Below are positions 1 through 64,000 of a DNA stretch of 64,000 nucleotides, one piece after another. Position numbers and translations under genes: made by a program. Positions within the stretch are counted from its first letter, which is position 1, and every line of letters begins with the position of its first letter. Source of the DNA: Cyanidioschyzon merolae. Lineage: Eukaryota. The notes beneath the pieces are model-generated. The model saw only the letters and a list, made by a program, of their open reading frames with translations. It did no database searches and was not told the DNA's origin. The stretch is from the NCBI GenBank assembly GCA_000091205.1, contig AP006490.2, one strand, 5' to 3'.

Positions 1-1856
1 CTCGCACTTTGTGACATCTAGGCCTGTATCGGGCAGCGCGACTTATTTTGCAAACGTTCAAGGTAGATGAAGTGAAAGACTTGGTCGTGGGGATGCATTC
101 CGGGCCGAAAGCGCGAAACTGCCGGTGCGGTATCCCAAAGTCGTGAGGAAGGAGCCAAACCCCTGAACGTAAACCAGAGGGAGCTATCCAGCATTTGCAT
201 TGCCCGGTATGATCGCGAGTTGGGCATCACGGATGCGCGAAGGCATAGCAAGGAGTGGAATGATGGCATCAGGGCCTCGTTCGTATGCTCTGAGCACCGT
301 ATCGAGCTAAGAGGTACGCTGTGTACGATTCATTCAGTGGGCACAAGGCATGTCCATGGCTCATGTGGACGAACTTTGGTTGAAGCATATAGGACGGCGC
401 TGGGGTCACCAACGCTTGCGGTTGGACAGAGACAGGAGGCACGCACTCGCGCCCTTCTTCGATGAGCTGGAAACCGACTTGACCGATACCTGGCGTTGTT
501 TCGTGAGAGCGCATAGCGCTGGACGGGCTGTAGCGTGCAAACGCTGCACTCCTGGTTTCATCGACGAGGTCCTCTAACGAGTGCAGGAATCAATTCTATT
601 CGATGCCCATCGATGTGTTCACGACGACGCGTATGCGTTAAGAGTCCGAATGCAGGCTGAAACCGCAATACTAGAATAGCACGAAACACAGCCGGATGCG
701 TTGGATGGTGCGTGATACACGCAGCAAATTTCTGATGGAGAGGCAGTCGCAGATGAGCCGCTTGCCACGGTGTGATGCCGCAAACCACCACGCGTACAAG
801 CACTATCTGCATCCAGACTCGAGCGCCGCGATCAACATCCGGAATTGTCTCGAGCCTCGGCAGCGTCCAATGACTTGGCGAATTTTCGAGCGAATCGTTT
901 CGTGCTCACCGTTGGCACTATGCTGAGACGCCGCGGATCGTAGAAGAAAAGATTAGTCATCAAGAAAGGCAGGCTTCGATTCTCGCCCACAGCTCGACAA
1001 TGCCATGGTACCGTCCAGCGATCCAGCAATGCTCGAGCGCCGCCCATATGTACACGAACCTCAAGGGCAAGTGGTGAAAAACAGCAGTGTCCTGGCATTC
1101 GAAATTAGTCAGTATACGCGGATCCTCTGGGATGATATTACCTGTGTTGACGATAATGCTGGATGAAAAACGAGTGCACCAGCGAGAGAGAACGATCATC
1201 ATGCATACGCACGGAAACGCAGTACCGCAAGGCACAGCGCTTTTCTACCGACGTGTCGTCGATCACGGGTAGACCTTGACCTAGCCAACGGGTGCTAGCG
1301 TTGCCTCCAGTCCAACCAATTCGTCACCGAAAATACCGGGACTTGGCCTCGTGCAAGCACTGAGAGTCACTTGGGGCTAGCATTGACCGCGAGCATGTTC
1401 ACGACCATACCGCATTCCTAGAGTGAACGATGCCTGCTTGAATGATCTGTTCTCTAAAATCTACCTCCCTTGTACTCCATCAACGAAACTGGTCCCTACT
1501 TCTGTATGTGTTCTTCTCTGTCAATCTTCGACTCGTATCCAGCTGCTGACATGAATGCAGTTGCGAACACAGGCAGAGTGCATGCGACCCAAGCCCGCTC
1601 GCTGCCGCATGCTCGTTCGCTTCGTCATCATCATCATCAGCGACATCGACATCAGCCTCTTGACACGACCTACAGGCTTCTACACTGAACCTGGTGCCGT
1701 TGTTGCACGGTGCTGGCCTAGTGGTGTTCCCGAGTATATCGGGGCGTGCTTGCATTAGTACCTTTTTAACTGCGCACAAGCCCGTGAGAGGCCCGGCGCT
1801 GTCGCCATAGACGCACGACACCTGAAACGTCCAGTCGAGAGCACGTCGTGTGACAA

Positions 1857-4619
1857 GTGCTCAGAGCGCTGCTCGCGAGGTTGATGTTTGGTCTTGACCT
1901 GGCCAATGTCTCCTCTTTGTGTTGCTCAGCTTCGATCAGTGCATGGATGATGCTTTTCGTTCGAGTCATGCGTATGGTGTATTGTATGCTAGCCGCGCAA
2001 CGACACGCTCCCTCAACAGGAGCCCAAGCAGGAAACATATGCAAGAAGTCAACGCGTTCCGTTCGACTGCTGCTACTACTGCTGCTCTGTTCTAGTCTGA
2101 TGGACCCACAAAGCGCTCCCGGCCACGGAACAGTGGTCAACAACGGTCTGTACCTGTTTAGAGAGGCTTATACACCGACTCCGCACGACTCACCCGAGTT
2201 TCCGAACGCAACGCTGCCGTCGGCATGGAAGCGCTTCAACTACCATACCTATAGCAGCATGGTGATCACGCTAGCACGCTTAGCGTATTCATATCCTGCT
2301 TTTGCTCGTCTGTACACGACACAGGCAGCATTTGGACTACCAGCAGCTGGCGAATCATGTTCTATCGACACGCACCAACCCATGAGCCAAGAGGCGTTAA
2401 CGGGACTCGACCAGAAGCAGCGCCTCGCTGTAAAGCGCCTCATCGAAGAGCTTCGCACCCAGGATGGTCTGTCACGCAACGCTTGCCGTGTATGGGTACT
2501 CGAGATCGCCGACAGGTCTTCGGTTGCCCAGGGATCCGTCGGAAGCGTGCTGGATCCTCCAGCGATTCTCATTTCTGGTGCATTGCACGGTGATGAGCGC
2601 ATTGGCCCGACTGCGGTTACAGAGCTTGCACGCGTGCTCCTCGAAGCAAGCCGGCTGCCTGCGGGTTCAGTGGACACTCATCGTTGGCGCGCCTCAGCTG
2701 CCGAAGAAGCCGACGGATCCATTTTCGGTAGCACTGCGGGTTCGCTGTCCTCGTGGCTGCGTTTCCTGGTCGGACACCGACGTATCACCATTGTGCCTGC
2801 AGCCAATGCGATAGGGTTCGCGCTCGGCGAACGCACCGAACTGGGTGTCGATCCAAATCGGGACTTTCCCTGGAATCAGCCATACGGGGCGTCATGTTTG
2901 GAAAGCGTTGCCGCTCGCTCCATTCATGAACTCGTTTTAGCAAATACTTACCAAATGATGCTGACGTTTCACGGTGGAACAACGGTAATTGGTTACGAAT
3001 GGGGCGACCTGACGCATTGCCCTGAGCAGCAGTATTGCCGTCGCAACTCGCCAGCCCCAGATATAATTGCCATGCAAACGATTGCTTACGCTTTGCGATT
3101 GCATGCGGGGAACGGGACGCGTTATGGGGCGCGACCCTTTGACATCGGGACAATGGGCGATACCGTTTATCCGGTGGCAGGTGGAATGGAGGACTGGGCG
3201 TACGGCGCATCGGCCCCGGTGCAGACGTCACTTGTCTCGATTTGTAACGCGAGCCGATACGGCGGCTATGCACCCGTTAAAGTGCAGGCAGTGCGGCAGC
3301 TCCCCGTAGCGCGCATGATTGCCCTGCTCATCGAAACCGCTGATGATAAGCAACCTTCTGTGGAGACATTGGGCGTTCGACCGTTGGGCGCTGCCGGCAA
3401 TGCCCCCTGGCAGGCCGACGTTCGACTCATCACCGAAACGCCAACAGTGTCCGCGGATGGCTCGGAGTCAGATTCTGAACTGGTTGTCGAAGGGCACGTG
3501 TGGCGGAACTTGCGCCTCGCACTCCAGGCTATCGATATCCTGCAACCGTATGCGGCATTCACACGGTATCCCGGCGATGGACGAACGCAAGCAGCGGACA
3601 ACGCGACGGCCGCATCAATAGTCTGTTGGCGGGTCGGTGGAGCATACCACGTTGCTGAGACGCAGTTGCAAGGATGGTACGACTCTGGGGCTGCAGCGAG
3701 GATACGGCAGAATCAGGACAGTGCCCCGGACTTTGTGAGCGAGGCCTTCATAGACGCGTCTCCCGATCCGGTACCTTTCTTTCCAGCTGTTCGACTAGGA
3801 CAGGGTACCCGCTGGTCTCCTGATAATCATGGAGGTCGCGAGTTTTGTGTGAACCTCCAGCAGCAGCAGCAGCAGCAGCAGCAACCGTTCACCGGAGCAA
3901 AGCGTCCGCCACGGGGCTCCAGCATCCTGCTGCGCGTGCGCTTCCAGGCCGACGTCGACTGGGGTCGCTTACCGCCGAGTACGCTCGGAGCGCAGCCACC
4001 AAACACCAGGCCCTGGAGTTTTCTCGCCCAAAGTCGTGTGGAGTACAACTCTAACTCCACTAAATTTGCTGACGAGCGTCCGTCCACGTCCGAAGAAGAC
4101 GGTGTCGCTCGGGGCACAAACTGGTTCTCACGTGGACTCCACTGCCGAGCGTCTGAGGTGAGCACAGGGCATCAGCCGCAAGTCTGGACCTGCGTGCACA
4201 GTGAAGTCGCTAGAGGAACCGAATTAGGCGAGTCAGGGGCCATGTCCGGCTGGAGCAAGCTTTTGTTGGCGATCTCCGTCTTCCTCCTGGCGCCAGGGTC
4301 GTTTCCGCTGCTCCTGTTTCTCAGCTTTCTACTTTGGCGTCTGGTGCGAGGCCAGTCTGTGCATCCCGCTGAGGTATGGTTTGAGGCACGTCAACGAATG
4401 GAGATGTGGATGCAGGGACTAAGGGCGTTGGGACGGGCGCGAGGCCCAAGTGGAACTCGAGTTTCTGGGTCGTTTGCGCGTTCCACTGACCTCGACGACA
4501 CGAAACGCCGTATGCTTTCGCCGACAGCCAGCAGCGCCGCCGCAGCCGAGCGAGACGCTAGCAGCAGTGCACATGACCTGGACTTGGAGGCGAGCACGCG
4601 GCGCCCAGACAGGCCCTGA
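1857..4619 (+). CDS. Secreted M14 zinc carboxypeptidase. The catalytic domain is in the first ~480 aa. It is fused in the same ORF to a ~440-aa low-complexity C-terminal extension containing a Q9 tract and a hydrophobic TM-like segment. The true start is probably the ATG near 1986, which precedes a signal-peptide-like 'RSVRLLLLLLLCSSL'.
   Basis: M14 motifs read directly in the translation: zinc-ligand 'LHGDERIG' (HxxE), 'GVDPNRDFPW' (cf. GVDLNRNF), 'FHGGTTVIGYEWGD' (second His region), 'GGMEDWAY', 'LLIETADDK' (catalytic Glu region). The N-terminal 'YHTYSSMVITLARLAYSYPAFARLYT' is typical of the family. The C-terminal half has no recognisable domain. Confidence 0.7.
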   Translation: MLRALLARLMFGLDLANVSSLCCSASISAWMMLFVRVMRMVYCMLAAQRHAPSTGAQAGNICKKSTRSVRLLLLLLLCSSLMDPQSAPGHGTVVNNGLYLFREAYTPTPHDSPEFPNATLPSAWKRFNYHTYSSMVITLARLAYSYPAFARLYTTQAAFGLPAAGESCSIDTHQPMSQEALTGLDQKQRLAVKRLIEELRTQDGLSRNACRVWVLEIADRSSVAQGSVGSVLDPPAILISGALHGDERIGPTAVTELARVLLEASRLPAGSVDTHRWRASAAEEADGSIFGSTAGSLSSWLRFLVGHRRITIVPAANAIGFALGERTELGVDPNRDFPWNQPYGASCLESVAARSIHELVLANTYQMMLTFHGGTTVIGYEWGDLTHCPEQQYCRRNSPAPDIIAMQTIAYALRLHAGNGTRYGARPFDIGTMGDTVYPVAGGMEDWAYGASAPVQTSLVSICNASRYGGYAPVKVQAVRQLPVARMIALLIETADDKQPSVETLGVRPLGAAGNAPWQADVRLITETPTVSADGSESDSELVVEGHVWRNLRLALQAIDILQPYAAFTRYPGDGRTQAADNATAASIVCWRVGGAYHVAETQLQGWYDSGAAARIRQNQDSAPDFVSEAFIDASPDPVPFFPAVRLGQGTRWSPDNHGGREFCVNLQQQQQQQQQPFTGAKRPPRGSSILLRVRFQADVDWGRLPPSTLGAQPPNTRPWSFLAQSRVEYNSNSTKFADERPSTSEEDGVARGTNWFSRGLHCRASEVSTGHQPQVWTCVHSEVARGTELGESGAMSGWSKLLLAISVFLLAPGSFPLLLFLSFLLWRLVRGQSVHPAEVWFEARQRMEMWMQGLRALGRARGPSGTRVSGSFARSTDLDDTKRRMLSPTASSAAAAERDASSSAHDLDLEASTRRPDRP
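3858..3884 (+). repeat. (CAG)8-CAA microsatellite encoding a Q9 tract inside the carboxypeptidase ORF.
   Basis: Direct reading 'cagcagcagcagcagcagcagcagcaa'. The antisense frame gives poly-Cys, which is an artefact. Confidence 0.9.
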
Positions 4620-7109
4620 AATGCGTCCAATTGTATGCACTGCATTGCTTGTATTTATCGTCACATAACGTGACGAGTTACGCAGGAGTTTTCGCCACGT
4701 GTACCCGGGTATGTTTGGGCCGGATACCCGGAGACCGCACTTTGCTTGTATTTCACGGTATATATTGAAAGATGGAGGGCGATGCGCGGAGCGCTCCCGG
4801 AGTCGTAACTACATTCATTTCGCGGACTTGTTGTTGGTGTCATGAAACCGCTTCAGGTCAGTTGCCGCATGCCTGCGGACGACGTGTCGCTCGGGTGGTT
4901 GCCCGAGTAGCGCCGCGATACGCCCGCTCCTGGTGCGCATCGCCAGTGGAGGCGTTTCCATTTGGGTTGTACTCCTGCTCGAGTGATCCACGGCGATGAC
5001 AGGTATCCAAAGTGCTCACGTAAGAGTGACTTGCATGGATGAATGATGATGGTGAAGTGCTGCGATGCGTCGGAAGCACCGTTGTCCGTCTGAATCGTGT
5101 GCGCTGCTTTCGTTCTGGCTGGAGCGGAATGATCTATTTCGGGAAGGAATACGCGCAGTATCGCTGGGGCCGCTGCAGACCTCGCTTCGATAGATGCTGG
5201 CGCGTTACTTGCGTTTTCTTGTACGACATACCCGAGAATACTTTCGATGCTGCAACGTCGAAGACGTAGAAATGCTGCAGCAACTATTCGTGTTGCTGTT
5301 GCTGTGTAGGCGTCTTTGTGTACAGCCAGGCTTGTGCGCCCGTGTTCGTCATCGTCGATCGAGGCATGTACACAACCATTCTTTTGGACCAAACGCTCCA
5401 CTTATGTGACGGGTACCGATCCGAGCAAGGATTCCTGGAAGCATGTGCGTGCATACGCGGGCTCTCTTCCGGTCTCGTGACCAGACGGTCGTCCAGTGGG
5501 ATGCTGGTACCGCAATCAGCGCCGCAGTGCTTGCGAGCGGCTCGCATGCATCCAAACTCGTTCGCCGTTCACGATATCATGCCATGGTGCGATGGAAATT
5601 AATTCTTCATCGTCTTCAATACGGCTAGGAATTAAGCTGGGGTACGGATACGCTGCTGGCGAGCGCGTTTCAGCGGACGTTTGGCTCACACGCTGACGCT
5701 GCTCATTCAACGGTACATGTGCCCGACGCGCCTGCACTCGCGACAGCGGCGCGCTGTAGCGAGCGGCTTGCCACGAGATGCCAAGTCGCGCACAGCAGTA
5801 GAACGCTGACGTGCTGCAACGACTCGTAGACGCTGGGCCCGCGCATTCGCCCTGCACCGTCGTACCAGAGCAGGCGCAGGGACGCGTCCGGATGCAGGGT
5901 GTTGAACGTACGAGCGTTTTCCAAAAATATACAGAAATGTTCCGTTTGTGCTAGATGAACAAGGAATACCAGGCGTGTACTGTCGCCCGATCGGTGCTTG
6001 CGAGCCACATCCAGTAGGGAAAAAATGTACATAAATGTGCTGTATTGTCTAGACACCCTGATGACACTTGGCATGCCCGCTGCCTCGTTGCCATTTGGAC
6101 CGGGAAGCGCGGAACGGCGGGCGCGCAGACACCATGCCTTGCCCGCCTGGCATCAGCGCTAGCAGCGCAGGTGCGGGTGACGTCTTTGAACTCGAGTATG
6201 GTCTGCCGCCGCTTTCTGCAATCGAATGCATTTTCGCATTGTATACCATTAGATCGAAATGAGCATGCCGTGTACCGAACAGAACGTAGACATGTTGCCT
6301 GCAGAAAATGTTCTGCAATGAACAGTGCAACGAGGACTGCATTCTTCACTCTATTCAGTCGTACTGCAGTGCTCTGATGGTTGAGGAATATTGAAAGAAA
6401 GAAGGATATGCGCTCCGTGCCAAAAAAGATAGGCTTAAAGACTGATTGCGTTCAATCGTGGAACAACGATGCGTTCATCAACTTATGGAACGCAAAATCG
6501 ACGATAGCAACGGCAACGAGTGTCTCCGGTTCTGATCAGATTGTCCATGTTCTATTAAAAACACTGGAACACAGTCCCAAAAATACTTCTGTTTCACGCA
6601 CGGGCATCTTCCACCAAAGTCGTGACGATAGCGTTCCTGGAACGTTACGATCGGTATGAAGCGCAAGGACGTAGGGTTATGTTTTCAGTCGGTGAGACTC
6701 GCTTCGGACGAACCGTTCGGAGCGTATACGGGAATTTGCGGAGCACGGAGCCCGTTCTATGCACGATCGAGCTCGAAGAGAAGGCTCATACATCAGCACT
6801 CACTCTCTCGAATCAATGAAGGATTTTGCCGGACGTCTGACGACCTTGCTCTACTGGACAACGTCGCATTTCACCATTTCCCTTCGCTTTGGAGCTTTTT
6901 GCCGATGCAGTCGGGGTAGAGCTGCTTTTCATTTATGTGCACGCTTCGTGGTCGAACCGCATCAAATGAGTTGTTTCTGTCATGAAACGTAATGATCGCT
7001 TCACTGGTCGAATCCCTGGACCATTCAGTATAGCGTGAAACACTGGGACACTAGTCGTCATTCCTGCGCAAGTCCGTCTCCGCCGGGAAGGACCTCACCA
7101 AGGTCCATA

Positions 7110-7585
7110 AAGAAGTGCGTTCACTATGAAGAAATAAGAAATCCAAGGGGTGAGCTGGGGTGCAAAGTCCTGCAGGTCGAGATGGCTAAAAAGCAGCGGA
7201 GCCCTGATGATATATAGAAAAGTATGGAGCGCTGAGAGAAGAGGAAACGAAGGGATGGCGCAAGTTCGAGGACTACTCGCACTGGCGGGTTTAAGCGGCG
7301 AGGGCAATAAACACGTGGAGTTCGTGAACCGAGACTTGAAAGCTGCTATCAATATCAGGAGATGCACGGTGCTGGAATGGAGACCTCCGGAGCTAACACG
7401 ATCCATCTCTGTAGGACAAACTTTTAAGGTGGAATTATACGATAATGTGTTGAAATCAGTTGTAGGCGGCCGGTCCAAGACGACGGAAACACGTCTGTAC
7501 GTCAGTCGGAGACGTTTTGTCTAGGGCGCTGGTCGCCTGCTACTGTACACCGTTGGCGTCGTTCGACTTTAGAACGGCGTTTGTC
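7110..7585 (+). mobile_element. Family-I Fanzor/TnpB-like element, 3' fragment (copy A). It covers the zinc-finger-like region, the RuvC-III motif and the conserved 3' terminal block, and is degenerate.
   Basis: The translation 'RGELGCKVLQVEMAKKQRSPDDI ... AQVRGLLALAGLSGEGNKHVEFVNRDLKAAINIRRCTVLEWRPPELTRS...VVGGRSKTTETRLYVSRRRFV*' matches copies B and C. It ends in the shared block 'ctagggcg...ctactgtacaccgttggcgtcgttcgact'. Stops and frameshifts are present. Confidence 0.6.
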
Positions 7586-8178
7586 GTTCGTGTGCAGTCG
7601 TCGATGTACGGGTTAGGCTCTCGAAACTAATCGTATAGAGTAGACCTGAATACAGTACGCGCTTTTGTCAAGTGCCTCGATCGTGCCAGGCGAGATGCAA
7701 GGCTCAAACCTCATGGCAGACATGGACGCTACCTGTGTGCACTGCCTCTGCCAAGATCGCCGGATCCGGAGGACGAAGCAGGCACCATAACTTGGACAAC
7801 GACAGCAGCATGGAATTGAATTGAACTGCCAGCAGTTCCAGAACATAACACGGGATAGAAGCAAAATTCAGGTCAGTTCCTTAATCCGGCGTCCGTGCGG
7901 CATGCATAAGAAGCATAGGGATGAAACGTATATCCGTGTTCAGGAACACCACCGTACGTTGTTTGGTTACGATCAATAAAACTAACGAAATTCCTAATGA
8001 GTAGAGCGATGCACACCTCATCCGCACGAGCGTAGGATACTACGATGGCTACGCTTTTGATTGAAGCGTCGAGAGGAATCGTGTCAGGCGCCTGCATCCC
8101 CTTGTATGTCAGGGCGGTACTGCGATGGGCGGGAGCGTCGGCACCAGCGACATAGCCTATAACAGGAGATCGTTCTGC

Positions 8179-10975
8179 GTGAGTTTCCGATCTAGGACAC
8201 TTGCTTTCCGCTGCAGCGCGATGCGAACACGCATGTGCCAATGCGGGGTGTCGGACACGTGTCCTTCATCGATCGGTGAGGCGTCTCGCGCGGTGCACGC
8301 ATCGCGCTCGGTGAGTGCACCTCGTAGATCGGGCAGTCAACTGACACGATGCGCATGCCGCCGTTGAAGAGTAACGCGATTGGGATCAGTAGCGTGTAGC
8401 TGTAACGTAAAAGCTGGATTTCAGGTGAGGTCTTAGCCAAGTACAGTCTTTCAGTTCATTTTTGTTTCAGCCCTCAAACAAGTGTATTCAAGTGTTTTTT
8501 TCGCAGTGTATAACAGAAGCGTTCAAAGAGCGTTCTTGTTCAAAAAAACTAAAAAAGGAAAGATATGAAAAAGCAAGTCGACGATCCTGGAGGCACAGGG
8601 TCGCCGGCTGCCAGAAAAAAAAACAAAAATCAGTACCGAGTCCAGAGGAAAAGGAGGAGAAGAGGAAGGACCGAAATGGGGAGGTCCTACGTCGAAGGCG
8701 ACAAGAAAGACGACTTTACGACCAGATGGTGGATAAAAGCTGTCTTCTTAAACATATCTATGATCCCTACAGGGAAAAGTTGCGAGACGCTATCAAAGAA
8801 CGTGTTGCGTCATACTCGAAGAGTATTGTCAAGGCGTCATCAGGACTAGTGCATTTGGCGAGGGAGATGTATCGCGACGTGGCGCACATGGAAACGGTCG
8901 AGATTCCGGACGAGTTTTTCGACAAGACCTGTATTCGTCACCTGATGGTTGGTAGCGAGGAAGCGCGGAGGGAAAATATGCTATTGCATGCCCTGCACGA
9001 AAACATCGCGGAATTCTGCTTCGAGGGTACCCCATTCAGGGGTGACCCGGATATTTACACATACGGGGCGATGAAGTACCTCACGAACCTGAAGAACCTT
9101 TTGACAATGAACCTGGACCGTTTCGTAGTACGCGCCGTATTTTTGTGCTCTACCCGCGCGTCTCTCGCAACGGGATATGGACAATTTCAATGCCATCACG
9201 AAAGATCGTAAGCATGAATATGAGGTCGAATTTGTCGACAAGAAGCCGTCACGCAGGAGAGCAAATGATGATTCCGTCATCCGTTTGGTCATACAAGAGC
9301 ACCGTGCGGTACTGGGGTTGGCGAATCCAACAGAAAGGATATCAGAGTTAAAAAACGATAAGGAAAGATACGATCGCCTCATTCTGCGGTATTTAGTGCT
9401 TCTAGACCTAGAACTTGAATGCAAGGCAGAGATGAAGCTGAGTGGGGAAAAATGAAGAGTGGGAGAGACGGAAGGCTTTCCTTATGGGTAAGCGCTTCAA
9501 CGTCGTACCAGTGTGCAACATCAAGTCGCATTTTGTGACCGTCGACTCCATAGTCCTTTACAGCATCATGATGGAGATCAGTCCGGAGTTGAATGTTAGC
9601 AGGGAGGAGTTCACCGGCGAAAACCGGGAGACGTACTGGAAGAGCATCTTCGATTTCAAACGTCTCAAAGTAAGCAAACAAAAGGTATTCACTGGGATGA
9701 TCGAAACCGATGGAGTAGCCATGTGTGTACACTCTCGGCGGTTGAAGAAAGATCGTCCTGGCCCGCCTTTGGCTTCGCCCGTGACGAAGGATGAAGAAAA
9801 CAAAGAGGAGGATCCTGCGATGTAGGAGGTAGTGGGCAACAACGTTGCCGTTGACGTGACGAAGTATGAAGATGAGAAGGAGGCGGAACCTGCGACGCAG
9901 GAGGTGGAGGATAACGACCTTGTCGTTGCCGCGGCGAAGTATGAAGATAAGAAGGAGGCGGATCCTGTGATGCAGGAGGTGGAGGATGACGACTTTGCCG
10001 TTGGCGCGGACCCCGGAAACACAAATATCATCACCATCGCAGCACCGAAGCGTGCGGAAGATGGTACTGGCGGCAACTTACGCCAGAAAGACATGTGACT
10101 TTTGAGGTTCTCGAGCGCGAAATACTATCGAGAATCGGGAATAATGAATGCGAGGAAACAATTCGAGATATGGTATGCAGGAGTGAAAGCGCATTTGAAG
10201 CGATCAGCCAGGTGACGAGCCGTGGAACGAACTTTGAAGCTTTTCGGATATTCGTGAAAGTTCGTGTTGCCCATTTGGAGGCGCTGTGGAAAGAGTATAT
10301 AAAGCCCAGATGGGCTCGTTTGCGTATGAATCTGTACTGTGGTAAGCAGCGTGCGTTCGCGAACTTTTTCAATCATTTGAGCACCCTGAAAGAGGACAAG
10401 ACTCAAAGGCTCGAAGTAGCGTATGGGGAGGGGCGCTGGCTCACCCAAAAAGGGTACACACCAGTTCCAACGACAAGAACTTACTAGGAGTGCGCAAGGC
10501 GTTTCGTTACGGTACCGATCGATGAGTTTCGAACATCGTACACACACCACGAGCTGGGGTGTACACTTCAGTGGGTCGAGATGGAAAAGTGTCAGCGGAG
10601 CTCTGAAAATACAAAAAAGTACGGACCGCTGACGGAAGAGCAAATGGAAAGGAGGGCGAAAGTTCGAGGGCTACTCGCATTAGTAAGTACAGTCAGTGGC
10701 AAGAAACGTATCGAGTTTGTGAATCGTGACTTTACCGCAGCTATCAACAGAACGAGATGTGCGGTGATGGAAGGTAGACCGCCAGACTAGACAAGAGAGA
10801 ACTTTGTTGGACAACCTCTCAAAGTGGAATCATATGAGACAAACTTGAAACAAGTAGTAGGTGGCCCGTCGAAACAGACTGGCACGCGTCTGCACTTCAG
10901 TTGGAGCCGTTTTGACTAGGGCGGGTCACTCGCCACTACTGTATACGGTCGGCGTCGTTCGACTTGCGAACGGCA
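8179..10975 (+). mobile_element. Family-I Fanzor/TnpB-like element, full-length but degenerate (copy B). It has a ~385-bp 5' leader, a ~2.35-kb nuclease ORF broken into at least six frames, and a conserved ~60-bp 3' terminal block. The right end lies ~63 bp upstream of the VAMP7-like ATG.
   Basis: Nucleotide and protein collinearity with the inverted copy at 45852-48498 over the whole length, including the non-coding leader (8179-8565 vs revcomp 48115-48498). Boundaries are set where similarity to the other copies stops: 'cgtgagtttcc...' on the left and '...gtcgttcgact' on the right. Confidence 0.7.
8565..10917 (+). pseudogene. Fanzor/TnpB-like RNA-guided endonuclease pseudogene (copy B). It starts 'MKKQVDDPGGTGSPAARKKNKNQYRVQRKRRRRG...' with an NLS-like basic cluster and is interrupted by several frameshifts and stops.
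   Basis: The segments collinear with TnpB are a RuvC-I-like '[24 protein letters not shown]' (cf. 'GIDLGxxxxaTxS'), a RuvC-II region '...RLEVAYGEGRW...', a 'PIDEFRTSYTHHELGC' block (cf. 'VdpaYTSQtCsxCG') and RuvC-III 'KRIEFVNRDFTAAINRTRC' (cf. 'DRDxNAAxNI'). Confidence 0.65.
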
Positions 10976-10990
10976 TTCTCTAGCGGTGCC
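10880..10990 (+). ncRNA. Candidate omega-RNA / right-end scaffold of family I. It spans the 3' end of the nuclease ORF plus the conserved terminal block. This is hypothetical.
   Basis: The ~60 bp immediately after the stop codon is conserved in all three copies: 'ctagggcgNNNNNNNcactactgta(c/t)acggtcgg(c/g)gtcgttcgact'. In TnpB/Fanzor systems the guide RNA is encoded at exactly this position. No expression data are available. Confidence 0.2.
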
Positions 10991-11037
10991 AGCTTTTAAA
11001 CGCGCTCGAGTCGAACGGAAACTCGATTTGAGAAACC

Positions 11038-11799
11038 ATGGGAGACGCTGGTGCGCCCACTTCGAGTGACAACGTTCCGAACCTGCTGTACTGCGCTATT
11101 TGTCGTTGGGAAGACCGTGTGGTCCTTGCTCGGTACGCTGCGCCCCGGGCAGGAGTCGCACTCGCTGAAACCGGTGCGAGCACCGCCGCCTTCGCGGAGA
11201 CCCTAAGACGCATTCTCCAGTCGAAAAAGATAGCCGAGCACAAGCGCTTAACCATTGAAGAAAAACAACTGGGAATGATCCACTACGACAACGACGGTAC
11301 CTGCATGTACGTGGTATTCTGTCGCGCGTCGTACCCGCAGCGCCTTGCGTTCCAGTTCCTGAACGAGCTGCGGTCGGAGTTCTTGCGCACAGTCGGTAGT
11401 CGCCCTGAAGACGTCGCTTCTGCGACCGAGAATAGCTTGACGAAGCTGTGTCGGCCGTTGATGAGCGAGCTCTGTACCCTGTACGATACGCCTTCGGGAC
11501 TGGATAAGATGTCGCGGATTCGCATGCAGGTCGAGGAGGTCAAGGGCCACATGCAGGACAACATCCACCAAGTTATGAAAAACACCGACGACTTGGAGCA
11601 GCTACAGACGCAGTCGGAGGGTCTGCGCGGGGAGGCAAGTGCTTTCCATCGTTCAGCTGGCACCGTGGAACGCAAGTACTGGTGGAAGAACGCTCGGATG
11701 ATCTGCGTTCTCGTCGTGCTCGTGATACTCATCATTATCGCCATCATCGTTCCGATTATTGTGACACGAAATAACAACAGCAGCAGCTCCTCTGGTTGA
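11038..11799 (+). CDS. Longin-domain R-SNARE (VAMP7/synaptobrevin-like) with a C-terminal transmembrane anchor.
   Basis: N-terminal longin-like region ('LLYCAICRWEDRVVLARY...'). SNARE motif with the central Arg ('RIRMQVEEVKGHMQDNIHQVMKNTDDLEQLQTQSEGLRGEASAFHRSAGTVERKYWWKN'), followed by a hydrophobic TM ('MICVLVVLVILIIIAIIVPIIV'). Confidence 0.8.
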   Translation: MGDAGAPTSSDNVPNLLYCAICRWEDRVVLARYAAPRAGVALAETGASTAAFAETLRRILQSKKIAEHKRLTIEEKQLGMIHYDNDGTCMYVVFCRASYPQRLAFQFLNELRSEFLRTVGSRPEDVASATENSLTKLCRPLMSELCTLYDTPSGLDKMSRIRMQVEEVKGHMQDNIHQVMKNTDDLEQLQTQSEGLRGEASAFHRSAGTVERKYWWKNARMICVLVVLVILIIIAIIVPIIVTRNNNSSSSSG

Positions 11800-12551
11800 G
11801 GGTTTGACGAGTCTGGCGCCGAACGCATTCGCGAAGCAGTGCGCTGGAAGGCGAGTAGCTGCCGCCTTGGTCCAAGGACCTGTTGCCTATTTATCGTCGT
11901 CGACGGCGGACGCGTTGTCGCAACGAGTGAGCGCGTTGGGGCGCTGCATACAGGTTCACAGCCTCTGACACAAGGCCGTGGACGATGCCATAGCGCGTGG
12001 GGCTCTCGGGGAACGCGCGCGTTCGCCCACCTTGAAAAGCGGGGTTCGGACGGTGCACGATGCACGATCCCGTGTTCGGGCATCAAGCGCCAAAGACATG
12101 AATGCACCACATGAGAATGCTCAAGAACGAGTTTATTGTCGAGGGGGAGATTCTATGGGCGCTTGCGCAGCTTTGCAGCGACAGAGCCGCCGAAAACCCG
12201 ACCGCAACGGGACGCCATAAAGGCAATGGTCTTAACGGGGATGCCAGTGCCAAAAAATGCACTCCTGCCCTGTATCGTAGACGACGAAACAGTGGCAGGA
12301 CAGCGCTTCGCGGCGCGCGAAAAATCCATGGATTCTGCGTCCCGTCTGTTCGAAAGAATGGTGTGCTTGCGTTTCACGCGGCACTACAGCGTTCACATCG
12401 ATGCAAGGCGTATTCAAAGCGCAGTAGACAAAGGCGTCAACAACGGCGTTTCGAGTGAATGCAGGGGAATCGATGCATGCATACGCGCCTTCATACCTCT
12501 GAGCGTATCCAGGACAGTCACAAGCGCTCTCATGTGGTCAGAGCCACGTGC

Positions 12552-13337
12552 TCAGCGCATCGACGCCGTCAGCTGCCCCCAGGTATCATTGATTCGGAGC
12601 ACGGTCCACATGCCGAGCTCCGCAGCCGAGGTTAACGCGCCCTGTTGTGCGGCTGGCTCCAACCAGAGCTCTACCAGCGCTCCATTATCCACTTGAATCT
12701 GGCCGGTTAGATGCGGAGAAGCGTCGAGCACACTTCGGATCAGACACTTGCAAACGTATCCATGTGTAAACACAAGCACGATCACGTCAGTCTGTTCATT
12801 TTCCTCGAGTTCCAGTGACAATAGCGACAGCACCCGCTGGCTCATCCTTGACACCGCTCGCAGCACGCGTCGTTCGACATCCGCCTGCGCTTCGCCTCCG
12901 GGTGCTCGGAACTCGTACGGGTTCCGCGCCATAGCCTGGAGCGTCTCCGGTGTGTGGACCTCGCTACGCAACGCGTCTTCCCATAGACCTTGGTATACCT
13001 CGGCGAGGTCGTCAACCGGCTCCAGCTTCACCGGCTGTGCCACCTGCTCCAGCACCAGTGCTGCCGTCTGACGGGCACGCAGCAGCGGCGACGTAAACGC
13101 CACCGGAGCAAGCACCCGCCGACGACCTGCATCACCCGAAACTCCACCTGCATCACCACCGTCGACCCGCAGAACCTGTTCCAGGCGTATGGCGACCGCC
13201 TCCCCGACAACGCGTGCCTGGCGTTCCCCGCGTTCCGTTAACCGCGCCGCTTCAGAACGTCCCGCGATGCGCCAGCGCTCCACAACATTCGCCTCTGACT
13301 CCGCGTGGCGAATAAAAAACCACCGAATCCTGACCAT
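12552..13337 (-). CDS. Histidine phosphatase superfamily protein (phosphoglycerate mutase-like).
   Basis: 'FIRHAESEAN' (RHG-type catalytic motif with the catalytic His), 'LLRARQTA', and a downstream His in 'FTHGYV'. Confidence 0.6.
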   Translation of the reverse strand: MVRIRWFFIRHAESEANVVERWRIAGRSEAARLTERGERQARVVGEAVAIRLEQVLRVDGGDAGGVSGDAGRRRVLAPVAFTSPLLRARQTAALVLEQVAQPVKLEPVDDLAEVYQGLWEDALRSEVHTPETLQAMARNPYEFRAPGGEAQADVERRVLRAVSRMSQRVLSLLSLELEENEQTDVIVLVFTHGYVCKCLIRSVLDASPHLTGQIQVDNGALVELWLEPAAQQGALTSAAELGMWTVLRINDTWGQLTASMR

Positions 13338-13547
13338 GTATCCTTAGGACTCACCCAAATACACTCCAACATGCATCACACAAACGCATCCTACCATAAA
13401 AAGCTGCATGAAGCGCCCCACTAGAGAAACATCCCGCTGTGTACCAGCAGCACCGCATCGATGGTGCACGCGGCATCGAGTTGCGCGCCTGGCGGGGATC
13501 GCCACAGCGCCGCCTCCAGCCGCCGCGTCGACGCCGGACACGGCAGG

Positions 13548-13672
13548 CAGGTATACAGGGATACAGGTATTCAGGGATACAGGTATTCAGGGATACAGGT
13601 ATTCAGGGATACAGGTATTCAGGGATACAGGTATTCAGGGATACAGGTATTCAGGTATACAGGTATACAGGT
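13548..13672. repeat. 16-bp minisatellite (GGATACAGGTATTCAG) x~6.5, with degenerate flanking units. It sits in the ~350-bp divergent intergenic region between the PGM-like and RanBP1-like genes.
   Basis: Direct reading of 'cagggatacaggtattcagggatacaggtattcag...'. Confidence 0.9.
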
Positions 13673-13686
13673 AGGTAGATAGATAC

Positions 13687-14559
13687 GTGTGTTCCTCAGT
13701 TTCAAGGACGGCTGCTGCACAGCGCTTTTGGACCGCGATCAGAGCAGCTGGCTCTAACATGAGCGATCAAACTAGACAATTCTCGGAGAAAGAACAGGAG
13801 AGCGCACAACCTCGCAAGGAGGAAGCAGTGCGTTCATCGTCACCGGAGCAAGCATCGCGAACACCTCCTGCGCCTACCGGGTTTCGTTTCGTCGTACCTA
13901 CCACTGCCACTGCTACTGGTGGTGATGCTGGTCAAGGTAGTGATCGTGAAGCGAATCAGAGCGCTGCACCGGTGAAAGCTCCCCAGGTCGTTTTTGGCGG
14001 TGTCACCGAAAGCGTCGACCAGGACGTTGGTGCCGCTGATGACGACGGTGCAGCGGAGACGCTCGGCGAGGAGGACGCCTCGACTGCCGACTGGAAGCCC
14101 CTGGTGCAGCTTGACTTGGTTCAGATTAAGAGCGGCGAAGAGGACGAGGATGTCGTAGCAAAGTATCGAGCAAAGTTGTACCGCTTTGATAAGAGCATGC
14201 GAGAGTGGAAGGAGCGCGGCACCGGCGAGATCAAGTTTCTCAAGCACCGGGTCAGTGGACGCATCCGCCTGCTGATGCGACGCCAACAGACGCTGAAGAT
14301 TTGCGCCAACCACTACCTTTTACCAGAAATGCGACTGGAAGAGAATATGGGCTCAGATCGATCCTGGGTATGGACGGCCGTCGACTACGCGGACGAGGAA
14401 CGCGACGAGGCGGTTCTAGCGATTCGCTTTAAGGACTCGGAAACGGCAAAGCGGTTCTACGATACCTTCGAGGAGCTTCGCAAAGAGATGCAAAGTTTGC
14501 TTGTATCCGGCAAGTCGGCGACAGAACAATCGCGCCAAGGTGAGCAGACGGCAATCTGA
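13687..14559 (+). CDS. Ran-binding protein 1 (RanBD-containing, RanBP1-like). The ORF start is probably downstream of the listed one.
   Basis: RanBD core 'EEDEDVVAKYRAKLYRFDKSMREWKERGTGEIKFLKHRVSGRIRLLMRRQQTLKICANHYLLPEMRLEENMGSDRSWVWTAVDYADEE...AIRFKDSETAKRFYDTFEE' matches the RanBP1 consensus (WKERG[TV]GD[VL]K[LI]L.H, KICANH, [AS]IRF). Confidence 0.8.
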   Translation: MCSSVSRTAAAQRFWTAIRAAGSNMSDQTRQFSEKEQESAQPRKEEAVRSSSPEQASRTPPAPTGFRFVVPTTATATGGDAGQGSDREANQSAAPVKAPQVVFGGVTESVDQDVGAADDDGAAETLGEEDASTADWKPLVQLDLVQIKSGEEDEDVVAKYRAKLYRFDKSMREWKERGTGEIKFLKHRVSGRIRLLMRRQQTLKICANHYLLPEMRLEENMGSDRSWVWTAVDYADEERDEAVLAIRFKDSETAKRFYDTFEELRKEMQSLLVSGKSATEQSRQGEQTAI

Positions 14560-14892
14560 AGACGAGCTCCCCCAGCGGCGTCTCGGCGAGGGTGGCAGCG
14601 ATGGGGCCTCAGTGCGTTGCAACCAAGGACGCTGGAGAGCGCGCGGCGAAGCACGCGGCTTGGCGGCACGCTAGTCTGCCGTAGACTCCCCAGACGCAGC
14701 ATCTGCGGAGCGTACTGTATTCTGGATTCTTGGCGTGGTATGCGTTGGGCGGGGCTCGACGTGCCGGTACGCTCTCGCTGCCGTCCTGTGGAGTCCAGCA
14801 GCGCCGCATTCATCCGCGACCTAAACACACGAGACGGCTTGACGCGTGACGCTCGCGAATGCGGGGCACCAGTTTTCCGCGAAATCTTTCAC

Positions 14893-14930
14893 GTTCTTGT
14901 GTATGTATGTGCGTATGTGTGTGTGTGTGT
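14893..14930. repeat. Imperfect (TG)n / GTATGT microsatellite downstream of the RanBP1-like gene.
   Basis: 'gtatgtatgtgcgtatgtgtgtgtgtgtgtgc'. Confidence 0.6.
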
Positions 14931-15266
14931 GCTGGACGGCACGGCGCTGCGTCGATGCGTACCGGTGTGTGCCGCAGGCCGACGCTCCAGTAGCGTATCG
15001 CATGGTGCAGCTGCTGTGCTCGCTGGAACAGCCTCGTTCAATACGCAGCAACCGCATGTATATGTCTGTATCCGCATGAAACGCTCGACTATATACCGCA
15101 GACGAGAGATGACGCGCTCGTCAGCGGGAAACGCTGCAGCACTCAGAGCGCATTCGGCTTTGATGGCGGCGAGGCGTCTCGTCGTTACCGAGCGGGCGCC
15201 AACGAGCACCTGCATCCATACCCGAGTAACCAGCGCTGTCGACTGGTGACATCCCGTCGCTCCAGC

Positions 15267-18200
15267 TTAGTAAAGATACCGTTGTTGCTGTTTCGCTCCG
15301 GCACGGGAAAGCCGTTCCAGTTCCCTTTCGACAGACTCGAGCTCAGAACACAGCTGCAGCATAGGACGTGCTCGTTCCGCTTTGCTGGCCGTAGCCGTCA
15401 ACGACTGCCGACTTGTGAAGCGACTCCGAAGGACACGCAGCGTTGCCACGAGTGCCGGGGTAAGCGCCACCAGTGCTTGCCAATCGGTAGAGGCACGTGC
15501 AAGCGTTGCATAGCCCGTCACAGACGCATCCAGTTGTAGACTGTGATCGAGGGTGGTATCCGCGAGCGCCATCCAGCGCTGCACCATGCCCAGAAGCGAG
15601 CGTGCCCACCAGTGTTGCGCAGCGAGGCTGAGCCACCACGGCCCCAGGCCCGGAGGGAGCGCGTGTGTGACCACCACTGGCAAAGGGCCATGGTGTTCAT
15701 AGAACGCTTCCGGATCCTGGAGCATCTCTCGGTAGATATGCACGAGGTCCGTGCGCGGAACTCCGATCACCTCGACTAGAGTTGGTTGTAACCAGTTCAA
15801 CGAGAACGCCTCCAGGGACCAAGCAGTCACAATTTCATCATCATCATCATCATCATTATCGTCATCGTCATCGTCATGATCTGTTGTGCAAGTCGGGTTC
15901 ACGGTTTCCGGCGCACGCGCGAGTTCAGCTTGAGAGAACGCAAGCATTTCCAGCGAAGCAACCAACCACTCCAACGGGAACGCTATCGGCGATGGATAGA
16001 ATACTTTTGCCAGGGCAGTGAAGCGCTGCTGGAGCGTCTCTGGGGTCGGCCGCAGGCTTTCCGCTTGTAGCGACGTATCGAGCGTGCTTTGGGTGGCCTT
16101 AGTTGCGCGTTGCCGAACGACGCCTGCGGATAGCGCCAGCTCCCTTGCTATGATATTATTCCAGAGACGTCGAGAGAGCTCCGGATCCTGGTGTCCAGCC
16201 CAACGCAGAATATCCAACTCTGTTTCCCAGAGTGCATACGGACGCGCAATCTCGACGTAGAGGGTGTTGGGGTCCAGCAGGCCGGCTGCTGCCTGGTCAG
16301 CCCCGCCGCTGATGCCCTCTAGGCGCTGCTCCAGTTCGGAACGCTCGGGTCCTGATAAGACGACGCGACGCACTTCATCAAGCGCTCGTTGTTGGATATG
16401 GGCCACCTCCAAAGCGTCCTGGAGCTCGGGAACAAGGGCGAGCGCTCTTCCGTCGCCGAGACTCGCTCCAGCGCGTGCAAAGTGCAGCGCACGGATGAGT
16501 AGCGCTATCCTTTCATGAATGGGTAACAAGCGCGTCCTCCGCGGCGATAGCACGTCCCCGTTTCGCAAGGTCGCTCGTCGTCGTCGCGGCTGCTGAACCA
16601 GTGGCGTCAGGTCCTCGGTCGCTACCTCTGATGTCCCTGGATGCCTGTTGGGAGCAGTCGGCACACCAGCAAGATCCGCAAGAATCATCGCCGCTTCGAC
16701 AAAGCGCTCTTGCTGCGCATAGAGCTTCCACGCTAAATCGATATCTTCGTGGAGCAGGAACCATTCAAGCCGTTGGAGTGCCTTGGTGAGCTGCGCATTT
16801 TTGCGGAAGCTTTCCTCTGACATGTTGCCGAAGTTGATGTCCGGCTGCTTTGCGAGCTGCGGCAGTTGCAGCAAGAGCGCTGACCCTGCAGGTCCCATTC
16901 GTAACAGAAAACGAAACAATTGATCCAGTTGAGTGGTCTCGTCTGTGGCGAGCGCTTCCACTAGACAACGCCGCTGAAGCGTTTCCCGGTCCGCACCAGT
17001 CCCCAGTGATGATGATTCCGTGCTCGATAGGTTCATGGCCGCTTCCAGCGTCTGAAGTACGAGCTGCTGATCGCCCGCGAGTCGAGCTAGCGCCACCAGC
17101 TCTGCGAAAGCGCCAGCTGCCTTGAACTCGGTTACCAGTGGAGGACTCAGGGTCAGGTGCGCAGCCACCGGACGCAGCCACTGCATGGTCTGCTCGATTT
17201 CGCGCTTCCGCAGGTGTCGCAGTGCCCGATACACAGCTACCTGCGTCTCGCCGAAGAATACTGGACATCGCGCAGTGAGCGTTTCCAGAAGGGATTCCAT
17301 CGAGTCACTGTCTTCTGGGGCGTACGACTCCAACACCTTGAAGATGATGCTCGTCATGAGCTCGGCTTCCGCAGGGCGGGTTACCAAGTCTTCGAAACGC
17401 AATTGGCGAAGGCGGGCCTGATCAGTGGGCTCCAGAGACGCCACCAGGCGAGGCAGATGGGTGCTCTCCGCTAGAGTCCGCACAAGTTCCAAAGCCTGTG
17501 CACTCCTCTCCGCCAATCCAAGCAAGGAGGCAATAGATTCCAATTCAAGACGCCGAGCTTGATGGAGTGCGCTGTTCGAATGCCTCAGAGTGGCTTTGCC
17601 AGCGATCAGGTCCGGGTGCCAGGCGCTGGCGCTCCAGGCGCTGCCAAGGGTGTCGGGCGCTGTTGACCGTGCCCCAGTTGTTGGCGGTAGCATGCCCGGT
17701 GCAAGCGATATCCTCGTTGTTGTTCTTGTTGTCGAAGTGTCACCGATCCGTTCTTGAGTGTCACCGTACGAGGGACGCTCCCGGCGTGCCGCTTGTTCGA
17801 GCTCGGCTCCAAATAGGCGGTACAAGACGCGCTCGAAGGCGCGAAGCTCAGCATGCGTCGACAAGAGTACCACGAACGAGAAGCGCAAGCGCGCGAGCTT
17901 ATCACCAGTCGTGACGGGCTCCGACCAAACCGGCTGAAGGATTCGCGCTAGCAGCAGCACCACTCCATCGTGACGTCCCGAGTACCGCAGAGGTGCCTCC
18001 GGCAGACTCACGGAGCCCACGGAGAAACCGTCGGCAGTTGTCTGCCACGACGACATCGACCTGTCCGCTCGCATCGTGGTGTTCACAGCACCTGCTGCCG
18101 GAGCATCGCGCTGTCGCGCTTCCTCGACCTGACTCAGTGCGCTGTCTGCCGGAAGCGCTGCGGTGCTAGCGAGCAGCTGCGGTTCGCCTCCGAATGCGAG

Positions 18201-20117
18201 GCATGCTCGAAACGCTTTGTCGACGAGACCGATGGCGCCGCTGGGGCGTTGCTCTGCCTGCAGCGCCAGCTCCAGGCACCAGGAACAGGCTTGTGCTGCA
18301 CCGTAGCGTCGGAAAAAATCCAAAACCTCCGCATCTTGTGGACTCGCCCCCAGCAGCGTACGTAGCGTATCTAAGGGTCGTACTGGACACAGCAGGACCA
18401 GTGAGGCTTGCGTCAAACAGAGCCAACCACGGGAAACATCCTCACGGGTCAGCAGACCCGCAGGTTCGCGCTCATCCAGGTGTCCACCAGCCGATACGCC
18501 TAGATCCCCAAAGAGGGGCGCTTCAGCCAACGCGTACGCTTTGCCGCTTATCTGCAGACCGCTGACGCTCTCAAAGATGCGACTTTGGGAAACGGCGGCA
18601 GCGGAAGCTATCCCAAAACTCCTACGCTCTGCGGATGGAGCTGTTGCCGTGCGACTCATGAAAAGACTGCTCTCGGGATCCTGACGAGGAAGGAACTCCA
18701 GAGGTGGCGGCTCGGCGCCAACCGCTAGCAGCTGGTCCTGATCGTCAGCAGCCAGGAACTGCCCCTTGCACCAGAACGCCAGGTATATCGAGGCGCTTAG
18801 GTTTGATACGATTGGACTCCTGTAGCCAATAACGCGCAAGCACGCAGGATGCTCGCCCCCGACTCGACCTAGCAGGGACGGCGCGCTCGCTCCAGCGGCC
18901 TTCGTATCATTCGTCCAGCGAGTAGAAGGCCTGCGGACCGATGCCTCACCGGCAGTCGTGCAAAGCAGCCGCTCTCCCGCAGTGGAAACGACGAGCAGAT
19001 GAACGCGACGTGAGTATCGAAGAGGAACGGCGTGCAGGCTCAGTGCTCGCGCTTGTGTGCTTACCATTCGTCTCTGAAGTTCACTTGCCGCGTCGAGCGA
19101 GCCAAGCAGCCGTAATACTCCCGCATCAAACCAGGAGCGCTTGCTGGATACCAATTCCGTGTCGCACTCGGAACAAGTGCGCTCCAGCCGGTACGCACTG
19201 ACTATTCCGCGCTGCGACAGCGTATACAGAAGCCCCCGAGAATCATCTACCACCAGGTCAATGAGCGGGTCATCTGCATGGAATAGGCGGCGCAGGAAAG
19301 CTGGTACGAGCGCGGCAGCGGCAGCACCAGCAAATCCTCGGGAGCGATTCACTCGCCGTGCTTTGGGTACGTTTCCGAACCAGGACTGTGGCTCGTAGAC
19401 GAGCTCGTGAAGACTTCCATCGCGTCCGGCCATAAATATGCGCCCAGTGTGGTGACTGACCTCGATCTTCAGCATAACGACCCCATCGGTGGGCACCGAC
19501 AGGCCCGTCGGGACCAGCGTCACCGAGTCCGATCCCCGGGAGCCTCTGGAGCGCGCTCGACTGTTTGGCGAGCGCACAATACCCAACAAAACGACCTGCA
19601 GTGCCGTTGCTATCACCAAAAGGTACTCGATTTCGTCAATAAACACACCGGGTCGCGGTGTTGCTAGCGCGACGCAGCTAATAACTTGGTCCAGTTCCTC
19701 GTACACGGCAAAGTCGCTGCCTTCGACATAGTCCCACAAGAACAAACGATGATCAATGGAGATCCACGCTCTTCCTATCTGGGGCAAGAGGCCCATAAAC
19801 GACTTGCTCTCCAGGTATTGGTACTGCGCCAGGAGCGCTGCTGGAAGCGGTACCGTGCGCTTGGCCAAAAACTGAGACTGTGACGGCGGGTAACGGATGT
19901 AGTCCGGTTCTGCAGTTTCCCATGATCGCCGCACGGATAGCCACTGCTCATCCAAGTCGATCGCGAGTTCCAGGTCGGCAGCAGCTGCCTCGAGAGCGGC
20001 CAGGTTGTGCCCTTTGGCAGTGCGGCTGATGGACGCGTCCGCTGTCGACGGTTTGGATTCGAGTGCGCTCAGACCACTTTGAGTGCGCAGGTCGAATCGA
20101 CTCTCACTCGAATCCAT
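15267..20117 (-). CDS. Nucleoporin Nup155/Nup170/Nup157 family, 1616 aa, single exon.
   Basis: The N-terminal beta-propeller signature of this family is 'LPQIGRAWISIDHRLFLWDYVEGSDFAVYEELDQVISCVALATPRPGVFIDEIEYLLVIATALQVVLLGI'. It is followed by a large alpha-solenoid-sized C-terminal region and an acidic run 'DHDDDDDDNDDDDDDE'. Confidence 0.7.
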   Translation of the reverse strand: MDSSESRFDLRTQSGLSALESKPSTADASISRTAKGHNLAALEAAAADLELAIDLDEQWLSVRRSWETAEPDYIRYPPSQSQFLAKRTVPLPAALLAQYQYLESKSFMGLLPQIGRAWISIDHRLFLWDYVEGSDFAVYEELDQVISCVALATPRPGVFIDEIEYLLVIATALQVVLLGIVRSPNSRARSRGSRGSDSVTLVPTGLSVPTDGVVMLKIEVSHHTGRIFMAGRDGSLHELVYEPQSWFGNVPKARRVNRSRGFAGAAAAALVPAFLRRLFHADDPLIDLVVDDSRGLLYTLSQRGIVSAYRLERTCSECDTELVSSKRSWFDAGVLRLLGSLDAASELQRRMVSTQARALSLHAVPLRYSRRVHLLVVSTAGERLLCTTAGEASVRRPSTRWTNDTKAAGASAPSLLGRVGGEHPACLRVIGYRSPIVSNLSASIYLAFWCKGQFLAADDQDQLLAVGAEPPPLEFLPRQDPESSLFMSRTATAPSAERRSFGIASAAAVSQSRIFESVSGLQISGKAYALAEAPLFGDLGVSAGGHLDEREPAGLLTREDVSRGWLCLTQASLVLLCPVRPLDTLRTLLGASPQDAEVLDFFRRYGAAQACSWCLELALQAEQRPSGAIGLVDKAFRACLAFGGEPQLLASTAALPADSALSQVEEARQRDAPAAGAVNTTMRADRSMSSWQTTADGFSVGSVSLPEAPLRYSGRHDGVVLLLARILQPVWSEPVTTGDKLARLRFSFVVLLSTHAELRAFERVLYRLFGAELEQAARRERPSYGDTQERIGDTSTTRTTTRISLAPGMLPPTTGARSTAPDTLGSAWSASAWHPDLIAGKATLRHSNSALHQARRLELESIASLLGLAERSAQALELVRTLAESTHLPRLVASLEPTDQARLRQLRFEDLVTRPAEAELMTSIIFKVLESYAPEDSDSMESLLETLTARCPVFFGETQVAVYRALRHLRKREIEQTMQWLRPVAAHLTLSPPLVTEFKAAGAFAELVALARLAGDQQLVLQTLEAAMNLSSTESSSLGTGADRETLQRRCLVEALATDETTQLDQLFRFLLRMGPAGSALLLQLPQLAKQPDINFGNMSEESFRKNAQLTKALQRLEWFLLHEDIDLAWKLYAQQERFVEAAMILADLAGVPTAPNRHPGTSEVATEDLTPLVQQPRRRRATLRNGDVLSPRRTRLLPIHERIALLIRALHFARAGASLGDGRALALVPELQDALEVAHIQQRALDEVRRVVLSGPERSELEQRLEGISGGADQAAAGLLDPNTLYVEIARPYALWETELDILRWAGHQDPELSRRLWNNIIARELALSAGVVRQRATKATQSTLDTSLQAESLRPTPETLQQRFTALAKVFYPSPIAFPLEWLVASLEMLAFSQAELARAPETVNPTCTTDHDDDDDDNDDDDDDEIVTAWSLEAFSLNWLQPTLVEVIGVPRTDLVHIYREMLQDPEAFYEHHGPLPVVVTHALPPGLGPWWLSLAAQHWWARSLLGMVQRWMALADTTLDHSLQLDASVTGYATLARASTDWQALVALTPALVATLRVLRSRFTSRQSLTATASKAERARPMLQLCSELESVERELERLSRAGAKQQQRYLY

Positions 20118-20559
20118 TAGGGTGCCGATCCTCTTGGTCTTTGGAGCTTGCGCGTGCCGTCAGGGTGCAGGTCGCCGCTCGCGAGTTGCGTTCCGGTACG
20201 CAGCGCAGCGTCGCTCCCTGCCAGGGACGAGTGCAAGTGAGACGCCTCGAGGGAACGTCGCGAACGCCCGAGTCGGTACGCTGTGACGGTTCCTGTTGAA
20301 AGATGCGAGACCGCTGCGATTGATGAGCAAGCACAAGCGAAGCAGCCAAGAGAAGAGCGCTGTAACGCGGGTCGGAAGACGTCTCTTGAAACACGACATC
20401 GCCCTGGGGCCGCTGAGCGCTCGACGCGTTTCAGACGAACATCGGGCGATGAACTGGTCGCTCGATACCTGCTGGGGGATGTATTTTTCTCGAACTGTTT
20501 TTTTAAATGTATCGTGTCGATCGTAGACGAGCGGTAATAAGGGCTTACGGGTTCGTAAG

Positions 20560-21700
20560 TGGTTTTAGGATTGTGGGTCGTGTTGCACAAGTGGCTGCTT
20601 CGACGCTTTGCTGCTCGATTTCGTTAAGGGAATCAAGATGATTCGCGATGCTTTTGTAAACCAGATTCCTAGAATACTCGATTGCTTGATGCAATTCGTA
20701 TGTTCAAGTCTCCACTCTTGTCCTTTGCTTACATTTCGCATGATGAAATCACGCTTTTTTCAAGTTTTCCTATTTCTTTTTTCGAAGCAACTGGAGAGCG
20801 CAGCAATACTTTCCACTGGATTGACGAGGAAAACAAGTCGACGTTGTCAACGAACGACTTGTTCACGAGCTCGTGTGTCCAGTGTCTGCAGAACGATTCA
20901 CGTCCCATAATCGGTTCGGTTCGAAATACGCACCTTAGGTTCTTTGTGGCCGTCTGGGAAGCGGCATTCGACACCAGCTTGGTATATCTGTTCAGAGACA
21001 CTCCATGCGGTTCCCGCCTCTTCTTTTCACATGGAAAAGGGTATTGGACACGGACTCCAGTCACTTCAGCGATCGCTTTCCGCGGAGCGCATGTCTCTGC
21101 TTTCAAGGAAGCGAGCTTGGACAGATCGAAATTTCTCGGCCTGTTCTCTAGTCTTTAGTTCTGCTTTTATTTGTTTCATCCTGGAAAGCATTGCGTCGCA
21201 CAGATCCTCCACCGAAAGCAAGCGTATGTGCTTGCAGATGCAGCATACTCGCCAGGTGTATCGCCACAAAGACGCCCGTACCCTTGGGTACCGCACTGGG
21301 CACGTAAACGATGGATAGGTACGTCTGGACCTGTCAAGGACGTGTACCGAGCGACGGCGCTAGCCCTCTGGTGCCACACGGCATCTCCTGAAACAGAAGG
21401 CACAGTGAACTTGCGGGAACACCTGACCACATGGAAGCGTTGCTGCTACGAAAGCCGCACCGAGGCCAGATACGAACACAATGAGAATGGCGAGCGAGTC
21501 GTCATTGCAACGACCGTCGGTGCATGAAATGCGTCGACAACAACCGGGAGCAGCGATATCGAGACTTGAATGCGGCCATCAGCATCCTTCAACTACGAAA
21601 AACGGATCTGGAAGCAGAGGTGAGACGGTGTTAATGACATCGGGAGATCAGAAAGGAGCAGAGAAAGCAGTCGCGGAAAAAGTCCACAAGAACTAGTGCT
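20560..21700 (+). mobile_element. Family-II composite element, copy a. It carries degenerate coding segments (seg A, seg B) and a TnpB/Fanzor-like C-terminal remnant. It lies in the intergenic region between the Nup155-like and USP-like genes.
   Basis: Seg A 'VKGIKMIRDAFVNQIP' (~20650) is similar to 'VPGIRVIRDALEQAFV' in copy b. Seg B 'DTPCGSRLFFSHGKGYWTRT' (~21020) is similar to 'SSDFCLRCLHGEGSWTYS'. The micro-ORF ~21485-21633 is 'EWRASRHCNDRRCMKCVDNNREQRYRDLNAAISILQLRKTDLEAEVRRC'. Its composition is AT-richer than the flanking genes. Confidence 0.5.
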
Positions 21701-22819
21701 GACGCTCTGGTTACCAGACGCATCCCACTTTATGCTTGCATGGGTGCAATTACTTACAGGTTTTGCGGTAGAGTCGCTGGACAAAGCGTTGCTGGATCGA
21801 GCGAGTACGCATCGCTACGTGGAAACCCCCAGACTGCTTTTGATGAAGTGTTCAGAATTTGGTCAGGGAAATGAAGTCTTCTCTCCCAATAGAGGCAGTG
21901 TTTGCGCTTTTGTTACCTTGCAACGAGCCGCGTCTTTGCTATGTTGTGAGAAAACAGCCAAGAATGCTATGGTCCAAGACACGACGCATGCGACAGTTCT
22001 GGGTTCCACGGAGCTCGGCCCTTGAAACACGATGAAATGGACCTCAAGCTTCGACGTATACCCCGCAGTCTTTACCTGAATCAAAGTGTGTTTCAGGAAC
22101 GCCATCATTCACAGCGAATAGCCTGAAGGCAGCGCTCATGGTTTCTCGTCTTCCTCAAGTGAGAAACAGGGTGAAGAAAGCGACACCCATGGACCGTACG
22201 CCAGAATCCGTTCCCTTGCGCTGCTCTCTCTCTCTCGCGCGCCCTGCTGGTGAAGGTGTGCGCAAAGCCTCAGCCGAGTTCCGCAAAACTTTGGTAGCTG
22301 GCGGGGAACCGCGTTCTTTGGCCCTGCATACCGAGAGCGGATCTACAGCGTAACGCCATGGGAGCGTCACAAGCACCCGTCGCACTGCACTTGATCGGAT
22401 GTTGAAGCACCGGTGTGATGACCACCACCAGCAGTCTCACGGGATACAGTGCTTGAATGACTCATGATTTCCCCAGTAAGCGACTATTCGCAGTGCCCAT
22501 ACGCTCCCGTCTCTCAAGTCGTGATCCAAAAAAAGCGTCGCACCGCAGCGTGCTCGCAGACGCTCGGAAACGCCAGTGATGATACCACGTTTCTGAGACA
22601 GGTTTGCAGCACCCGGCCCTGTTGCCAACGATAAAACCGCAAGCCTCTGTTGAGGCTGCACGACCTGACGCGAATGCGCCTGGAGCAGCGCAGGAACACG
22701 CCACGAATGTGCTTGTCCCGGGCATCCTCCAGTCCAGTAATCCTGCGTCTCCTGCATGGATCCGAGGAATTCCATCAATAGGTCGATGCGAATCCCTTAT
22801 CCACCTGATTTGTTGGACT

Positions 22820-25800
22820 TTAGCGTACCCATAGACATTCGGGACGAACCTCATAGAAAAGGACGTAGGCATCCTTGCTGGTGATCCGTGCATTGGACGC
22901 GTCCGGTTCCGTGTCCTCGCAAACCGTTCTACATTCCACGGAAACTGACTCGTCATCGAACACGAACCACTCTGGATATCGACCGTGCCGCACATGTGCG
23001 ATGTAATGGCCTTGGTCGATAGATCCGATGTGACTTACGTACCCGATCAAGTCGTAGAGAATTCGTGGCCCAGAATCCTGCAGTTCGTGGTGCATACAAC
23101 GGTGCGGATGCTGTGCTGCCATCGCTTCCGAGCCAACACCGTTCCTTCGCCGCACGGACGCACTCATAAAAGGGGTCATGTCGAGCCCTCGTACCGGGAA
23201 AATAACATCGACATCGAGTTTGCTCGGCGTTACCTGGCTACCGCTACCACTCTGTTTGAAGCGCTTCAGATGGAAACAGATGACAGGTGGAAGCTGTTTC
23301 AGTGAGAGCTGCTTCGTGCGAATAGGTGGCACGTCACCAGCAGACCGGGCCTCTTCCTCACACGAACAGGATGAGGTTGCACCAATCGCATCCAGCGGCT
23401 CCTCCTGAGTAAATCGCTGCAAACAACCTGTGAGCGTATTCGGCAGCGATCGTGCCGCTGACGATGTTGTTGTCGCTGTTGCTGCTGTTGCAGCCGCACT
23501 GCCTGCATGCTCGTCTTCGGGACGAATGAGGTCCAGAGAGATGTCCAAAAACTCCTCGTAACGCTGTGAAGATGTCAAACATTTTGTACAGCAAATCTCA
23601 CTTTGAATGAGACCCGCAAAGGTTCGATGCGCCAGGCACGAACAACGCAGCGACAGTTGCGCTGCTACCGACTGCAAGGCCAACTGCTCCTCGGAAGCGC
23701 TCTCTACGAATCGCCGTTGAAGCTGGAGGCGACGTTCCCCATCGTCGAGCGTAGGCGTCCAGTGCGCATGCATGAGGTTCAGAGCCGACAGCAGGTACTC
23801 GTGAGCGTCATGCTGAGCGTACGTAGCGAGCGGCTCCATAAACTTCCAGGTAACATCGAGGAGCTTCTGCGGCACGAGCACTGGCACTTTTAACGGATAG
23901 CGCACGTATTGCGCTTTCTGGAAGTGCTCTGGCATGGGCTCTCGGTCCGTTTGTTTGTCCGATAGGAGCGCTCCCTTGGTAGCGCTGGTACTATGCGTTC
24001 GGGCAGCGCTTGATTTCTGATCGTTTGGGCGCGTTCGCTCCCGGCGCTTTCGTTTTCCAGAGCCGCGCAGCCTATCATCGGCTTCAGTAGTAACATCTGA
24101 TAGGGTATCCTTCTTTTCCAAAGCAGACATGCGCTCCGTTCCACGACGACGTCTCCCTTGGAGCGGCTTCGACTGGTTCAGAAGCGCGATTTCGTGTGGA
24201 CGTGCTGCTTCAGCAGACGGCGTTCGAGCATGTCGCGCTGCTCGTATGGATCCCGACATAGACGACGAGGACGACGACAACGACAGCGCTAACGAAGACG
24301 ACTCGGATGTGGAGGAAGATGAGGCATGCGCTGTGCCCGGCCTGCCGCTATCCACAAACTCCTTGGCAGCGCTTGAGGCACTACGAACAGACCCAGACGC
24401 GCCAGTATGCAGATTTGACAGCTGCGTCTCTCTGTCCGATAGCGCCGCTTCTGCGACAGGTCGCCAGTAGCCATGCGACTGTGCCTGGCTCAGAGACGCC
24501 AGGTACGACTGCGTCATCAGTGCATCTAATGCACAATTGAAGCAGGTCCGCTCCGGGTCCTGGCTCTGAGCCAAAGCCTCAACACGGCGCAGACAAAACG
24601 ACTGATGAAGATCTCCAAGAAAAAAGTTGCGCACCGGGCATAAACGCATGAAAACCTGGAGCACAGCAGACATGTAACAAGTGTTGCCGAGGTTGGTGAG
24701 GCCCACCACACCACCATACCGGCATCGTGCCGTTCCAGTGCACGTCGATAGTCCCGAATGCGCACAACTCGTTTCTGACGCGTCTCGGACTCGCGTCGCT
24801 ACGGAAGCATTCGCAACGTTTCCGCCGGTCGCCATCGTCTGGTGTTCCTGATCCATTCTCCGAGGCGGTAATCGCGAATCATGACGGTACGCGTGCGCCA
24901 TCGATGCCATCCAGTCATCTCGGAACTCATCATTGTCTTCGCACTCGTTGTAGGCCCAGTCGGTGAAATGTGCAATGGCGTGTTTCTCGCGCCAGCTGAG
25001 TACCCACGAAGGTTCGCTTGGCCTTGCCGCAAAGAAAAGCAGCTGGAGTTTGCGTTCTTTGCGCCACAGATCCCGATGCCGCCGTGCCAGCACGCGGTTT
25101 TGTGACTGCTGACAGGTACCTGGTAGTCGCTCTGCGATGCCGTCTGCTCGAATCGAGGCATCGACCGCGAGGCCGCCTTCCAGCGTCGAAAGCGGCACGT
25201 TCGGAAGAGCCTGCATGGACCCGCTGAACCGCAACAGCATAGAACGAGCAAGTGAACGAGCCTGTTCCCTCCAGATCGCTCCTTCGATCAACGGGTCTGG
25301 CACGACTCGATGCAATGCAACGATTTCGGCTGATCGGCTGTGAGTCACCGCTTTGGTGTCTCGATCATCGTGGGGGCCGCTGCTCACGGATGACTTTGCT
25401 TTCTTTCGTTTTGGCATTTGGGAGGCACCTGTCGATTCTAGCGTCTCCATGGTTACATGATCATCGTCGGATGCTGTATGATCTCCACCTGATCCTCGTC
25501 GACGGAGTGCCTGAATGATCGGCATTGCGTCGTAGATGGCGAACGAGCCGTCCAGGCGCATCCAGAATCGAAACACACCTCCCGAGTTCATGTTGAACTG
25601 GACAATATGTTGCGCACAAGAGATGATCACGCGATGCAGGCAAAAGTATAGATCATCATAGGGCCGACTGCACGTCACATCGAAACAGTGCAGCTGGGGT
25701 ACGGCCGGCGAGTGCCCCGGACGCCCAAAGACCGTTGACCACGTGTGCAAGAAACGCGCAATGACCCGTACCGCAGTTATTCCATTCGTTTGTCCGGGGT

Positions 25801-26122
25801 TCTTGTTACTCAAATCCAAAGCCTGGAACTTGAAAAGCTGCATAGCTCGGTCCTCATCGCGCAAGGGTTGCCGCTGCAGCAGATTCCAGAGCGCTACACA
25901 GAGCGCACTTTGCGAAGCAGTAGCAGAAGTGGTCAAGGTTTCCACTGCTGACTCTTCCGGTTCTGATACTGGCGGATACAACTCTGAGCAGTCTGCAGCG
26001 TTGAAGCGGACGGATTCAGAGTCCTTGTTCCAGACTTGCGGGCGTGCCTGGCTCGGTACCCCAGTATTCGCTGCCCGATTCGATGCCGTCGTCGGCGCCA
26101 CTGGTGTCGCCGCAGCATCCAT
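22820..26122 (-). CDS. Ubiquitin carboxyl-terminal hydrolase (USP/UBP, peptidase C19), 1100 aa.
   Basis: Cys box 'GLTNLGNTCYMSAVLQVF' and His box 'YDLIGYVSHIGSIDQGHYIAHVRHG...WFVFDDESV', with long low-complexity insertions between them. Confidence 0.85.
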   Translation of the reverse strand: MDAAATPVAPTTASNRAANTGVPSQARPQVWNKDSESVRFNAADCSELYPPVSEPEESAVETLTTSATASQSALCVALWNLLQRQPLRDEDRAMQLFKFQALDLSNKNPGQTNGITAVRVIARFLHTWSTVFGRPGHSPAVPQLHCFDVTCSRPYDDLYFCLHRVIISCAQHIVQFNMNSGGVFRFWMRLDGSFAIYDAMPIIQALRRRGSGGDHTASDDDHVTMETLESTGASQMPKRKKAKSSVSSGPHDDRDTKAVTHSRSAEIVALHRVVPDPLIEGAIWREQARSLARSMLLRFSGSMQALPNVPLSTLEGGLAVDASIRADGIAERLPGTCQQSQNRVLARRHRDLWRKERKLQLLFFAARPSEPSWVLSWREKHAIAHFTDWAYNECEDNDEFRDDWMASMAHAYRHDSRLPPRRMDQEHQTMATGGNVANASVATRVRDASETSCAHSGLSTCTGTARCRYGGVVGLTNLGNTCYMSAVLQVFMRLCPVRNFFLGDLHQSFCLRRVEALAQSQDPERTCFNCALDALMTQSYLASLSQAQSHGYWRPVAEAALSDRETQLSNLHTGASGSVRSASSAAKEFVDSGRPGTAHASSSSTSESSSLALSLSSSSSSMSGSIRAARHARTPSAEAARPHEIALLNQSKPLQGRRRRGTERMSALEKKDTLSDVTTEADDRLRGSGKRKRRERTRPNDQKSSAARTHSTSATKGALLSDKQTDREPMPEHFQKAQYVRYPLKVPVLVPQKLLDVTWKFMEPLATYAQHDAHEYLLSALNLMHAHWTPTLDDGERRLQLQRRFVESASEEQLALQSVAAQLSLRCSCLAHRTFAGLIQSEICCTKCLTSSQRYEEFLDISLDLIRPEDEHAGSAAATAATATTTSSAARSLPNTLTGCLQRFTQEEPLDAIGATSSCSCEEEARSAGDVPPIRTKQLSLKQLPPVICFHLKRFKQSGSGSQVTPSKLDVDVIFPVRGLDMTPFMSASVRRRNGVGSEAMAAQHPHRCMHHELQDSGPRILYDLIGYVSHIGSIDQGHYIAHVRHGRYPEWFVFDDESVSVECRTVCEDTEPDASNARITSKDAYVLFYEVRPECLWVR

Positions 26123-26307
26123 CCCAGAAGTGATGCTTCCCCACTTCGCTGGTTAGTTGACCCAGTACTCCAACTTTGCGCCCAACTTGTGATTCTTGGG
26201 ACGTTTCTGAGCGCCGTCACCGCACGTGTTCTGCGGCTTCGTAGCACGTGTTTTCGGCTACCGGACAAGCATTGATGCCTCTTGGCGTTCGCGCGGCAAC
26301 GGGGCGA

Positions 26308-26530
26308 TCACCAGCAGCTGTGCAGGGCTACATCCACAGATACGACTCTATGGGCTGTATAAGGTGTTGCTATCTAGCGAGATGTATGCTTTCAATGAAA
26401 TTACCAGCAGCTGTGCAGGGCTACATCCACAGATACGACTCTACGGCCTGTATAAGGTGTTGCTATCTAGCGAGATGTATGCTTTCAATGAAATTACCAG
26501 CAGCTGTGCAGGGCTACATCCACGAGTCCT
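26308..26530. repeat. 93-bp tandem repeat, ~2.4 units, ~190 bp upstream of the USP gene start.
   Basis: The unit 'accagcagctgtgcagggctacatccacagatacgactcta(t/c)gg(g/c)ctgtataaggtgttgctatctagcgagatgtatgctttcaatgaaatt' is repeated at ~26310, ~26403 and ~26496 (partial). The overlapping ORFs show a repeating 31-aa string. Confidence 0.85.
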
Positions 26531-27984
26531 TCGCAAGAGACGTGCTCCTAGCAATGGATGGGGCAGCGATACATTCCATGTCGAACGGTACAATCTGGGG
26601 TCAGTGGATACAAGCCATTGTACAGGATTACTGAAACCTGCATTGAGCCGCATTCATTAAGGCATTGAGGAGAGTTCAGAAGATCCGTTAAAGCGGTGGA
26701 GATAAACTTACCGCCAAAAGAACCTGAAAGCGCACAGCATATGGCAGTGGAAAGCGCTCTGGTGAATGCTGCAATCCTCCGAGTGGCTGAGCAGCGCCCG
26801 CATTGCTGGAGTTTTATCGAGTCAGCACCAAAGCGATGGAACTCCGGAAAGCTCCATCTACCGTATGACAAACTTCATACGTCGATGCTCAAAAATTCAA
26901 CCGTATGCGACGATCTGCACCATGCAACCCCAGCGGCTCCAGCATTAGCCGAGCATGACCATCATCCATGGTAGCTTCAGATGCTAATGGATCTCTTTCG
27001 GGTGCTGGCATATTTTAAATGCGGATCTACAGAGTGTAGCGTGACATGGCCTTGCGAGATACAGGATAGCGCGAGAGCATCTCGCCAAGTGCGCATCACA
27101 GGATGCTGGCCTGGAAACGGTACCCGCCGCGTTCGTCGACGAGACCCGTTCGATGCCTCAGTGCGTAAAGAGTCTGGCGAGCGGTTCATTCTGAGCAGCA
27201 GAAAAGGTCTTGAATTTGTGCAGCAGCAGCAGCAGCAGCGTTACCAAGAACTGCTGCAAGCGGGTCGAACGGTACACCGGTGCAACAAAGAAAGCAGGTG
27301 CGTTGCATACGGGCATTTGCCTTGCCGCGTGTACCTAGAGTCCACCACATACAACGAGCGTCATCGTCATGGATTGCCATTCGCCGACCAAAAAAAGTCG
27401 CAGATGCATCGTCCAACCATGACACTGGGACGTCTCAGACTACAGCGAGCGATGATGATGGACGCCTCTCTGTGTCCAGTCATACATTGAATCGTAATTG
27501 CCCGATAAATCACGCCGAACGGCGTGCTATGTGGCATGAATCGCGGCATGTCGTCCGCTTTTCTTGCACATGTCGTGGCGAATGGCTATTTATGATCATT
27601 TTTATCTGAACTCGGAGGAGCACGACGTATCTCGATACTGCAATCGTGTCTGTGGCCAACGCGAACGGCATCAATGGTAGATGCTCCCGCAGTGATTTTG
27701 AAACCCATCGAGGTCCTTGAAGAGTGCTGGATTCCTATGTATCATTCATAAAATTCTAATCACTGCCGCTTGTGTTCGGGTCACGACTACCAAGTTGAGC
27801 TGCGCGAGCCATTCAGCGTACTCTGACGACAGACGAAGACTCCTCTCCCGGGAGCAAAAACAAGTCTCGTTCGTTCGATCTTCAGCACTCTGCAGTGTAA
27901 CCGAATCAGCAACAGGCGCCCCGAAACGAGCGCTCTATCTGCATCGCGCCTCTACGAGCCGGACAATGCTGCTAAGACCCCGGA

Positions 27985-28737
27985 TCACTGGACGCTACAA
28001 CACGCGTCTTTGCGTTGGTCATGCGGTTCGTGTTTCGCTACCCGACGTGACTCATTCCCGGAGTCCGTCGGACGGTGCCCTGCACTCGCGTGCGGCGAAC
28101 GTTTCGGCAGCTCGGTTGCCTTCGGTCCGGCTTGGTCGCTCTTGGGCCGCTCCCGCCGCGCCTTCAGACCCGCCAGAATAGCTGCGTCAAAGACGGCCTT
28201 GAGTCCGACCTGCGTCAGGGCGGAACACTCGAGATACTGGATCGCGCCGATCTCAGTGGCTAGGCGTCGACCCATGTCCGCCGTGATTGCGGTTTCCCCT
28301 CGTGCTTCCAGCTCTTTCACCACCGGATAGCTTTCTCTTAGATCGAGTTTCGTGCCCACTAGAATGATGGGCGTCTCAGGGTTCGAGGCACGCAGATCAG
28401 GGACCCACTTCACGGCCACGTTCTCGAAACTCGCGGGCGCTACCAGCGAGAACGCCAGGATGAAAACGTCAGCGTTCCAGTACGAGAGCGCTCGCAGCCT
28501 CTTATAGTCTTCTTGACCAGCTGTATCCCACAGCTCAATAGGTACCTCTTGCCCGTTACAGAGCACCACGGCGCTATAGTTATCGAAGATTGTCGGCACG
28601 TAGTCTGTCGGGAACTGGTTGCTCGTATAGCTCATCAACATGCATGTTTTTCCAACGCTTCCATCACCTACGACCACGACTTTAATGGCAGAGTCGTCTG
28701 CATCAAACGTCTCTGGAGGAAGGTGTACTCCGTGCAT
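27985..28737 (-). CDS. Rho-family small GTPase (Rac/Cdc42/Rho-like). It has a short N-terminal extension and a long basic C-terminal tail ending in a CaaX-like 'CSVQ'.
   Basis: '[40 protein letters not shown]...[66 protein letters not shown]...[19 protein letters not shown]' matches the G1-G5 boxes and the Rho-specific regions. Confidence 0.85.
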
Positions 28738-29029
28738 GGTCGCCAGCAGACAGCCGCACCAAAGTACACGGCCTCGGAATAGCGCTCACCCCCGAGTGAT
28801 AGGACTGGTGGAATTCGCGCGATTGCTCCCGCGCTCGCCGCGACATCGACGCGCGTGGACACGCCACCCGGGGGTCCAGGGACGGTCGATAGTAGCGCCT
28901 TGTCGTTTTTTTCTTATCGTTACACCGGGGTTAGGTGAGCATGGGACATTGAACAGCTCGCTCTATTTATGTGTTGAGCATGTTTCTCCCACCTTTTTAT
29001 TAGGTACACGGCGTTGACACTCGAAGTGG

Positions 29030-30240
29030 ATCAATTAGGGTGTGAGGAATCGTAGGTAGATATGGGATTCCTGGTCGTATGTTCGGAATGGCTCCGTCGA
29101 CGCTTTGCAGCTGGAACTCGCGACGTTCCTGGAATCCGGGTGATTCGCGACGCACTCGAACAAGCATTCGTAAAAAAACCGATATCATTATCAGATTCGT
29201 ATTTGCGGGCCTCTACTGTTCTGCTCTCCTTACGTATTGCATGCTGCAATTACGAATCCGCCAAGTTGTCGATCTCTGTGTGTCAAGGTAACTTGTGGGG
29301 GCAGCAGTTCGCACTGCTGATCCAACGAGACAAAGCTAGGCGTCTTGTTTGGCGGCTTGTCCACAAGCACAGATCGAACGTTCTCTGAACTTGACACATC
29401 AAGGAATCGTTATCGTTCGCAAGGCAAATCCTCCTCGCCTAGCGAACATCAACGAAACAGTATTCGACGTGGGCACGATACCTCTGAAAGGATATGTTTC
29501 GAGTGACTTCTGTCTCCGCTGTTTGCATGGAGAAGGGTCCTGGACGTATAGTTGAGTTATCGCGTGAATCGCTTCCAGTGCGGAGTCTGTCAACGCTGTG
29601 AACGCAGAAAGCGTGCAGGGTTCACAGCGTCTCGACTTGCTCTAGTACCTGAATCGTTCATCTGGGTCTTGTTTCATCATGGGAACCAACGCGTTCCACA
29701 AATCCTCTATCGAAAAGGAAGGCTTGCACTTGCATGTGCAGCACGCAGCGTACTTGCCGAGGTGATCGTCCAGAAAAAGCCCTTAATCATTGGACACGGC
29801 ATCGGGCACTGAAACGCATGAGAGCATCGAGGGTAGCCCTCTGTACCCGTCAAGGGCATATACCGAGCGATGAAGCGAGCGTACACGCTCCACTGGTCAA
29901 CGCCTGGAATAGCAGGCGGCCTTATGGGAGTATGGGGAAATCTGACGCGAATGAAGTGTCAGCACTGAGCACAGCGCACCGAGACAGTGTTTGAAAAAGA
30001 TGCAAATGGCAAGCGAGGCGTAGATCGCCATCACCGCCAGTGCATGAAATGCGTCGACAACGACAGGAAACTGCAAAATTGGGACTTGCACGCCAAAACC
30101 AATATCCTTCAACTGCTGGCAAAGGAGCTGGAGCGACCGGAGAGACCGGCATTTTGAACGCCAGAGATAAGCGTGTTGGGAATGAAGCAATGGCAGGAAA
30201 AATCCGCAATTCCTGTCGTTGATGACAATATGGCGAAATC
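29030..30240 (+). mobile_element. Family-II composite element, copy b. It has seg A, seg B and the TnpB/Fanzor-like C-terminal remnant, and lies between the Rho GTPase gene and the next plus-strand gene.
   Basis: Seg A 'FLVVCSEWLRRRFAAGTRDVPGIRVIRDALEQAFVKKPISL' (~29062-29200). Seg B 'GTIPLKGYVSSDFCLRCLHGEGSWTYS' (~29470-29555). Remnant ORF ~29969-30157 '...NGKRGVDRHHRQCMKCVDNDRKLQNWDLHAKTNILQLLAKELERPERPAF'. Nucleotide similarity to copy a extends over ~1.1 kb. Confidence 0.5.
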
Positions 30241-30585
30241 CAGACGGTAACGTCTACGCCTAGTTTGGCTCAGTGGGTCTGTTCCATTTTATTCTGACCT
30301 GGGTAGTGTAGTCCATCGTTGTTTCATAGGCCGCATGGGCAAAGCGTCACCTCATGCGGCTCGCCATGCGTTTCTCGTTCGACTGGCGCTTGAATCTCGC
30401 ACCAACATCAAACGTCCAGAAATTGTATGGTGCGCTCAATTTCCTACCATCTCAGACTTGAGTTCACTTCGAACATAATCAAACGCTGAAGCAGCACTGA
30501 AGCTGAATCCTCTATTCTCGGAGCTTTTCACTATGCTAAACTGACTTGGGACCCGTCGGCAAAGTTTTGAAATAGTAGCGACAGC

Positions 30586-32847
30586 ATGTTTCGCTCCCCA
30601 AGCGAGTCGTTGCGGAGAGTTCTGCGCTCTCCGGCGAAAGCTGTTGCACGACTCGGGCGCAAGGGCTCCAAGCACATCGTCTATTTCCGGATCCACCGGC
30701 TTGTTCAGGAAGAGGAGGCTTACAAGTCCGCGCTTGCAGGTGTCGTAGACCAAACAGACGGTCGCGATCCGGACCAGACACGGGCTTCGGCGTTGAAAGC
30801 TCGTTCACTGCGTGTGTGTATTCAGTTTCTGGACGATCGGGCGGGATCTGTTCTTCAAACGTCTTCGACAACGAACGGAGTCTGGGAGGAAACTCTGGAA
30901 TCGAATGTTACACTTTATCCACTGGCCAACGAGAAACGCTTTGAACCGCTCGTTGCTCAGGTGAAGTTGTACGATGTACAGCGGGACCAGCCCATAGGCG
31001 TTGGCGAAGTGGATGTAGCCCAGTTTGCGCCAGCGTGCGTAAACCGCAACACTGGGGACGGTGCCGAAGCACCAGCGGCACACCGTTTTCATCGGCGCAC
31101 GGGGAGCACGGACTTTGGAGAATGCCTTCTGGAGCTCAGGTCCTCAACTAGCGAGAGCAGAAACACACCAAAGTCGAATCGAATCCGAGCGGTGCTCCTC
31201 ATTAGCATCAGCATTGACCAGCCGCATACGTTCACCGATGTGTCTGCGTCGATCGGATCCCGTGACAGCGCGAGCCAGGCTTCTTCAACAGAGTCCAGTG
31301 CAAGCGTACCCGATCTAATGAGCGCCAATCGAAACAGCATGCCAGAGCCGTTCAAAGGAAACCGCCCAAGGGCGACTCACGGCACGCGAACGGTGGCTGC
31401 AGGCGGATACCAGGGAGCACCGCTGACCTCATCGACAGCGCAGGCGTCGCTGACGGCTTTGCGAGCGTCGACCATGGCTCGCGAACGAATCCATTCAGCT
31501 CAGAATGAGGGAGGCAGCGAGGATTTTGCGAAGAAGACGAGCGCTGGGGGCCAGGCGTCGACGGCAGCGTCACCGCATGCCCAGAGCTTGCATCCCGCGG
31601 CTTCGATGCCGTCCAGTGTGACATCGCTACTGCAGGATCGGGACCGAGGACCCAACAGCGGTACGGCGGAACGAATACCGCAGCCTGATGAAGCATCTCT
31701 ATGGAAGAGAGAACGTGATCGGTTCGCAAAACAACTTTTGCTGCAGGCGGAAACGTTTCAGGAGGAAATTCGCGAGCTTTCCGCGACCAACAGTGCATTG
31801 CGTGTTCAGTTGGCGGCGCTGTGTCGCGAACGCGAGGCGCAGCAGCTATTCAGCGTCCCTGCTGAGAGGCGCCAGAGCGCGCGTACGCACCCAGGCGACC
31901 ATGGCCTACCGCTCGCAACTACTGGACTCGCTTTAGCACGCAGCACTGCAAAGGAGGATATCGGTGCTGAGCTGGACCCTGTTCCGGTCGACTGGGATCG
32001 AGAGCGGCTCGCTCGCGAATGGCAGATAGCGCGCGCCGGCCTGCGAGCGGCGGTCGCCCAGGCACGTCTGGAGGTCGAGGCTGCGCTGCGCGATGCTGCC
32101 TCGAGATCCATTGCGAGTTTGCGGTACTTTACCCACTGGCATCGTCAGCGTGAGGATGAAGCACTCGCTCCTCACCATGATCTTGCAGCGATGATGACCT
32201 CACGGGATGCTTCGAAGGAAACTAGCGCCGAACTCGATCCGAGCTCGACTGCAGGTCGTTCTGCTCCAGAAGAGACGGCGCTCGTTCGGGAACTCGAGCA
32301 GCAATTGATCGCGACGAAACTGGCACATGCCGAATCCGAGGACAAACTCGAGGAGCTTCGACGTGCGCTTCGAGAGATGCAAGGTCGTTTGCTTCGCGAG
32401 CAGCAGCGGACCGTACAGCTCGCGCAAGAGCTTTCGCAACTCCACGGGCAGCAGGTTGTCACGGCAACGCCAGCGGCAACAGCAGCAGTAGCGGATGCGC
32501 TACATCATCGCACGACGGGTAGTACGCAAAGCAACGCTGCCGAACTGGTTTCAGGCGCATCAGAAAGTAGACTGTGGAGGCGGTTCTCTGCATTAGATGA
32601 GACGCGCACCATCGACACGACTGCCGCGCGAGAGCAGCACGCTCATAGAGAAGGTGCCAATGAAGCTACTGATGCTGCTGCTCGCCGTCGCGCGTTCTCT
32701 GTATCGAACGACGCGTCGCTAGCGAGCGGCGCTGGCGACGTATCAGCCACTCAACGACGCTCTGTAGAGCATGCGCGTTCTCGGCGTTTTTTCTGGAATC
32801 GACGTCATCGAGCGAACAGCCACACAGAGCCTTCTTCATATGGGTAA
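30586..32847 (+). CDS. Hypothetical coiled-coil protein with a possible N-terminal NT-C2 (EEIG1/EHBP1-type) domain. The rest is Ala/Arg/Glu/Leu-rich coiled coil and low complexity.
   Basis: The N-terminal ~200 aa ('SKHIVYFRIHRLVQ...LRVCIQFLDDRAGSVLQ...VKLYDVQRDQPIGVGEVDVAQFA...IRAVLLISISID') has the alternating beta-strand pattern of NT-C2 domains. The assignment is weak. The long ORF and codon usage support a real gene. Confidence 0.35.
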   Translation: MFRSPSESLRRVLRSPAKAVARLGRKGSKHIVYFRIHRLVQEEEAYKSALAGVVDQTDGRDPDQTRASALKARSLRVCIQFLDDRAGSVLQTSSTTNGVWEETLESNVTLYPLANEKRFEPLVAQVKLYDVQRDQPIGVGEVDVAQFAPACVNRNTGDGAEAPAAHRFHRRTGSTDFGECLLELRSSTSESRNTPKSNRIRAVLLISISIDQPHTFTDVSASIGSRDSASQASSTESSASVPDLMSANRNSMPEPFKGNRPRATHGTRTVAAGGYQGAPLTSSTAQASLTALRASTMARERIHSAQNEGGSEDFAKKTSAGGQASTAASPHAQSLHPAASMPSSVTSLLQDRDRGPNSGTAERIPQPDEASLWKRERDRFAKQLLLQAETFQEEIRELSATNSALRVQLAALCREREAQQLFSVPAERRQSARTHPGDHGLPLATTGLALARSTAKEDIGAELDPVPVDWDRERLAREWQIARAGLRAAVAQARLEVEAALRDAASRSIASLRYFTHWHRQREDEALAPHHDLAAMMTSRDASKETSAELDPSSTAGRSAPEETALVRELEQQLIATKLAHAESEDKLEELRRALREMQGRLLREQQRTVQLAQELSQLHGQQVVTATPAATAAVADALHHRTTGSTQSNAAELVSGASESRLWRRFSALDETRTIDTTAAREQHAHREGANEATDAAARRRAFSVSNDASLASGAGDVSATQRRSVEHARSRRFFWNRRHRANSHTEPSSYG

Positions 32848-33794
32848 AAAGGAAACGCGCATCGTGCAGTTCCGGATGAGATTGGCAAGCCGCCCCCGCA
32901 CCTGGACGCGTAACGTACGTGGTGCCGCTGCCGCCGCCGCAACAGCAGCAGCGAGCATGCCCTGAATACGCTACGCATCGCTCCGAATCAGAAAAAGAAC
33001 AGAAATGGACCACGAATTACCGGTTAGAGAATCGTATCTTTCCTGCTATACGGTTCGCGTTGACCGGTTATTCGAAATTTTACGTTCTAGGCGGAATGCT
33101 CCGCTAGCAGGACGAGTCTGCCAGGATAATGTTTCGTGCTCCCGCCAGCGACAGGTGATGTAGCGAGACATGAACAACTCGTCCGCAACGCTCTTTATTC
33201 TGCGACTAGGGACAGTTAAGGTGCGTATGGGCGCCGCCCATGTTGCAATTATCTCCTAGCATATCGCTTCGCGCTGCCTGCAGCAGCGCGTCTGCCTGCA
33301 CAGCTTGCAGGCTCCGAAAATGATAAAGAATCCCGACTCCGTATCAGGTGAAGCGTTCCTCGATCCGACGCTCTCATTGGTATGGCAAAGCCGCTCTGTC
33401 TCTGTGCTGCATCCGTGCCAGAGGCATTGGCGCTATTGCTGGTGCTCAAAACAGGTACTCTGCGCAAGACGGAACGCACGGAACGACCATTATCTCTGAG
33501 GGGCATTGTGCATACTGGAACTCGGACGTAGTGCTACGCATGACAGACGCTTTCACCAGCACCGATATCCATCACGTAACCTGGAGCTCCTTACACAAAT
33601 ATATCAACGTTCTGTCGATCGAAATCGATATTCTCTCAGTATCTCCGAGAGGATGGATGGGTAATGGACCTTGAACATACCGCGAAGCATGACAGGCGCT
33701 TTCACGGACACCGATACTCATCACGGAACCTCGAGTTCCAAATCCAAATATATCAACGTTCTTTCATGTAAGAAACAGGATCGCCCCCGAATCG

Positions 33795-35342
33795 ATGATG
33801 ATAATGATGATGATGACGTGCAGCCCGCCGCCGCCGCCGCCGAAGATCTCTGCACCCAGATGCCGTAGGGCAGCTGCCTGGAGGCAAAGATTTCAAATGC
33901 CCAGGAGCCTGTTCTGGAGGCCGTCGTGCCTGTTAACGCCGCTTCCTGGACGGTGTTCCGCGGTGACCCTAGCATCCAAGTTGGGAACACCAGCAATGCA
34001 ATGGGGAAAGTTCATAGATGCGTTCGGGAAACCGATTGAGAGAACTTCGGCGAAAGCAGTTGTTGAGGAGCCGTTTTCCACGGCGAGGCGCAGTGCAACC
34101 GTAGCGGCTGAGGCGAGTCCAGAGGCAGCGGGCCGTGGAGGAGCTTTCGACGAAGCCCTGAAACTTGTTCAGGACCTCGAAGACCAGAACGAGTGTTTCG
34201 ATGGCTCCAAAGTTGAGCAACTGTGGTTTTTGCTGCGTACAGGCATACTGGATAGGTGTAAATACGCACTAGATTCGGAGACGTCCTCGAGCTGTGGCGG
34301 GCTCAACGCCTCGGGACAGTGCCCGTATTGCCAAAGCCTTGACGCTATCCGGCCAGACTGGGAGAGGTTTTCAGCTTTGTTTCGTCAACTTTCGTTTGGA
34401 AGCAGTGCTGGAAGGTGCACAAATGACACTGCGTCACCGATGAGTGTCACGAGTTGCCGTGCACCGTCGAACATGCAACAGGTGCTTCGTGATTCAAACG
34501 ATGTTCACGACGCAAGCACCGAACTACAAGAACGACTCGAAAGTTTGTTGCTATATCGCGACGTTTTTCTCGCCCACGCAACGCAGGTCGTTCGCGCCCG
34601 CCTTGAAGAGCGGGCGGCATTGCAAGAGGCGATCGCTGGCAAACGCGACCTCATCACAAAGTTGCGGAAGCGAATTGCTGAGATCCAGCGATTGGGTTTG
34701 CCTCGGGAACCGCAAGTTCCTCTGACAATGCCAAAAAACGAGGGCACGCCTCGCGATGCGCATGAAGCGACTGCCTCGCCTGTCGCACTAGACGAGTCCA
34801 TCGACGACGCAGGCGTTGCCGGGAACAAGTCCCCAGCAATCGGTACAGGACCTCTGCCGATGATGCATAACGAGCTGACACTTTCAAATGATGATGCCCT
34901 GTCGTCCGGAGCGTTCTCGTTATCTTCAGCTCGTTCGGGTTTTGTGAGCGAACATGTGCGGGTCGCGAAAACGACCCACGGCGACAAGGTGTCTTCAGTG
35001 GCAGAAATCACGGCGTTGAACAATCTCGCGAACGTTGCTCTACAGCGCCTGCTGGGCTCCGAATCCCCGAGCGCCGCCCCGACTGCGGTGGTATGCGGAA
35101 CCTCACCGCATGCATTCAACGCAGTCAGCGCGGATGTGTTACCAGTGCGGAATGTGCTCAGGGCATTCACCCGACACCCCGAAGGCGTACCCATCTCCGA
35201 GCTGCCAGCAATGATGCTCCGAGAGACCGGCGATCCCGTGGTAGCAAATGAGATCGTGGAGTCGCTTTTGAACGCTTGCGTCCTGGAATACGATGAAAAC
35301 TACACCAGCGTACGACTTTTTTCTGAATTTCATCTGGGGTAG
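33795..35342 (+). CDS. Hypothetical protein. The start is probably near 33998 ('MQWGKFIDAFGKPIE...'). It has a central coiled-coil-like segment and no recognised domain.
   Basis: A 515-aa ORF with host-like codon usage. The listed N-terminal poly-M/poly-P start is implausible. Confidence 0.3.
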   Translation: MMIMMMMTCSPPPPPPKISAPRCRRAAAWRQRFQMPRSLFWRPSCLLTPLPGRCSAVTLASKLGTPAMQWGKFIDAFGKPIERTSAKAVVEEPFSTARRSATVAAEASPEAAGRGGAFDEALKLVQDLEDQNECFDGSKVEQLWFLLRTGILDRCKYALDSETSSSCGGLNASGQCPYCQSLDAIRPDWERFSALFRQLSFGSSAGRCTNDTASPMSVTSCRAPSNMQQVLRDSNDVHDASTELQERLESLLLYRDVFLAHATQVVRARLEERAALQEAIAGKRDLITKLRKRIAEIQRLGLPREPQVPLTMPKNEGTPRDAHEATASPVALDESIDDAGVAGNKSPAIGTGPLPMMHNELTLSNDDALSSGAFSLSSARSGFVSEHVRVAKTTHGDKVSSVAEITALNNLANVALQRLLGSESPSAAPTAVVCGTSPHAFNAVSADVLPVRNVLRAFTRHPEGVPISELPAMMLRETGDPVVANEIVESLLNACVLEYDENYTSVRLFSEFHLG

Positions 35343-36113
35343 TATGCGGACACCCAGGCTCCCCGGTTATTCCCGAACCGATTTGTTTACGAGATAGGAT
35401 CGATGTATCGATCCAGGGATCCCCCGATGCGCGTTGGTGATCGGCTGCCAGCGAAGCGATCACCGATCTGTTCCAGAGCTCTCGGAATGATGCCTTGCCT
35501 CGTGCGGCCGACCTCCCGGGGAAGAGCTTGTTTCACGCGCACCCATACCCACGGACGACTTCTCCAATGTCAAAGACAGGCCTGAGCTAGATTCACAACT
35601 CAAGTGTGGTGTTCGATTGGCATTCGCGATCACCTGCAGCGTTGGAGAGGTGCGCTCGCCCAGGACATATCGCCCGTTTTGCGTGCAAGTATCGATTAGC
35701 TGGGAACTGCTCCTGCAGAACGCGGAAAACGGCCGCCAGTAACGCATTTATTTGTTGCAAATTCCGCTTGTTCAGAGACTCATTCGGGACTATGCTCCGA
35801 ATCCCTTGTATCCAGGACGAATTCGGTGGCTGTATCTACTTACAAGATTCACTCTAGAAATCGCTGAAACGTGCGCAAGAATGACGCTGCCCGACACGCA
35901 AGTCGAGCGCAAGGCGAGCATTCTTCCGTAGACAAGCAGCAACGCCCGGCATCCGTCGCGCGCGTTACCACAGCATCCGATAAGCAGGTCAGTTGCTACG
36001 CGAGCATTTCGTCATTGGCGTGCAGTATCCACCTGCAAGCGTCAAGCGGATAGCGAAGCGTCATGTTGGGGATCCGCATAGCGACGATACCACACTGCTT
36101 GCTTCTGGTTTCT

Positions 36114-37475
36114 TCAGATTTGCAGGAAAGGATGTTCCAGCACTTGCACCGCTGCTGGACGACGAGCTTCGCAGTAGTCCAGAAGCCTCTGAACCAGATC
36201 GATGGCCTGTTCTATCACGTCCTGATCCACGTCGTTGTTCCAGCATCGATGAATTCGAGCAGCTATGTTATCAGAGCCGTGGGGAGACGACACGCTCTCG
36301 GTATGCGATGCTGGTGCAAGCGGCTGCTGCTTGAAGCACTCTGGCGGATTCCCCAGCAGGTCGAACACCGTCTTCAGCGATCGTAATTCACTCATCGCCG
36401 TGCCAGTGCCGCAATCGAATACCGGCTCACCGGCCTGGCGAAATAGCAGCTCGAGAAGCACACATCCAGCTGCCCAAATGTCACTCGACGGGAGCCGCCG
36501 CGTCTCCCCGAAATAGAGCTCCGGTGATCGCATTGGCGCATAAGTCAAGGTCGGTGACGAGGCCCCATCTGCGTCAGTGTTCGCACTGCATCTGCGCAGC
36601 AACGAATAGTCGCAGAGGAAAAAAGTCTCCGCTTGGGGTAGGCGACCAGCTTGGAGCGACAAGCCAAGCGCTTCCGGATCCACCCGCGACAACACGTGAT
36701 CCAGTCGAATGTCACGATGGACGAATCCATGCGCGTGCAGATGTGCCAGTGCGCTGAACAGTGCCCGACACACCACCCGAATGAGCCGCAGCCATAGCGA
36801 ATCTGATACAAGATTCTGATCTCTTTGGAAGAGATGAGCAAGTGGATAGCCCCGCTCCATAACGAGTGCCAAATCCGGCTCGACGCCTTCAGATCCCAAT
36901 CCAGCTTCATTCGCTTCTTCTGGGAAACTCCATGGCAACCAAGCAATGCATTGCACCAGATTTGGATGCGGTGGTATCTGCGAGACGAGTTCTCGCTCCC
37001 GTTCAGCATAGTCGATTGGCGCCGCGTTGGATGACGGTGCATTCCATAAACGCCAACGTTCCAGTTCATGGTTACGCGCAAAAGGATAACGGTGCAGTCG
37101 TTTTATAACGAACTGGCTGTCGGAAGCTCTCGAGACAGCCAACCAGACTTCACCATAACTCCCTTGACCTAGCAACTCGACGAGCTTAAACGTAGCAGGC
37201 GAAGCGAACGGCACGTCCAGGCTGGAGGCACGCGGCGTTGCCGGCAGTGATCCGGGTTGCACGGCCTCTTCGGAAGGATGCTCCTCCGCATGTCTTTCCG
37301 CAAACATGGTTTCTGAATCATATTCATTGCAATCGGTAAACTCTTGGCCTCCTTTGCTTGCCATGACACCAGTGTCGGGCTGTGCATGAAGGTTTCTTCC
37401 GCGGAGAAGACGCCTGCTCGCCCCAGCTCTTGTTCCGCAGCGCTCAAAGTCCAGCAAACCGCGCCTTTGTGTCAA
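36114..37475 (-). CDS. Protein kinase-like protein (divergent Ser/Thr kinase, possibly a pseudokinase).
   Basis: Gly-rich loop 'LLGQGSYGEV', VAIK-like 'FVIKRL', catalytic loop 'HRDIRLDHVL' (the usual HRDLKPEN has K->R and N->H here), DFG position 'LCDYS', and APE-like 'SPELYFG...DIWAAGCVLLELLF'. Confidence 0.6.
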   Translation of the reverse strand: MTQRRGLLDFERCGTRAGASRRLLRGRNLHAQPDTGVMASKGGQEFTDCNEYDSETMFAERHAEEHPSEEAVQPGSLPATPRASSLDVPFASPATFKLVELLGQGSYGEVWLAVSRASDSQFVIKRLHRYPFARNHELERWRLWNAPSSNAAPIDYAERERELVSQIPPHPNLVQCIAWLPWSFPEEANEAGLGSEGVEPDLALVMERGYPLAHLFQRDQNLVSDSLWLRLIRVVCRALFSALAHLHAHGFVHRDIRLDHVLSRVDPEALGLSLQAGRLPQAETFFLCDYSLLRRCSANTDADGASSPTLTYAPMRSPELYFGETRRLPSSDIWAAGCVLLELLFRQAGEPVFDCGTGTAMSELRSLKTVFDLLGNPPECFKQQPLAPASHTESVSSPHGSDNIAARIHRCWNNDVDQDVIEQAIDLVQRLLDYCEARRPAAVQVLEHPFLQI

Positions 37476-37689
37476 AGCGCTTCTCTATCCTAGAAGTAAG
37501 GACCCCGCTTCGCGATGTTGAACGTCATCAAGGCTCACTCCGTCTTCCGTAACGCTGCAGCGCCGTGTCGCAGCGGCACGGCAGTTGCCAACCCGTCCGC
37601 TGCCGTGCGGAACGCGTCGGCGTTGATCCTCCGCTCAATAGCATCGTACCTGTTCAGGAAACGAACGAACGCTACATACCAGGTCAGCG

Positions 37690-39030
37690 GTGCGCTCAGA
37701 ACACGTCGAGTGGGGCGAGTTTGCAATCAAGAACAAGGCTCTCGCTGTTCGTAAAAGTGCTTTTTTACCACCGGCACAGTGCATTAGACCGCTCATGTTC
37801 GCTCTTGTACCCGAGTGGGCGACGCGGAGCCGTTTACGCTTCTGTGGCTGGGTTTCGAGACCAAAACGTAAACCATTCGACGCCCAAGTTCATATAGAAA
37901 GGATCAGAAGTACCACAATATCCCCTACGCGTACTGTACGACGTCGACAGATACAGAGGGTTTCGCTTCGAGCGCTCGCTGGTCGAAACCAACCATCAAA
38001 AGACGCGCCTTCTGCGGAAACTGGAGGCGTCTTACCGCTGGCGACCAGTGCCGTGTCGGACATCTGGGAACTTGACTTTTACTCGCGTCCAGTTGTTGGT
38101 GCGGATGGCAAACGTTTATGGGAGCTCGTTGTTTGCGACCGGGATGGGAGCTTTGTGCACGTCGAGGCTTTCCCCAACAACATGGTCAACTCACGTGAAC
38201 TAGCGCGTGCCGTGAAAACACTTATCGAAGAGTCGAGCGTCAGACCACGAATCATCCGATTCTTCCGAGCTCAGATGCGTAACATGATTCAGATCGCCAT
38301 GCAGAATATCTCTGGGGTCGAGACGCGACCAAGCCGCCGAACGTATGCGCTCTTTCTAGCCCTCGCGTACCGCGAACGGAACGTATACCCGCGCTTACCA
38401 GGTTATGAAGGTAAGTCGATTGGAATCGGTAATCGCAGTGGTACACGGGGTGCGGAGCTCTCGCTCGCTGAGAGCATTGGGAATATGCTGAAAACGCCGG
38501 TGGATCTGAAGGTGGCGGCACGCTTGCCCGATGAGCTCCAGGGGGATCGTTTCGCTTTCGTAACCATCCTCCTGAGGGATGTGACGCAGATGAATGCAGC
38601 CGGCTTTGGTGAACTATGTCCAGTGTCTCTATCTGCTGAAAGCATGAACTTGGATATCCAGATGCGGACGTCTGGCAATGCGGGGTCAACGCAGAGCGCT
38701 GCCCTGGACCTGGGAGCCCCGAGCCCGGAAACACTGGTTCCTGGGGTGGTGATTTACAGTCGTCGGGCACTGCCGCTCGCAGCGTGGTTTAGTGGTACGG
38801 AACTTGCCTACATCATTGCAGATGAGCAGCAAAAAGAGATATATCTAGAGTGCGGCCTCGACGCGGCGTATCTCTTTGCCCGAATCCAGCCGAGTCTCGA
38901 GGCAGAAGCGCGGGCGTTTAACGAGGCGAAGAAAGCTGCTCGCGGTTTGCATTTCCTGGCGATCCAAGAGAAACCCGATGATGAGGATGTGTGTGGATTT
39001 TGGCTGCTGCGTGATGTAGCCTATCTCTAG
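37690..39030 (+). CDS. Tab2/ATAB2-like (DUF1092) putative organellar RNA-binding protein. It has an S/T/R-rich N-terminal extension resembling a transit peptide, and the true start is probably near 37795.
   Basis: 'DIWELDFYSRPVVGADGKRLWELVVCDRDG' matches my recollection of the Tab2-family N-terminal signature (WELDFYSRP...KK.WELL.CD). The C-terminal '...DDEDVCGFWLLRDVAYL' also resembles the family. This rests on recalled motifs, not a search. Confidence 0.4.
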   Translation: MRSEHVEWGEFAIKNKALAVRKSAFLPPAQCIRPLMFALVPEWATRSRLRFCGWVSRPKRKPFDAQVHIERIRSTTISPTRTVRRRQIQRVSLRALAGRNQPSKDAPSAETGGVLPLATSAVSDIWELDFYSRPVVGADGKRLWELVVCDRDGSFVHVEAFPNNMVNSRELARAVKTLIEESSVRPRIIRFFRAQMRNMIQIAMQNISGVETRPSRRTYALFLALAYRERNVYPRLPGYEGKSIGIGNRSGTRGAELSLAESIGNMLKTPVDLKVAARLPDELQGDRFAFVTILLRDVTQMNAAGFGELCPVSLSAESMNLDIQMRTSGNAGSTQSAALDLGAPSPETLVPGVVIYSRRALPLAAWFSGTELAYIIADEQQKEIYLECGLDAAYLFARIQPSLEAEARAFNEAKKAARGLHFLAIQEKPDDEDVCGFWLLRDVAYL

Positions 39031-39899
39031 TGCCGGACGGGGGCTGTTTTTTGTTCCACCCGTGGACACCAGGAATAGATTCCGCAACAGGTTGCGCTTG
39101 CGATAGCGCGGAGGCATTCGATAGCTTTATCTCGTGACGCTGATTCAAACAGTGGTTTCGGGGGCGGGACAACAAAGTCGTATGGGTGCGCCTGAAGCGT
39201 ACCCAGGGTTTCCCCGGGTACGCTTCACGAATTGGCGCTTCTGTAGCCGGTGGTTGCACTCGGAGCTAGCCAAAGTCGCGGACAAGGGTGCGTTCCCGAA
39301 AAACCAGCGATCGCCATTGTCGATGAATCCGCGGGCATATTACCGAGAACAAAACCTCGACGATGCAGAGGTGCTCCTTCTATGGGTATAGAAAAAGTGT
39401 CGTCCGGTGATAGATGTTCCATGCATTCGACTTGCATTCTGGCCTCTGTCGTTGCAATGAGACGGAAAACACTGGTTGTCCGAGCAGCGGCGCTACCCTG
39501 CCAGGATTTCCATGTAAAGCCTGACTGTGGTTCCGAATTCAGGGAATACTGCAGAAACAAGGATCATCGCCTTTGGTCTCATCCCACGATTGGCAATCGC
39601 TTGTTTCCCCGAAACCGAAGACATGCTGTTTGCAAGCCAGAACCCTCGGGTAAATGTCCATGGTCGTGGCAAGCCTGGCGGCAAAGGTGCTGAGGCAGGC
39701 ATCCCTTGAAGCAAGGCCCTTGTAAGCATCGTGATGCAGCATGCTTGACGCCTCTGTTTGTCGTCAAGGTCGGTTCCGTCGGAAACGTTTGGTGCGTCCA
39801 CGTGCGAGGGCACGACATCCGTGTCGGATTCAGGTGGGAAACTGAACTACTGGCTCTGTTCCAGCACTTTGATTTCTTTCGAACTTTATGATAGATGCA

Positions 39900-40450
39900 T
39901 AGTCTTGGCATTTGCAGTTCAGTGGCAGACGCTCACAGATTCATTCGTTTTTTACGGAATTTCGGTCGTCACTTTGGCGTGGTTTCTGCGACGGTTCGCT
40001 GCTGCAATTCGATACGTCACAGGAATCAAGGTGATTCGCAACGCCGTCGAACAAGCGTTCATAGCGTAACCGGTATCATTATAGAACCCATGTGTGCGAG
40101 GCCCCACGCTTCTATGTTGCTAATGTATAGGTTGCTAAAAAAAGCGCATTCATCGAACTCTTAATCTTCTTGTTTGAAGGAAGTTCATGAACCGAGTAAT
40201 TCGCGCGGCTTCATTGACGTGGACAGATGCTCGGTGTGGTCCAGTGACAATTCCTTCACCAGCTCTTACAGAAAGTTCACTGAAGTTAACATTCCGACTG
40301 AAGGATTTTCTTCAAAGGACGAATCCGCTGGAATTTTATGGCCATCGAAGAAACGGCATTCAATACCAGCGTGATACCTCTTACAGGATATGCTCGTGAA
40401 GGCTCCTGCCTCCCCTGTGTCCCTGGACAAGGGTCTCGAACTTGATTCAT
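39900..40450 (+). mobile_element. Family-II element, copy c (seg A and seg B are clear; the 3' part is degenerate), in the intergenic region downstream of the Tab2-like gene.
   Basis: 'WFLRRFAAAIRYVTGIKVIRNAVEQAFIA*PVSL' (~39985-40085) and 'GYAREGSCLPCVPGQGSRT' (~40390-40445) align to copy b at both the nucleotide and protein level. The segment ~40590-40720 ('ACACSGEHANQC...RIQVSILDQ') is only weakly similar to the zinc-finger/RuvC-III remnant. Confidence 0.4.
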
Positions 40451-42853
40451 CGCAGCGAGCGTTTCCAAGGGAAAGCGCGTCACCGCTTTGCCAGACGGTA
40501 GATGAGACGGACTGAAAATGGCCGACTTGTTCTCCAGTCTTGATTTCCCTTCCTGTTCTCATTTCGTCACCGATTACATCGCGTTCTGCTGTACCCTTAT
40601 CGAACGGAACAACGCGCGCTTGCGCGTGCAGCGGTGAGCACGCTAACCAGTGTCATCGCCCAGATGAAGTACGTGGTCCCCGGGGTACGGCAACGGGTGC
40701 GGAAACCGAACAACGCATTCAGGTCAGTATCCTGGACCAAAAAAGGAAGTGTAGCAAGGTTTGAAGCGTGCATTTACACCCGAAATGTCGGGCCTCCAAC
40801 CAGGTGGTGTTCTGAGCTTACGGAAGCATCTGACCACAGCCATGTGTTACCCTTACAAAATGCGCTTCGTGACTGTTTACAAAGGAGATGCATCGGCAAA
40901 CGAAGTGTAGATGCAGCTTTTGCATCCGCATCGGACCCATGGTCGAGCGTTGGAATCGTCGAAATCGACATTTATCGCTGTGATCAACGTCTTACGACAA
41001 CTGATAACATCGCTGGGGATGCCTACGAAATTGAGGTATTCAAAGCCCGACACAAGAGACAAAATGGAAGCAGTCGCAGCAAATCCCGCAAAGGCTAGTT
41101 ATTCATTGCAATCGGATGTGATCCAGGCCTTAGAGAGGACGCCTGCGTCACAGGACCCATCCTGTTTTCTTCTGACACGAATGTTGGCAAGCGTTAATTC
41201 ATACGAGCAGCGCTCCCGCGGATTATTGGATCCAGCACATCCCGTTGGCTGCTCGTTTGTGTATCTGGCACAAGGGCATGTGTCGAAAGCGTTGGTCGCG
41301 CGAGGGACTCAACTTGCGTGCTTCCGACTGAAACCAGGGGCGGCAGCCGTACCGAAATGCAGCCTCTCTTCTCAGACGGGCGGTTGGTTGTGCATTTGCG
41401 CACGACGATGCACTCGTGGGCGTCTGGGCCGAATCCAGCACGCTTCGTGGGGCGACGAATTCCTTCTGGCTACCGCGGCATCGCTCTAAAGCTTTGGAAA
41501 AGTAGCATTGCTGACTCTGTTATATGGTCATGCATGAACACTTGCAGCTTCGGCACTAGGTTGAGGACTCCAATTGCGGTATGACTTGCATTGTGAACTC
41601 CGCTGGACCTTGAAGAGCTTTATGTTGCATAAATCGTCTTATATCCAGGGACAGATGCGCGCCGATCCAGTCGATGACCTCTCGTACAGCTCCCTCCTTT
41701 CAAGCAGATTGCACCGGGATCTGGGGGCAACGTCCGGATAGATTTGGAGGAACCGTCCTCGTTCCTCGCGCTGCCCAAAACATCGACCGAACCGTCAAGT
41801 CTCTGCTCACAGAGGAATACCGGTCTTCAGATGGTGAAAAGCGGAAGCGGAACCATGCGTACCCCGACGGCCGGCTTCGGGTGCGTACCAGTGGGAGTCC
41901 GCCTCGTTCCATCGATCCGACGTCGTGATCTGGTGCTCTATACAACAACCAAACTGATCTGCTCCAAGTGTGTCCGCATAGAATCAGTTGTGTCTCGGTG
42001 AACAGAACACGTTTGCTTCAGCACTTTGTTTCCATTGTGCGGTACGGTGTCGACGCGAATACGCCACCAGTCTCTGCACAAGGAGCGCCAATCCTGCCAC
42101 GCAGTAGGAAACGCATGCCAGGCATCGCAGCAAAGCCGGCGCATGCGTATCATTTTCTGTTGGACGGCACCCGCGGATCCAGGTTGTCGAGCGCACAGTG
42201 ACTGGGCATCTTGCCAACTGGGCCGTTCATTCTGCACAAGTTTTCTACGAGGCCGCATCTCGTTCGAGACGGATTTCAGCCCGGCATTGCTGCTTCTTCT
42301 CGACAGAATGAAGCTCGGTGTACCACACCGCTGTTCCACGTCGTTGCCCAGACGGTACCTCCATGGTTGCCGCGATTCTTCGACGAGTTATCGTCCAGCT
42401 GTGGGTTCCGCGAAAAGCGCACGCCAGAAACTAGTCCTCTTCGCGCTATGCGTTCTGATGCATAGCATGCAACCAGTTACGGCTTCCGCATTCAAAGTTT
42501 CCCGTTCATTCCGAGGATCTCGTACAATCACAGTACCGCTCAGCCGATGGAAGCACACGAAGAAGCTTCTGCATGGTGCACCCATGCAGAGGCAGTCCGG
42601 ATGAGGAACTCAGCGAGTTTCGGGATCCTACACCGTGTGCTTGTGACGGCATCATGTCAGGTGGCGCGCTGTTGGCGCTGCCGCCCATTCACCAGAAAAC
42701 GAATGGCCAGCATGGAACGGATTTCGACGCACGGGCTGTAGACGATCTGTTGCCATAGATGCGCTAATGTTAGTACTGTTTCCGTAAAAGCGCTGTTAGA
42801 GACTGGTTACCCTTCGTAGAGGAGCAAGACGCTGCGAGGCTTTGGGCTGACTT

Positions 42854-43897
42854 ATGGCTCATGTCTCTGAAGGGTCTTTCGATGCGGACCAGATTAACCA
42901 GATACGGCTCTCGGTGAGTCGCCCCACGAGCAGCGAGTGGAGTCAGGTGCACCTGCTCCGCGAGCGCTTAGAGCGAGCCAGCCTGCTCGTAGATCCGGTC
43001 ATACGGCGTTGGGCGACTGATCGATGTCTACGTCGTTATCTGAGAGCGCGAAGTCACAACTTAGATCGCGCTCTTGACATGATTCGCCGGTCTATTCAGT
43101 GGCGACTGGAGTACCACCCGGAGCAGCGGTTTTGTCGAGCGTGCAAGGCGAACCCGCGCTCGCACACGTATCGTCGGGTAGGTCGCACGTTGACGGGACA
43201 ACCCGTGATGTTCTCGACCTTTGTCGGCGTCGAGAACTATGATCCAGCGGATAACATTGAGCACCTCTCCTCTGGAATTGAGCACGCAGTTGGTGTCAAC
43301 GCAAGATGGCCCGATCTAGACCCTTTCCCCGAAACCTATGTATGGGTTTTGGATTTCGCTGGCTTTCATGCAAGACACTTGAGTCCCGGAGTTGGGCGAG
43401 CGAGTTTGGCACTGTTCAGTGATCACTATCCTGAGCGGTTGCAGCTCGCAATAATTCATGATGCTCCGGCGATTTTTCGCGGACTTTGGTTCGCATTGAA
43501 ACCATTTATCGATCGGCAAACATGCAAAAAAATCCTTTTCATCCGACGAGCACATGCTGCAAAGTTGTTCGAGAGAATCTTTCCGCCAGAGCTCTGTGAA
43601 TGGCTCGAGAAAGAGCTGCGCGAGGTTCGCGACAAACGTGTCGCCCGTGAGAAGCAGTGGTGGCGTGAATGGTGTCCTGCCTGGGACGACGACAAGAAAC
43701 CGCTCTCGGAGCTTTTCCCAGGAGTGGTTATACCTGAAAAGGGCCCTCTCGAAGGCAACTCGCGTTGCACGCAGTGGATCCGCATGGGCGCCGTCGACGA
43801 TGCGATGGAAGTCAGCAAGAATTCCGATGAAACATTCTATGATGCAATGGAAAACGACTTTGGGTCTAGTACGTTCGCGAGGCATCACGCGGCTTGA
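42854..43897 (+). CDS. Sec14-like / CRAL-TRIO domain lipid-transfer protein.
   Basis: CRAL-TRIO N-terminal 'LRRYLRARSHNLDRALDMIRRSIQWR' and the lipid-binding domain 'VWVLDFAGFHARHLSPGVGRASLALFSDHYPERLQLAIIHDAPAIFRGLWFALKPFIDRQTCKKILFI'. Confidence 0.75.
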   Translation: MAHVSEGSFDADQINQIRLSVSRPTSSEWSQVHLLRERLERASLLVDPVIRRWATDRCLRRYLRARSHNLDRALDMIRRSIQWRLEYHPEQRFCRACKANPRSHTYRRVGRTLTGQPVMFSTFVGVENYDPADNIEHLSSGIEHAVGVNARWPDLDPFPETYVWVLDFAGFHARHLSPGVGRASLALFSDHYPERLQLAIIHDAPAIFRGLWFALKPFIDRQTCKKILFIRRAHAAKLFERIFPPELCEWLEKELREVRDKRVAREKQWWREWCPAWDDDKKPLSELFPGVVIPEKGPLEGNSRCTQWIRMGAVDDAMEVSKNSDETFYDAMENDFGSSTFARHHAA

Positions 43898-45241
43898 CGG
43901 TTCCGTACGAGTTCCTGTTCTAGAATGGGTACTTGCTTTGGCCTTGGAAGGTTGTCCGCGAATCACTGCGTGTGGAATGGAATCTCGAAACCGCAGGAAG
44001 CCCGACGCATGAGCCCGCGCGATGGGATACTGGACGCCGTATCGAGGATGAATGCCCTTACGGAATCCCGCGTTTTAATCGGAAACCTCTCTTCTGTGAA
44101 TTAAGTCGAATGAGTGAAATACGTGAACGAAAAAGAGCATTCGATTTGCAAAGGATACGTGCAACGTTCCCCGAAAGCCGACGACTGGAGGTCGCTCGTG
44201 GGAGGGTGCTCGTCCGCCTCGACAGGACGATGCGCATCAGCGGTGCTAGTGAGGCTCTCCATTCGTGTGCGAGCGTTCTTTCTCGCGATACGACGCTGCG
44301 CTGTGGAAGGATGCCCCGTCAGAGTGCGCATCTACTCGAGGGCAGGCCACGGAATACAGCACCTCACGAGCAAAGACACGGACTCGCGCTAACGAGTCCA
44401 AATAAAACTCGCTTCGTGCAAATATCACGAATTGGCAACTGTTTTGGAGGCATGACGATGCACGAAGTGGATCTATCTATCGCTGAACCACAGGATTCTC
44501 TGATACTTTAAATGAGGGCGGAAGCAGTGCGGTTTGACGGTCTCGTAAGCGAACTCCTCTAGCTCTGGTCAACTGGCAACTCGTAAACTGTTCGCATACA
44601 CATGCGTCCCTGTAAGTCATGGACTTTACATCCTGACGCAACCTATACGTTTTATGCGTCAACATAGGAGCAGTCCTCATACCGGTAATGATACCTATTC
44701 TAGGATGCTTCTGCAGCTTCAGTCGGCGCTCGAACAAGGCCGGGTACGAGAAAACGCGGATATCGTTCGAGGCGACGCATTCTACTGCAAGATGCTCGAT
44801 GCATGTGCACTGGGCGTTCTTGGTTCGCTCGGAAACGTATCGAAAAGCCTTGCTCTGCGAATTATCTCGCGACGGTGAGAACACCATCATCAGATCGACA
44901 TCGATCCTGCTAAATGATTTCCCAGCGGAATGCTCGCTCGGAGACCGCTGCTGGTTTCGAGCGTAACCGTTCAATGTTTGAGCACGGACCCAGAGAAAGG
45001 GTTTACAGGACGCTGACACGATAGTCTAGAGAGCTACGTCGCCGAGCGATGGAGCACCCAGCGGGGCGTCTTCATTCGTTCTCATGAAAATCTCATAGAG
45101 GACTAGCGACTTTTGCAGTGTGTGCAACCCATGCATGCGTCAGTACCCTCATTTGCAACCAGAAACGAATCGTTCATCGAGCACCAGTCTATGTGGGATG
45201 CGATCGCCTCTAGTGACGAGAAGGGATCAACCACTCTCTGC

Positions 45242-45688
45242 TCAGGGACCAGCGCGGCCAAGCTTTTCCTTGAGCACTCGCAAAAGTGGCTCAGCCTTGT
45301 CCGGCTCCAGTCGGGGCCCGCCACCGGGATGGCGGATCAAACCATCACCAGGTTTGCGCGGAATAATATGGATGTGCACGTGCGGCACAACCTGGCCGGC
45401 CTCCCGTCCGTTATTTACCAGTAGGTTGTATGAGGGTGCACCCACCGCCGCTTTGATCGCTTTTCCTAAGAGAGGCACTCGCGCGAAAACCGCGGACACC
45501 TCCTCGGGAGGCATCGTCTCGAGCACCTCGTGATGCGACCGCGGTACCAGTAACGTATGCCCCGAAGTTGCTGGAAACAGATCGAGAAACGCAGTACAAT
45601 TCTCGTCACTGAAAACCTTGTAGCATGGAAGCTCACCACTAATGATTTTACAAAAGATGCAGTCTTGTGCTGGGTCTGACGAGGCCAT
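45242..45688 (-). CDS. HIT-family hydrolase (Hint-like histidine triad protein). The likely start is 'MASSDPAQDCIFCK...' near 45688; the listed ORF extends upstream into the adjacent repeat end.
   Basis: 'CIFCKIISGELPCYKVFSDENCTAFLDLFPATSGHTLLVPRSHH' and the histidine triad 'HVHIHIIPR'. Confidence 0.8.
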   Translation of the reverse strand: MASSDPAQDCIFCKIISGELPCYKVFSDENCTAFLDLFPATSGHTLLVPRSHHEVLETMPPEEVSAVFARVPLLGKAIKAAVGAPSYNLLVNNGREAGQVVPHVHIHIIPRKPGDGLIRHPGGGPRLEPDKAEPLLRVLKEKLGRAGP

Positions 45689-45851
45689 CCTCAGCGAGCG
45701 TCGTGAACTTGGCTCCGGAGTACCACAGCGCACCGGCCGCCTGCAAGTGAAAAGATATTGCTTCCGTGCGCACCTGCTCGCCAACTTCCCGATAGCGAGA
45801 CTTGACGCGGTCCAAGCGGGTAGTGCGCTCCTCTGCAGCGAAACAAACATA

Positions 45852-48498
45852 GAACCACAGTCGAACGACCCCGACCGTGTACAGTAGTGACAAACACGCC
45901 CTAGACAAGAAGTCGCGAACTGGCGTACAGACGCCTCCCCGTCTGTTTGGACCGGCCCCCTACTACTGCTTCCATTTTTTTCTCATATAGTTCGACTTTG
46001 AGAGGTTGTCCAACAAAGTCCTCTCTTGTCAGCTCTGGATGTCTCTGCTCCAGCACCGCACATTTCCTTATATCGATAGCGGCATTAAAATCTCGATTTA
46101 CAAACTCCATCCGTTTCTTGCTATCATTCGTTGTACTAACCAGCGCAAGTAGCCCTCGCACTTTCGCTCTCCTTCCCATTCGCTCTTCCTTCAGCGCACC
46201 CTACTTTGCTATGTCCTCAGGGCTCCGCTGGCACTTTTCCATCTCGACCCTCTGAAGTGTACAACCCAGCTCGTGGTGTGTATACGATGTTCGAAATTCA
46301 TCTATCGGCATTGTACCAAAACGCCATGCGCACTCCTTATACGTTCTCGTCGTTGGAGCTGGCGTAGTTCCTTTTTGGGTCTTCCATCGCCCTGCTCCGT
46401 ACGCTACTACGAGCCATTGACTCTCATCCTCCTTCATGGCGCTCAACTTATTGAAAAAGTTGGCGAACGCCCGCTGCTTCCCACCGTACAGATTCATTTG
46501 CAGACGAGCCCACCGGGGCTTGGTATACTTCCCCCACAGTGCATCCCAACGAGCAACGCGAACTTCCATGACTTTCCGAAAAGCTGTAAAGTCCGCCCCG
46601 CGACTCGTCACCTCGCTCAAAGCTTCCAGGTGATCCTTCATTCCTGCATTCCATGTCTCGATTTTTTCCTCGCATTGATTATAAAGGATTCTCGGTAATG
46701 TCTCTATCTTTAGAACTGAAAAAGACACATGTCTTTCTGACGTAAGTTGCCGTCAGTACCATCTTCCGCACGCTTCGGTGCTGTGATGGTTATGATATTT
46801 GTGTTTCCGGGGTCTGCGTCAACGATAAACTCGTAATCCTCTACCTCTTGCGTCGCAGGATCCTCCTCTTTCTCATCTTCATGCTTCGCCGAAGGCAAAG
46901 CCGAGGGCGGAACATGGCGATCCGCCTTCAGCCGCCCATAGTGTACACACAAGGCTACTCCATCGGTTTCGATCATCCTAACGAAGAACATCTGCTTGCT
47001 CACTTTCAGAAGTTTGAAACTGAAGATGTTCTTCCAGTACGTCTCCCGATTTTCGCCGGTGAACTCCTCCCTGCTAACATTGAACTCCGGACTGATCTCC
47101 ACCATGATGCCATAGAGGACTCTGGAGTCGATAGTCACAAAATGCGACTTGATATTGCACATTGGAAACATGTTGCAGCGCTTTCCCATTAGGAAAGCCT
47201 TCCGTCTCTCCCACTCTTCATTTTTTCCTCACTCAGCTTCACCTCTGCCTTGCGTTCGAGCTGTCGGTCCAGAAACACGAAATAGAGCAGGATGACTTGA
47301 TACCATCTTTTTTCATCAATTTTCAACTCTGATACCTTGTCTGTTGGATTCGGTAGCCCCAGTACCGCACGATGCTCTTGTATAACCGCACGGATCGCGG
47401 AAGCTTCATTCGTACTCCCTTTTGACGCCTTCTTGTCGACGAATTCGACCTCATCTTCATGCTTGCGATCGTACGTGATGCCATTGATAATCGCCCATTT
47501 TCCACTGCGAGAGATGCCCGGGTAGAGTGCAAACACGGCGTGTAACATGAAACGTTCGAGGTTCACTGTCAAATGGTTCTTCAGGTTTGTGATGTACTTC
47601 ATCGCCCCATAGCGGTAAATATCCCGGTCACCCCTGTATCGAGTACTCTCGAACCTGTAAAAGGGATGTGTTTCGTGCAAGGCATGCACTAGCATATCTT
47701 CCCTCCGCGTTTCTTCTCTACAAAGCATCGGGTGACGAATACAGGTCTTGTCGAAAAACTCGTCTGGAATCTCGACTGGTTTGACGTCCGTCACTTCGCG
47801 ATACATTTCCCTCGCCAAATGCATCAGTCCTGACGACGCCTTGAAAATACTCTCGGAGTACGAGTCGACACGTTTTTTGATAGCGTCTCGCAACTTTTCC
47901 CTGTAGGGATCCTTGATATGTTTGAGAAGACAGGTTTTCACCACCATCTTGTGGTACGGTCGTCTTTCTTGCAGCCTTCGACGTAGGGCCTCCCAATTTC
48001 GGTCCTTCTTCTTCTCCTCCTTTTCCTCTGGACTCGGCACTGTTTTTTTTTCTGCCAGCCGGTTACCCTGGGCCTCCAGGATCGTCGACTTGGATTTTCA
48101 TATCTTTCCTTTTTTTCGTTTTTTTGAACAAGAACGCTCTTTGAACGCTTCTGTTATATACTGCGAAAAATCAATCGAATATTTTTACTTGAGGTTTGAA
48201 GCACAATCGAACTGAAAGACTGTACGTTGCTATGACCTGAGCAAAAATACAACTTTTACAGTAGATCTACACGCTAGAGATCAGGATCACGTTTCGCTTC
48301 CATGACGGAATACGCGTCTTGTCTCATGCCTGCCCGATCTACGAGGTGCGCTCGCTGAGCGCGTTGCGCGCACCGCGCGAGACGCCTCACCGATCGATGA
48401 AGGACACGTGTCCGACGTCGCTTCGGCACATTCGTGTTCGCATCGCGCTGCAGCGGAAATCAGCTGTCTTAGATTGGAAACTCACGTATCTAGCGCCG
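45852..48498 (-). mobile_element. Family-I Fanzor/TnpB-like element, inverted copy C, the most intact copy. It sits between the HIT gene (~160 bp from the element's 3' end) and the C2H2 zinc-finger gene (~285 bp from its 5' end).
   Basis: Collinear with copy B over its whole length on the minus strand. It ends in the shared 3' block (revcomp of 45852-45913 = 'ctagggcgtgtttgtcactactgtacacggtcggggtcgttcgact') and starts with 'cgtgagtttcc' (revcomp at ~48498). Confidence 0.7.
45901..48200 (-). pseudogene. Fanzor/TnpB-like RNA-guided endonuclease, nearly intact (~740 aa). It is split into four ORFs (47189..48040, 46710..47189, 46201..46728, 45901..46179) by two single-nt homopolymer frameshifts and one in-frame TAG. 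There is an additional A9-run frameshift between the ATG 'MKIQVDDPGG' and the main frame.
   Basis: RuvC-I '[24 protein letters not shown]', RuvC-II region 'QWLVVAYGAGRW', 'MPIDEFRTSYTHHELGCTLQRVEMEKCQRS' (zinc-finger position), and RuvC-III 'KKRMEFVNRDFNAAIDIRKCAVLE'. The frame breaks are at 'gaggaaaaaatgaag' (A6, where A7 would be continuous) and 'atgtgtctttttcag' (T5, where T6 would be continuous). The TAG aligns to TAC (Tyr) in copy B. Confidence 0.65.
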
Positions 48499-48781
48499 AT
48501 TCGCGCGTAGCGCGCCGTTGAGCTCGCACCGGCGGCCGTCGTCGCCGCCGCCGGCCGCCGGTGCCGGCCGCCGTAAAGCGCCTCTGCGCGCCAACGATTC
48601 GCGTATCGCCAGGACGTATCGTTGTGGCTTGTCTGCGGTCGGTTGCAGTTCGTACTGTGGTGGCGCAAACGTCGTCGGAAGTGTCTTTGGAGCTGAGTTT
48701 GTTGTGCGCGCGGCGAGCTCACAGTTCCCGCAGCAAAAAGTTACTCTTGCCGGTTAGTAACAGTTTTCCGACGTCGTCTTC

Positions 48782-50689
48782 TTGAGACCTTTTCCGATGC
48801 AGGAACGGAATAGGGAGAGCGCAAAGGAGCAGTCAGCTGGCGAACCAGCACAGCAGGTGGACATGTGGGCGTCACTGATGGGATCCAGCCCGATTCTTAA
48901 ACTCGAAAAATTGAACAACGTCATGATGGAGGTTCCTCCTTGCGTCGGCTCGCTAGGAATTGAGCGTTGGTACGGACAGGACGCGCGCTACTCGAAGGAC
49001 GCTAGTGCAGGCGTCGGTGCGAACGAAGAGCAGGCGCCCGACACAAGCCGAGACTGCTCGTTTGATGAGACACTTTCCGTGTCCAGTAGCTCGACAAGCG
49101 CAGTGACAGGCGCACCCACTCTGAATACTGATAACAGAGTAGACGCACCGTTTGTCCCTGGAACAACGGCAGGCACGAGCGCGCTCCGGTTTGTGTGCCC
49201 GCGTTGCGAGCGCTCTTTCTCGTCCGCATCACACTTGCGTCGGCACACTCGCGACGTACACCAGAACGTGAGAAAGCACGGCTGTGATTTGTGCGGCATG
49301 GCCTTCAAACGACGACAACACTTGACTTCGCACTATGAGGCGTGTGCCCGCCGGTTGAGGTATCCGATGCGGCCGGATCAAAATGCATGTTTGGTAGGGA
49401 CACACCCGTCGCATGCACCGGCTGGGGTCATACAGGAGCATGGGCCCCAGCATGACGTCGCTTGCAGGACATCTGATGTGATGTTGACTGATGCGGAACG
49501 GTTCCTACCGCCGCTGAATCCAGTTGACAGTGCCCATCGACGATGTGTTCGAGGGCCAGCGGCAGCCGCTGCCGCCCCTGTGGCCTCGGAACGTCGCAGC
49601 CGTTTGCAGAAACGCGAGAAGGCGCATAGTTGTAGTGATCTGCTGCTACTCGATCAGGCGGAGCGCAATGCCGCGAAACTGTATGCGGAGTCCCGACCCC
49701 CTGCGGATTGGTTCTCAGAACTTCATAGTTCATCGCTGGCCTCGAGCGCGGCCTCAAATGAAACCGTTCTGATGGGTGAAGTCGAGTGTACCGGCGGCAA
49801 ACGCGGTAAGGGACTAGAATCTTGCTACGGCGTGCCGGGCTCCACCCTCGAGGATCGGCTAAGCTTCTTTACGAATAATTCTTCCGGGACAGGCTCGTAT
49901 CCAGACTGGCTGGCAGGATTCCGAGATGCCTCCAGTGAGGTAATGCGCGCTCGCAGTGCCTCGGATCCGAGCACCTGCATGCCGCCTCAGGATGCCCGTC
50001 GAGCAGTGACGCTGTCGCAGGCAGCACCTCATGCACAAGGCGCTGCTCTCGACACTACACTTCGAGCATCAAGGTCAGATTCCCGAGAATCCGCTGATCC
50101 GGAAATGTTGCGGATCCTGGATTCTTATGCCCGATATGTTTGTATATCGAAACTTTTTGAAGATACCGTGACCAAGTTGCGTGGCACTGATACCGGATCG
50201 GACGCAAAGTCGACAGCGGCGGCATCATCTGCAGCGAAGATGCAGCCTCCGATGCTGGATGAGCTGTACGCTATCATCTCGGAGGGTTCGCATCTGGCCC
50301 CTGATTCGGCAAGTTGTCCACATCATCAGAGCATGCCCGTGAGCTCGACCGCACCAACTGGTGCCACCACCAATGCGGCAGCTCCAAAACGGGGCGAATC
50401 GCTTCATGCTGACGCTTTAATGGCACCTGCACCACTCCCCACCAACCTCTACACCCATATTCCATCGGACACCTGTGGTGATGAGCGCTGCTGGCGAGAT
50501 GAATCGATGCGATTTCATGTTGGTGAACGCTCAGGGCGCTCGAGACCTTATCGTGAATGCCCCCAGGGCGTATCGGCAATGAACAGTGCGGGCTCAAGTG
50601 GTCGCAGCAGAGCGCCTTCTGCCATGAAGAATCGAGGGCCACCCCAGACTGGAGCATCTGGAGACGAATCCGGGTCCGGAGGGCTTTGA
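48782..50689 (+). CDS. C2H2 zinc-finger protein (two tandem C2H2 fingers near aa 140-190); the rest is low complexity.
   Basis: 'FVCPRCERSFSSASHLRRHTRDVHQNVRKHGCDLCGMAFKRRQHLTSHYEAC' is two C-x2-C...H-x3-5-H units. Confidence 0.55.
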   Translation: MRPFPMQERNRESAKEQSAGEPAQQVDMWASLMGSSPILKLEKLNNVMMEVPPCVGSLGIERWYGQDARYSKDASAGVGANEEQAPDTSRDCSFDETLSVSSSSTSAVTGAPTLNTDNRVDAPFVPGTTAGTSALRFVCPRCERSFSSASHLRRHTRDVHQNVRKHGCDLCGMAFKRRQHLTSHYEACARRLRYPMRPDQNACLVGTHPSHAPAGVIQEHGPQHDVACRTSDVMLTDAERFLPPLNPVDSAHRRCVRGPAAAAAAPVASERRSRLQKREKAHSCSDLLLLDQAERNAAKLYAESRPPADWFSELHSSSLASSAASNETVLMGEVECTGGKRGKGLESCYGVPGSTLEDRLSFFTNNSSGTGSYPDWLAGFRDASSEVMRARSASDPSTCMPPQDARRAVTLSQAAPHAQGAALDTTLRASRSDSRESADPEMLRILDSYARYVCISKLFEDTVTKLRGTDTGSDAKSTAAASSAAKMQPPMLDELYAIISEGSHLAPDSASCPHHQSMPVSSTAPTGATTNAAAPKRGESLHADALMAPAPLPTNLYTHIPSDTCGDERCWRDESMRFHVGERSGRSRPYRECPQGVSAMNSAGSSGRSRAPSAMKNRGPPQTGASGDESGSGGL

Positions 50690-51019
50690 ATAGAACAAGT
50701 GAAGTCTACGACAAGGAACATTATTATTTGGCGCGCAGCATTCCTGGCGCCCACATGTGCTCAATTTACGTGCGTACGCACTTGCCAGTGTGCAGGCGTA
50801 TGCGTCCATCATACCATTGCGTGCGGAAGCGCTACTTGGCAGCCTTGAATGCAACCTAAAATTCCTCCGATGGGCTGGCATGTTTGCTCACGCTCTATCC
50901 GTAGTAGATTCGATTCGAACGCGGGCCCGCACGCATTGTTGCTGCCTGTCGATTTTCTCCCCGAACTTTTCTTAAATGGTCAGCCTCGACATTTGAAGAG
51001 CAGCAAGAAAGGCACACGG

Positions 51020-52060
51020 ATTCATTCGTACACTTAGGATTTGTGATCGTGTTTTTGGAGTGGCTCGTTCGATTGAATACTGCTGGAATTCGGTACGCTA
51101 CCGGAATCGATGGTAGTCGCACCAGACTCGAACAAGGGTCCGTAAAATAACCGATATTACCATTGGATTCCCATGTTCTCGAGTGTGTTGTTCTTTTCTC
51201 CTTGCGTGTCGCATACCCGAGTCACGCATTTATCAAGTTTTTGATTTTTACGTTTTACGGCAACTCGGGCACGCAGTCACTCGCGCTACTGGAATGACGA
51301 GGAAATCAACGCAAATGCGCTCCTTGACGACGTGTACACCAGCCCATATCGAAAGATCACTATATTCATCGCACCGAGCAATGCATTCCGTTCAAATCGA
51401 AAATGCTCCTTTTCTTTATGGCATTCGACCAAACGCGATCCGAAGGCAGCGCGACACGTACGACCAGATATGCGCTCAGAGGTTCCAGATTCTTCGATTT
51501 CCATGGAAAGGCTCTTGGATTCGCACTTTAGTCATCGTTGCAACCGTTCCGAGTCGGAGGTGCGTCGCTTCTTTGCATCAAGGGAACGTTAACGGATCCA
51601 TGTTTTTCGAGTTACGCTCCCGTCTGGATTTCCGTTCGTTGGACCTGTTTCATCATGGACAACATCGCATTTAGCATATCCTCTTCTGCTCGTTGCCCCG
51701 TTCGTTCATGAGTGCGGCTCAAGTTACTGGCGAAAGGCACATTGCTCGTCTCGTGCGTCTCGTGCCCTTGATCAGCGCCTCTTTTGCTTCGATGCTCCTA
51801 CTGTCGCTTCGATGAATCCAGGATGCCTCGGCGTGGGCGCCCGCTCTCCCCCGTTGCGATCAAACAAGACATGCCCAATTCGAGGCAATGGTACAGACTA
51901 TCTGGAGATGCGTTAGGAAAATGTGGAAATATCTCTTCTTCGTGGGATACGAAACAGCTTGCGAGAAGCAGAAGCACCATCGTTTCCGTGGGCGACGTCT
52001 TCGCAAGCGGCAAGTCCATCTTCACCTCGGCGCCTCCGTCTACGGTCGATATTTAACGCA
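51020..52060 (+). mobile_element. Family-II element, copy d (seg A, seg B, and a degenerate zinc-finger-like remnant), in the intergenic region upstream of the GCN1-like gene.
   Basis: 'GFVIVFLEWLVRLNTAGIRYATGIDGSRTRLEQGSVK*PILPL' (~51045-51170) and 'DQICAQRFQILRFPWKGSWIRT' (~51460-51530) align to copies a-c. ORF 51784..52056 'MLRCSYCRFDESR...GKCGNISSSWD' weakly parallels the 'RCCYESRTEAR...RCMKCVDNN' region of copy a. Confidence 0.4.
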
Positions 52061-53981
52061 TACTTGTCATGCTCACCCTACCCTCCGTGCTGAAAGGGTT
52101 CCTACGACGCGCCGCTCGTGAAGAGCTCCCTGACGCCATAGCAGATGATGACCGAGTCGTTGACCGCTCTACTCTACGTCATCAATTCCTACAAGCATCT
52201 GTGGATTCTAGCGCTGGCATAGTACAGGTTCGCAAAGTTTTTCTGGCCAAGTACTTGTCTGCGTCGTCCAGGCTGCACTGAGCCGCCAAGAGTACGAGGT
52301 CCTCGACACTCGCAAAGCCGTTAACCAGAGAACCCGAGGTGCGCGCGATGTCGACGAAAGCACGGAGCAGATGCTTCGTATCCGACAAGTGCTCGAGCCG
52401 GGCAAGCGCATAAACTGCCTTCGGTGGCAATAACGCTTCAACGAAGCTCCCCATTTTTCCAGCGCGCACGACAGCCTCGAATTACGCGGACTAGATATTG
52501 AAGTGAGAGCATTGCTGGAGCGTGTTGCAAACAAGTACGTGTTCTCGGACGCGGGCAATGTGTTCCGGCAAAAGCGAGTACATCCCGAATCATTCGTTCA
52601 TGATCGCAGTGCCGGATAGTGGCTATGATTAGAGCTCCTCGTTCGAGGGCGCACCCACGAGATGAGGTTCTCGCTGGAAGTCGTCTCGTCTGAAAGTGGC
52701 GACGTTGTCCAGGAGCGACGCGTACAAATCTTTCGAAACGCTCCATGATATCTATGCTGCCCGTACCCCATTGTTTCCCTGGTATATACCTGGTGTGACT
52801 AGGCCGTGCCTCCGTTGACAAACAAGCGATACATAGCTTTTTATTATAGCTTGTTCGTCTCTTTTCTTCATGCATGCAGCACCATTTTTGACGCGAAAAT
52901 TCCATGACTTGCACAAAACAGGTGCCGACGAACCAGGCGGCCTCTGTCGCGGCGCCAAAAACAACGAGCACCAGTTCATCTCGCGGACGATCCGAGTTAC
53001 CGAAACGTTCCCATTTGCTCTGCATCCGTTCTTCATGCCGCGAAACTGTTCTAAATCAAATGGATTCATGGAGAATAAGTTGGATTGCTTAAGCTGAAGC
53101 TTGTTGTTTTTTTGGTATTTCTCGAACAAAAGAAGATGCTTCATCTTCAACATGTCATAAAGCATGTACTCGGCGGAAAATCCAGACTAGAGACGACGTC
53201 GAGAAAATTCGATCTGTGCACACTTCTGTTGCCCAAAGTACTGACGAACGCTGGTCTGGGAGCGATTGCTGCGATGATGCGGGTTCTCAGTCCCATTTCC
53301 ATCCAAACAGAAAAGACGAACGCCTCTGGCAGCATGTCCCTTGTGAGGTGCCACGCTGCTGTTGTGGAATGCCATTTCGTGGATGGACGCAAGACTAAAG
53401 GCATTTGTCTTTCAACTTAATCTATGATCCTTCATGAGAAGATCAGTGACCCTGCGGCATGAGCTTGTGAGCAAGTCGTACAGGGATAATGTCGAGTTTT
53501 TCTCGCCGTCAATTCAGCGGCGCCAATTGCTAAGTCGTCGAGTTGTCTCGAAACAGAGAGGGTTGAAAGTTTGACAAACGCGTGATTTGGCCATGCTAAA
53601 TGTAAGAAATGGAGAAGAGAATAGGCCAGCATGAATGCATTGGATCATGATACCAGTTATTTTACGTATACTTGATCGTGCGCGTTGCGAACCATCTTGT
53701 TGATGGTAACGTAACGAATGCCATCATCAAAGAGTCGAAGAAGCCACTCCATAGACACGCCCGAGAATCCTAAAACCAAATGTGAGCCTCCAGCCTATAC
53801 TGTTGTTCTTCGCATGTCGAGGCTGCACATTCAGATCAACGTTCAGAAACATATCGAAAGGCACGCGCAGAGTAACCAGTCAAGTTTTCGGTATCAAGTC
53901 TGACACAGGTGTCGCTCGCGAGCGGCCGACACTGTGCAGCCGGCGTCCGCCACGCTGGTTTAGCGTCGCTCTTCCCGCGAC

Positions 53982-56900
53982 TTGGTCAGAATCTCTGCGG
54001 GAGACGACTGGGATCCACGAGAAGCAGACGGACTCGAAGTCTTTATCCATATGGGGGCTAGCTGGGAGGATACGCCAGCTGCGTCTAGAATAGAATCAAA
54101 CTTTCACGAGTGGATCGAGTTACAGTACGCCGCTGCTGGTTCGACAGAAGCGGCAGCGCCAGCGCGGCAAACCATCGAAGCCTTGGTTCGTAGCGCTATC
54201 TCTTTAGATGGGTTGCACGCTCGACATCCGAGCAGCACTCGATCTAAACTATTTTATGCTTGGATAACGGATCGCTTGGCACGTGCGCTTGCTGCTGCCT
54301 GGCAGCGCTCGTCCACGGAAAGCACTGCGGGGCTAGCAGTGTTGCCTACGACGTTTCGTGAAGCTCGTTCGCGATTTCCAAGTAGCGATGCTTTCATTGA
54401 GACTTGCTTACTTGTCTCACAAGCTGTGCTTCGTTTGAGTTGCGCTCAACCCGATCTCCCTGGATCGGAGCTGTTGGCCGGAGAGCGGGGCGCGTCTTTG
54501 GCACTGCTAGCCCAGACCGTCCTTGACGAGCTCTTCAGCTTGAAGTTTGAACAGTGCGGATGGCTTCGCTGGAGGCGTTTGCTTCAAAAAAATCGCTGGT
54601 GGATTCTTTTGTTCTTATCCAAAAGTGAAGCTTCCGTTCTACAACAATTTGGTGAAGCTGTAACGCGGGCACTCAAACGCACTCCTGGACAGTCATGGGG
54701 CGCGCTGACGCTTCTGCTGCGCACACTGCTTCCGAGTCGTTCACGGACATGCACCAAGATGACGCAGACGGATTGTCGTGCTCGTGCTGGACGCATAGCT
54801 CCGGGCTCGATTGCCGCGCTCCAGCAGCTGTTGGAATACCATGTGCTACCCGTGCTGCCGAGGGCATTGTGTAGCGAGTCGCTGGCTGTGCAACGCGCCG
54901 CGGTGCGGGTTGTGCGGCTGAGCACCACAATTGCTGCCCATAGCGGCGCCGGTGCCGAGAGCAAACCGTTCACGTGGCATGCCGTGCTGTTGGAGCAGCT
55001 CCAATCCACGCACGGGGCTCGCGCACAGCCCGTGATTTGTGCGCTGCGAGCGCTCACGCTCGCAAACTCCGCTGGTACAGATGCCGGTTTGGCAGCGACG
55101 TGTGCCGCCGACGCGATGAACGCACTGCTTGGTTGGCTCGCCGCTGAGACGGATCCACCAACGCGCGTTGTTGCTGTTCGTTGCCTCGCATCCTATGTCG
55201 CTGTGGCATCTTCGCGGGCCCTGATCGATGCTGCACAACGACGCAAGCTCGAGCATGCCTACAGCGATGCATTCGGCATGAGGCAACAGCTGGACAGTGC
55301 CCCTGAGTTTCCGACGGCTCCCTACATTGCCGCCGAACTGCTCGCATGGGCACGTATGGATCTCGATCTTCGTCATAGGCGCCTGCGTTCGACAAACGCC
55401 TCAGAGAGCCCAACCACAAGGCCAAAAGAGAGACGTACCGCCGCAACTGGAGCGGTTGCAGCTCCATGCTCAGAAGAACACAAGGAACGAACAAGAAAAC
55501 TTCAGAAGCAGCCTTTACTAGCCGTATGTGCATATGCGAGCAGCATCGAGTCCGAAGCGGATCGCCTAACCGTGATCGAGCCTACCGAGCTCGCTGAAAT
55601 GCTAACGCTGTTGCAGCATGTGCAACGAACGCTAGCGCCGGATGATGGCATGGCGATCTTGACTGGCGGCAGCCGGATCGGCGCAGCGGCACTCGCAACG
55701 TGTCCAGTGGATGCGTGCGATGCGTGCGATGTTGCACGCACATGCGTGATCGCTGCACGCATGTTGTATCGGTGGTGCGTGCGTAGCGTCACGACGCCTG
55801 CGTTGCTGCAAGCGTTTGCGAACGTTTGGTTGGCGTTCTCAACACTAGACCTGCGCGTCTTTACGCCCAAAAACGTGACGGCGGATACACATGCTGCGCC
55901 TGTGGAAAACTCGAAGGAGAACTGGTTGCATGTGCGGGAAGTTGCTAGACTCGCTCGGTTGGAGTTGAGAGCCACAGATCGCGTCGACGTTGCTGAAGCG
56001 CTGTGGTCAGCATTGCGTTCAAAGTTTGTTCCCAGCTTGCTGGATCGTCTCGAACAGATCTGCATTGCTGTCCCGCGGTACGCAGAGTACACGAATGCCG
56101 CGGGTGTCTCGTATTGGCCCGTATACTCGACACGCCGGGGCTGGCTACGGGGGTTTCGGAAGCGTTTCGCGGCACTGATTGCTTCGATGCCCCTTGATGT
56201 ACAGTCGCCAAACGCTATAGCTAGTGCACTGATGTTCATGGTGCACCCTTTGGCGACGAGGCAAGCACGACGTCGCTACGAGGCTTTCACACAGTGGCAC
56301 ATGCCAGAGGCGCCGCTCTCTACGCTGCTTCGGGAGATGAGTAGCGTTGCCGACACGCTGGGCCGCGCTCCTCACACTGCTATTGCCGAGTTCTCAATTG
56401 ATGCCCTCGGTTTATTGCGTGCATCGATACGAACCTGGGGCTGGCTCTTGATTGAAATCGGACTGAAGCACTTTCCCGATTTGTATAGTCTCTCAACGAA
56501 TGTGTTCGAGACGTTCGTGTTGCCAGCGCTGACGGAAATCTGGCGCGAATCATGGACAGCTGACGACTTGCGGCTGGTGCACGACGCGATGCCGTCACCG
56601 CCACAGCCGCCACAGGAACCTGTTCGCAAACCGCCACGAGATCGCAATCCTGCTGATGGAATTTCAAGCAATCGCACGAAGCAGGAGCAACAAGCTGAGC
56701 GTGATCGCTACCAGACCGCAATGATTCGCTATGAAGAGCTATTAAGCATTTATCGCGAGAAGGAGCGTCGACGCGAGCATCTGTTGCAGCAGCAGCGCGC
56801 GTTGCATGACGCTTTAGCAGGAATCTGGGCCGGATGGTGCGAAATGCTGACAACGCTCCGTTTATCAGAGTTCGGCTCTGAGCTCTGCGATCTGTTCTTG

Positions 56901-59900
56901 CTTTCGATGGAGGTACTGCATCGCGTCACGAAGCACCTTGATAGGAATCGGGCTCGGGAGGTTTGGATGGCGCTGCTCCGGTCGGTGCAGCGCTTGGTGC
57001 ATTCCAGTCCGATGGCAGCCGAGGACAGTGCGCAGAACGCTCGGCAGCGAATGCTGGCCGCAGTGCTCAGCGTACCGCTTCACGCGGACGCCGTGGTAGA
57101 ACATCACGCGCTCAGTGGTGGCATCCCTGCGTTGCCTCGATACCCGTTGGATTTCATCCGTGGAGCGCTCCCGATTGTTCTCGCGTCGATGCAGAGCACT
57201 TTGCGCACAACCGAAAACCAAGTCCTCACGCTCGCTCCCTGGTTGTTCCTGGCGGAGAGCATCGCACTCGAGCCGCGAACTAGCCGCGCAGCGCTACCTG
57301 TCCTCCTGCCTCTCTACAAATTGGTGACCGACGAGATCGATCACGGGCCGATGAACGATCTGTTGGTCTCGTGCGTATGGCGATCTTTCGGGCTCACTGT
57401 TCTGCTCTGCTTCCTGACCGGGCAATGCGGCCTCGAATCAGTGGAAACAGAGACCAGAGAGGATCTCGAAAGCATGCTCTGGAAGCAGAGTCGATGCTGG
57501 CGTCGAGCGATGCGCTCTGACAGGGCCTCTGCAGAAGAGCGGTGTGCGGCATCACCGAGAACCGCGTTTGAACCGCTCCCGCCAGAGATCGAGAGCCGGC
57601 TTCTCGCGGAACTCCGCGGCCTGCCGGGGCCTGCGGGAGCCTCACCTCCCAGTGATGATGATGATGATGATGATCCGATTGCGGCAGCGGAGACATCCGC
57701 TAGCTTTTGCCGCTGGCGCGATGTCCTGTGTCGGGCGCTGCCGTTTCCCTGGTCGAGTCAAGGGCTACTCATTCATCGCTCGATTCTGGAGCTTTTGCCT
57801 GGAGTCCTCGGCACGAACGCCTCCGTTCGTTCCGTATGCGTGTTCTTGGCAGAGCAAATTCCCGCAGAGTGGCGACGGCACAGTCTCGCCTGGAGGCTCA
57901 CGCTGACGCTCGCGAGTCACGATCGCGTCCAGGAGGTAGCTTGGAAAGCGCAGCAGCTTCTCGAGCAACCTATTCACGACGTCAGTATGCTGGCGCCATG
58001 GCTGGAGCATCCTCACGCGTTCCTTCGACAGGCAGCCGCCGATGGCATCGCGGATAGCGTGGTACGCGCTGCCGACCCGCTTGCACTATTGCGTCAGTGG
58101 CTCCCTGTATGGTTTGCGCGTTTTCCCAAGCCAGTATCCATCGACCCGAGAGCGTCACCTGGTGCTCCGCGGAAACGCCCCGAGCAGGTCATGCACGCAT
58201 CAGAGCAGTTCTTTGGCGAAGGTTTGTCGCAGGTGCTTATCGCTCTGGCTACGCGAGACGAACGTCCCGTCAGTGCGGACCTACTGCCCATGATATTCAC
58301 GTTTCTCTGTGCTCGCGGTTGGCTGCATCTAGCAGCCTCTGTACGTCAGCGTCTGCGACAAGCTGCGATTTGTTTCATTGAGCAGCACGGATCCGTCGCT
58401 GTGCACACGTTACTGGCTTTCCTCAGCAGCGCTCTGGAAAATCCTCCAGCAGATCTCGAAATTACCCTGCAAGATCTGCGACAAGAAAACATTGTGATCG
58501 CTCTAGGCATGCTGGCGCTCCATATTCCGTCCCACGAGCCAGCGCTTTTGGGAGACGTCGGTGCTCGGCTCGCGCGCGTGGCATTGGCGACGCCCGCCGC
58601 AGACGTCCAGCAGGCAGCTGCGGATGTGCTCGCGCGACTGATTCCCAAATGGATGATCATCGATGATGCGACAGTGCGCGAGCGTATTGAAAGCTGGTTT
58701 GAGTGTGCTCTGAGCTCAGGGAGCTACGGCGAACGCCGGGGTGCTGCACTGCTCTGGGCGGCTGCGCAGAGCGCAACCACTGGAGCAGCAGCACCAGCAG
58801 CAACGTCCTGGAGCGGCTCTCTGCCAGCACAACGGATCCGCAGGATTCTTGCTGATCGCGATGCTCCTCTGGAGGCACGTCTGGGGGCGCTGACGCTGCT
58901 GGAAGCGCTCGCGATGCGCCTGGAATCCGCATACGAACCCATCGGTGTGGAGATGTTACCGCTGCTGTTGCAGGCTTCGGGTGATACCATGACGAGCGTG
59001 CGTCAAGCCAGCGCTGACGCATCCCGCGCATTCATGCGCCATCTGAGTAAGGCACGAATGTCGGCGGTGCTCGATTCACTCATTGGACAACTTGATCAGA
59101 CTGGTGCTGCATGGCGAACCCGCATGGCCGCTCTCGACATGCTCGGCAGCATGGCGGACATGGGTCCCGAGCAACTCTCCCAGGCACTCCCGGAAATCGT
59201 GCCTCGTCTGGTGACAGCACTCACTGATGTACATCCGCGAGTGCAGGAAACCGCTTCGCTAGCGCTTTCTCGCATGGCTGAATTGGCGATGCAGGTCCCA
59301 GCAGAGGAACTCGAAACTGAGAATGACAACGCGAAGCTGCAGCAGGCACTTGCTCGTTCCTTGTCAAAGCGTCTCGTGCAAGCATTGAGTCACCCTGAAC
59401 AGTACCTGCTCCCCGTGCTTCACGAGTTGCGGCGAGAGCTGCAACGGACCCTCATGCTGAGCGGCATTCGTGGCGGAGGTTCAAGTGCTTCCGTCCTACT
59501 TTTGGATGCACTGCTGCTGCCGCTACTCCGCCGGGCGCTCTCACATCGCCAACTCTCGGTACGCGAGGGCGGCCTTGATGTGCTCCTCGAGCGTATGCGG
59601 ACCAGTGATCGGTGCGCAGGCTATCGAGGCAGCAAGGCATACGATGCACTGTCATTTTCGTGGACACTAGCGCAGCTCGAGCAGGATGTTGTGTCGGTGA
59701 TCTTACGAGACCCGTCACCAGAGCAGAGGCACAGGGCAGCCCTGGCTCTCCGCGAGCTCATGCGTCCGCTTTCGTCTGCCGCAGACGCTACGCCTTGGCA
59801 GCGAGCGACCAGGGATTGCGCTGCGCTGGACGCAGTGGCCGGCGATGTCAGCGAGCGTGCGAGCACCACATGCGACACCGCGGAGCGTTCTGGGGTGCTC

Positions 59901-62900
59901 GTCTCCGCTCGGGATTCGACGGGTCGGATCGCGTCGCCGCCTGACCCTGGTGTATTTCTAGCAAGTCTCTGGGATCGACTCGTTGCGGAGCTATTCTCGG
60001 AACGCAATGCGTTTACGGAGCGAAGCGGTGCTGCTGAGGCCCTGGCAAGTCTCGCCAGTCTCTGGTGGCGAGGCACAGGAAACGAAGTGCGCACAGGGAC
60101 TGTTGCTGATGAGCAAACGCCAGTACCGCCCCCGCAAGCCGGTCATGTGGCAGCGCGACACGGTGAGCGTCAGCGCTACGAAGCATTTTTGAGGCCGCTT
60201 GTTTGGGATGCACTCGAATCCGGTGCTCCTTCGGGCAGTTCGTCGAGTATCCGACGCGAGAGTGCGCTGTTGTTCGTTGGCGCTTTGGCGCGTCACGGCA
60301 TTCCGGAACACACTTCGCTCTGGCGAGCTGTTCTCGGCTCTCTGCACGATGCCCAGGAGCCTGTGCGACAAGCGGCGCTCAGTGCAGGCGCGGCACTGAT
60401 TCACGCAGCACTGCAGGAGACTGCACGTTCAGAAGCGACCGGGTACAGTGCTCGGGAGCTGCCGTCGCCGGGGACGTCCTCGCACGATGCGCAGCAGATC
60501 GCTCGTCGCGGAACGCACGGGTTGGAGCACTGGTTCGAGGCTCCCTGCTGGCAAGCACTGGAGCAAGGTCTCCTCGCAAGTCACTGGCGGGAACGATGGG
60601 CATGCCTGGAACTCGGCGACCAAGCCGGTCGTTGTACCGAGCTGCTTGTCACAGGTGACGTCATCGCGCAGGCACCAGCAACGTTGCTTGTGGCGGGCGT
60701 GCAGGCGGGTACTTCGGACGCCGCCCTCTCCATCAGCGTTTCGCAAGCGAATGGCGTTACGACGAAAGCGCGCATCCCGAGCCAAGAACCCGGTACCGCA
60801 TTCGCAGACATCGGCGACTTGGTGTTCAGGTCCCGACCCGGGTTCGTCGCTCGCCTCTACATCCTGCGCTTTGATCCGAGCACCACTGTGCAGAGCCGCG
60901 CAAACGCACTCTGGAAGAAATGGGTACTGAACCCGGCGCGCATGCTACATGCGCTTGCATCCTCGATACTGGACATTGCGCTGGTGGGTTTCCAATCCGC
61001 TTCGCGCAGCAGTACTGCGGTCACGGGTGACGAAGATTTGATGCAGGCGCTGCAAGGCGCGCTCGCGGATCTCTGCGGCAAACTCGGCACGAATGTGACC
61101 GCTCGTGCACTGGACGCGCTACAGCATCTGATTATCGATGATGGCAGCAGAGAGGGCACTGTCGGTGCTACGGCTGCAGCGCATGCGCTTGTCCAGATCG
61201 TTGAGGCGCTGCCCTATACCGTGCGCGAGCAGCTGGGTGATCCGCATCTGCTCCAAGTTGCGCGCCATTGCCTGGAGCAGGACTCGGAGGCATTCGAGCC
61301 GGTTCGGCAGGCGGGCGGAACGCTTTTATCGCTGCTGGTACCTGTCGTCGGCGAGCGACGCGTGCTGGATCATTTGGTGTTGCCGCTGTGGGAGCGCTTT
61401 GAGCGCGCAACGCCGATCGGGGCCACTGCTGCCGTCGCGCATTGCAACGTGACACAAAGTAGCGCATCGACTACCACGAGCGTGCCGCCTCTCGGTGATG
61501 CCGCTCGCGGTCTGGTGCAGGCGCTGAGCCTTGCGGGTCTGGGCGTGCGGCTGCAGACGCTCCTTGTGCCCCGTTGGCTTGACGCCGGGCGTTGGGATGC
61601 ACTCGCTGCGCTGATCGCTCTGTTGGACACGGCACTCGCTCCAAACCTGATTCCGGTTGCGCTGAGTCGCCTCTTTGAAACCCCAAGCGCAGCGCAACGG
61701 GACCTCGTCTCAGACGAGACGATTTCGACAGTGTTCGGCTCCGAGGCGTCGACGAAAGCGGCAGAGGCTCTGGCGCGATACATGCCAACCGCCGTGGTTA
61801 CATTCGCACAGGACGAGTTGGCGTCTGCAGACGTCACCAGACGACGCCGAGCGATAACCCTGCTGCGGTTCATTTTCGTCGACAATCCCGTGGACGCGCT
61901 CAGTAGCCAGCGCTTGATCGAGTCGACAAGTCAGACGCGCATCAGCGACATATTTGCGCGACTCGTTCGCGCACTGGCCGACACGGACGACTTTATTGTC
62001 CAGCAAGCTGCCCAGGTATTCCAGTATAGCGTCGCACGAGTCGCTCCGGGGGCGCGCGTCGCAGCAGTCGCACCGGTGCGCGAAGCGCTGCGCGCACTAG
62101 GCGGCGGCACTGGAGAGCCCGGCGCTGGTACCCCGGTTCGTGGACTCTGCTTGGAGCCGTACAACGTGCTCGGCATTTCGCCTGTGCTGAGTTTATACCA
62201 GCACGCGCTGAGCGACCCAGAGACGCGACCGGAAACCCAGGAGCAGGCGGCACTGGGCATTGCCGAGTTGGTTCAGCAGGTGCCGCCGGCCGTCGCGCAG
62301 CCGCATGCGCTGCGCCTCATGGGACTTGCGATCCGCCTGTTATCGGACCGACAGACGCACTGGCCAGTGACGGTGGCACTGTTGAAAGCGCTCACGGCGT
62401 TTTGGGTGCAGGCAGCGAGAAGCGCTCGAGCGTTGGCCCCCGCGCTCCAAAGTGTTCTGCTGCGATACTTGCGCGACTCGCAACGCATGGTGCGACACGC
62501 CAGCGCCGAGGCGTTCGTTTGGTTGGTACTCGAGCATCCGCGCCCCGAGACAGCGCTCTCGGAACTAGCACGACTCGCCCAGAGTCAGGACGTGAATGCA
62601 ACCCAGCGTTTGGTGGCGATGGAGTGCCTCGCCAAGCTGCTGCGTGTCGCTGCAGAACGACGCAGCCGCGCACCATCACATCGTGATCCGGTTGAGCAGT
62701 CGCCGATCGCGACGCCACTCGAACAAGTGCTCAGGTCCTCGGGTGTGTGGCCGCAGCGCTTGCAGGAGACCGTGCGTGCCGCACTGGGGTCGGCGCTGGA
62801 CGCGGAGCGCCTCTGTGCTGCCCAGTTACTGGCGGCCGTGCATCGGTACTGGTTCGAGGATGTCGAGGTGCGGCACCAGTGTGTTCAGATGGCTGTGACG

Positions 62901-63488
62901 CTGGACACTGGTCGAGAGCAATCCAAGAGTGCCGTCGCCTGCCAGCATGGCCAGCTACTTGCGCTGCAGACAATGCTTGCCGACGGGGATCTAGCCTGGA
63001 GTCCCAAGCAATTGGCAGATATCGACGCACAGGCACGACGTTATCTAACCAGTGAGGCAGCACCGCTGCGCAAAGCAGCGATCCAGGTCATTGCCGCACT
63101 TGCGCTGCATACAGAAGAGAGCACCCAACATCAACAGTGGACGCGTCTGGTGGTAGAGCGTCTCCATGAAGACACGTTTTCGGAGGTGCGCGAAGCAGCA
63201 CTCCAGGCGCTTGGTACTGTTGGAACGCTGGACACGGTATTGCCGCTGTTGCTGCAATGGTCGTATAGGCGCAGTGGAGAACGCGCACCCTCGCTTCGCA
63301 CTGCCGCCATTGAGGCGCTCCAACAACGACTCGTCGACGACTTGATGGCCGCAGTGCGCTGGGATGTGCTGCGTCAGGCGCAGCAGCTCATTAGGGGGAG
63401 CGGTGAACCCGATGCAAGCTCCCAGAGTGATTGGCTGGAGCGACTCGCGCTCAACACGGTGGCAAGCAAGAGCCTCACGAATCGCTAA
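53982..63488 (+). CDS. GCN1-like translational activator (giant HEAT/ARM-repeat protein with an eEF3-like HEAT region), 3168 aa in a single uninterrupted ORF.
   Basis: 'AAWRTRMAALDMLGSMADMGPEQLSQALPEIVPRLVTALTDVHPRVQETASLALSRMAEL' closely parallels the GCN1 eEF3-like segment as I recall it ('...[48 protein letters not shown]...'). The rest is repetitive HEAT-like helices, with an acidic 'SDDDDDDPIAA' tract. Confidence 0.6.
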   Translation: MVRISAGDDWDPREADGLEVFIHMGASWEDTPAASRIESNFHEWIELQYAAAGSTEAAAPARQTIEALVRSAISLDGLHARHPSSTRSKLFYAWITDRLARALAAAWQRSSTESTAGLAVLPTTFREARSRFPSSDAFIETCLLVSQAVLRLSCAQPDLPGSELLAGERGASLALLAQTVLDELFSLKFEQCGWLRWRRLLQKNRWWILLFLSKSEASVLQQFGEAVTRALKRTPGQSWGALTLLLRTLLPSRSRTCTKMTQTDCRARAGRIAPGSIAALQQLLEYHVLPVLPRALCSESLAVQRAAVRVVRLSTTIAAHSGAGAESKPFTWHAVLLEQLQSTHGARAQPVICALRALTLANSAGTDAGLAATCAADAMNALLGWLAAETDPPTRVVAVRCLASYVAVASSRALIDAAQRRKLEHAYSDAFGMRQQLDSAPEFPTAPYIAAELLAWARMDLDLRHRRLRSTNASESPTTRPKERRTAATGAVAAPCSEEHKERTRKLQKQPLLAVCAYASSIESEADRLTVIEPTELAEMLTLLQHVQRTLAPDDGMAILTGGSRIGAAALATCPVDACDACDVARTCVIAARMLYRWCVRSVTTPALLQAFANVWLAFSTLDLRVFTPKNVTADTHAAPVENSKENWLHVREVARLARLELRATDRVDVAEALWSALRSKFVPSLLDRLEQICIAVPRYAEYTNAAGVSYWPVYSTRRGWLRGFRKRFAALIASMPLDVQSPNAIASALMFMVHPLATRQARRRYEAFTQWHMPEAPLSTLLREMSSVADTLGRAPHTAIAEFSIDALGLLRASIRTWGWLLIEIGLKHFPDLYSLSTNVFETFVLPALTEIWRESWTADDLRLVHDAMPSPPQPPQEPVRKPPRDRNPADGISSNRTKQEQQAERDRYQTAMIRYEELLSIYREKERRREHLLQQQRALHDALAGIWAGWCEMLTTLRLSEFGSELCDLFLLSMEVLHRVTKHLDRNRAREVWMALLRSVQRLVHSSPMAAEDSAQNARQRMLAAVLSVPLHADAVVEHHALSGGIPALPRYPLDFIRGALPIVLASMQSTLRTTENQVLTLAPWLFLAESIALEPRTSRAALPVLLPLYKLVTDEIDHGPMNDLLVSCVWRSFGLTVLLCFLTGQCGLESVETETREDLESMLWKQSRCWRRAMRSDRASAEERCAASPRTAFEPLPPEIESRLLAELRGLPGPAGASPPSDDDDDDDPIAAAETSASFCRWRDVLCRALPFPWSSQGLLIHRSILELLPGVLGTNASVRSVCVFLAEQIPAEWRRHSLAWRLTLTLASHDRVQEVAWKAQQLLEQPIHDVSMLAPWLEHPHAFLRQAAADGIADSVVRAADPLALLRQWLPVWFARFPKPVSIDPRASPGAPRKRPEQVMHASEQFFGEGLSQVLIALATRDERPVSADLLPMIFTFLCARGWLHLAASVRQRLRQAAICFIEQHGSVAVHTLLAFLSSALENPPADLEITLQDLRQENIVIALGMLALHIPSHEPALLGDVGARLARVALATPAADVQQAAADVLARLIPKWMIIDDATVRERIESWFECALSSGSYGERRGAALLWAAAQSATTGAAAPAATSWSGSLPAQRIRRILADRDAPLEARLGALTLLEALAMRLESAYEPIGVEMLPLLLQASGDTMTSVRQASADASRAFMRHLSKARMSAVLDSLIGQLDQTGAAWRTRMAALDMLGSMADMGPEQLSQALPEIVPRLVTALTDVHPRVQETASLALSRMAELAMQVPAEELETENDNAKLQQALARSLSKRLVQALSHPEQYLLPVLHELRRELQRTLMLSGIRGGGSSASVLLLDALLLPLLRRALSHRQLSVREGGLDVLLERMRTSDRCAGYRGSKAYDALSFSWTLAQLEQDVVSVILRDPSPEQRHRAALALRELMRPLSSAADATPWQRATRDCAALDAVAGDVSERASTTCDTAERSGVLVSARDSTGRIASPPDPGVFLASLWDRLVAELFSERNAFTERSGAAEALASLASLWWRGTGNEVRTGTVADEQTPVPPPQAGHVAARHGERQRYEAFLRPLVWDALESGAPSGSSSSIRRESALLFVGALARHGIPEHTSLWRAVLGSLHDAQEPVRQAALSAGAALIHAALQETARSEATGYSARELPSPGTSSHDAQQIARRGTHGLEHWFEAPCWQALEQGLLASHWRERWACLELGDQAGRCTELLVTGDVIAQAPATLLVAGVQAGTSDAALSISVSQANGVTTKARIPSQEPGTAFADIGDLVFRSRPGFVARLYILRFDPSTTVQSRANALWKKWVLNPARMLHALASSILDIALVGFQSASRSSTAVTGDEDLMQALQGALADLCGKLGTNVTARALDALQHLIIDDGSREGTVGATAAAHALVQIVEALPYTVREQLGDPHLLQVARHCLEQDSEAFEPVRQAGGTLLSLLVPVVGERRVLDHLVLPLWERFERATPIGATAAVAHCNVTQSSASTTTSVPPLGDAARGLVQALSLAGLGVRLQTLLVPRWLDAGRWDALAALIALLDTALAPNLIPVALSRLFETPSAAQRDLVSDETISTVFGSEASTKAAEALARYMPTAVVTFAQDELASADVTRRRRAITLLRFIFVDNPVDALSSQRLIESTSQTRISDIFARLVRALADTDDFIVQQAAQVFQYSVARVAPGARVAAVAPVREALRALGGGTGEPGAGTPVRGLCLEPYNVLGISPVLSLYQHALSDPETRPETQEQAALGIAELVQQVPPAVAQPHALRLMGLAIRLLSDRQTHWPVTVALLKALTAFWVQAARSARALAPALQSVLLRYLRDSQRMVRHASAEAFVWLVLEHPRPETALSELARLAQSQDVNATQRLVAMECLAKLLRVAAERRSRAPSHRDPVEQSPIATPLEQVLRSSGVWPQRLQETVRAALGSALDAERLCAAQLLAAVHRYWFEDVEVRHQCVQMAVTLDTGREQSKSAVACQHGQLLALQTMLADGDLAWSPKQLADIDAQARRYLTSEAAPLRKAAIQVIAALALHTEESTQHQQWTRLVVERLHEDTFSEVREAALQALGTVGTLDTVLPLLLQWSYRRSGERAPSLRTAAIEALQQRLVDDLMAAVRWDVLRQAQQLIRGSGEPDASSQSDWLERLALNTVASKSLTNR

Positions 63489-63861
63489 CCTCGCGCATGT
63501 TCGCTGCTGTATTCATTTGTCGAGCATTTTGGTGAACGAGACGATGATGCGGTATTCGCATACTTGGGCAAATGCTAGCGTTGAGGCGCGCGCCGCATTC
63601 CCGAACGAACACACTGGCGTCCTCAGGTATTCTCGATCATCGTCAGGTCGTGCGTTCCAAACGGGCGCTGCGCCTGGAAGGAGCACCCGCGTTCACGCCT
63701 GGAGTATTCATGCGGACGCAACGCGGAGACGGAACGGCTTTGCCTTGTCCGTGTGGGCGTCCAGAGCATGGCCGCCGTTGATGCGGCGCGCACCTGCGCT
63801 TCTGCTGCTTGTGGAAAGCATGCACGCCCTGCATGGATTCGCGGTCGATGCGTAACGTGCC

Positions 63862-64000
63862 TGCACTCACGAGGCACTCCAGGCGTCCTCATCGTCGTCG
63901 TCGTCGTTGTCGTCGTCTTCGAGCGCTGATTCATCCGATGTGATGGCACTCTGGGGCGCGTTTTCCTCATCATCGGACTCGTCATCGATTTCGGTATCTT
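63862..64000 (-). CDS. 3' end (acidic C-terminal tail) of a minus-strand gene that continues beyond the window edge; partial.
   Basis: The minus-strand frame reads '...DTEIDDESDDEENAPQSAITSDESALEDDDNDDDDDEDAWSAS*' with a stop at ~63862. It is open to the window end and too short in the window to identify. Confidence 0.25.

Follow-up and report, generated by a model that had tools for sequence, protein, structure and literature searches.

The window analysed here is a 64,000-nucleotide stretch of DNA from Cyanidioschyzon merolae 10D. It holds a degenerate repeat, copy B, next to a host gene for a VAMP7-like SNARE, and a second copy, C, on the opposite strand. A first-pass annotation of the sequence had described B as a full-length but degenerate Fanzor-like element starting at 8179. 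The features that we assigned are listed below with the evidence for each.

About 6178-7602, plus strand: element A, an internally deleted CMe-1 derivative (consensus match, paralogous loci)
7601-8564, plus strand: non-coding 5′ leader of B, B-type (paralogous-locus homology)
8178-8302, plus strand: leader segment shared by B and C (missing from the published CMe-1A consensus)
8565-10919, plus strand: Fanzor1 pseudogene (codon-aware comparison with the CMe-1A consensus, 85.7% identity)
9785-10009, plus strand: 75-bp tandem repeat, three copies (TRF, self-BLAST)
10003-10026, plus strand: RuvC-I, GADPGNTN, catalytic Asp kept (Asp invariant in a 43-sequence alignment)
10518-10538, plus strand: RuvC-II, IDEFRTS, catalytic Glu kept (translation, family alignment)
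10722-10748, plus strand: RuvC-III, NRDFTAAIN, catalytic Asp kept (aligns with the NRD of the solved Fanzor1 structures 9cf0 and 8gkh)
10917-10990, plus strand: conserved non-coding 3′ module (3′-end alignment, folding)
11038-11799, plus strand: host longin-SNARE (VAMP7-like) gene, co-oriented and immediately downstream of B (Pfam Longin and Synaptobrevin)
45859-48486, minus strand: copy C (same leader subtype as B)

To assess the coding region we used the CMe-1A consensus (Repbase, 3169 bp) from the supplement of Bao & Jurka (2013). All 734 consensus codons are represented in the pseudogene, which closes with a TAG at 10917-10919. The frame is interrupted by five frameshifts (near 8615, 9140, 9187, 9448 and 10197) and three in-frame stops (TGA 10096, TAG 10485 and TAG 10788). 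The extra lesions reported for B were thus partly located correctly: the TGA lies in the RuvC-I region, 29 codons past the catalytic Asp, while a TAG said to follow RuvC-II does not, since TAG 10485 precedes the RuvC-II Glu by 13 codons and TAG 10788 follows RuvC-III. The triad codons (D/E/RD) persist, yet the surrounding ORF is broken, and copy B is dead, unable to produce a Fanzor1 protein. Of 80 related metagenome loci none had an intact ORF, although intact copies have been reported from 10D (Bao & Jurka 2013). The 75-bp repeat codes for an acidic stretch directly before RuvC-I that is disordered in the AF2 model. B has three units, two of them extra relative to the single unit of the consensus, and other loci have one to six.

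By BLAST, B 8303-10954 matches consensus positions 648-3145 at 84-86% identity (overall 85.2% over 2491 aligned bases), and the published CMe-1 protein sequence agrees with B's translated frames. CMe-1 was described as a Fanzor1 family of about 150 copies, ~80% identical to their consensus, with no terminal inverted repeats (TIRs) and with target-site duplications (TSDs) left undetermined (Bao & Jurka 2013). It is the same repeat as the 3.2-kb interspersed element with a WSV486-like ORF that was counted at 253 copies (Nozaki et al. 2007). B itself is thus nothing new: the family to which it belongs, with its 150-253 copies, has been on record since 2007 and 2013, in a model alga whose genome is fully sequenced. 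CMe-1A is delimited by an identity of at least about 80% over the core and 3′ end, and B lies within that range. The 5′ 635 bp of CMe-1A, of the TE-N2_CMe kind, are absent in both B and C, with no similarity upstream of consensus position 648. Since B has a different leader, common to C and at least 11 loci, we assign it to another CMe-1 leader subtype and not to strict "1A".

Next to family identity, the boundaries of B had to be revised. The description of B as full-length holds in that all ORF codons are represented, but its left boundary was at least 575 bp too far right: position 8179 is merely where the similarity to C ends. Because the homology of paralogous loci continues past 8179, we place the left end of the repeat unit at about 7601, where it starts with TCGATG. 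Loci L066, L077, L081 and L085 are homologous to the window from 8320 back to about 7491-7613, and in L011, L036, L083, L034 and L070 homology to the B leader ends at intermediate points. The TCGATG start is common to the window, L066, L077 and L081 and is preceded there by the 3′ tail of another element; the 5′ terminus of B reads TCGATGTACGGG (7601-7612). A non-coding leader of ~385 bp, as originally measured, matches the 386 nt at 8179-8564, with the homologue of the family-start ATG (MKKQVDDPGG) at 8565. The segment shared with C (8178-8302) is 88% identical between the two copies, occurs in at least 11 other loci and includes a 12-bp palindrome, GGACACGTGTCC, at 8253-8264. Similarity to the CMe-1A consensus starts only at 8303. 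At the right, a reported distance of 63 bp to the SNARE start codon agrees with our alignments, in which similarity ends at 10975-10977, that is 61-63 bp from the ATG at 11038. A subfamily-type tail, TTCTCTAGCGGTGCC at 10976-10990, probably extends B to about 10990 and leaves 48 bp to the ATG; in the 3′-end alignment the element end also seems to lie 10-15 nt past that of the published consensus.

To the left, B begins directly after the tail of element A, and the two elements are arranged head-to-tail. In A, the leader (about 6178-7149) is of another type and passes, near consensus position 900, directly into consensus 2738-3169 (7151-7581); a GT-rich tail closes A after 7581. As A is only 78% identical to the consensus, we consider it older than B. 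We hold with very high confidence that about 7601-10990 on the plus strand is one old, inactivated CMe-1 Fanzor1 insertion, taken as a whole with the mechanism proposed below. Family identity, Fanzor1 membership, the pseudogene state, the boundaries, absence from the orthologous locus of Cyanidiococcus and a family-wide position bias are the demonstrated parts of this reading; RNA guidance, the role of the 3′ module, the way of mobilisation and any effect on the SNARE gene are deduced.

We then compared B with C. Window 8178-10977 (plus strand) is collinear with 48486-45859 (minus strand) by self-BLAST and global alignment. Self-BLAST gave two segments, 8178-9856 against 48486-46817 (82.9%) and 9915-10964 against 46909-45859 (79.9%), and the global alignment gave 82.3% identity over 2634 columns with a K2P divergence of 0.20. 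The similarity is well past chance and collinear along the entire length, not confined to short segments, which bears out the earlier claim of ~2.8 kb of collinearity and supplies the divergence estimate it called for. C had served as the reference for B, a role for which it is no better suited: it is likewise a dead pseudogene (three frameshifts and four stops), 5′-truncated relative to the leader of B, and its 3′ end adjoins a HIT-family gene. B and C have in common a leader subtype missing from the published consensus, as a segmental duplication of host DNA would also produce. We reject such a duplication as vanishingly improbable, since the flanks of B and C are unrelated on both sides and more than 40 further loci with differing flanking genes carry the same repeat unit. 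Transposition within this genome, as first proposed, is upheld by 43 distinct clusters of 3′ flanks among related contigs and by the 150-253 copies in the literature.

The gene downstream of B encodes a SNARE protein that has a 100% identical counterpart in C. merolae 10D. An antisense ORF (11283-12110) was dropped as the nearest gene to B in favour of this Pfam-supported gene. With about 48-63 bp left to the ATG, the right end of B does lie within the space where the SNARE promoter or 5′UTR must be, as had been pointed out. The orthologous Cyanidiococcus locus has an element-free intergenic region of 931 bp. On this ground, and in view of the unrelated flanks and the many paralogues, we reject the idea that B belongs to a conserved host gene. 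The search for an empty site, suggested for related strains or species, succeeded in this syntenic locus but not among strains, as all those with an identical SNARE protein carry B; the Cyanidiococcus intergenic DNA is not alignable and so does not mark the exact junction of B. No convincing TSDs were detected when 5′ and 3′ flanks were compared within the same copies. A weak resemblance between GTGCAGTC and GTGCCAGC around B was not accepted as evidence of one.

Next, we asked how firmly the protein belongs to Fanzor1. A 43-member family profile searched against PDB retrieved only Fanzor1 chains (9cf0, 2.3e-21; 8gkh, 4.7e-13; 9cer, 1.1e-9). The profile was required, as a single-sequence PDB search gave no match. 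Pfam searches with the repaired pseudo-protein and with family members gave no significant hit, Cas12f1-like_TNB remaining sub-threshold (E 0.23 and 0.0023). The AF2 model of family member P0001 reached a pLDDT of 80 and a pTM of 0.77 with an alignment of 43 diverse sequences, compared with a pLDDT of 33 for a shallow 13-sequence alignment. All Foldseek ranks 1-7 are Fanzor1 (SpuFz, PpFz, GtFz; E 6e-17 to 2e-13, TM up to 0.75), with Cas12 and Fanzor2 following only at E ≥ 7e-3. The catalytic columns D484, E656, R724 and D725 are invariant or nearly so in family alignment A5. Thus, "Fanzor-like" was apt in that the protein is Fanzor1 by profile and fold; the element was not newly seen, being the published CMe-1 family.

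CMe-1 has been placed within the Fanzor1 clade, and the TnpB/Fanzor motif has been given as D-x-[TS][TS]-x-x-C4 zinc finger-x-RD, with CMe-1 included regardless (Bao & Jurka 2013). In alignment A5, a CxxC between RuvC-II and RuvC-III is missing in 13 of the 14 sequences where both motifs were detected. The clade has one conserved Cys (LLWC) in this interval, and CMe-1 is without even that. We treat the absence of the zinc ribbon as a derived loss in the CMe-1 sub-clade, with membership resting on homology and fold. As it has no CxxC..CxxC zinc ribbon of the type usual in TnpB and Fanzor, the biochemistry of this clade may differ from that of the characterised Fanzor1 proteins.

The 3′ module begins with a hairpin, TAGGGCG..CGCC, that includes the stop codon, followed by a near-invariant CACTACTGTA(C/T)AC at 10934-10946 and a terminal hairpin, CGTTCGA-CTTGC-GAACG, at 10956-10972. 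It can be summarised as a CACTACTGTACAC-hairpin module, and in B it decays like the remainder of the copy. At least three unrelated sequence versions preserve the terminal hairpin; one of them needs G-U pairs and therefore folds on the sense strand only. RNAalifold did not recover this hairpin from 19 mixed 3′ ends, because subfamilies carry it in different registers; 3′ ends were therefore folded copy by copy, with modest single-sequence z-scores (mean -1.7). An Rfam scan matched no family to the module, and no tRNA genes were found near B. We infer that this ~75-nt module is the 3′ part of an omega RNA scaffold, a cis signal for mobilisation, or both. The anatomy of the family is corrected accordingly. 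Its leaders are modular, and a T-run precedes the (T)CGATG of the 5′ terminus; the hairpin persists even where its sequence has been replaced completely, and a zinc ribbon is missing from the clade.

The following history accounts best for these observations. An intact CMe-1 element encodes a Fanzor1 of ~734 aa, a TnpB-like RuvC nuclease, and ends in the conserved ~75-nt hairpin module. Characterised Fanzor1 relatives are RNA-guided, and by analogy the CMe-1 protein may be as well. The element has no transposase of its own and would therefore have been moved in trans by another enzyme. B inserted directly downstream of the older, internally deleted A and came to lie some 50-60 bp before the SNARE start codon in the same orientation, the usual position of the family. 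Today B is a relic, at most passive DNA holding the SNARE promoter or 5′UTR.

Two routes of mobilisation were weighed, both putative. The family may have spread by retrotransposition in trans, with a non-LTR retrotransposon recognising the 3′ stem-loop and with B and its relatives as retrocopies. This fits the constant 3′ and variable 5′ ends (at the equivalents of 7491, 7613, 7672, 7735, 7861, 8063, 8087 and 8178), the several unrelated leaders on one core, which resemble 5′ transduction, the stem-loop at the 3′ end followed by a GT-rich tail resembling a simple repeat, the lack of TIRs (Bao & Jurka 2013) and a genome with 26 non-LTR elements, three of them with intact RT (Nozaki et al. 2007). 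However, a partner element with the same 3′ module did not turn up, neither a poly(A) tail nor TSDs were seen, tails are subfamily-specific and not free-running repeats, and defined (T)CGATG termini after T-runs better suit recognition of DNA ends. We regard this route as unlikely. Those termini lead to the second route, movement as single-stranded DNA by an HUH-type enzyme (Helitron/Helentron- or IS200/IS605-like), in which Fanzor1 would help through RNA-guided homing; such a role has been proposed for TnpB. The lack of TIRs and of detectable TSDs is expected here too (Bao & Jurka 2013). A 5′ TC-GATG after a T-run and a 3′ flank starting with TTTG are compatible with insertion between T residues, just a few bases separate the terminal hairpin from the 3′ end, head-to-tail tandems exist (A-B in the window and L051), and Fanzor1 occurs in Chlamydomonas Helitrons, a parallel that has already been drawn. 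In addition, each subfamily has a 5′ terminus that looks, in direct orientation, like a portion of its own 3′ module, a similarity judged by eye on few copies. On the other hand, the canonical CTRR 3′ end is missing and frequent 5′ truncation is atypical of such a mechanism, so that this route is tentative and somewhat doubtful.

To see whether the position of B is exceptional, we analysed the flanks of the family. Of 42 unique 3′ flanks, 35 have as their first ORF one that runs in the direction of the element and begins at most 450 bp from its 3′ end, with a median distance of about 66 bp; for 27 of the 35 the distance is at most 130 bp. The gene calls are ORF-based, and first-ATG choice shortens these distances. 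B's place before the SNARE gene is therefore typical for the family. All ten downstream ORFs tested have Pfam domains. The 3′ gap was smaller than the 5′ gap in 14 of 16 loci with both neighbours called, a comparison in which unrecognised leader types may inflate 5′ gaps, and the short intergenic regions (about 100-750 bp) weaken the argument from distance. These results indicate a strong tendency of CMe-1 3′ ends to abut the starts of co-oriented genes, in contradiction to the published description of the repeat as "distributed randomly". We did not find this bias described in the literature examined.

What produces the bias is a matter for cautious suggestions. One, which we consider possible if somewhat improbable, is that CMe-1 is placed, or survives only, directly 5′ of host genes in sense orientation, its structurally conserved terminal hairpin a few tens of bases ahead of the start codon, through targeting or through routine donation of a promoter or 5′UTR. 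Targeting could for example be to transcription-start regions or via the element's own putative guide RNA. If this were true, B would be part of the regulatory unit of the SNARE gene, and C. merolae would be a tractable model for site choice by eukaryotic OMEGA-type elements. More specifically, B may have been co-opted, its 3′ end supplying the promoter, transcription start or 5′UTR of the SNARE gene, with CMe-1 3′ ends generally retained as regulatory DNA. The distance of just about 48-61 bp to the SNARE ATG suggests this, as do co-orientation in 35 of 41 callable loci, the reported transcription of the elements (Nozaki et al. 2007) and, elsewhere, ATGs about 17 bp past the consensus end in genes with N-terminal Pfam domains (KTI12 from residue 1, TPT from residue 15). 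Against it, 35 independent events are improbable and a bias of insertion or retention would give an identical picture; the orthologue in Cyanidiococcus is expressed from its element-free intergenic region; and the 3′ module in B is in decay. Co-option is thus an unlikely explanation, and any effect of B on the SNARE gene stays conjectural. The position bias itself has implications for the way in which Fanzor elements choose or retain sites, and as C. merolae is genetically tractable, the questions of promoter use and omega RNA are directly testable.

Among known systems, the characterised Fanzor1 proteins of Spizellomyces punctatus (SpuFz1; PDB 8GKH, 9CEU-9CEZ), Parasitella parasitica (9CF0) and Guillardia theta (9CER) match CMe-1 in whole-protein fold, and their RuvC-I, -II and -III motifs align with it by profile, at a sequence identity of just 12-15%. 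Their omega RNA is encoded at the right end, where CMe-1 has its conserved non-coding region. CMe-1 differs in that it has no zinc ribbon between RuvC-II and RuvC-III and that an acidic tandem-repeat insert precedes its RuvC-I. Inverted terminal repeats are present in SpuFz1 elements and absent from CMe-1. Omega RNA and nuclease activity are known for the characterised proteins, while CMe-1 is known from sequence and predicted fold. Bacterial TnpB of IS200/IS605 (e.g. ISDra2) is only remotely similar: CMe-1 is eukaryotic, much larger and without a TnpA partner inside the element. The two share a RuvC core, the lack of TIRs and subterminal hairpins, and the 3′ or right end is where a guide RNA is expected, putatively in CMe-1 as well. 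The Fanzor1 elements CRe-1 to CRe-3 of Chlamydomonas reinhardtii sit in Helitrons, whereas for CMe-1 neither Helitron termini (TC...CTRR) nor a Rep/Hel association is established; they resemble CMe-1 in being algal, in having no TIRs or detectable TSDs and in their 3′ hairpin. The closest system is the CMe-1A consensus. B departs from it in a leader of another kind, about 960 nt long, and in three 75-bp coding repeats instead of one, and shares with it the host species, the 734-codon ORF, the 3′ end, the lack of TIRs and an identity level of ~80-85%.

We aligned the published consensus of CMe-1A, the Fanzor1 family of C. merolae, to the window, using the sequence from the supplement of Bao & Jurka (2013). 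The features concerned are as follows:

6178-7602 (+): A, the third piece, an internally deleted CMe-1 derivative; 7151-7579 matches consensus 2738-3169 at 77%
~7601 to probably near 10990 (+): B, a CMe-1 copy; 8303-10954 matches consensus 648-3145 at 84-86%
11038-11799 (+): host SNARE gene with Longin and Synaptobrevin domains
33072-33731 (-): short-repeat copy (TE-N2_CMe) with 79% identity to the CMe-1A consensus in its 5′ part
45859-48486 (-): C, a related CMe-1 copy; 48351-45877 matches consensus 660-3137 at 85%

The translated frames of B and C read the same as the published CMe-1 protein, and by this comparison B is a member of an already known family. The CMe-1A consensus measures 3169 bp and encodes a protein of 734 aa, and the ~150 copies each show ~80% identity to it; the family is without terminal inverted repeats, its target-site duplications were not determined by the authors, and its 5′ 635 bp are TE-N2_CMe, another repeat (Bao & Jurka, 2013). 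The same repeat had been described earlier, with 253 copies of mean length 3.2 kb making up ~5% of the genome and a truncated ORF that bears weak similarity to WSSV WSV486 (Nozaki et al., 2007). The first-pass annotation, which read B as a Fanzor-like element, was right in kind, but as the family was already published, the finding as filed is of low interest. The 5′ end of the TE-N2_CMe copy lies ~64 bp from the ATG (33795) of a divergently oriented gene.

Neither a Pfam search nor a single-sequence PDB search with the element's protein gave a match. A profile search of 1.84 billion representatives detected 2105 relatives, with 322 reaching E <= 1e-30 and one coming from the green alga Tetrabaena. 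When 43 diverse members are aligned, RuvC Asp, Glu and Arg-Asp occupy columns that are invariant or nearly so, and the profile built from this alignment matched only Fanzor1 chains in the PDB (Parasitella, 2e-21; Spizellomyces, 5e-13; Guillardia, 1e-9), with the DPG, DEFRT and NRD motifs aligned. An AlphaFold model from the 43-member alignment (pLDDT 80, pTM 0.77) had a Fanzor1 structure at each of Foldseek ranks 1-7 (E 6e-17 to 2e-13, TM up to 0.75), with Cas12 variants and Fanzor2 far behind. Whereas TnpB, Fanzor and Cas12f normally carry a zinc ribbon between RuvC-II and RuvC-III, the family-wide protein alignment contains no CxxC..CxxC ribbon there across the CMe-1 clade (10539-10721 in B), which explains why the Pfam TNB model is blind to the family. 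A second, far more divergent Fanzor1-like ORF survives as a remnant at 91-869 (+), cut by the window's left edge and co-oriented with an M14 carboxypeptidase gene ~1 kb downstream. Its identity to CMe-1 residues 429-689 is 27-32% (tblastn E 2e-11), and it lies in three frames and has RuvC-II/III-like motifs.

A BLAST search with the region as query and the full window as subject matched 8178-9856 to 48486-46817 (82.9%) and 9915-10964 to 46909-45859 (79.9%); 10551-10977 also matched A at 7152-7581 (72.8%). Global alignment of B and C gave 82.3% identity over 2634 columns (K2P 0.20), so the proposed collinearity over ~2.8 kb, in opposite orientation and ~35 kb apart, is real and not confined to short segments. 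B is 85.7% identical to the consensus reading frame, against which it shows these lesions:

near 8615, 9140, 9187, 9448 and 10197 (+): frameshifts
10096 (+): in-frame stop TGA, codon 460
10485 (+): in-frame stop TAG, codon 590
10788 (+): in-frame stop TAG, codon 692

Extra frameshifts and the TGA had been recognized in the first-pass annotation; the TAG at 10485, placed there after RuvC-II, lies 13 codons before the RuvC-II Glu. The B gene is dead despite its surviving catalytic codons. C, at 86.3% identity to the consensus, is broken by three frameshifts and four stops; neither copy keeps an intact reading frame, nor does any of 80 related loci taken from hot-spring metagenomes (0/80). B also has 150 extra in-frame bases, i.e. 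two added units of a 75-bp coding tandem repeat (9785-10009) directly before RuvC-I. This repeat varies from 1 to 6 copies among the window, consensus (2117-2196) and metagenome elements, and codes for an acidic stretch modelled by AlphaFold as disordered.

The SNARE protein is 100% identical to a Cyanidioschyzon merolae 10D protein; its orthologue in Cyanidiococcus yangmingshanensis scores 88% and that in Cyanidium caldarium 68%. Every contig that encodes the identical SNARE protein also carries B. Synteny extends to the Cyanidiococcus locus (M14 peptidase, SNARE, histidine phosphatase, RanBP1, nucleoporin), where the peptidase-SNARE spacer measures 931 bp versus 6418 bp in the window and shows no CMe-1 similarity. 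B is therefore an insertion, as first proposed, rather than a portion of some conserved host gene; since the two spacers do not align, its exact junction is not readable. The 60 bases before the Cyanidiococcus SNARE start codon (9940-10000 of that locus) are GT-rich, TTGCTTGTTGATTGTCGTC, and resemble the GT-rich tails after CMe-1 3′ ends in C. merolae. This likeness may be coincidence or a hint at a target sequence; element-free genes in the window have no such tail upstream. In the window, CAGGGATACAGGTATT-like units repeated in tandem form a short array at ~13590-13686, directly before an ORF starting at 13687.

The start of B had been put at 8179, which is merely the end of its similarity to C, as leader homology runs farther left in paralogous loci. 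The B-type leader occurs in 11/80 metagenome loci, its leftward homology to the window stopping at varying points, the farthest at 7491-7500 in three loci (L066, L077, L081). There and in the window (7601) it starts with TCGATGTACGGG, straight after another element's 3′ module and tail; CMe-1A-type copies start with a similar CGATGAC preceded by a T-run. In the three loci the preceding ~90-bp copy of the 3′ module is joined to further shared sequence, neither CMe-1 coding nor known leader; the two together may be a short non-autonomous element that shares this 3′ end, or may belong to a larger block that was copied. Window 6178-7149 is a further leader type, joined to consensus ~870-880 in L054 and L063. 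In A it is joined near consensus 900 directly to 2738, so that A is a complete, internally deleted derivative and not a mere fragment. A, head-to-tail with B, is the older of the two (78% vs 85% identical to the consensus). C is 5′-truncated compared with the B leader. Mobilisation by retrotransposition in trans would fit such variable 5′ truncation and swapped leaders, a stem-loop followed by a tail, and a genome that contains non-LTR elements (Nozaki et al., 2007).

Common to the 3′ ends of A, B, C and the consensus are the stop codon together with a first hairpin, the almost unvarying CACTACTGTACAC and a terminal hairpin (10956-10972 in B, CGTTCGA...TCGAACG). Next come TTTG or TTC and a subfamily-specific tail of 10-15 nt, which puts the probable end of B near 10990, 48 bp short of the SNARE ATG. 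Among 39 distinct 3′ ends folded, the terminal segment was more stable than shuffles on average (mean z -1.7). At least three versions of the hairpin, unrelated in sequence, are present (L074, L036, L018, L022 and others): CGTTCGA/TCGAACG; AACGUUUUUC/GAAAGGCGUU, which requires G-U pairs and thus folds on the sense strand only; and the quite different GC-rich stems of L074 and L036. RNAalifold on the mixed 3′-end alignment did not recover it and Rfam had no match for the 3′ module; the structure is conserved across the versions. It could serve as an omega-RNA scaffold, by analogy with other Fanzors, as a mobilisation signal or as a transcript end. The hairpin, the tandem copies, the TC-type 5′ ends after T-runs and the lack of terminal inverted repeats and target-site duplications would suit HUH-type single-strand transposition, and a mechanism of a kind yet undescribed may also apply.

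Clustering the 3′ flanks of the metagenome loci and of B and C gave 43 distinct groups, or 42 after removal of the internal A/B-type junction. The first substantial downstream ORF lay on the element strand, starting within 450 bp, in 35/42 insertions (within 130 bp in 27; median ~66 bp, with genes called from ORFs and distances shortened by first-ATG choice). An opposite-strand ORF came first in six flanks and one was not callable; 35/41 against an expected half gives p ~5e-6 by our own arithmetic. All 10 downstream ORFs scanned had Pfam domains, on which the SNARE call also rests, and in two the domain starts at residues 1-15, so that their ATG is genuine. Upstream neighbours were farther away and showed no orientation bias (12 minus, 9 plus). 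The 3′ gap was smaller than the 5′ gap in 14/16 loci with both neighbours called (sign test p ~0.004), 5′ gaps being inflated if leader types go unrecognised. The original intergenic regions are short, and some of the orientation bias could come from there being little neutral space at the 3′ ends of genes.

B itself has no enzymatic action. In the best-supported account, an intact family member made the Fanzor1 nuclease and a trans-acting enzyme moved the element; B landed directly downstream of A and directly in front of the SNARE gene, a position typical of the family, and decayed thereafter. Transcription of the SNARE gene may now begin within B. Both the position bias and the corrected anatomy offer modest leads. 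The literature searched does not mention the position pattern: Nozaki et al. (2007) described the copies as transcribed and 'distributed randomly', whereas here their 3′ ends favour the starts of co-oriented ORFs.

Follow-up and report, generated by a model that had tools for sequence, protein, structure and literature searches.

Within a 64-kb window of the Cyanidioschyzon merolae genome (the whole stretch of DNA analyzed here), three copies of one element, designated A, B, and C, end in a short block which directly follows the stop codon of a nuclease ORF. The question raised by this locus is whether the block is only the boundary of a transposon or whether it encoded the scaffold of a guide RNA (ωRNA), as an initial annotation had suggested. 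The block is read here as the right end of CMe-1A and probably represents an ancestral Fanzor1 ωRNA scaffold, preserved in the window in copies that are dead.

The ORF upstream of the block had been read as a nuclease gene, and it is a genuine Fanzor1. A protein profile of the family matches the PDB sequences of PpFz1 (4e-21), SpuFz1 (3.5e-15), and GtFz1 (3e-8), an AF2 model of the family protein (pLDDT 78) matches SpuFz in a Foldseek search (E = 1.8e-16, TM 0.73), and the ORF carries the RuvC D/E/D motifs DPGNTN, DEFRTS, and NRDFNAAINI. A profile built from close relatives alone missed the PDB Fanzors, so that a diverse profile was required, and Pfam searches with the ORF fragments and with full relatives returned only sub-threshold matches to Cas12f1-like_TNB. 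CMe-1A was described as a Fanzor1 family of ~150 copies of ~3 kb, which share ~80% identity with their consensus and lack TIRs, and its 5' 635 bp are found in ~70 copies as TE-N2_CMe (Bao & Jurka, 2013, Mob DNA 4:12). Copies A, B, and C belong to this family because they show no element-level difference from that description; the assignment was made by matching the published description rather than by alignment to the Repbase consensus. The shared features are the host C. merolae, to whose strain 10D an exact protein match assigns the window, a multi-copy element of ~3 kb with ~80% identity and one Fanzor1 ORF, the lack of TIRs and detectable TSDs, and a 5' segment that is repeated separately. 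This TIR-less, Fanzor1-carrying family occurs in C. merolae and in hot-spring relatives. The 2013 description predates ωRNAs and contains neither the two-hairpin right end nor its exact terminus or covariation.

The core of copy B occupies positions 8299–10988 on the plus strand, its left limit being the commonest boundary of the family (8299–8303); a longer 5' variant common to a few loci would place the start at ~7856 or ~7601. Its stop codon (TAG; 10917–10919, plus strand) lies in the frame of a tblastn match at 10194–10901. Copy A (7020–7592, plus strand) is 5'-truncated and decayed and retains the final ~170 ORF codons together with the right end, and copy C (45856–48486, minus strand) carries a broken ORF. 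Frameshifts and stops split the ORF of B and C across four to six frames, A is a 3' fragment, and none of the 80 related loci examined bears an intact ORF; Bao & Jurka report some intact ORFs in the family. The three window copies are dead relics from which no present-day function is expected. A covariance model trained on other family members recovered them in the 64 kb at 10915–10988 (B, E = 9e-11), 7520–7588 (A, E = 8e-10), and 45905–45856 (C, E = 2e-5) and found no further credible site there. Across 569 kb, 77 of 77 hits of the model are located at or beside the 3' end of a Fanzor ORF and in ORF sense. Rfam returned no match, either for the whole window at gathering thresholds or in a permissive search of one well-preserved copy, and no tRNA genes were found in the window.

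The motif noted after the stop codon is present in all three copies, exactly as GGCG-GGTCACT-CGCC-ACTACTGTATACGGTCGGCGTCGTTCGACT in B and with few substitutions in A and C. The ~60-bp block is real but was drawn too short, as ~70 nt are conserved after the stop codon among 77 relatives. This segment comprises a short hairpin (SL1, GGCG-loop-CGCC), a highly conserved linker (ACUACUGUA), and a long terminal hairpin (SL2, CACC...GGUG), which reaches 19 bp in the best copies. The similarity between close copies at different loci stops directly past SL2, at the terminus ...GGTG, and conservation, which is 0.66–0.90 within the block, falls to 0.39 in flanking sequence. Past ...GGTG the flanks are unrelated, which confirms the block as the right end of the element. 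They do not diverge completely after ...TCGTTCGACT, as had been thought; A and B still share TTnnGAACGGCrTT, and family conservation runs to ...GGTG. The true ends lie at 10988 in B, ~7592 in A, and 45856 in C, i.e., 24, ~28, and 4 nt from those predicted. As a result of these misplaced ends the predicted guides were wrong: the sequences given for B ('TGCGAACGGCATTCTC') and A ('TTAGAACGGCGTTTGT') belong not to the flank but to SL2, of which they form the loop and 3' arm.

In copy B, SL1 (GGCGGG-TCA-CTCGCC; 10920–10934) is followed by the linker ACTACTGTA (10935–10943) and by SL2 (10944–10988), all on the plus strand, and the right end of the element reads ...GCGGTG. Pairing of the stop-codon AG with the linker CU may lengthen the SL1 stem; in SL2 the inner stem CGTTCG/CGAACG is intact and the outer stem is eroded. 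The candidate guide position, as set by the element end, is the flank CCAGCTTTTAAACGCGCTCG at 10989–11008 (plus strand), which replaces the earlier 10965–10980. The corresponding parts of copy A are the stop codon at 7522–7524, SL1 at 7525–7537, the linker at 7538–7547, and SL2 from 7548 to ~7592 (plus strand), and those of copy C are the stop codon at 45903–45901, SL1 at 45900–45889, the linker at 45888–45880, and SL2 at 45879–45856 (minus strand), where ~24 nt have been lost internally and a 10-bp hairpin remains.

Block identity amounts to 73% between B and A and 60% between B and C with its internal ~24-nt deletion. Under the same alignment scheme, identity is 72–78% over the final 150 nt of the ORF and ~47–53% between unrelated flanks. 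Among 54 non-redundant copies, majority-base conservation is ~0.79 in the block as opposed to ~0.80 at third codon positions, and sequence conservation alone therefore marks the last part of the element and not selection. What fits an ωRNA is the position and layout of the block; the sequence conservation, which had also been cited, only marks the transposon boundary. Conservation at the level of synonymous sites, together with the finding that nearly all copies are pseudogenes, would also suit a functionless block, i.e., a neutral 3' untranslated tail whose hairpins are slowly decaying historical palindromes. We consider this improbable, and a first argument against it is the linker, whose mean majority-base frequency of 0.90 is the highest of any stretch of the block and the only one above the neutral 0.80 baseline.

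Further arguments come from the fold. The best-kept copies form SL1 and a perfect 19-bp SL2 with z-scores of −4.8 and −4.9, equaled by none of 200 shuffles. The conserved secondary structure anticipated for the block thus exists family-wide, as SL1 and SL2 with compensatory changes, but not in the window copies, whose folds are no more stable than those of shuffled sequences (z = −1.0, +0.2, and −1.8), as would be the case for a neutral tail. Among 51 distinct model-aligned copies, 87.6% of the cells are paired compared with 82.6% after shuffling (0/500), both-sided changes occur at 12 of the 24 pairs of SL1 and SL2 (1/500 shuffles), and the covariation score is 0.185, compared with 0.126 in shuffles (0/500) and 0.016–0.041 with the partners slid; the alignment of this main test was fitted to the tested structure and is hence biased in its favor. 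The inner SL1 pair also swaps (CG:20/GC:17) in a structure-blind MAFFT alignment. The arms of SL2 pair more stably with their cognate partner (−18.4 kcal/mol) than in chimeras (−14.3 kcal/mol), and at arm identities below 50% only 15% of chimeric arms match the cognate energy. At the loci L009, L057, L068, and L078, the SL2 interior has been wholly replaced with pairing retained. Compensatory double changes, replaced interiors, and superior cognate pairing all argue against the slow decay of palindromes in a neutral tail.

The recovery of these helices depends on the method. On plain, heterogeneous MAFFT alignments, RNAalifold recovers SL1, at most together with the inner portion of SL2, since SL2 is rich in indels, and a naive all-against-all covariance scan mainly picked up G columns facing variable pyrimidines and was uninformative. 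SL1 measures 5–6 bp and would grow to 7–9 bp through pairing of the stop codon with CUA of the linker. A candidate larger scaffold would reach into the ORF, where a long-range pairing of CAGUAGU(G) with (C)ACUACUG, ~62 nt before the stop codon, is combined with either of two sets of internal stems. High pairing (80–90%; 90% in the long-range stem) goes along with essentially zero covariation in these stems, a combination which, for the long-range stem, would suit the neutral-tail reading, and synonymous conservation shows no excess in the final 70 nt of the ORF.

The two-hairpin structure is specific to the sense strand, which folds more stably than the antisense strand in each of 54 copies (−56.0 compared with −42.6 kcal/mol), with modest per-copy z-scores in this comparison (median −1.9 and −1.3). 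The G/T-rich composition could account for part of the sense-strand advantage, which is consistent with the many G·U pairs. A sense-strand, RNA-like structure at a 3' end common to all copies would likewise be expected if the tail were a reverse-transcriptase recognition element, comparable to the 3' stem-loops of 'stringent' LINEs and SINEs. Spread by retroposition would explain why the 3' ends are common and the 5' ends variable, and yet it is very unlikely to have occurred here: the copies have neither a poly(A) or simple-repeat tail nor TSDs, and the 5' variation is modular, consisting of alternative repeated 5' segments, unlike simple truncation. Moreover, the tail is found on no RT-bearing element, every hit of the model adjoins a Fanzor ORF, and Fanzor1 is a known cargo of DNA transposons. 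A distant, 30%-identical relative (L093) lies beside a DDE_3 transposase gene.

The opposite end of the element is less uniform. Left boundaries cluster at 8299–8303 of the window, several alternative 5' segments exist, and no motif upstream of the boundaries is common to the variants; no TAM emerged, because the left ends are heterogeneous. A search turned up neither an inverted repeat between the left and right ends nor a counterpart of the terminal hairpin arm on the left. The left end bears a small hairpin, GCGCTC-GGT-GAGCGC, whose pairing is retained among variants. Head-to-tail copy pairs are frequent, and in the window, at L041, and at L058/L066 the right end abuts the left end of the next copy or sits ~10–20 nt away from it. 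In a search for an empty site via contigs encoding the neighboring SNARE protein, the insertion was present in all ten places listed.

Several of these features bear on the alternative that SL2 is mainly a DNA-level, cis-acting transposition signal, a single-stranded right-end structure for a transposase which would act alongside or instead of an ωRNA. CMe-1A lacks TIRs and detectable TSDs, the 3' arm of the hairpin coincides with the terminus, the left end too has a hairpin with preserved pairing, and fuzzy, modular 5' ends and frequent head-to-tail pairs are known from rolling-circle elements; end hairpins have been stressed for HUH transposons (Bao & Jurka; Craig). We nevertheless hold this alternative, with a recognizing enzyme of, e.g., the HUH/rolling-circle or recombinase type, to be rather unlikely. 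About a quarter of the SL2 pairs (5/19 in the best copies) are G·U, which is weak as G·T in DNA and becomes a C·A mismatch on the opposite strand. The copies and their surroundings yielded no transposase gene, only weak DDE_3 remnants near two loci, and TE-N2_CMe was amplified to its ~70 copies without the right end. Helitrons are characterized by 5'-TC...CTRR-3' termini, a hairpin 10–12 nt before the 3' terminus, and insertion between A and T. The end of CMe-1A is not Helitron-like: it terminates in ...GGTG, has no CTRR, and its hairpin extends to the terminus. Two further carriers were considered and set aside, namely Replitrons, which are not reported in red algae, and a Tc1/mariner-type (DDE_3) transposon, which would be marked by TIRs, a TA duplication, and a DDE transposase gene, as no inverted repeats were found and the window copies contain no DDE gene.

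Signal and guide RNA need not compete. In IS200/IS605 elements the right-end hairpin and the ωRNA overlap, and the two roles are therefore not mutually exclusive. CMe-1A resembles these elements (ISDra2, IS608) in having a TnpB-family gene followed by a structured right end, in lacking TIRs and TSDs, and in a right end which potentially serves as both transposition signal and guide-RNA scaffold. It differs in its eukaryotic host and in the absence of a TnpA (Y1 HUH) gene; no pseudoknot was identified, and the putative scaffold starts at the stop codon, whereas that of IS200/IS605 overlaps ~100 nt or more of the ORF.

The closer comparison is with the ωRNAs of SpuFz1, PpFz1, and GtFz1, which stem from the 3' terminus of the Fanzor1 gene and continue through the right end of the transposon (Saito et al., 2023, Nature; Xu et al., 2024, Cell). 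The solved Fanzor1 ωRNAs have a 7-bp SL1, a variable part from SL2 onward, and then the guide, with a scaffold of 75 nt in SpuFz1 (PMC10432273; PMC11423790). The putative scaffold of CMe-1A comes close to this in order and size, ~70–75 nt with a short stem-loop followed by a variable stem-loop, and the known ωRNAs take their guide from the flank just past the conserved end, the same position proposed here. The ωRNA reading of the block is plausible because its order of hairpin, hairpin, and flank fits that of the solved structures. On the other hand, known Fanzor1 elements possess TIRs and a defined TAM (CATA, TTAA, ATN), whereas CMe-1A has no TIR and no recognizable TAM; its SL1 departs from the clean 7 bp of known Fanzor1 ωRNAs, and its right end has no sequence similarity to them and no Rfam family.

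In the ancestral, active CMe-1A, the right end would thus most likely have encoded a Fanzor1 ωRNA scaffold consisting of SL1, a short hairpin beginning at the stop codon, the single-stranded linker, and the long hairpin SL2, which is rich in G·U pairs and extends with its 3' arm exactly to the terminus ...GGUG. Read-through past this terminus would have carried ~15–20 nt of flanking DNA as the guide. The data establish the identity of the protein, the element boundary, the two covarying helices, and the strand asymmetry; on the present reading, the right end would also have been transcribed, bound by Fanzor, and used with a guide. A scaffold-like fold in the better-preserved relatives is expected for a Fanzor element and not surprising. 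A bolder extension, that the right end is a working ωRNA in a TIR-less element and that the head-to-tail order reflects guide- or target-directed insertion or homing, strikes us as a long shot; if true, a eukaryotic RNA-guided nuclease would steer the landing site of its own transposon.

For genome annotation the result is ordinary: all three copies in the window are dead, their family has been known since 2013, and the block marks where they end on the 3' side. C. merolae is a thermoacidophilic red alga growing at ~45 °C and pH 1–2, and should the right end prove to be a genuine ωRNA, a red-algal Fanzor1 would for the first time have a guide-RNA model, with more than 200 natural variants showing which pairs tolerate change. 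This would also mean that elements lacking inverted repeats can retain Fanzor1 ωRNA modules, a point relevant to the mobility of these elements and to the use they have for the nuclease.

The Fanzor1 element is present in the window as three broken copies, at the three sites quoted in the initial annotation. BLAST of copy B (about 8178-10988, plus strand, ~2.7 kb) against the window recovers copy C (48486-45856, minus strand, ~2.7 kb; 80-83% identical) and copy A, a 3' fragment only (about 7020-7592; 73% identical to copy B). The reading frames are broken in all three; copies B and C can be read through only with four to six frame changes, and both carry internal stop codons. The stop codon preceding the ~70-nt terminal block lies at 10917-10919 in copy B, 7522-7524 in copy A and 45903-45901 (minus strand) in copy C. 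The adjoining SNARE and phosphatase proteins exactly match Cyanidioschyzon merolae 10D BAM79839.1 and BAM79840.1, and the copies fit the description of CMe-1A, a C. merolae Fanzor1 family with about 150 copies, each ~80% identical to a consensus of ~3 kb that lacks TIRs, with TSDs given as undetermined (Bao & Jurka 2013, PMC3627910). Its 5' 635 bp are common to a second repeat, TE-N2_CMe (PMC3627910). The window element is a dead copy of an already known transposon family. Scanning metagenomes gave 237 relatives from hot-spring samples; 80 loci were retained, none with an intact ORF. A third, far more diverged Fanzor-like remnant lies at 133-866 (plus strand). In tblastn (E=5e-10) it aligns with the RuvC half of the family protein at 27-33% amino-acid identity; the terminal block is not recognizable in the region 3' of it.

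With close relatives only as query, the family protein gave neither a Pfam nor a PDB match. Searching 1.8 billion representatives with a profile returned 2053 relatives, and a diverse 30-sequence alignment matches the Fanzor1 proteins of known structure from Parasitella (E=4e-21), Spizellomyces (3.5e-15) and Guillardia (3e-8). The AlphaFold model (pLDDT 78, pTM 0.75) matches SpuFz1 with E=1.8e-16 and a target-normalised TM of 0.73, TnpB and Cas12 scoring far lower, and the RuvC motifs DPGNTN, DEFRTS and NRDFNAAINI are still readable in the broken copies. Directly before the RuvC-I aspartate, three 75-bp tandem units within the ORF (9780-10004) encode acidic repeats, whose number differs between members (one in copy C, at least four in P0001 and P0009); this region is predicted to be disordered (residues 374-471, pLDDT <50). 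The motif DEFRTSYTHHELGC...EKC (10590-10700 and 46200-46300) occupies the place of the TnpB/Fanzor C4 zinc finger; in contrast to the usual CxxC...CxxC, the CMe-1A family has only H-H-C...C, so that zinc binding at this site may be lost or changed. In an ENA metagenome locus (L093), the gene of a relative 30% identical to the family protein (P0044; 1553-3541) directly follows a DDE_3 (Tc1/mariner-like) transposase gene (412-1599), with which it overlaps. Weak DDE_3-like remnants also occur near two CMe-1A-like copies (L026 6347-6952; L059 1397-1966).

The block following the stop codon was initially annotated as conserved and as a candidate right end, and the right end is borne out: in closely related copies at different loci, similarity is gone directly after a terminal ...GGTG, and majority-base conservation falls from 0.66-0.90 within the block to 0.39 past the terminus. 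Across the 3' ends of all loci, however, conservation runs beyond the proposed boundary at ...TCGTTCGACT, so the block was drawn too short. A covariance model made from eight copies other than those of the window ends at 10988 in copy B and 45856 in copy C; in copy A the match halts at 7588, and homology to locus L066 would place the end at about 7592. The boundary was therefore misplaced, by 24 nt in copy B, about 28 nt in copy A and 4 nt in copy C, and the predicted guides are wrong, those for A and B corresponding to the hairpin loop and 3' arm. At 45848-45856, the right end of copy C stops 5 nt short of the ATG of a long ORF (45242-45850, minus strand) for a HIT-family protein; its first ~45 residues, N-terminal to the HIT domain, may not be genuine coding sequence.

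The commonest left boundary (window 8299-8320; left ends of about 20 loci) begins ATCGCGCTCGGTGAGCGCACC and contains a small hairpin, GCGCTC-GGT-GAGCGC, with pairing kept in the variants CGCA...TGCG and GCGCG...CGCGC; at least three alternative repeated segments occur 5' of it. Within about 10-20 nt past the right end of copy A, the long 5' variant of copy B starts with ...TCGATGTACGGGTTAGGCTC (7520-7860), and the same junction is found again in L041 (789-1140) and L058/L066 (1026-1440). In six or seven loci, a copy bearing a right end lies 0-1.2 kb 5' of a full copy and invariably shares its orientation, which points to head-to-tail tandems or insertion beside existing copies. Repeats unrelated to the block also occur in the window: a 16-bp (8+8) microsatellite, CAGGTATTCAGGGATA (13516-13695); a tandem duplication of 93 bp with 97% identity (26307-26492); a pair of 129 bp (33488-33765); two inverted copies of a 67-nt sequence, separated by 33 kb (20560-20626 with 53712-53778); and a 44-nt family of three copies (21167, 29665, 51641).

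From the stop codon, the block consists of a first hairpin (SL1), a linker and a terminal hairpin (SL2). SL1 is GGCG-loop-CGCC, with 5-6 bp and a hypervariable loop; the linker, ACUACUGUA, shows the highest conservation (0.90); SL2 starts CAC(C) and terminates in (G)GUG at the element terminus. In the best copies, L034 and L071, all 19 bp of the SL2 stem are formed without interruption, five of them as G·U pairs, and the 70-nt segment has folding energies of -33.1 and -39.1 kcal/mol (z=-4.8 and -4.9; equalled by 0/200 shuffles), against only -19.7 and -25.8 kcal/mol for the antisense. The SL2 interior differs in other subfamilies (e.g., L009, L057, L068, L078), with the closure point of the hairpin kept. 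A putative larger scaffold would reach into the ORF, where CAGUAGU, ~62 nt 5' of the stop codon, can pair with ACUACUG of the linker. Most single-sequence folds contain this helix. Across the copies 90% of its cells are paired and covariation is almost absent, and synonymous conservation is not raised over the last 70 nt of the ORF.

In primary sequence, the block (0.79) is just as conserved as third codon positions (0.80), so that conservation followed by divergence shows only a transposon boundary. Pairing and covariation, proposed initially as a check, do exceed shuffles among 51 distinct copies, in a model-derived alignment that was fitted to the tested structure and hence favours it: pairing is found in 87.6% of cells (82.6±0.6% in shuffles; 0/500), both partners change in 12 of 24 pairs (1/500), and the covariation score is 0.185 versus 0.126 shuffled (0/500) and 0.016-0.041 with partners slid. 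In a MAFFT alignment made without the structure, the inner SL1 pair switches as well (CG:20, GC:17). An alignment-free test, in which cognate SL2 arms pair at -18.4 and chimeric arms at -14.3 kcal/mol, and just 15% of chimeras equal the cognate pairing when arms are <50% identical, supports selected SL2 pairing; neutral decay of an old palindrome is a less likely origin of the hairpin. The window copies themselves do not outperform shuffles in folding (z -1.0, +0.2 and -1.8). The sense strand folds more stably in 54/54 copies (-56.0 vs -42.6 kcal/mol), as expected from G·U pairs, and G/T-rich composition may partly underlie this advantage.

The terminal hairpin could instead be a cis-acting transposition signal at the DNA level, which would have just such a hairpin, and the family resembles rolling-circle-type elements in lacking TIRs and TSDs, in having 5' ends that are fuzzy or modular, and in its head-to-tail pairs. 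The many G·U pairs of the stem and the difference between the strands argue against a purely DNA-level role, as does TE-N2_CMe, reported at about 70 copies without the CMe-1A right end (PMC3627910). An RT-recognition tail is also less likely.

As for a guide-RNA scaffold, that of the SpuFz1 ωRNA is 75 nt long, with the flank supplying a guide of 14-15 nt, and the GtFz1 ωRNA overlaps the last 17 codons (PMC10432273). In solved structures, the first stem-loop is conserved and has 7 bp; variable stem-loops (one in SpuFz1 and PpFz1, three in GtFz1) and then the guide follow (PMC11423790). The CMe-1A right end, with its SL1 of 5-6 bp, is alike in position, size and part order, but differs in that the copies show no inverted repeats at their ends and the left ends no recognizable TAM. 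No Rfam family matches, and no C. merolae ωRNA is described in the searchable literature. On the basis of family-level structure rather than conservation, the CMe-1A right end is a plausible candidate ωRNA scaffold, and it could at the same time act as a transposition signal, as both roles coexist in the right end of IS200/IS605 elements.

Follow-up and report, generated by a model that had tools for sequence, protein, structure and literature searches.

Decayed repeats of Cyanidioschyzon merolae that join a mariner-type transposase remnant to the C-terminus of a Fanzor1 protein

The 64,000-nucleotide stretch of Cyanidioschyzon merolae DNA analyzed here (the window) carries a repeat family, referred to as family II, whose five members are very probably dead, neutrally decaying copies of a non-autonomous derivative that arose by internal deletion from a transposon with a mariner-type transposase gene and a Fanzor1 gene. 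Family II is a further example of this known kind of transposon. It holds a fragment of a Fanzor gene and not a Fanzor gene, it is without present coding function, and no active nuclease is encoded.

Five copies and their decay

Self-comparison of the window with blastn and a search with an nhmmer profile identify five copies of family II, four on the plus strand and one on the minus strand (Table 1), and the profile detects no sixth copy within the window. The elements are ~1.33–1.39 kb long and are collinear, and they occur in both orientations in different intergenic contexts, clustered within 35 kb. Pairwise DNA identity among them is about 53–68% overall and 53–63% in a MAFFT alignment, with local identity of 65–77% in BLAST comparisons. 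A previous sequence-only reading had described four copies of a ~1.1-kb element; the places that it gave are real, but the count falls one short through omission of the minus-strand copy e, and the extents need revision, since copy c had been confined to 39900-40450, copy d had been carried to 52060 when it is recognizable only to the point given in Table 1, and the element itself is longer than was supposed. The same reading was right that the repeats are AT-richer than the host genes, with GC contents of 0.47–0.51 in the copies and 0.55–0.60 in neighboring genes. The window is eukaryotic nuclear DNA of ~55.6% GC with few introns, and its host genes include those for a Nup155-like nucleoporin, a UCH deubiquitinase, a kinase, and a plastid Tab2 homologue.

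All of the copies are full of stop codons and frameshifts. Similarity between copies is present in all six frames and mismatches between them give no signal of codon periodicity, which together are the signature of neutrally decaying DNA; the missing periodicity and the many stops and frameshifts likewise indicate that no copy is under selection. Decay also accounts for the earlier description of three coding-like segments in different frames, which are frameshift artifacts: in copy b, the best-preserved one, the transposase part (29004-29708, with seven in-frame stops) and the Fanzor part (with four) each occupy a single frame, and the transposase part of copy d is similarly in one frame, with two stops. 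A 1-nt deletion near 21500-21520 splits the Fanzor remnant of copy a into two frames and explains the impression of different frames there. The 3' part is missing from copies d and e.

An origin by segmental duplication of a host intergenic region, or membership in a domesticated gene family, would fit with the location of the copies within 35 kb of each other and with our failure to find a target-site duplication, but can be practically dismissed. Similarity between the copies stops sharply at the inverted-repeat arms, outside which their flanks are unrelated, both orientations are represented, every copy is interrupted by stops, the content is that of a transposase plus a Fanzor, and a further copy is present on an unrelated metagenomic contig (L001).

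Table 1. Coordinates of family II copies and their parts within the window.
Feature	Position	Strand	Details
Copy a	20424-21750	+	nhmmer/blastn core 20500-21595
Copy a, candidate left TIR arm (decayed)	20424-20448	+	Consensus 5' arm ACACCCGTGTCAGATTAGCATCGGA
Copy a, transposase remnant	20507-21265	+	ATG (MYRVDRR..) to 'YSPGVSP'; at least 2 frameshifts; catalytic E and C-terminal ~54 aa missing
Copy a, junction zone	21198-21266	+	Coding frame switches from transposase to Fanzor
Copy a, Fanzor remnant	21266-21634	+	GxG/PVK, 'EHLTTWKRCC' ([TS][TS]xxC), CMKC, RDLNAAISIL; stop 21632-21634
Copy a, candidate right TIR arm	21722-21750	+	~90 nt past Fanzor stop
Copy b	28922-30310	+	Best-preserved copy; nhmmer/blastn core 28998-30114
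Copy b, transposase part	29004-29770	+	One frame, 7 stops
Copy b, junction zone	29697-29771	+	Equivalent of copy a zone
Copy b, Fanzor part	29771-30154	+	One frame; 4 stops over 29669-30154
Copy c	39815-41184	+	Both inverted-repeat arms recognizable; nhmmer/blastn core 39889-40999
Copy c, arms	39815-39830; 41169-41184		ACATCCGTGTCGGATT; reverse complement ACATTCGTGTCAGAAG; 13/16 matches
Copy c, transposase part	39895-40660	+	
Copy c, Fanzor part	40661-41039	+	
Copy d	50897 to ~51690-51750	+	Left arm and transposase part; nhmmer/blastn range 50970-52061
Copy d, transposase part	50976-51650	+	One frame, 2 stops
Copy e	53912 to ~53130	-	Left arm and transposase part; nhmmer/blastn range 53835-52810
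Copy e, left arm	53912-53897	-	ACACCTGTGTCAGACT
Copy e, transposase part	53830-53156	-	

Remnants of two proteins

The 5' ~760 bp of family II is a remnant of a DDE_3 (Tc1/mariner/IS630, DD34E) transposase. When the five copies are combined into a majority consensus, a single long frame emerges, starting MYSLDIRRAAIKAY, that matches the Pfam family DDE_3 (PF13358) with 29.8 bits, over the cut-off of 28.6. When this consensus is searched against a database of 5.8 billion proteins it matches P0001 (E 3e-27), P0002 (E 2e-20), and P0003 (E 3.5e-17), of which P0002 and P0003 are intact proteins of ~306 aa that start with MYSLD and carry DDE_3, HTH_Tnp_Tc3_2, and HTH_Tnp_IS630 domains. P0003 as query recovers 3286 relatives in an exhaustive phmmer search, and 128 of these, with DD34E spacing, were used to construct a family HMM of 308 positions. 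The consensus frame aligns with positions 5-254 of this HMM (157.9 bits, E 5e-47), from the MYSLD start and helix-turn-helix region at position 5 to the YSPxxNP at position 254, and the alignment stops just short of the catalytic glutamate of NPIE, one residue before its I-E. Copies a, b, c, and e are also matched directly, individual copies giving E-values of 1e-7 to 6e-6 and the best per-copy values ranging from 1.5e-7 to 2e-3; the direct matches on copy a lie at 20504-20898. The first two catalytic residues are present, as D1 (..IDETAF..) and D2 (DN/EN-IAFH, with the DN retained in copy d), whereas the third catalytic glutamate and everything beyond it are deleted, such that the complete D-D-E triad is not found in family II. 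The transposase belongs to a 'MYSLD...' DD34E group that is found mostly in metagenomes.

The ~370 bp following the transposase part corresponds to the C-terminal ~130 aa of a Fanzor1-type protein. This part drew attention through short peptides, all of which are present exactly as the sequence-only reading had quoted them: WKRCCYESRTEARYEHNENG in the copy a ORF at 21171-21527, MKCVDNNREQRYRDLNAAISILQL in the copy a ORF at 21524-21634, and HRQCMKCVDNDRKLQNWDLHAKTNILQL in copy b. Individually these are poor guides, as the single-copy peptides match no TnpB family in searches against Pfam and PDB sequences, and a full-length Fanzor HMM run on whole-frame translations missed family II. An HMM of the last 129 Fanzor positions ranks copies b and a at the top within the window outside of family I and Fanzor-remnant regions, with E-values of 0.027–1. 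Since single copies score weakly (best E 0.027), the Fanzor assignment rests on a consensus of four sequences, built from DNA only from copies a, b, and c together with the metagenomic copy L001.

This consensus restores one frame, including EHLTTVKCYRCAKRTETVFEEDANGKRGVDCNYRLCMKCVDNNRKLRNRDLNAATNILQL, that contains a single stop and runs as ...IAQKKPVTIGYGTGHGNGGEHRG, the stop, PSVPVKGVYRAMKRAF...GLWEHLTTVKCYRCAKRTETVFEEDANGKRGVDCNYRLCMKCVDNNRKLRNRDLNAATNILQLL..., before its terminal stop codon. It reads TTVKCYRC...CMKC...NRDLNAATNIL, and the TnpB/Fanzor C-terminal motif, [TS][TS]-x-x-[C4 zinc finger]-x(5,50)-RD (Bao & Jurka 2013, PMC3627910), is seen in it as ...LTTVKCYRC...(26 aa)...CMKCVDNNRKLRNRDLNAATNIL. 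Pieces of the motif survive in single copies, as TTWKRCC...CMKC...RDLNAAISIL in copy a, and as TRMKCQH with a stop directly after it, then ...CMKC...WDLHAKTNIL, in copy b. Against an HMM of 615 positions built from 62 homologues of an intact metagenomic Fanzor (that of L002, below) related to CMe-1, the consensus frame scores 29.7 bits (E 5e-8, Z=2544) at positions 480-586, a match spanning ~105 collinear residues, and eleven control frames all have E-values greater than 35. It also aligns with the C-terminus of the PUl-1 Fanzor1 of Pythium (E 2e-6). Its top Pfam match is PF07282, Cas12f1-like_TNB (E 0.015), although at 15.9 bits this is under the 26.3-bit cut-off, and it has no match among PDB sequences. 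The proposal that the CxxC pair and 'RD.NAA..I' mark a TnpB/Fanzor C-terminus is thus borne out by the HMM match of the consensus, as is the suggestion that the zinc ribbon has its first half in the upstream 'TTWKRCC' piece.

It could be argued that family II is nothing but a decayed Tc1/mariner transposase pseudogene in which CxxC...RD.NAA..I arose by chance in the 3' tail, since the single-copy peptides lack TnpB matches in Pfam and PDB and the motif of copy a overlaps a stop codon and is read in a different frame. We regard this as highly improbable: the 3' part of copy b is wholly in one frame, the transposase HMM aligns no further than position 254, the consensus scores E 5e-8 across ~105 collinear residues of the Fanzor HMM with no score in other frames, and the 'NRDLNAATNIL' of the consensus matches the 'NRDLNAAINIL' of the Fanzor family consensus. 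A chance match lying after the transposase stop codon was considered as a candidate and overturned by the single frame of copy b and the four-sequence consensus.

The remnant is, however, a partial one. No frame of family II aligns with Fanzor HMM positions 1-479, the RuvC-I and WED/REC part is absent, and the DNA in which the N-terminal part would lie is occupied by the transposase remnant. These observations bear on the previous view of family II as the remnant of a compact TnpB/Fanzor2-like gene, encoding ~350 aa or less and filling the whole ~1.1-kb element. The element is short, and the zinc-ribbon and RuvC-III remnant is real, but the view is barely credible given that the 5' ~760 bp can be assigned unambiguously to a DDE_3 transposase, that nothing upstream of the C-terminal match aligns in any frame, and that the best matches are to large Fanzor1 proteins of mariner-type elements and not to Fanzor2 or IS607-type proteins. 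Only the last ~130 aa are Fanzor-derived, and the affinity is with large (~580–700 aa) transposon-borne Fanzor1 proteins.

Related elements, the junction, and the termini

In all six relatives that were checked, a gene of 195–307 aa is followed directly, on the same strand, by a Fanzor homologue of 576–696 aa; the upstream gene is identified as a DDE_3 transposase in five of the six, and the gap between the two genes is 30–110 nt in the readable contigs. One of these relatives, L002 (ENA ERZ19565769 scaffold_10152), is an intact 3.08-kb element with 34-bp terminal inverted repeats (TIRs) at 59-92 and 3101-3134, a transposase gene at 103-1001, and a Fanzor gene at 1033-3006. Its Fanzor1 C-terminus reads ...VDEFRSTRVHHE...VRGLLWC...FVNRDLNGALNIRRC; the protein has 72 homologues, some with PF07282, and its family consensus ends ...KFVNRDLNAAINILRC. 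The Fanzor stop and the right TIR are 95 nt apart in L002 and ~90 nt apart in copy a. With a transposase-type gene preceding a Fanzor in six of six relatives, and TIRs in L002, family II is best read as an internal-deletion derivative.

At the junction between the two remnants, the transposase HMM alignment ends at position 254 (YSPxxNP) and that of the Fanzor HMM starts at position 480 (QKKPVTIGYG), the two abutting in different frames. The junction can be placed only within ~70 nt because two overlapping frames are both plausible there. An interpretation of 'AYSPG' as a chance overlap with the Fanzor frame 'ILYRK...' was set aside, as the extension of the transposase HMM to position 254 favors a real PPYSPxxNP, with the ~70-nt zone remaining ambiguous. 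Copies a, b, c, and L001 have the junction in common, and copy d in part; copy d retains the start of the region (LFHHGQHRI, a stop, and HILF, 51645-51686), beyond which similarity is lost, suggesting that it is either 3'-truncated or overwritten. L001, on its metagenomic contig, adds another decayed copy in which the chimeric layout is the same, which indicates that the junction predates amplification.

Candidate TIRs are seen at the consensus level only, with searches inside single copies giving nothing convincing. The 5' arm of the consensus and the reverse complement of its 3' end match at 20 of 25 positions, a number reached in none of 500 shuffles, and the candidate left arm lies about 85 nt from the ATG. 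A search with the arm pattern finds three matches where 0.84 are expected, with at least three occurring in seven of 100 shuffles. No TA target-site duplication is seen; the 5' flanks of the candidate arms are CG, TT, CG, CT, and CG, and the termini are too decayed to be placed exactly.

We propose that the ancestor would have been a ~3-kb Tc1/mariner/IS630-type element with short TIRs and two same-strand genes, the first for a ~300-aa DD34E (DDE_3) transposase and the second, after a gap of 30–110 nt, for a ~600-aa Fanzor1, a TnpB-like, RNA-guided nuclease. Through one internal deletion of ~1.75 kb it would have lost the end of the transposase, beginning immediately ahead of the third catalytic residue, together with the spacer and the N-terminal ~480 residues of the Fanzor, leaving the two remnants joined out of frame in a ~1.35-kb product that kept both ends. 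Presumably mobilized in trans by the transposase of full-length relatives, this product then spread to several sites, as the junction shared by a, b, c, and L001, and partly by d, shows; the source of transposase would subsequently have been lost, and the copies would have decayed by point mutations and indels. The 'zinc finger plus RuvC-III' peptide would accordingly be the fossil C-terminus of a Fanzor passenger gene. Neither the window nor the databases searched yielded a full-length parent with a Fanzor of this CxxC-bearing lineage.

A chimera could also be formed if two unrelated elements, a truncated mariner and a fragment of a separate Fanzor element, came together by nested insertion or recombination, with amplification afterwards. 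The junction joins different frames and cannot be mapped precisely, no full-length parent is seen, and the window contains a nest of transposable elements, at 6264-7579, where a transposase remnant adjoins a CMe-1A 3' fragment. Such an origin is nonetheless improbable, since the transposase-type gene and the Fanzor follow one another on the same strand in every relative checked, and since family II agrees exactly with that architecture in orientation, order, and stop-to-TIR spacing, making a single deletion the most parsimonious explanation. A more speculative, and rather unlikely, proposal concerns how the deletion derivative spread: it may have retained those parts that a Fanzor system needs in cis, namely the right end and the 3' Fanzor/omega-RNA segment, and been maintained by Fanzor-guided homing, provided in trans, in addition to transposase. 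If so, family II would be a eukaryotic counterpart of the bacterial non-autonomous IS200/605 derivatives. RNAalifold applied to the 3' regions of copies a, b, c, and L001, four decayed sequences that afford little power, detects no conserved RNA structure there, the consensus energy being -2.15 kcal/mol with 13 scattered pairs.

Fanzor lineages of C. merolae and comparison with known systems

A single Fanzor family of C. merolae is listed by Bao & Jurka (2013, PMC3627910), the ~3.2-kb Fanzor1 family CMe-1A, which has no detectable TIRs or target-site duplications and for which the superfamily was given as unknown. The other repeat family of the window, family I, matches the CMe-1A consensus at 84–86% at 8303-10954 (plus strand) and 45877-48351 (minus strand), and there is a CMe-1A fragment at 7151-7579; this match identifies the host as C. 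merolae. CMe-1A and family II reside in the same host genome, and one HMM matches the Fanzor1-type genes from which each is derived. The CMe-1A copies, however, are ~3 kb long, ~80–86% identical to the consensus, and include nearly the whole of a 734-aa Fanzor with a C-terminus lacking CxxC pairs, whereas family II is much older, at 55–68% identity, and has only the last ~130 aa, with CxxC...CxxC, plus the transposase remnant. Self-BLAST of the window shows no DNA similarity between family I and family II. The absence of similarity to CMe-1A and the retention of the CxxC pairs argue that family II represents a second, older Fanzor1 lineage in C. merolae, in agreement with the earlier suggestion that the window holds two distinct TnpB-like lineages.

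What looked like a weak TnpB motif in a compact red-algal genome is thus a true Fanzor fossil, and as such it implies that C. merolae has carried at least two Fanzor1 lineages, compared to the one reported in 2013. In a more modest version of the proposal on spread, a second Fanzor1 lineage, one with a zinc finger, was formerly present in C. merolae on a mariner-type transposon of the 'MYSLD' DD34E group, and this would suggest that the unclassified CMe-1A is also mariner-derived. Two observations support the latter: a transposase remnant at 6264-6990 lies directly upstream of the CMe-1A 3' fragment, and the CMe-1-like Fanzors in metagenomes all come after such a transposase. The chimeric deletion derivative ties Fanzor1 in C. 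merolae to a Tc1/mariner-type transposase family and offers a testable classification for CMe-1A. Our search of the literature for mariner elements described from C. merolae yielded Bao & Jurka 2013 alone, and family II may already have a name in Repbase. The value of these findings lies mainly in annotation and natural history, with no new mechanism shown. As to method, we note that a consensus of only four or five copies, ~60% identical, revealed two protein families that are hidden in single copies.

Fanzor1 genes have been described in the Mariner elements PUl-1 and PUl-2 of Pythium ultimum and PGv-1 of Phaeocystis globosa virus (Bao & Jurka 2013, PMC3627910). Like family II, these have a Tc1/mariner-type DDE transposase followed by a Fanzor1, and short TIRs, those of family II being candidates, and the family II consensus aligns with the PUl-1 transposase (E 6e-4) as well as with the C-terminus of its Fanzor1. 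Family II differs in being ~1.35 kb long, with ~1.75 kb missing (the transposase C-terminus and Fanzor residues ~1-480), and in being dead, with copies that have diverged by ~35–45% and no TA duplication seen at their decayed termini. In sequence, the family II transposase is closest to those of uncharacterized metagenomic elements with a transposase and a Fanzor, namely L002 and the contigs of P0003, P0012, P0035, and P0075 (28–29% identity, for the matches with E-values of 2e-20 and 3.5e-17). These elements share the architecture of family II, resemble its candidate arms in a TIR starting ..ACAC.C.., and have their right TIR at a similar distance from the Fanzor stop; unlike family II they are intact and full length, and their Fanzor C-termini mostly lack the first CxxC.

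Non-autonomous DNA transposons that arise by internal deletion are well known, with examples in Ds, derived from Ac, and in the deleted Tc1/mariner copies that give rise to MITEs. Family II resembles these in apparently keeping its termini, in having lost internal coding sequence, and in presumably needing transposase in trans, but it differs from them in that its deletion extends across two genes, with a chimeric transposase-Fanzor pseudo-ORF as the result.

Relation of family I to CMe-1A

Family I, the other TnpB-like repeat of the window, is by its sequence CMe-1A, the Fanzor1 element that Bao & Jurka (2013, PMC3627910) described from Cyanidioschyzon merolae. The match establishes the window as DNA of this alga. 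The 'direct repeat' partner of 10551-10977 is a 3'-end fragment of the same element. In copy 1, three tandem 75-nt units make the acidic 'KHEEKKEADPATQEV' tract within the Fanzor ORF longer than it is in the published consensus. A copy of the CMe-1A 5' non-coding part, in a region that also holds the partial tandem duplication D3, corresponds to the short TE-N2_CMe element of the same study.

Features of the window and of metagenomic contig L003. Identities are to the published CMe-1A consensus unless stated otherwise.
Feature	Position	Strand	Match
CMe-1A (family I) copy 1	8303-10954	+	84-86% identity
CMe-1A (family I) copy 2	45877-48351	-	84-86% identity
CMe-1A 3'-end fragment	7151-7579	+	77% identity
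Tandem 75-nt units in CMe-1A copy 1	9780-10004	+	77% identity between units
CMe-1A 5' non-coding part	33072-33584, 33637-33731	-	CMe-1A positions 33-543, 79% identity
Repeat D3	33488-33616 / 33637-33765		
DDE_3 transposase remnant	6264-6990	+	transposase family HMM E 6e-7
Fanzor remnant	~2-900	+	Fanzor HMM positions ~390-590
DDE_3 transposase + Fanzor tandem, intact	L003 3073-5761		

Further transposase and Fanzor remnants

A sixth and more diverged DDE_3 transposase remnant matches the transposase of L002, a metagenomic contig with an intact transposase+Fanzor element (tblastn E 8e-4), over a region that takes in a decayed ..LLFIYVHASWSNRIK.., equivalent to PPYSPxFNPIE. The position of this remnant, immediately upstream of the 3'-end fragment of CMe-1A, hints that the 'unclassified' CMe-1A family, too, originated from a mariner-type transposase+Fanzor element. 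At the window start is a strongly decayed Fanzor remnant, whose profile matches are split over three frames with domain E-values of 5e-6 to 0.3.

Two simple tandem arrays, of a 16-nt unit CAGGTATTCAGGGATA (~10 repeats, 13516-13695) and a 93-nt unit (2.3 repeats, 97% identity, 26307-26523), occupy intergenic or short-ORF regions.

Metagenomic relatives

Just beyond the intact element of L002, at the contig end, is a tandem array of a ~20-nt CCGTCAAAGTACCATCGTTA-like unit (3490-3610). On the long contig L003 (JGI 3300071567, 40.9 kb) a YqaJ-type exonuclease gene adjoins the intact tandem; the surroundings of this transposase+Fanzor element family may here be those of a virus or giant virus.

Follow-up and report, generated by a model that had tools for sequence, protein, structure and literature searches.

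The window analysed here, a stretch of 64,000 nucleotides from nuclear chromosome 8 (739,753 bp) of Cyanidioschyzon merolae 10D, contains diverged copies of a repeat, Family II. A preliminary description singled out a short part of this repeat, segment A, and concluded from an apparent excess of synonymous changes between copies that segment A had once encoded a peptide under purifying selection. The locus therefore raises the question whether segment A is a former coding sequence and, if so, in which frame and of which protein. In our analysis segment A did prove to be a former coding sequence, though neither in the proposed frame nor for the proposed peptide, and the argument for selection did not hold. 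Homology to IS630 transposases lies one base upstream of the proposed frame. Family II very probably consists of dead cut-and-paste transposons of the IS630/Tc1-mariner type, segment A being a piece of the former transposase gene and the copies having decayed in a nearly neutral manner.

Searches with blastn and nhmmer identified exactly five Family II copies in the window (Table 1), the nhmmer core match of copy b extending from 28959 to 29712. Family II is a transposon relic of about 1.4 kb with terminal inverted repeats and a consensus of 1,399 nt, and in the full copies the homology stops sharply at about 1.4 kb. Copies d and e are inverted relative to each other and face each other. DNA of additional copies was obtained from exact look-ups of open reading frames, from one metagenome scan with a degenerate (IUPAC DNA) pattern and from nhmmer runs over the fetched loci. 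The total came to at least 26 distinct copies, all of which include segment A. They are about 26% diverged from the consensus, with identities of 0.69-0.79 to the consensus and of 0.51-0.64 to each other, and their relationships are star-like, as expected of one old burst. No intact autonomous copy was found among them, and a description of Family II in C. merolae was not found in the literature searched.

Table 1. Positions of the Family II copies, of the features of copy b and of Family I in the window
Feature	Position	Strand	Remarks
Copy a	20420..21749	+	full length; 5-nt deletion and 1-nt insertion within segment A
Copy b	28920..30308	+	full length, ~1.39 kb; consensus ends mapped via 14-copy alignment
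Copy b, left terminal inverted repeat	28921..28950	+	reads TACACCGGGGTTAGGTGAGCATGGGACA; degraded
Copy b, transposase relic	29004..29969	+	HTH, HTH and DDE_3 with IDET- and IMDN-type motifs; many stops
Copy b, segment A	29062..29200	+	relic of codons ~20-66 in an IS630-type transposase gene; first HTH and a linker
Copy b, TnpB/Fanzor-like C-terminal relic	29702..30229	+	CxxC..CxxC zinc finger and RD..NAA..NI RuvC-III motif; 5 stops
Copy b, right terminal inverted repeat	30279..30308	+	reads TGTTCCATTTTATTCTGACCTGGGTAGTGTAG
Copy c	39813..41186	+	full length; segment A peptide 39980-40066
Copy d	50893..51688	+	ends after ~760 bp of core; left-end coordinate approximate
Copy e	53127..53913	-	ends after ~760 bp like copy d; left-end coordinate approximate
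Family I	8178-10964 and 48486-45859		3.3 kb; 80-87% identity between the two copies

The consensus allowed us to compare the reading frames. In the proposed frame, segment A comprises 46 codons (GLTDSYVVLGFSVVFSEWLLRRFAAGIRYVTGIKMIRDALEQGFVK) between two TAA stops without an initiating ATG, and 8 stops are found in 252 codons of the consensus. If the consensus is read from one base further upstream, it yields an open reading frame of 308 codons which opens with ATG and contains a single stop. Within the consensus core of 185 codons this frame (hereafter the transposase frame) has 1 stop, the proposed frame 7 and the third frame 5, and in the copies there are 1.34, 3.63 and 3.30 stops per 100 codons, respectively. 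The low stop frequency of the transposase frame is what one expects if no other frame was open in the ancestor.

The translated consensus reads MHSLDIRSAAIRAYGF..FGVAPSTLCRW..RRPRTRVRKITD..LSVSRQLVGAAIRAAGLTRKKT..FMAIDETAF..GYAPRGSR..CFIMDNIAFHK..AYSP. It matches the NCBIfam model of IS630-family transposases NF033545 with E=3.1e-17 (261 aa; profile positions 20-238 of 299), and its first 184 aa alone match the NCBIfam IS630 transposase with E=3.7e-8. Pfam DDE_3 is matched with E=7.9e-10 and 39.2 bits, at a curated cut-off of 28.6, and the matches to HTH_Tnp_4, HTH_32, HTH_33 and HTH_Tnp_Tc3_2 are weak, their order being correct. The combination of paired HTH domains and DDE_3 which characterizes IS630/Tc1-mariner elements is present in the consensus only, and the family assignment is accordingly one of the reconstructed consensus: copies b and d translated alone gave no family match. 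Among PDB sequences the consensus transposase had no significant match. The catalytic triad is incomplete, as ..IDET.. and ..IMDN.. are followed by the end of the frame (..AYSPRGSPRRSP and a stop) before the NPIE-like third residue; this loss fits a non-autonomous or deleted derivative.

In copy b the consensus transposase was aligned by tblastn to positions 29004-29753 with 54% identity (E=2e-73), and the relic is interrupted by about a dozen in-frame stops. The ancestral codon phase in this copy is 29004+3n, so that the proposed frame (29062/29089+3n) is shifted by +1. Read in the transposase phase, segment A gives ..FGMAPSTLCSWNSRRSWNPGDSRRTRTSIRKKTDIII.. in copy b and ..FGVAPSTLCRWNSLRHRNQDDSRRPRTRVRKITDIII.. 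in the consensus. The ancestral coding frame is the one lying one base upstream of the proposed frame, and segment A is the DNA of the recognition helix of the first HTH (FGVAPSTLCRW) together with the linker to the second HTH.

Like IS630/Tc1-mariner elements, the consensus carries terminal inverted repeats: its left end CTACACCCGCGTCGGATGAAAATGGAACA and its right end, in reverse complement CTACACCCATGTCAGAATAAAATGGAACA, are identical at 24 of 29 positions. Both tips follow the scheme C-TA|CACCC...GGGTG|TA-G, which is compatible with a duplicated TA in an IS630-like CTAG target or with a longer inverted repeat. The inverted repeats of copies a and b are degraded, and the termini of copy c still pair (39815-39828 with 41171-41184, 14 nt, 86%).

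The 3′ part of Family II has a different relationship. The last approximately 125 codons before the right end of the consensus (..VVDIREHLTIAKCHRCERR..FRLCMKCVDNSRKQRNRDLNAAINILRLL..) contain the motif ..LTIAKCHRC..(22)..LCMKC..(8)..NRDLNAAINIL and match Pfam PF07282, Cas12f1-like_TNB, with E=8.2e-7 and 29.5 bits (cut-off 26.3). In copy b this tail is found in a frame different from that of the transposase relic, and the consensus tail aligns to it by tblastn with 55% identity (E=5e-54). The C-terminal motif of TnpB and Fanzor proteins has been described as [TS][TS]-x-x-C4 zinc finger-x(5,50)-RD (Bao and Jurka 2013, PMC3627910). The tail conforms to it, the [TS][TS] pair being half kept (T-I). 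A full RuvC fold is not present in these approximately 125 codons: the RuvC-I aspartate, expected 125-275 residues before the zinc finger, is absent, and what lies upstream of the tail is the transposase relic in another frame. The Family II tail is thus a fragment and not a Fanzor gene.

A related tail occurs in the second repeat family of the window, Family I. By tblastn the Family II tail matches the 3′ end of Family I at 46491-46069 with E=6e-6, and at the DNA level the two families share no similarity beyond one motif of about 27 nt. By its size and its RD..AAINI motif Family I fits the WSV repeat, which is 3.2 kb long and with 253 copies makes up 5% of the C. merolae genome (Nozaki 2007, PMC1955436). 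The WSV repeat corresponds to the Fanzor1 element CMe-1A, a C. merolae Fanzor element without inverted repeats (Bao and Jurka 2013, PMC3627910).

Taking these features together, the reconstructed ancestor of Family II is an element of about 1.4 kb with terminal inverted repeats of about 30 bp. Its open reading frame for two N-terminal HTH domains and DDE_3 is broken ahead of the third catalytic residue, and a different frame holds the final approximately 125 codons of a TnpB/Fanzor-like protein with the zinc finger and the RuvC-III motif RDLNAAINI. Such an arrangement could have arisen by internal deletion from a mariner-type element with a Fanzor gene, the non-autonomous derivative having retained its two termini, the greater part of the transposase gene and the final part of the Fanzor gene. 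From what is known of the family, the HTH domains of the transposase would have bound the inverted repeats, and the enzyme would have excised the element and inserted it at TA. Past activity presumably consisted of one old burst, after which the copies accumulated changes independently of each other and in an essentially neutral manner.

How, then, did segment A come to look like a gene for another peptide? The preliminary description was based on a comparison of copies b and c, whose sequences are present as claimed, though at slightly different coordinates. The W codon of copy b is at 29089 and not at 29088, the 29 compared codons being 29089-29175, and in copy c the W codon is at 39980 and the TAA at 40067-40069, where ~39988-40075 had been given. 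The count of 7 codons differing only synonymously among these 29 is correct. There are 24 differences in 87 nt (8, 5 and 11 at codon positions 1, 2 and 3), and the method of Nei and Gojobori yields S=23.0, N=64.0, Sd=11.5 and Nd=12.5, hence pS=0.50, pN=0.20 and a pN/pS of 0.39, with a Fisher P of 0.005 (+ frame 1) and P=0.0057 for the synonymous excess in a mutation simulation. This is, however, a single result from 60 comparisons (10 pairs in 6 frames), among which about 0.3 results as strong are expected by chance. When the five window copies are compared in all ten combinations, the proposed frame gives pS 0.40, pN 0.31 and a ratio of 0.78, and a column-wise count of changes per site in segment A of these copies (0.84, 0.81 and 0.89 by codon position) shows no periodicity. 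The synonymous excess between copies b and c is a small-sample fluctuation. The peptides of the copies look similar in any case, as repeats which differ by substitutions and few indels yield similar "peptides" in every frame. The further statement that every copy has stops is right insofar as all copies are dead, but in the proposed frame copy b is open over 108 codons (29062-29388) because AAA stands in it in place of the TAA of the family consensus, and metagenome gene callers score this open reading frame as a gene.

Columns fixed by the search pattern, for the most part first and second codon positions of the proposed frame, favour these positions and were left out of the statistics for the larger set of copies. 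In the first 20 copies the mismatch to the consensus in segment A was 0.224, 0.216 and 0.286 at positions 1, 2 and 3 of the proposed frame; omega was 0.70 when calculated from transitions and 0.74 from transversions. In this set of 20 the excess at position 3 had a P of about 7e-4, and position 3 was the most variable one in 12 of the copies. The ten copies found without reference to segment A gave 0.222, 0.197 and 0.307 (one-sided P 0.002). This phase excess was limited to alignment columns ~30-390, and it was not predicted by base class or composition, by CpG status or by di- or trinucleotide context as estimated from the remainder of the element.

With six new copies, compared to a consensus which was not rebuilt with them, the effect was not replicated: omega in segment A was 1.14 in the proposed frame for transitions and transversions, and over columns 30-390 the mismatches were 0.218, 0.304 and 0.270 at positions 1, 2 and 3 of the proposed frame (P=9e-4). 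The latter pattern fits the expectation for the transposase frame, whose position 2 is the lowest (0.218) and whose position 3 is the highest (0.304). Over all 26 copies the proposed frame had an omega of 0.80 and 0.82 within segment A, and of 0.88 when columns 30-390 were considered. In the transposase frame omega was 1.0-1.2 in the analysis preceding the replication; with 26 copies it was about 1.0 for columns 30-390, and restricted to segment A it amounted to 1.32 (transitions) and 0.92 (transversions). The preliminary description had itself named a dN/dS near 1 in a larger set of copies as the outcome that would speak against it, and such a value was obtained; a dN/dS well below 1 in the proposed frame was not found across the copies.

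It had also been suggested that protein databases be searched with the conserved peptide. A profile of the peptides of five copies was compared to 1.84 billion representative proteins and gave 46 matches, none of which is a homologue outside the repeat itself. About 38 of them are open reading frames of 30-213 aa on Cyanidioschyzon metagenome contigs that lie over other Family II copies, and the remaining ones, low-complexity matches in several stretches of long proteins, look like false positives. No Pfam family was found for the peptide. At least 11 of the approximately 38 open reading frames end right after ..FVK or a close variant, and the codons by which the others read through are mostly one-base variants of TAA (AAA, CAA, GAA, TTA, TCA, TAC), so the TAA closing segment A is ancestral. 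We had also considered that segment A might be an exon followed by an intron starting with the GTAAAA after FVK. Since C. merolae has almost no introns, this reading was dropped, and the TAA is regarded as a stop in a non-coding frame.

With these data the original proposal, a W-L-R-R-R-F-A-A-G... peptide in the proposed frame that was under purifying selection before the copies decayed, has become highly improbable. Its favourable evidence is the nominally significant ratio for copies b and c and the low omega and variable third position of the first 20 copies. This has to be set against a pooled omega of about 0.8-0.9, the value above 1 in the replicate, an ancestor that was closed by TAA on both sides and had no start, the lack of homologues and an overlapping frame with significant transposase homology. 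Moreover, at the wobble position of the proposed frame transversions are not significantly more frequent when synonymous than when non-synonymous (0.074 versus 0.065, P=0.27), and the antisense frame whose wobble position coincides with that of the proposed frame has the same transition omega, 0.77, which indicates an effect of phase and not selection specific to a frame. Such an effect might stem from an overlapping constraint on the 5′ 360 bp, for instance a small open reading frame with which the active ancestor was overprinted, or a signal at the DNA or RNA level. The mismatches of 710, 781 and 862 at the three positions over columns 30-390 of the 26 copies, which composition, CpG and neighbouring bases do not explain, and the confinement to these columns would agree with it. 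The effect is, however, small (about 20%); heterogeneity among the 26 copies is not significant (P=0.63), while the first 20 and the next 6 copies differ nominally (P=0.014); the candidate frames with that wobble position each have 3 stops in the consensus; and dead copies with star-like relationships should not each keep selection. We thus regard an overlapping constraint as very unlikely, and give just as little or slightly less credit to the more specific idea that the third-base excess is real and records an overprinted frame or a phase-locked constraint over the HTH-coding 5′ end of the ancestor. The weak residual phase effect is also a point against our own reading, as are the published inventory of only eight class II elements for this genome and the lack of inverted repeats in the C. 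merolae Fanzor element.

A third possibility concerns the other end of the element: the Family II copies might be functional non-coding elements, retained for example because the Fanzor-like 3′ end and right terminus provide a guide (omega) RNA or a regulatory module for neighbouring genes. All full-length copies do retain the TnpB-like tail and the right end, and copies are located in intergenic gaps adjoining genes. The long open reading frames of the window correspond according to Pfam to eukaryotic proteins, namely a Nup155-type nucleoporin, a ubiquitin hydrolase (UCH), a kinase, Tab2 and a CRAL-TRIO protein, and five are identical to the C. merolae 10D proteins BAM79842, 79843, 79845, 79846 and 79849; a bacterial (planctomycete) or prasinophyte origin of the window was rejected on these grounds. 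From consecutive accession numbers we infer that no gene is annotated in the gap between Nup155 and UCH or from ~39030, the end of the Tab2-like open reading frame, to the CRAL-TRIO gene; the single accession between UCH and CMH185C is taken to be the Ras-like gene at 27985-28737. The order of the accessions thereby places copies a, b and c in unannotated intergenic gaps. A function of this kind is nevertheless very improbable. The consensus base is kept by 0.70-0.77 of the copies all along the element and least in the last 100 nt (0.58-0.60), copies d and e lack the tail, and neither Rfam families nor tRNAs were found in the window. Between C. merolae strains of 99.2% identity copies b and c differ at 8 and 14 positions per kb, values at the level of intergenic DNA (~6-15 per kb, as opposed to ~3-7 per kb in coding sequence) in this coarse comparison of SNP densities. 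Pfam searches with the open reading frames of Family I and of the intergenic regions of the window matched nothing except the Ras-like gene.

Other kinds of repeat were considered as well. A minus-strand LINE-like element with 5′ truncation is ruled out by the 1.4 kb limit of the full copies and by their inverted-repeat ends. Family II as TE-N2_CMe or as the 5′ end of a WSV/Fanzor element was dismissed, there being no DNA similarity to Family I, and it is not the WSV repeat/CMe-1A itself, a unit of ~3.2 kb without inverted repeats, while Family II measures 1.4 kb and has them. We therefore return to the dead IS630/Tc1-mariner-type transposon and compare it to known systems. Members of this superfamily (ITm; for example IS630, ISY100 of Synechocystis) resemble the Family II consensus in the paired HTH, in DDE_3 with IDET and IMDN, in the short terminal inverted repeats and in the TA at both ends within C-TA...TA-G. 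Unlike them, Family II has dead copies only, its open reading frame ends short of the third catalytic residue, and a TnpB-like fragment has been joined to its 3′ end or has taken the place of that end.

Mariner-type elements carrying Fanzor1 are a known class, represented by PGv-1, PUl-1 and PUl-4 (Bao and Jurka 2013, PMC3627910). In these elements, as in Family II, inverted repeats with flanking TA enclose both a mariner-like transposase and a homologue of TnpB/Fanzor, and their C4 zinc finger followed by RD is also seen in the tail of the Family II consensus. In contrast to them, Family II keeps only about 125 C-terminal codons, has no region of the RuvC-I aspartate and is represented by no intact copy. 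The WSV repeat/CMe-1A occurs in the same genome, is likewise interspersed and decayed and has a TnpB-like C-terminus homologous to the Family II tail at the protein level; unlike Family II it is a 3.2 kb unit present in 150-253 copies with no inverted repeats reported. Family II provides a connection between a mariner-type element and the TnpB/Fanzor sequences of the C. merolae WSV repeats. It is an ordinary dead DNA transposon and at most an undescribed family, mariner-type with a Fanzor remnant.

Our results call for some caution with decayed repeats, since one pair of diverged copies can show a nominal synonymous excess in the wrong frame; here it was the consensus of many copies that exposed the true ancestral frame and its homology. 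For C. merolae eight class II elements have been reported, whose transposases are closest to bacterial ones (Nozaki 2007, PMC1955436). By comparison with this published description only, these may be the best-preserved members of Family II, as an IS630-like transposase would produce weak BLASTX matches to bacterial transposases like those reported. The at least 26 copies of an IS630-type element with a Fanzor-like tail recovered here exceed the eight published elements in number.

The preliminary description had drawn its evidence for synonymous-biased divergence between the full-length copies b and c of Family II, the dead IS630/Tc1-mariner-type transposon, from segment A (29062-29200), and attention fell on this part of the element because b and c are more alike there than elsewhere. 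The identity amounts to 76.6% in segment A (29098-29191 compared with 39989-40082) as against about 57% across the remaining element. This raised identity could be due to chance or to a short gene-conversion tract between copies that lie 11 kb apart. The three codon phases of Family II differ in substitution rate across consensus columns 30-390, which correspond to about 28990-29350 in copy b, and this unevenness is accounted for neither by base nor by neighbour context. The ranking of the phases is not the same in the first 20 copies as in the next 6.

The truncated copies d and e point toward each other and enclose about 1.4 kb of unrelated sequence (51689-53126), in which there is a 195-codon ORF without a match in Pfam. 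This arrangement looks like a composite structure, and yet d and e are only about 57% identical. Among the retrieved loci outside the window, one Family II copy (L014 1614-3893; also L015, L029 and L022) is itself interrupted by an insertion of about 1.5 kb. Sequence about 70% identical to this insertion recurs in L049, L020 and L037, adjoining further copies of Family II, and the insertion thus represents a third repeat family.

The second large repeat of the window, Family I, carries at its 3′ end an RD..AAINI motif resembling the RuvC-III motif of TnpB, and by its size it fits the published 'WSV repeat'/Fanzor1 element CMe-1A. A Pfam search of its individual ORFs gave no match. The counterpart in copy 2 (46816-46891) of the 75-bp array of copy 1 apparently has fewer units. 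A short match near the start of the window to the motif-coding sequence of both families may be a further tiny TnpB-like fragment or may have arisen by chance.

Repeats and associated features in the window
Feature	Position	Strand	Remarks
27-nt match to RD..AAINI-coding motif of Families I and II	813-839		74%; nhmmer E=4.3
Family I, ~3.3 kb, two copies	7152-10977; 45859-48486	+; -	inverted orientation; 80-87% identity
Solo extra copy of last ~430 bp of Family I	7152-7581		
75-bp tandem units, x3	9780-10004		77% identical; within Family I copy 1
Tandem array, 8/16-bp period	13516-13695		CAGGTATT/CAGGGATA; ~20 eight-base steps
93-bp tandem repeat, 2.3 units	26307-26523		97% identity; UCH/Ras-like intergenic region
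129-nt direct repeat	33488-33616; 33637-33765		74% identical; 149-nt spacing
195-codon ORF between copies d and e	52438-53025	-	

The array with the 8/16-bp period is flanked by ORFs on the minus strand (12552-13337) and on the plus strand (13687-14559), and the start codon of CMH186C (33795) lies shortly downstream of the 129-nt direct repeat.

We also compared positions 22701-42845 of strain 10D with L001, a metagenome strain that is 99.2% identical. In the genes the differences do not cluster at third codon positions, as exemplified by the ubiquitin hydrolase gene UCH (6/7/5) and CMH185C (6/4/4). The between-strain maximum of the compared stretch, 15-20 differences per kb, is reached in the UCH/Ras-like intergenic region containing the 93-bp repeat and in the unannotated ORF 26981-27490.

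Follow-up and report, generated by a model that had tools for sequence, protein, structure and literature searches.

Copy C lies between a HIT gene and a C2H2 zinc-finger gene in the window, that is, the whole stretch of 64,000 nucleotides of Cyanidioschyzon merolae contig AP006490.2 that was analysed (Table 1). An earlier note, made from the sequence alone, had described it as a single minus-strand unit of ~2.65 kb at 45852-48498; the unit was recovered with bounds close to these, the 5′ limit being placed where homology to the other copies of its subfamily ends and the 3′ limit (~45835) at the end of conservation among 52 copies. Two other copies or fragments of the same family lie in the opposite orientation, in line with the description of copy C as inverted, and a Pfam scan of the other ORFs of the unit was empty, as expected from the statement that it carries no separate transposase ORF. 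The VAMP-like protein encoded in the window has exactly the sequence of BAM79839.1 / XP_005536125.1 from C. merolae 10D.

Table 1. Features of the copy C locus, in window coordinates.
Feature	Position	Strand	Evidence or remark
CMe-1A copies/fragments	8178-10964 and 7151-7579		inverted relative to copy C
HIT gene	45245-45688	-	Pfam HIT, E 2e-26
Copy C, 5′-truncated, decayed CMe-1A Fanzor1 element (very probable)	45835-48488	-	blastn, pairwise alignment, copy comparison
3′ non-coding tail	45835-45900	-	degraded hairpin, degraded terminal palindrome, then G/T-rich end
Fanzor1 (CMe-1) pseudogene	45901-48101	-	ATG at 48101, original stop at 45903-45901
RuvC-III motif NRDFNAAIDI	46069-46098	-	catalytic Asp codon intact
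Premature stop, codon 635	46201-46203	-	TAC to TAG
IDEFRTSYTHHELGC, alternative catalytic Glu, then degenerate zinc-ribbon position	46261-46305	-	alignment
VVAYGAGRW, canonical RuvC-II position	46384-46410	-	Gly replaces Glu; alignment
1-nt deletion, codon 480	46665-46666	-	frameshift
Premature stops, codons 465 and 467	46704-46712	-	TAA at 46712-46710, TAG at 46706-46704
RuvC-I motif (13 residues)	46782-46820	-	catalytic Asp codon intact
Acidic repeat, one 25-aa (75-bp) unit	46821-46886	-	other copies carry 1-6 units
DUF8286 (PF26935) conserved core, 15 residues	47124-47168	-	upstream of RuvC-I, in the N-terminal half
1-nt deletion, codon 293	47226-47227	-	A7 to A6, frameshift
Basic, NLS-like N-terminal stretch (EEKEEKKKDRNWEALRRRLQERRPYHK)	47948-48028	-	read from the sequence
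5-nt deletion in A-run, codons 19-20	48047-48048	-	frameshift
Premature stop, codon 13	48063-48065	-	TCG to TAA
5′ non-coding leader	48102-48488	-	homology to consensus and subfamily
C2H2 gene	48782-50686	+	zf-C2H2, E 4e-9

Copy C is very probably a decayed member of CMe-1A, a family of Fanzor1 mobile elements of C. merolae. It is not new: CMe-1A, with its protein CMe-1, was published already in 2013 as a Fanzor1-only, non-autonomous family of ~150 copies, with a consensus of 3169 bp and a protein of 734 aa (Bao & Jurka 2013, Mob DNA 4:12; PMC3627910 and its supplementary files); CMe-1A and TE-N2_CMe were left unassigned as to class by these authors. By blastn and pairwise alignment, consensus positions 660-3137 align to window positions 48351-45877 with 85.9% nucleotide identity, which fits the decay described for the family (~80-85% identity to the consensus; PMC3627910). 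The family and copy C have in common the genome, the lack of TIRs, the lack of a transposase ORF and verbatim motifs, namely NRDFNAAI and a 23-residue stretch, both of which occur in the published CMe-1 (PMC3627910).

Unlike the consensus, copy C starts at consensus position 660 and is devoid of the first 659 bp, the TE-N2_CMe module, whose presence as the 5′ 635 bp is a trait of CMe-1A. In its place stand ~137 bp of another 5′ sequence, common to a CMe-1A subfamily: the leader matches consensus 660-905 from 48102 to 48351, while the stretch from 48352 to 48488 is shared only with the subfamily (copy B, L036, L080, L074 and others), in whose members the leader homology reaches further upstream than in copy C. 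At the 3′ end, where the family consensus terminates in ...GAAAGGCG, both the hairpin (consensus CGCCA..TGGCG) and the terminal palindrome (consensus CGTTCGA-CTT-TCGAACG) are degraded, with 4 of the 7 bases mutated in the right arm of the latter. Copy C is, from these comparisons, a truncated or variant CMe-1A copy and not a full-length member.

The minus-strand frames are colinear with a protein of ~735 aa, in good agreement with the ~740 aa proposed earlier, and in a codon-wise alignment the pseudogene is colinear with the published 734-aa CMe-1 at 78% amino acid identity. Four ORF fragments remain (283, 159, 175 and 92 aa), all of them matching the family profile in colinear order with E-values from 1e-17 to 1e-57. 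The NLS-like basic N-terminus that had been pointed out is present, as judged by inspection of the sequence and not by an NLS predictor; N-terminal NLSs are common among Fanzors (PMC10530073). The DUF8286 assignment derives from a precomputed Pfam tag on the corresponding ORF fragment in orthologous loci; the core residues of copy C are invariant across the family, and a literature search on this domain returned nothing useful.

All the nuclease motifs quoted in the earlier note were found, and RuvC-I, RuvC-II and RuvC-III follow one another in the TnpB/Fanzor order, with a rearranged RuvC-II glutamate. In rearranged RuvC sites, Gly or Pro occupies the canonical RuvC-II Glu position and the Glu is relocated (PMC10530073). 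Copy C contains DADPG, VVAYG...IDEFRTS and NRDFNAA, consistent with the Fanzor1 pattern of Asp, relocated Glu and Asp. Across the family, the D, E and D columns vary little or not at all, and copy C retains all three residues; the alternative catalytic Glu in IDEFRTSYTHHELGC, as well as the Arg-Asp and Asn columns, is invariant in 60/60 relatives.

Direct searches were empty: no match was obtained in a Pfam scan of the ORF fragments and the reconstructed protein (with a Pfam set lacking PF26935), in a single-sequence phmmer search of the PDB with the CMe-1 lineage, or with Pfam Cas12f1-like_TNB for the CMe-1 lineage itself, the latter profile matching 18/60 relatives. The profile built on 60 relatives reached the solved Fanzor1 proteins in the PDB (PpFz1 9cf0, E 9e-22; SpuFz1 8gkh, 2e-14; GtFz1 9cer, 1e-9) and matched no other nuclease family. 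We also used an AF2 model of P0001, which is a 65%-identical relative and not copy C (pLDDT 81.3, pTM 0.79); with this model, the top seven Foldseek matches were all Fanzor1 (E 7e-17, TM 0.71), SpuFz, PpFz and GtFz coming before Cas12 and TnpB. By this comparison the family has a RuvC (RNase H-like) fold split by an insertion and a Fanzor1 architecture overall. The link between CMe-1 and Fanzor1 runs through the profile or the model of the 65%-identical relative, not through a direct sequence match. The classification of copy C as a Fanzor1/TnpB-like, nuclease-only element is correct, as the earlier note had it; it is borne out by the profile and fold comparisons together with the publication of CMe-1A as Fanzor1.

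The same note had described the zinc finger as non-canonical, which is the case, and as unusual for a functional protein; it is not peculiar to this copy. CMe-1 is devoid of the C4 zinc ribbon (OrfB_Zn_ribbon / Cas12f1-like TNB) and has H, H, C and C in non-canonical spacing. The C4 set is likewise lost in 59/60 aligned relatives, which have three Cys or fewer in the zinc-ribbon segment, and in P0038, a 29%-identical relative, this segment holds zero Cys or His. The missing C4 ribbon is a clade-wide trait and not decay of copy C. The C4 ribbon has been listed as strictly conserved and as part of the motif defining Fanzor1 (PMC3627910); despite its absence the Fanzor1 assignment was kept, since homology and fold decide the matter and CMe-1 is listed as Fanzor1 by the very authors who defined the motif. 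A literature search on the loss of the zinc finger in Fanzor1 gave nothing of use.

The solved Fanzor1 proteins (SpuFz1 8gkh, 9ceu-9cez; PpFz1 9cf0-9cf3; GtFz1 9cer-9cet) have only 12-16% sequence identity to CMe-1. They keep Cys pairs after DE[FY]xTS (TSSFCPKC in PpFz1), whereas CMe-1, like nearly all its relatives, does not; unlike them, CMe-1 carries a lineage-specific insertion of ~25 aa at the zinc-ribbon position and a variable acidic 25-aa repeat before RuvC-I. Compared to bacterial TnpB (ISDra2, 8h1j) and to Cas12f/CasPhi, CMe-1A has neither a TnpA partner nor a zinc ribbon, and CMe-1 has a much larger N-terminal half, a basic N-terminus, a relocated catalytic Glu and a eukaryotic host.

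Codon-by-codon alignment to the published consensus identified seven disabling lesions in copy C, four premature stops and three frameshifting deletions, in place of the three or four single-nucleotide changes that were previously thought to separate it from a continuous ORF. Two of the stops need two base changes each to revert, and a shorter repair path exists only if ~20 codons (46728-46666) are read in the wrong frame, which hides two stops. Programmed frameshifting was rejected on account of the four stops and of the different length of the deletion that copy B carries at the same A-run. Some copies of CMe-1A are intact according to the 2013 paper (PMC3627910); copy C, in contrast, has no intact coding capacity, its lesions recur in independent assemblies, and it is a pseudogene and not a candidate active eukaryotic RNA-guided nuclease. 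No fully intact ORF was found in the 80 related metagenome loci kept out of 332 matches, among which the existence of intact copies was therefore not confirmed; the most complete ORFs of this set (L005-L007) have no in-frame ATG and end early.

The earlier note had considered the element near-intact, and recently active or still functional. All three catalytic codons do survive, the ORF fragments are long, and the dN/dS of copy C against the consensus is 0.40, hence below 1. Nevertheless, it is very unlikely that copy C still functions as an RNA-guided nuclease gene or lost this function only very recently, since to the in-frame stops and frameshifts are added the 5′ truncation and the broken 3′ palindrome, a divergence of ~14% from the consensus, and a best paralogue that is only 84.8% identical (median 81%, 85 loci). 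Moreover, strains ~1% different are broken in the same way: in L086-L089, four metagenome assemblies independent of one another, the same copy is found at the same locus, 98.8-99.0% identical, and its ORFs (159, 175 and 92/87 aa) occupy matching relative positions. The broken state is fixed in related environmental strains. The low dN/dS is common to all copies (0.29-0.43 in 16 others) and is thus a trace of selection that acted on active ancestral lineages and not on copy C; it points to past purifying selection on the CMe-1 protein (dN/dS 0.3-0.4). At sequence level the functional reading of copy C is refuted. These assemblies also bear on the idea that the frame breaks are homopolymer errors of sequencing or assembly in an otherwise intact gene, for which it could be said that the three frameshifting deletions all lie in or beside A-rich homopolymer runs. 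Such errors are extremely unlikely to be the explanation, as the four assemblies agree in ORF sizes and positions, four of the lesions are stops that arose by substitution (a double one in two cases), and base by base L086 and L088 differ from the window within the element by two indels only, at 48051 and 48006. The A-run at 48047/48048 is polymorphic in length in the environmental orthologues.

Co-option of the remnant as a promoter or other 5′ regulatory sequence of the downstream co-oriented HIT gene is also conceivable, given that ~150 bp separate the 3′ end of copy C from the HIT start codon, downstream on the same strand, that copy B ends ~65-85 bp before the VAMP-like gene, likewise co-oriented, and that related strains retain the insertion. 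We consider this improbable: the cases are just two, a third copy (L005) precedes a gene on the opposite strand, and the element evolves no slower than its flanks, with a divergence of 0.9-1.1% against 0.36-0.7% in the environmental assemblies. Furthermore, in a compact genome most tolerated insertions are necessarily near genes anyway. Taken with these alternatives, copy C is, with little doubt, an old, fixed, non-functional CMe-1A insertion.

By analogy with other Fanzor1 proteins, CMe-1A would be RNA-guided. Each element of the active era would have encoded a single ~734-aa protein. Its N-terminus would be basic, its N-terminal half helical and REC/WED-like, and its RuvC nuclease split, with the Asp of the DPG motif, the relocated Glu of the DEFRTS motif (~33 residues past the Gly found in place of the canonical RuvC-II Glu) and the Asp of the NRDxNAA motif as the residues used. 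An RNA made from the 3′ end of the encoding element would be bound by this protein, which would cut guide-matching DNA beside a short adjacent motif; this would help the element to persist or spread. Movement would rely on an enzyme encoded elsewhere. Because of its stops, frameshifts, lost 5′ module and mutated palindrome, copy C can no longer carry out any of these steps, and it now drifts neutrally in the 5′ intergenic region of the HIT gene. Activity, RNA or expression data for the CMe-1A family were not found in the material searched, nor did the literature search find a published test of a red-algal Fanzor; a Chlamydomonas Fanzor1 that was tested gave no cleavage in vitro (PMC10530073). 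As for the guide RNA, the consensus 3′ end can form an 8-bp long-range pairing of AGUAGUGG with CCACUACU, plus two hairpins. RNAalifold predicted only 3 pairs on the 3′ end, the pair counts were not above those of shuffles (81/500 and 125/500), the 3′ stems had no covariation, and Rfam gave no match at gathering or E <= 1 thresholds. Absence of covariation is expected if the differences among copies are mostly post-insertion decay, so that it argues neither for nor against an omega RNA.

At the level of the family, we tentatively propose, as a possibility that we hold to be rather doubtful, that CMe-1A/TE-N2_CMe are rolling-circle (Helitron2-like, HUH-mobilised) non-autonomous elements and that CMe-1 belongs to a large C4-less Fanzor1 clade that evolved under purifying selection. 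The suggestion of a Helitron2-like element comes from the apparent T-run target sites, ~14 of the 17 listed distinct 5′ junctions adjoining a T-rich run, from a 10-bp asymmetric terminal inverted repeat (consensus 5-14 with 3098-3107, a length reached by 4/2000 shuffles), and from the subterminal 3′ hairpins of the consensus. The Helitron2-borne Fanzor1 elements of Chlamydomonas (CRe-1/2/3; PMC3627910, PMC10530073) are, like CMe-1A, nuclease-only and non-autonomous, have no TIRs, and share with it many 5′-variant or truncated copies, 3′ subterminal hairpins and apparent insertion beside T-runs. They differ in that ~62 bp separate the 3′ repeat copy from the end of the 3169-bp CMe-1A consensus, versus 20-30 bp in Helitron2, and in that C. 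merolae has no known RepHel partner. These end features belong to the family and not to copy C, which has no 5′ end. The CMe-1 clade comprises 2161 cluster representatives (50% identity, E <= 1e-3), and one relative is from the green alga Tetrabaena.

Fanzor1 in C. merolae was catalogued in 2013, and copy C is a correct call of a known repeat. The by-products of the analysis, namely the clade-wide loss of the C4 ribbon, the past purifying selection and the Helitron2-like look of the ends, are of minor value; they are leads and not results, for instance for resurrecting the consensus CMe-1 as a heat- and acid-adapted nuclease, or for classifying the element. If the family-level reading were true, the CMe-1 clade would be a zinc-independent RNA-guided nuclease lineage, with versions from a thermoacidophilic alga among its members.

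The interval between the HIT-domain and C2H2 zinc-finger genes holds four colinear minus-strand ORFs in a mechanical ORF list, and all the motifs quoted in the earlier note, which had proposed a near-intact and possibly active Fanzor/TnpB-like locus here, are present in the reverse-strand sequence. This element, copy C, is low in G+C (49% compared to about 55%) and has a coding strand strongly skewed towards purines, a signature mirrored at 8-10 kb of the window, where self-BLAST identified a second copy (copy B), inverted relative to copy C. The ORFs, the motifs, the compositional signature, the second copy and the neighbouring genes together establish that the observation is real and far beyond chance. 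The other ORFs within the copy C unit gave zero Pfam family matches. On the 5′ side of copy C, immediately outside the element and before the C2H2 gene, lies an imperfect GC-rich palindrome (GGCCGGCGGCGGCGACGACGGCCGCCGG region).

Coordinates of CMe-1A-related features and neighbouring genes in the window
Feature	Position	Strand	Basis or correspondence
Remnant of a second Fanzor1-like gene	76-923	+	
3′ fragment of CMe-1A copy	7151-7579	+	consensus 2738-3169; consensus alignment (self-BLAST: 7152-7568)
Copy B	8178-10964	+	consensus 648-3145; self-BLAST
Solo TE-N2_CMe-like module	33072-33584, also 33637-33731	-	consensus 33-543, 79% identity
HIT-domain gene, neighbour of copy C	45245-45688	-	
Copy C	48351-45877	-	consensus 660-3137, 85.9% identity; consensus alignment
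Copy C ORF 1	48040-47189	-	ORF list
Copy C ORF 2	47189-46710	-	ORF list
Copy C ORF 3	46728-46201	-	ORF list
Copy C ORF 4	46179-45901	-	ORF list
GC-rich palindrome	48526-48564		
C2H2 zinc-finger gene, neighbour of copy C	48782-50686	+	

Neither the copy C fragments nor the reconstructed protein matched Pfam or PDB sequences directly. A homologue search retrieved 38 relatives, nearly all metagenome copies of the CMe-1A family, and also gave one intact 662-aa protein (29% identity). Searching 1.8 billion cluster representatives with a profile yielded 2161 relatives (E ≤ 1e-3); these include many intact proteins 600-700 aa long and one member from the green alga Tetrabaena socialis. Searched against the PDB, a 60-sequence profile matched Fanzor1 chains only (Parasitella 9cf0, E 9e-22; Spizellomyces 8gkh, E 2e-14; Guillardia 9cer, E 1e-9), and 18 of its 60 members matched the Pfam family Cas12f1-like_TNB. 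Furthermore, we modelled P0001, a relative 65% identical to copy C, with AlphaFold2 (pLDDT 81.3, pTM 0.79); the best seven Foldseek matches were all solved Fanzor1 structures (E 7e-17 to 4e-13, TM up to 0.71). Both a TnpB/Fanzor/Cas12 profile match and a RuvC-like fold were thus found, so the proposed classification stands: copy C was correctly identified as a Fanzor1 element.

The family has been described before. CMe-1A is the one Fanzor1 family reported for C. merolae (Bao & Jurka 2013, PMC3627910). Its copies, about 150 in number, individually share about 80% identity with a ~3-kb consensus; they lack TIRs, and their TSDs are undetermined. The initial 635 bp of the consensus are the repeat TE-N2_CMe (PMC3627910). 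The supplementary files of that paper contain the 3169-bp consensus and its 734-aa protein, CMe-1, which carries a 23-residue stretch and NRDFNAAI verbatim as in the motifs of the earlier note.

Codon-by-codon alignment to the CMe-1A consensus ORF revealed in copy C four premature stops (codons 13, 465, 467 and 635), three deletions that shift the frame (of 5 nt at 48047/48 and of a single nt at both 47226/27 and 46665/66) and one 3-nt in-frame insertion, rather than the three or four changes from a continuous ORF previously claimed; two of the stops presumably escaped that reconstruction because another frame is, by coincidence, open through both. Copy C lacks consensus positions 1-659; its 5′ region is a different one, of which it shares 137 bp with a subfamily, and since other subfamily members extend further upstream, copy C is 5′-truncated at 48488. 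The family 3′ end comprises a conserved hairpin (CGCCA...TGGCG), a terminal palindrome (CGTTCGA-CTT-TCGAACG, or the variant CGTTTTTC-TTTT-GAAAGGCG) and a short G/T-rich end; 4 of 7 bases of the palindrome right arm are mutated in copy C. Among 85 loci, its closest paralogue reaches 84.8% identity and the median is 81%. The same insertion was found between the same genes in four independent metagenome assemblies, 98.8-99.0% identical to the copy C locus. Their ORFs, of 159, 175 and 92/87 aa, occupy matching relative positions, and divergence is 0.9-1.1% in the element versus 0.36-0.7% in the flanks. From the shared fragmented ORFs and these divergence figures it follows that the lesions are real, that the insertion is older than strain divergence and that copy C is drifting neutrally. 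With seven lesions, a 5′ truncation and a mutated palindrome, copy C is a decayed, truncated pseudogene, and its reading as near-intact or functional cannot be maintained.

The 60 aligned relatives (alignment A2) show little or no variation in DPG(R/N)xNI, in the DEFRTS Glu or in RDxNAAxNI, and all three catalytic-residue codons are kept in copy C. At the canonical RuvC-II position the sequence is VVAYG, its Gly replacing the TnpB Glu, and a conserved Glu lies about 33 residues downstream of this Gly; this arrangement is the 'rearranged catalytic site', essential in Fanzors (Jiang et al., PMC10530073). The C4 zinc ribbon, called strictly conserved by the 2013 paper (PMC3627910), is absent (region of P0001 residues 656-724): the segment between the Glu and the RuvC-III Asp has at most three Cys in 59 of the 60 relatives and zero in 10, and just one, P0191, keeps a C4-like set. 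In its place the relatives conserve RGLLWCxST, where CMe-1 has RGLLALVSTT, and CMe-1 carries a lineage-specific insertion of about 25 aa in the zinc-ribbon region. A compensating HHCC zinc site in CMe-1 is unlikely, because conservation of these His/His/Cys/Cys residues is limited to its own copies. The zinc finger is indeed non-canonical, as had been noted, and not an oddity of copy C; by the Cys counts, the ribbon was lost long ago throughout the clade, a loss that coexists with intact ORFs and is no sign of copy C decay. We found no mention of this clade-wide loss in the literature searched.

Chlamydomonas Helitron2 elements carry Fanzor1 and insert after TTTT (PMC3627910, PMC10530073). Similarly, most of 17 distinct junctions listed (metagenome loci L017, L025, L026, L055, L062, L064, L067, L072, L081 and others) place the full-length CMe-1A 5′ end next to a stretch rich in T, usually TTTT(T)(C). 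The consensus contains an asymmetric inverted repeat of 10 bp (5-14 with 3098-3107; length reached by just 4 of 2000 shuffles), hairpins lie subterminally at the 3′ end, and in many copies the 5′ region is variant or truncated. Although published as unclassified (PMC3627910), the family looks Helitron2-like, and we hypothesise such an affiliation; copy C cannot bear on it because it has no 5′ end. In other Fanzors the guide RNA overlaps the ORF 3′ end and the element right end (PMC10530073). By analogy, we infer a guide-RNA step for CMe-1A, whose scaffold would be encoded by the 3′ 200-300 nt. At the consensus 3′ end, AGUAGUGG could pair with CCACUACU over 8 bp as a long-range stem, and two hairpins are possible; RNAalifold retains just three pairs there, explicit pair counts gave no excess over shuffles and Rfam gave zero matches.

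Copy B, also a pseudogene, contains three tandem copies of a 75-bp unit, which encode a 25-aa acidic repeat immediately ahead of RuvC-I. Related loci have between 1 and 6 such units, and the region is disordered in the AF2 model (pLDDT ~30, P0001 residues 374-469). Window positions 7151-8177 (+) hold the CMe-1A 3′ fragment and then a spacer of about 600 bp, followed by copy B, and this order recurs in metagenome loci L080 and L022 (~80% identity), which may mean that a composite subfamily exists or that tandem insertion happened repeatedly. The TE-N2_CMe-like module is the 5′ end of full-length CMe-1A. The VAMP/longin gene adjoining copy B has exactly the sequence of BAM79839.1 / XP_005536125.1 of C. 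merolae strain 10D and is also found on many hot-spring metagenome contigs. Both copies end about 65-150 bp upstream of a same-strand host gene (copy C at the HIT gene, gap 45688-45835; copy B at the VAMP-like gene, gap 10964-11038), which may reflect tolerated 5′ intergenic insertion or promoter donation, two cases being anecdotal. At the window start, which cuts it, lies a highly degraded remnant of a second, far more divergent Fanzor1-like gene, with weak colinear matches to family-profile positions 365-417, 440-485 and 567-592 spread over three frames (E 3e-7 at best); it is about 30% identical to CMe-1 aa 429-689. The 2013 survey lists just one Fanzor family for the genome (PMC3627910).

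None of the 80 loci examined, out of 332 matches, has a fully intact ORF. Relative to the consensus, changes at third codon positions are about twice those at second positions, and copy C has a dN/dS of 0.40, within the 0.29-0.43 range of 16 other copies. The codon-position bias and dN/dS thus show that much of the 14-20% divergence accrued in active lineages, with purifying selection acting on the protein. The 2013 paper remarks on long-lasting coding capacity (PMC3627910), and the dN/dS range puts figures on that remark.
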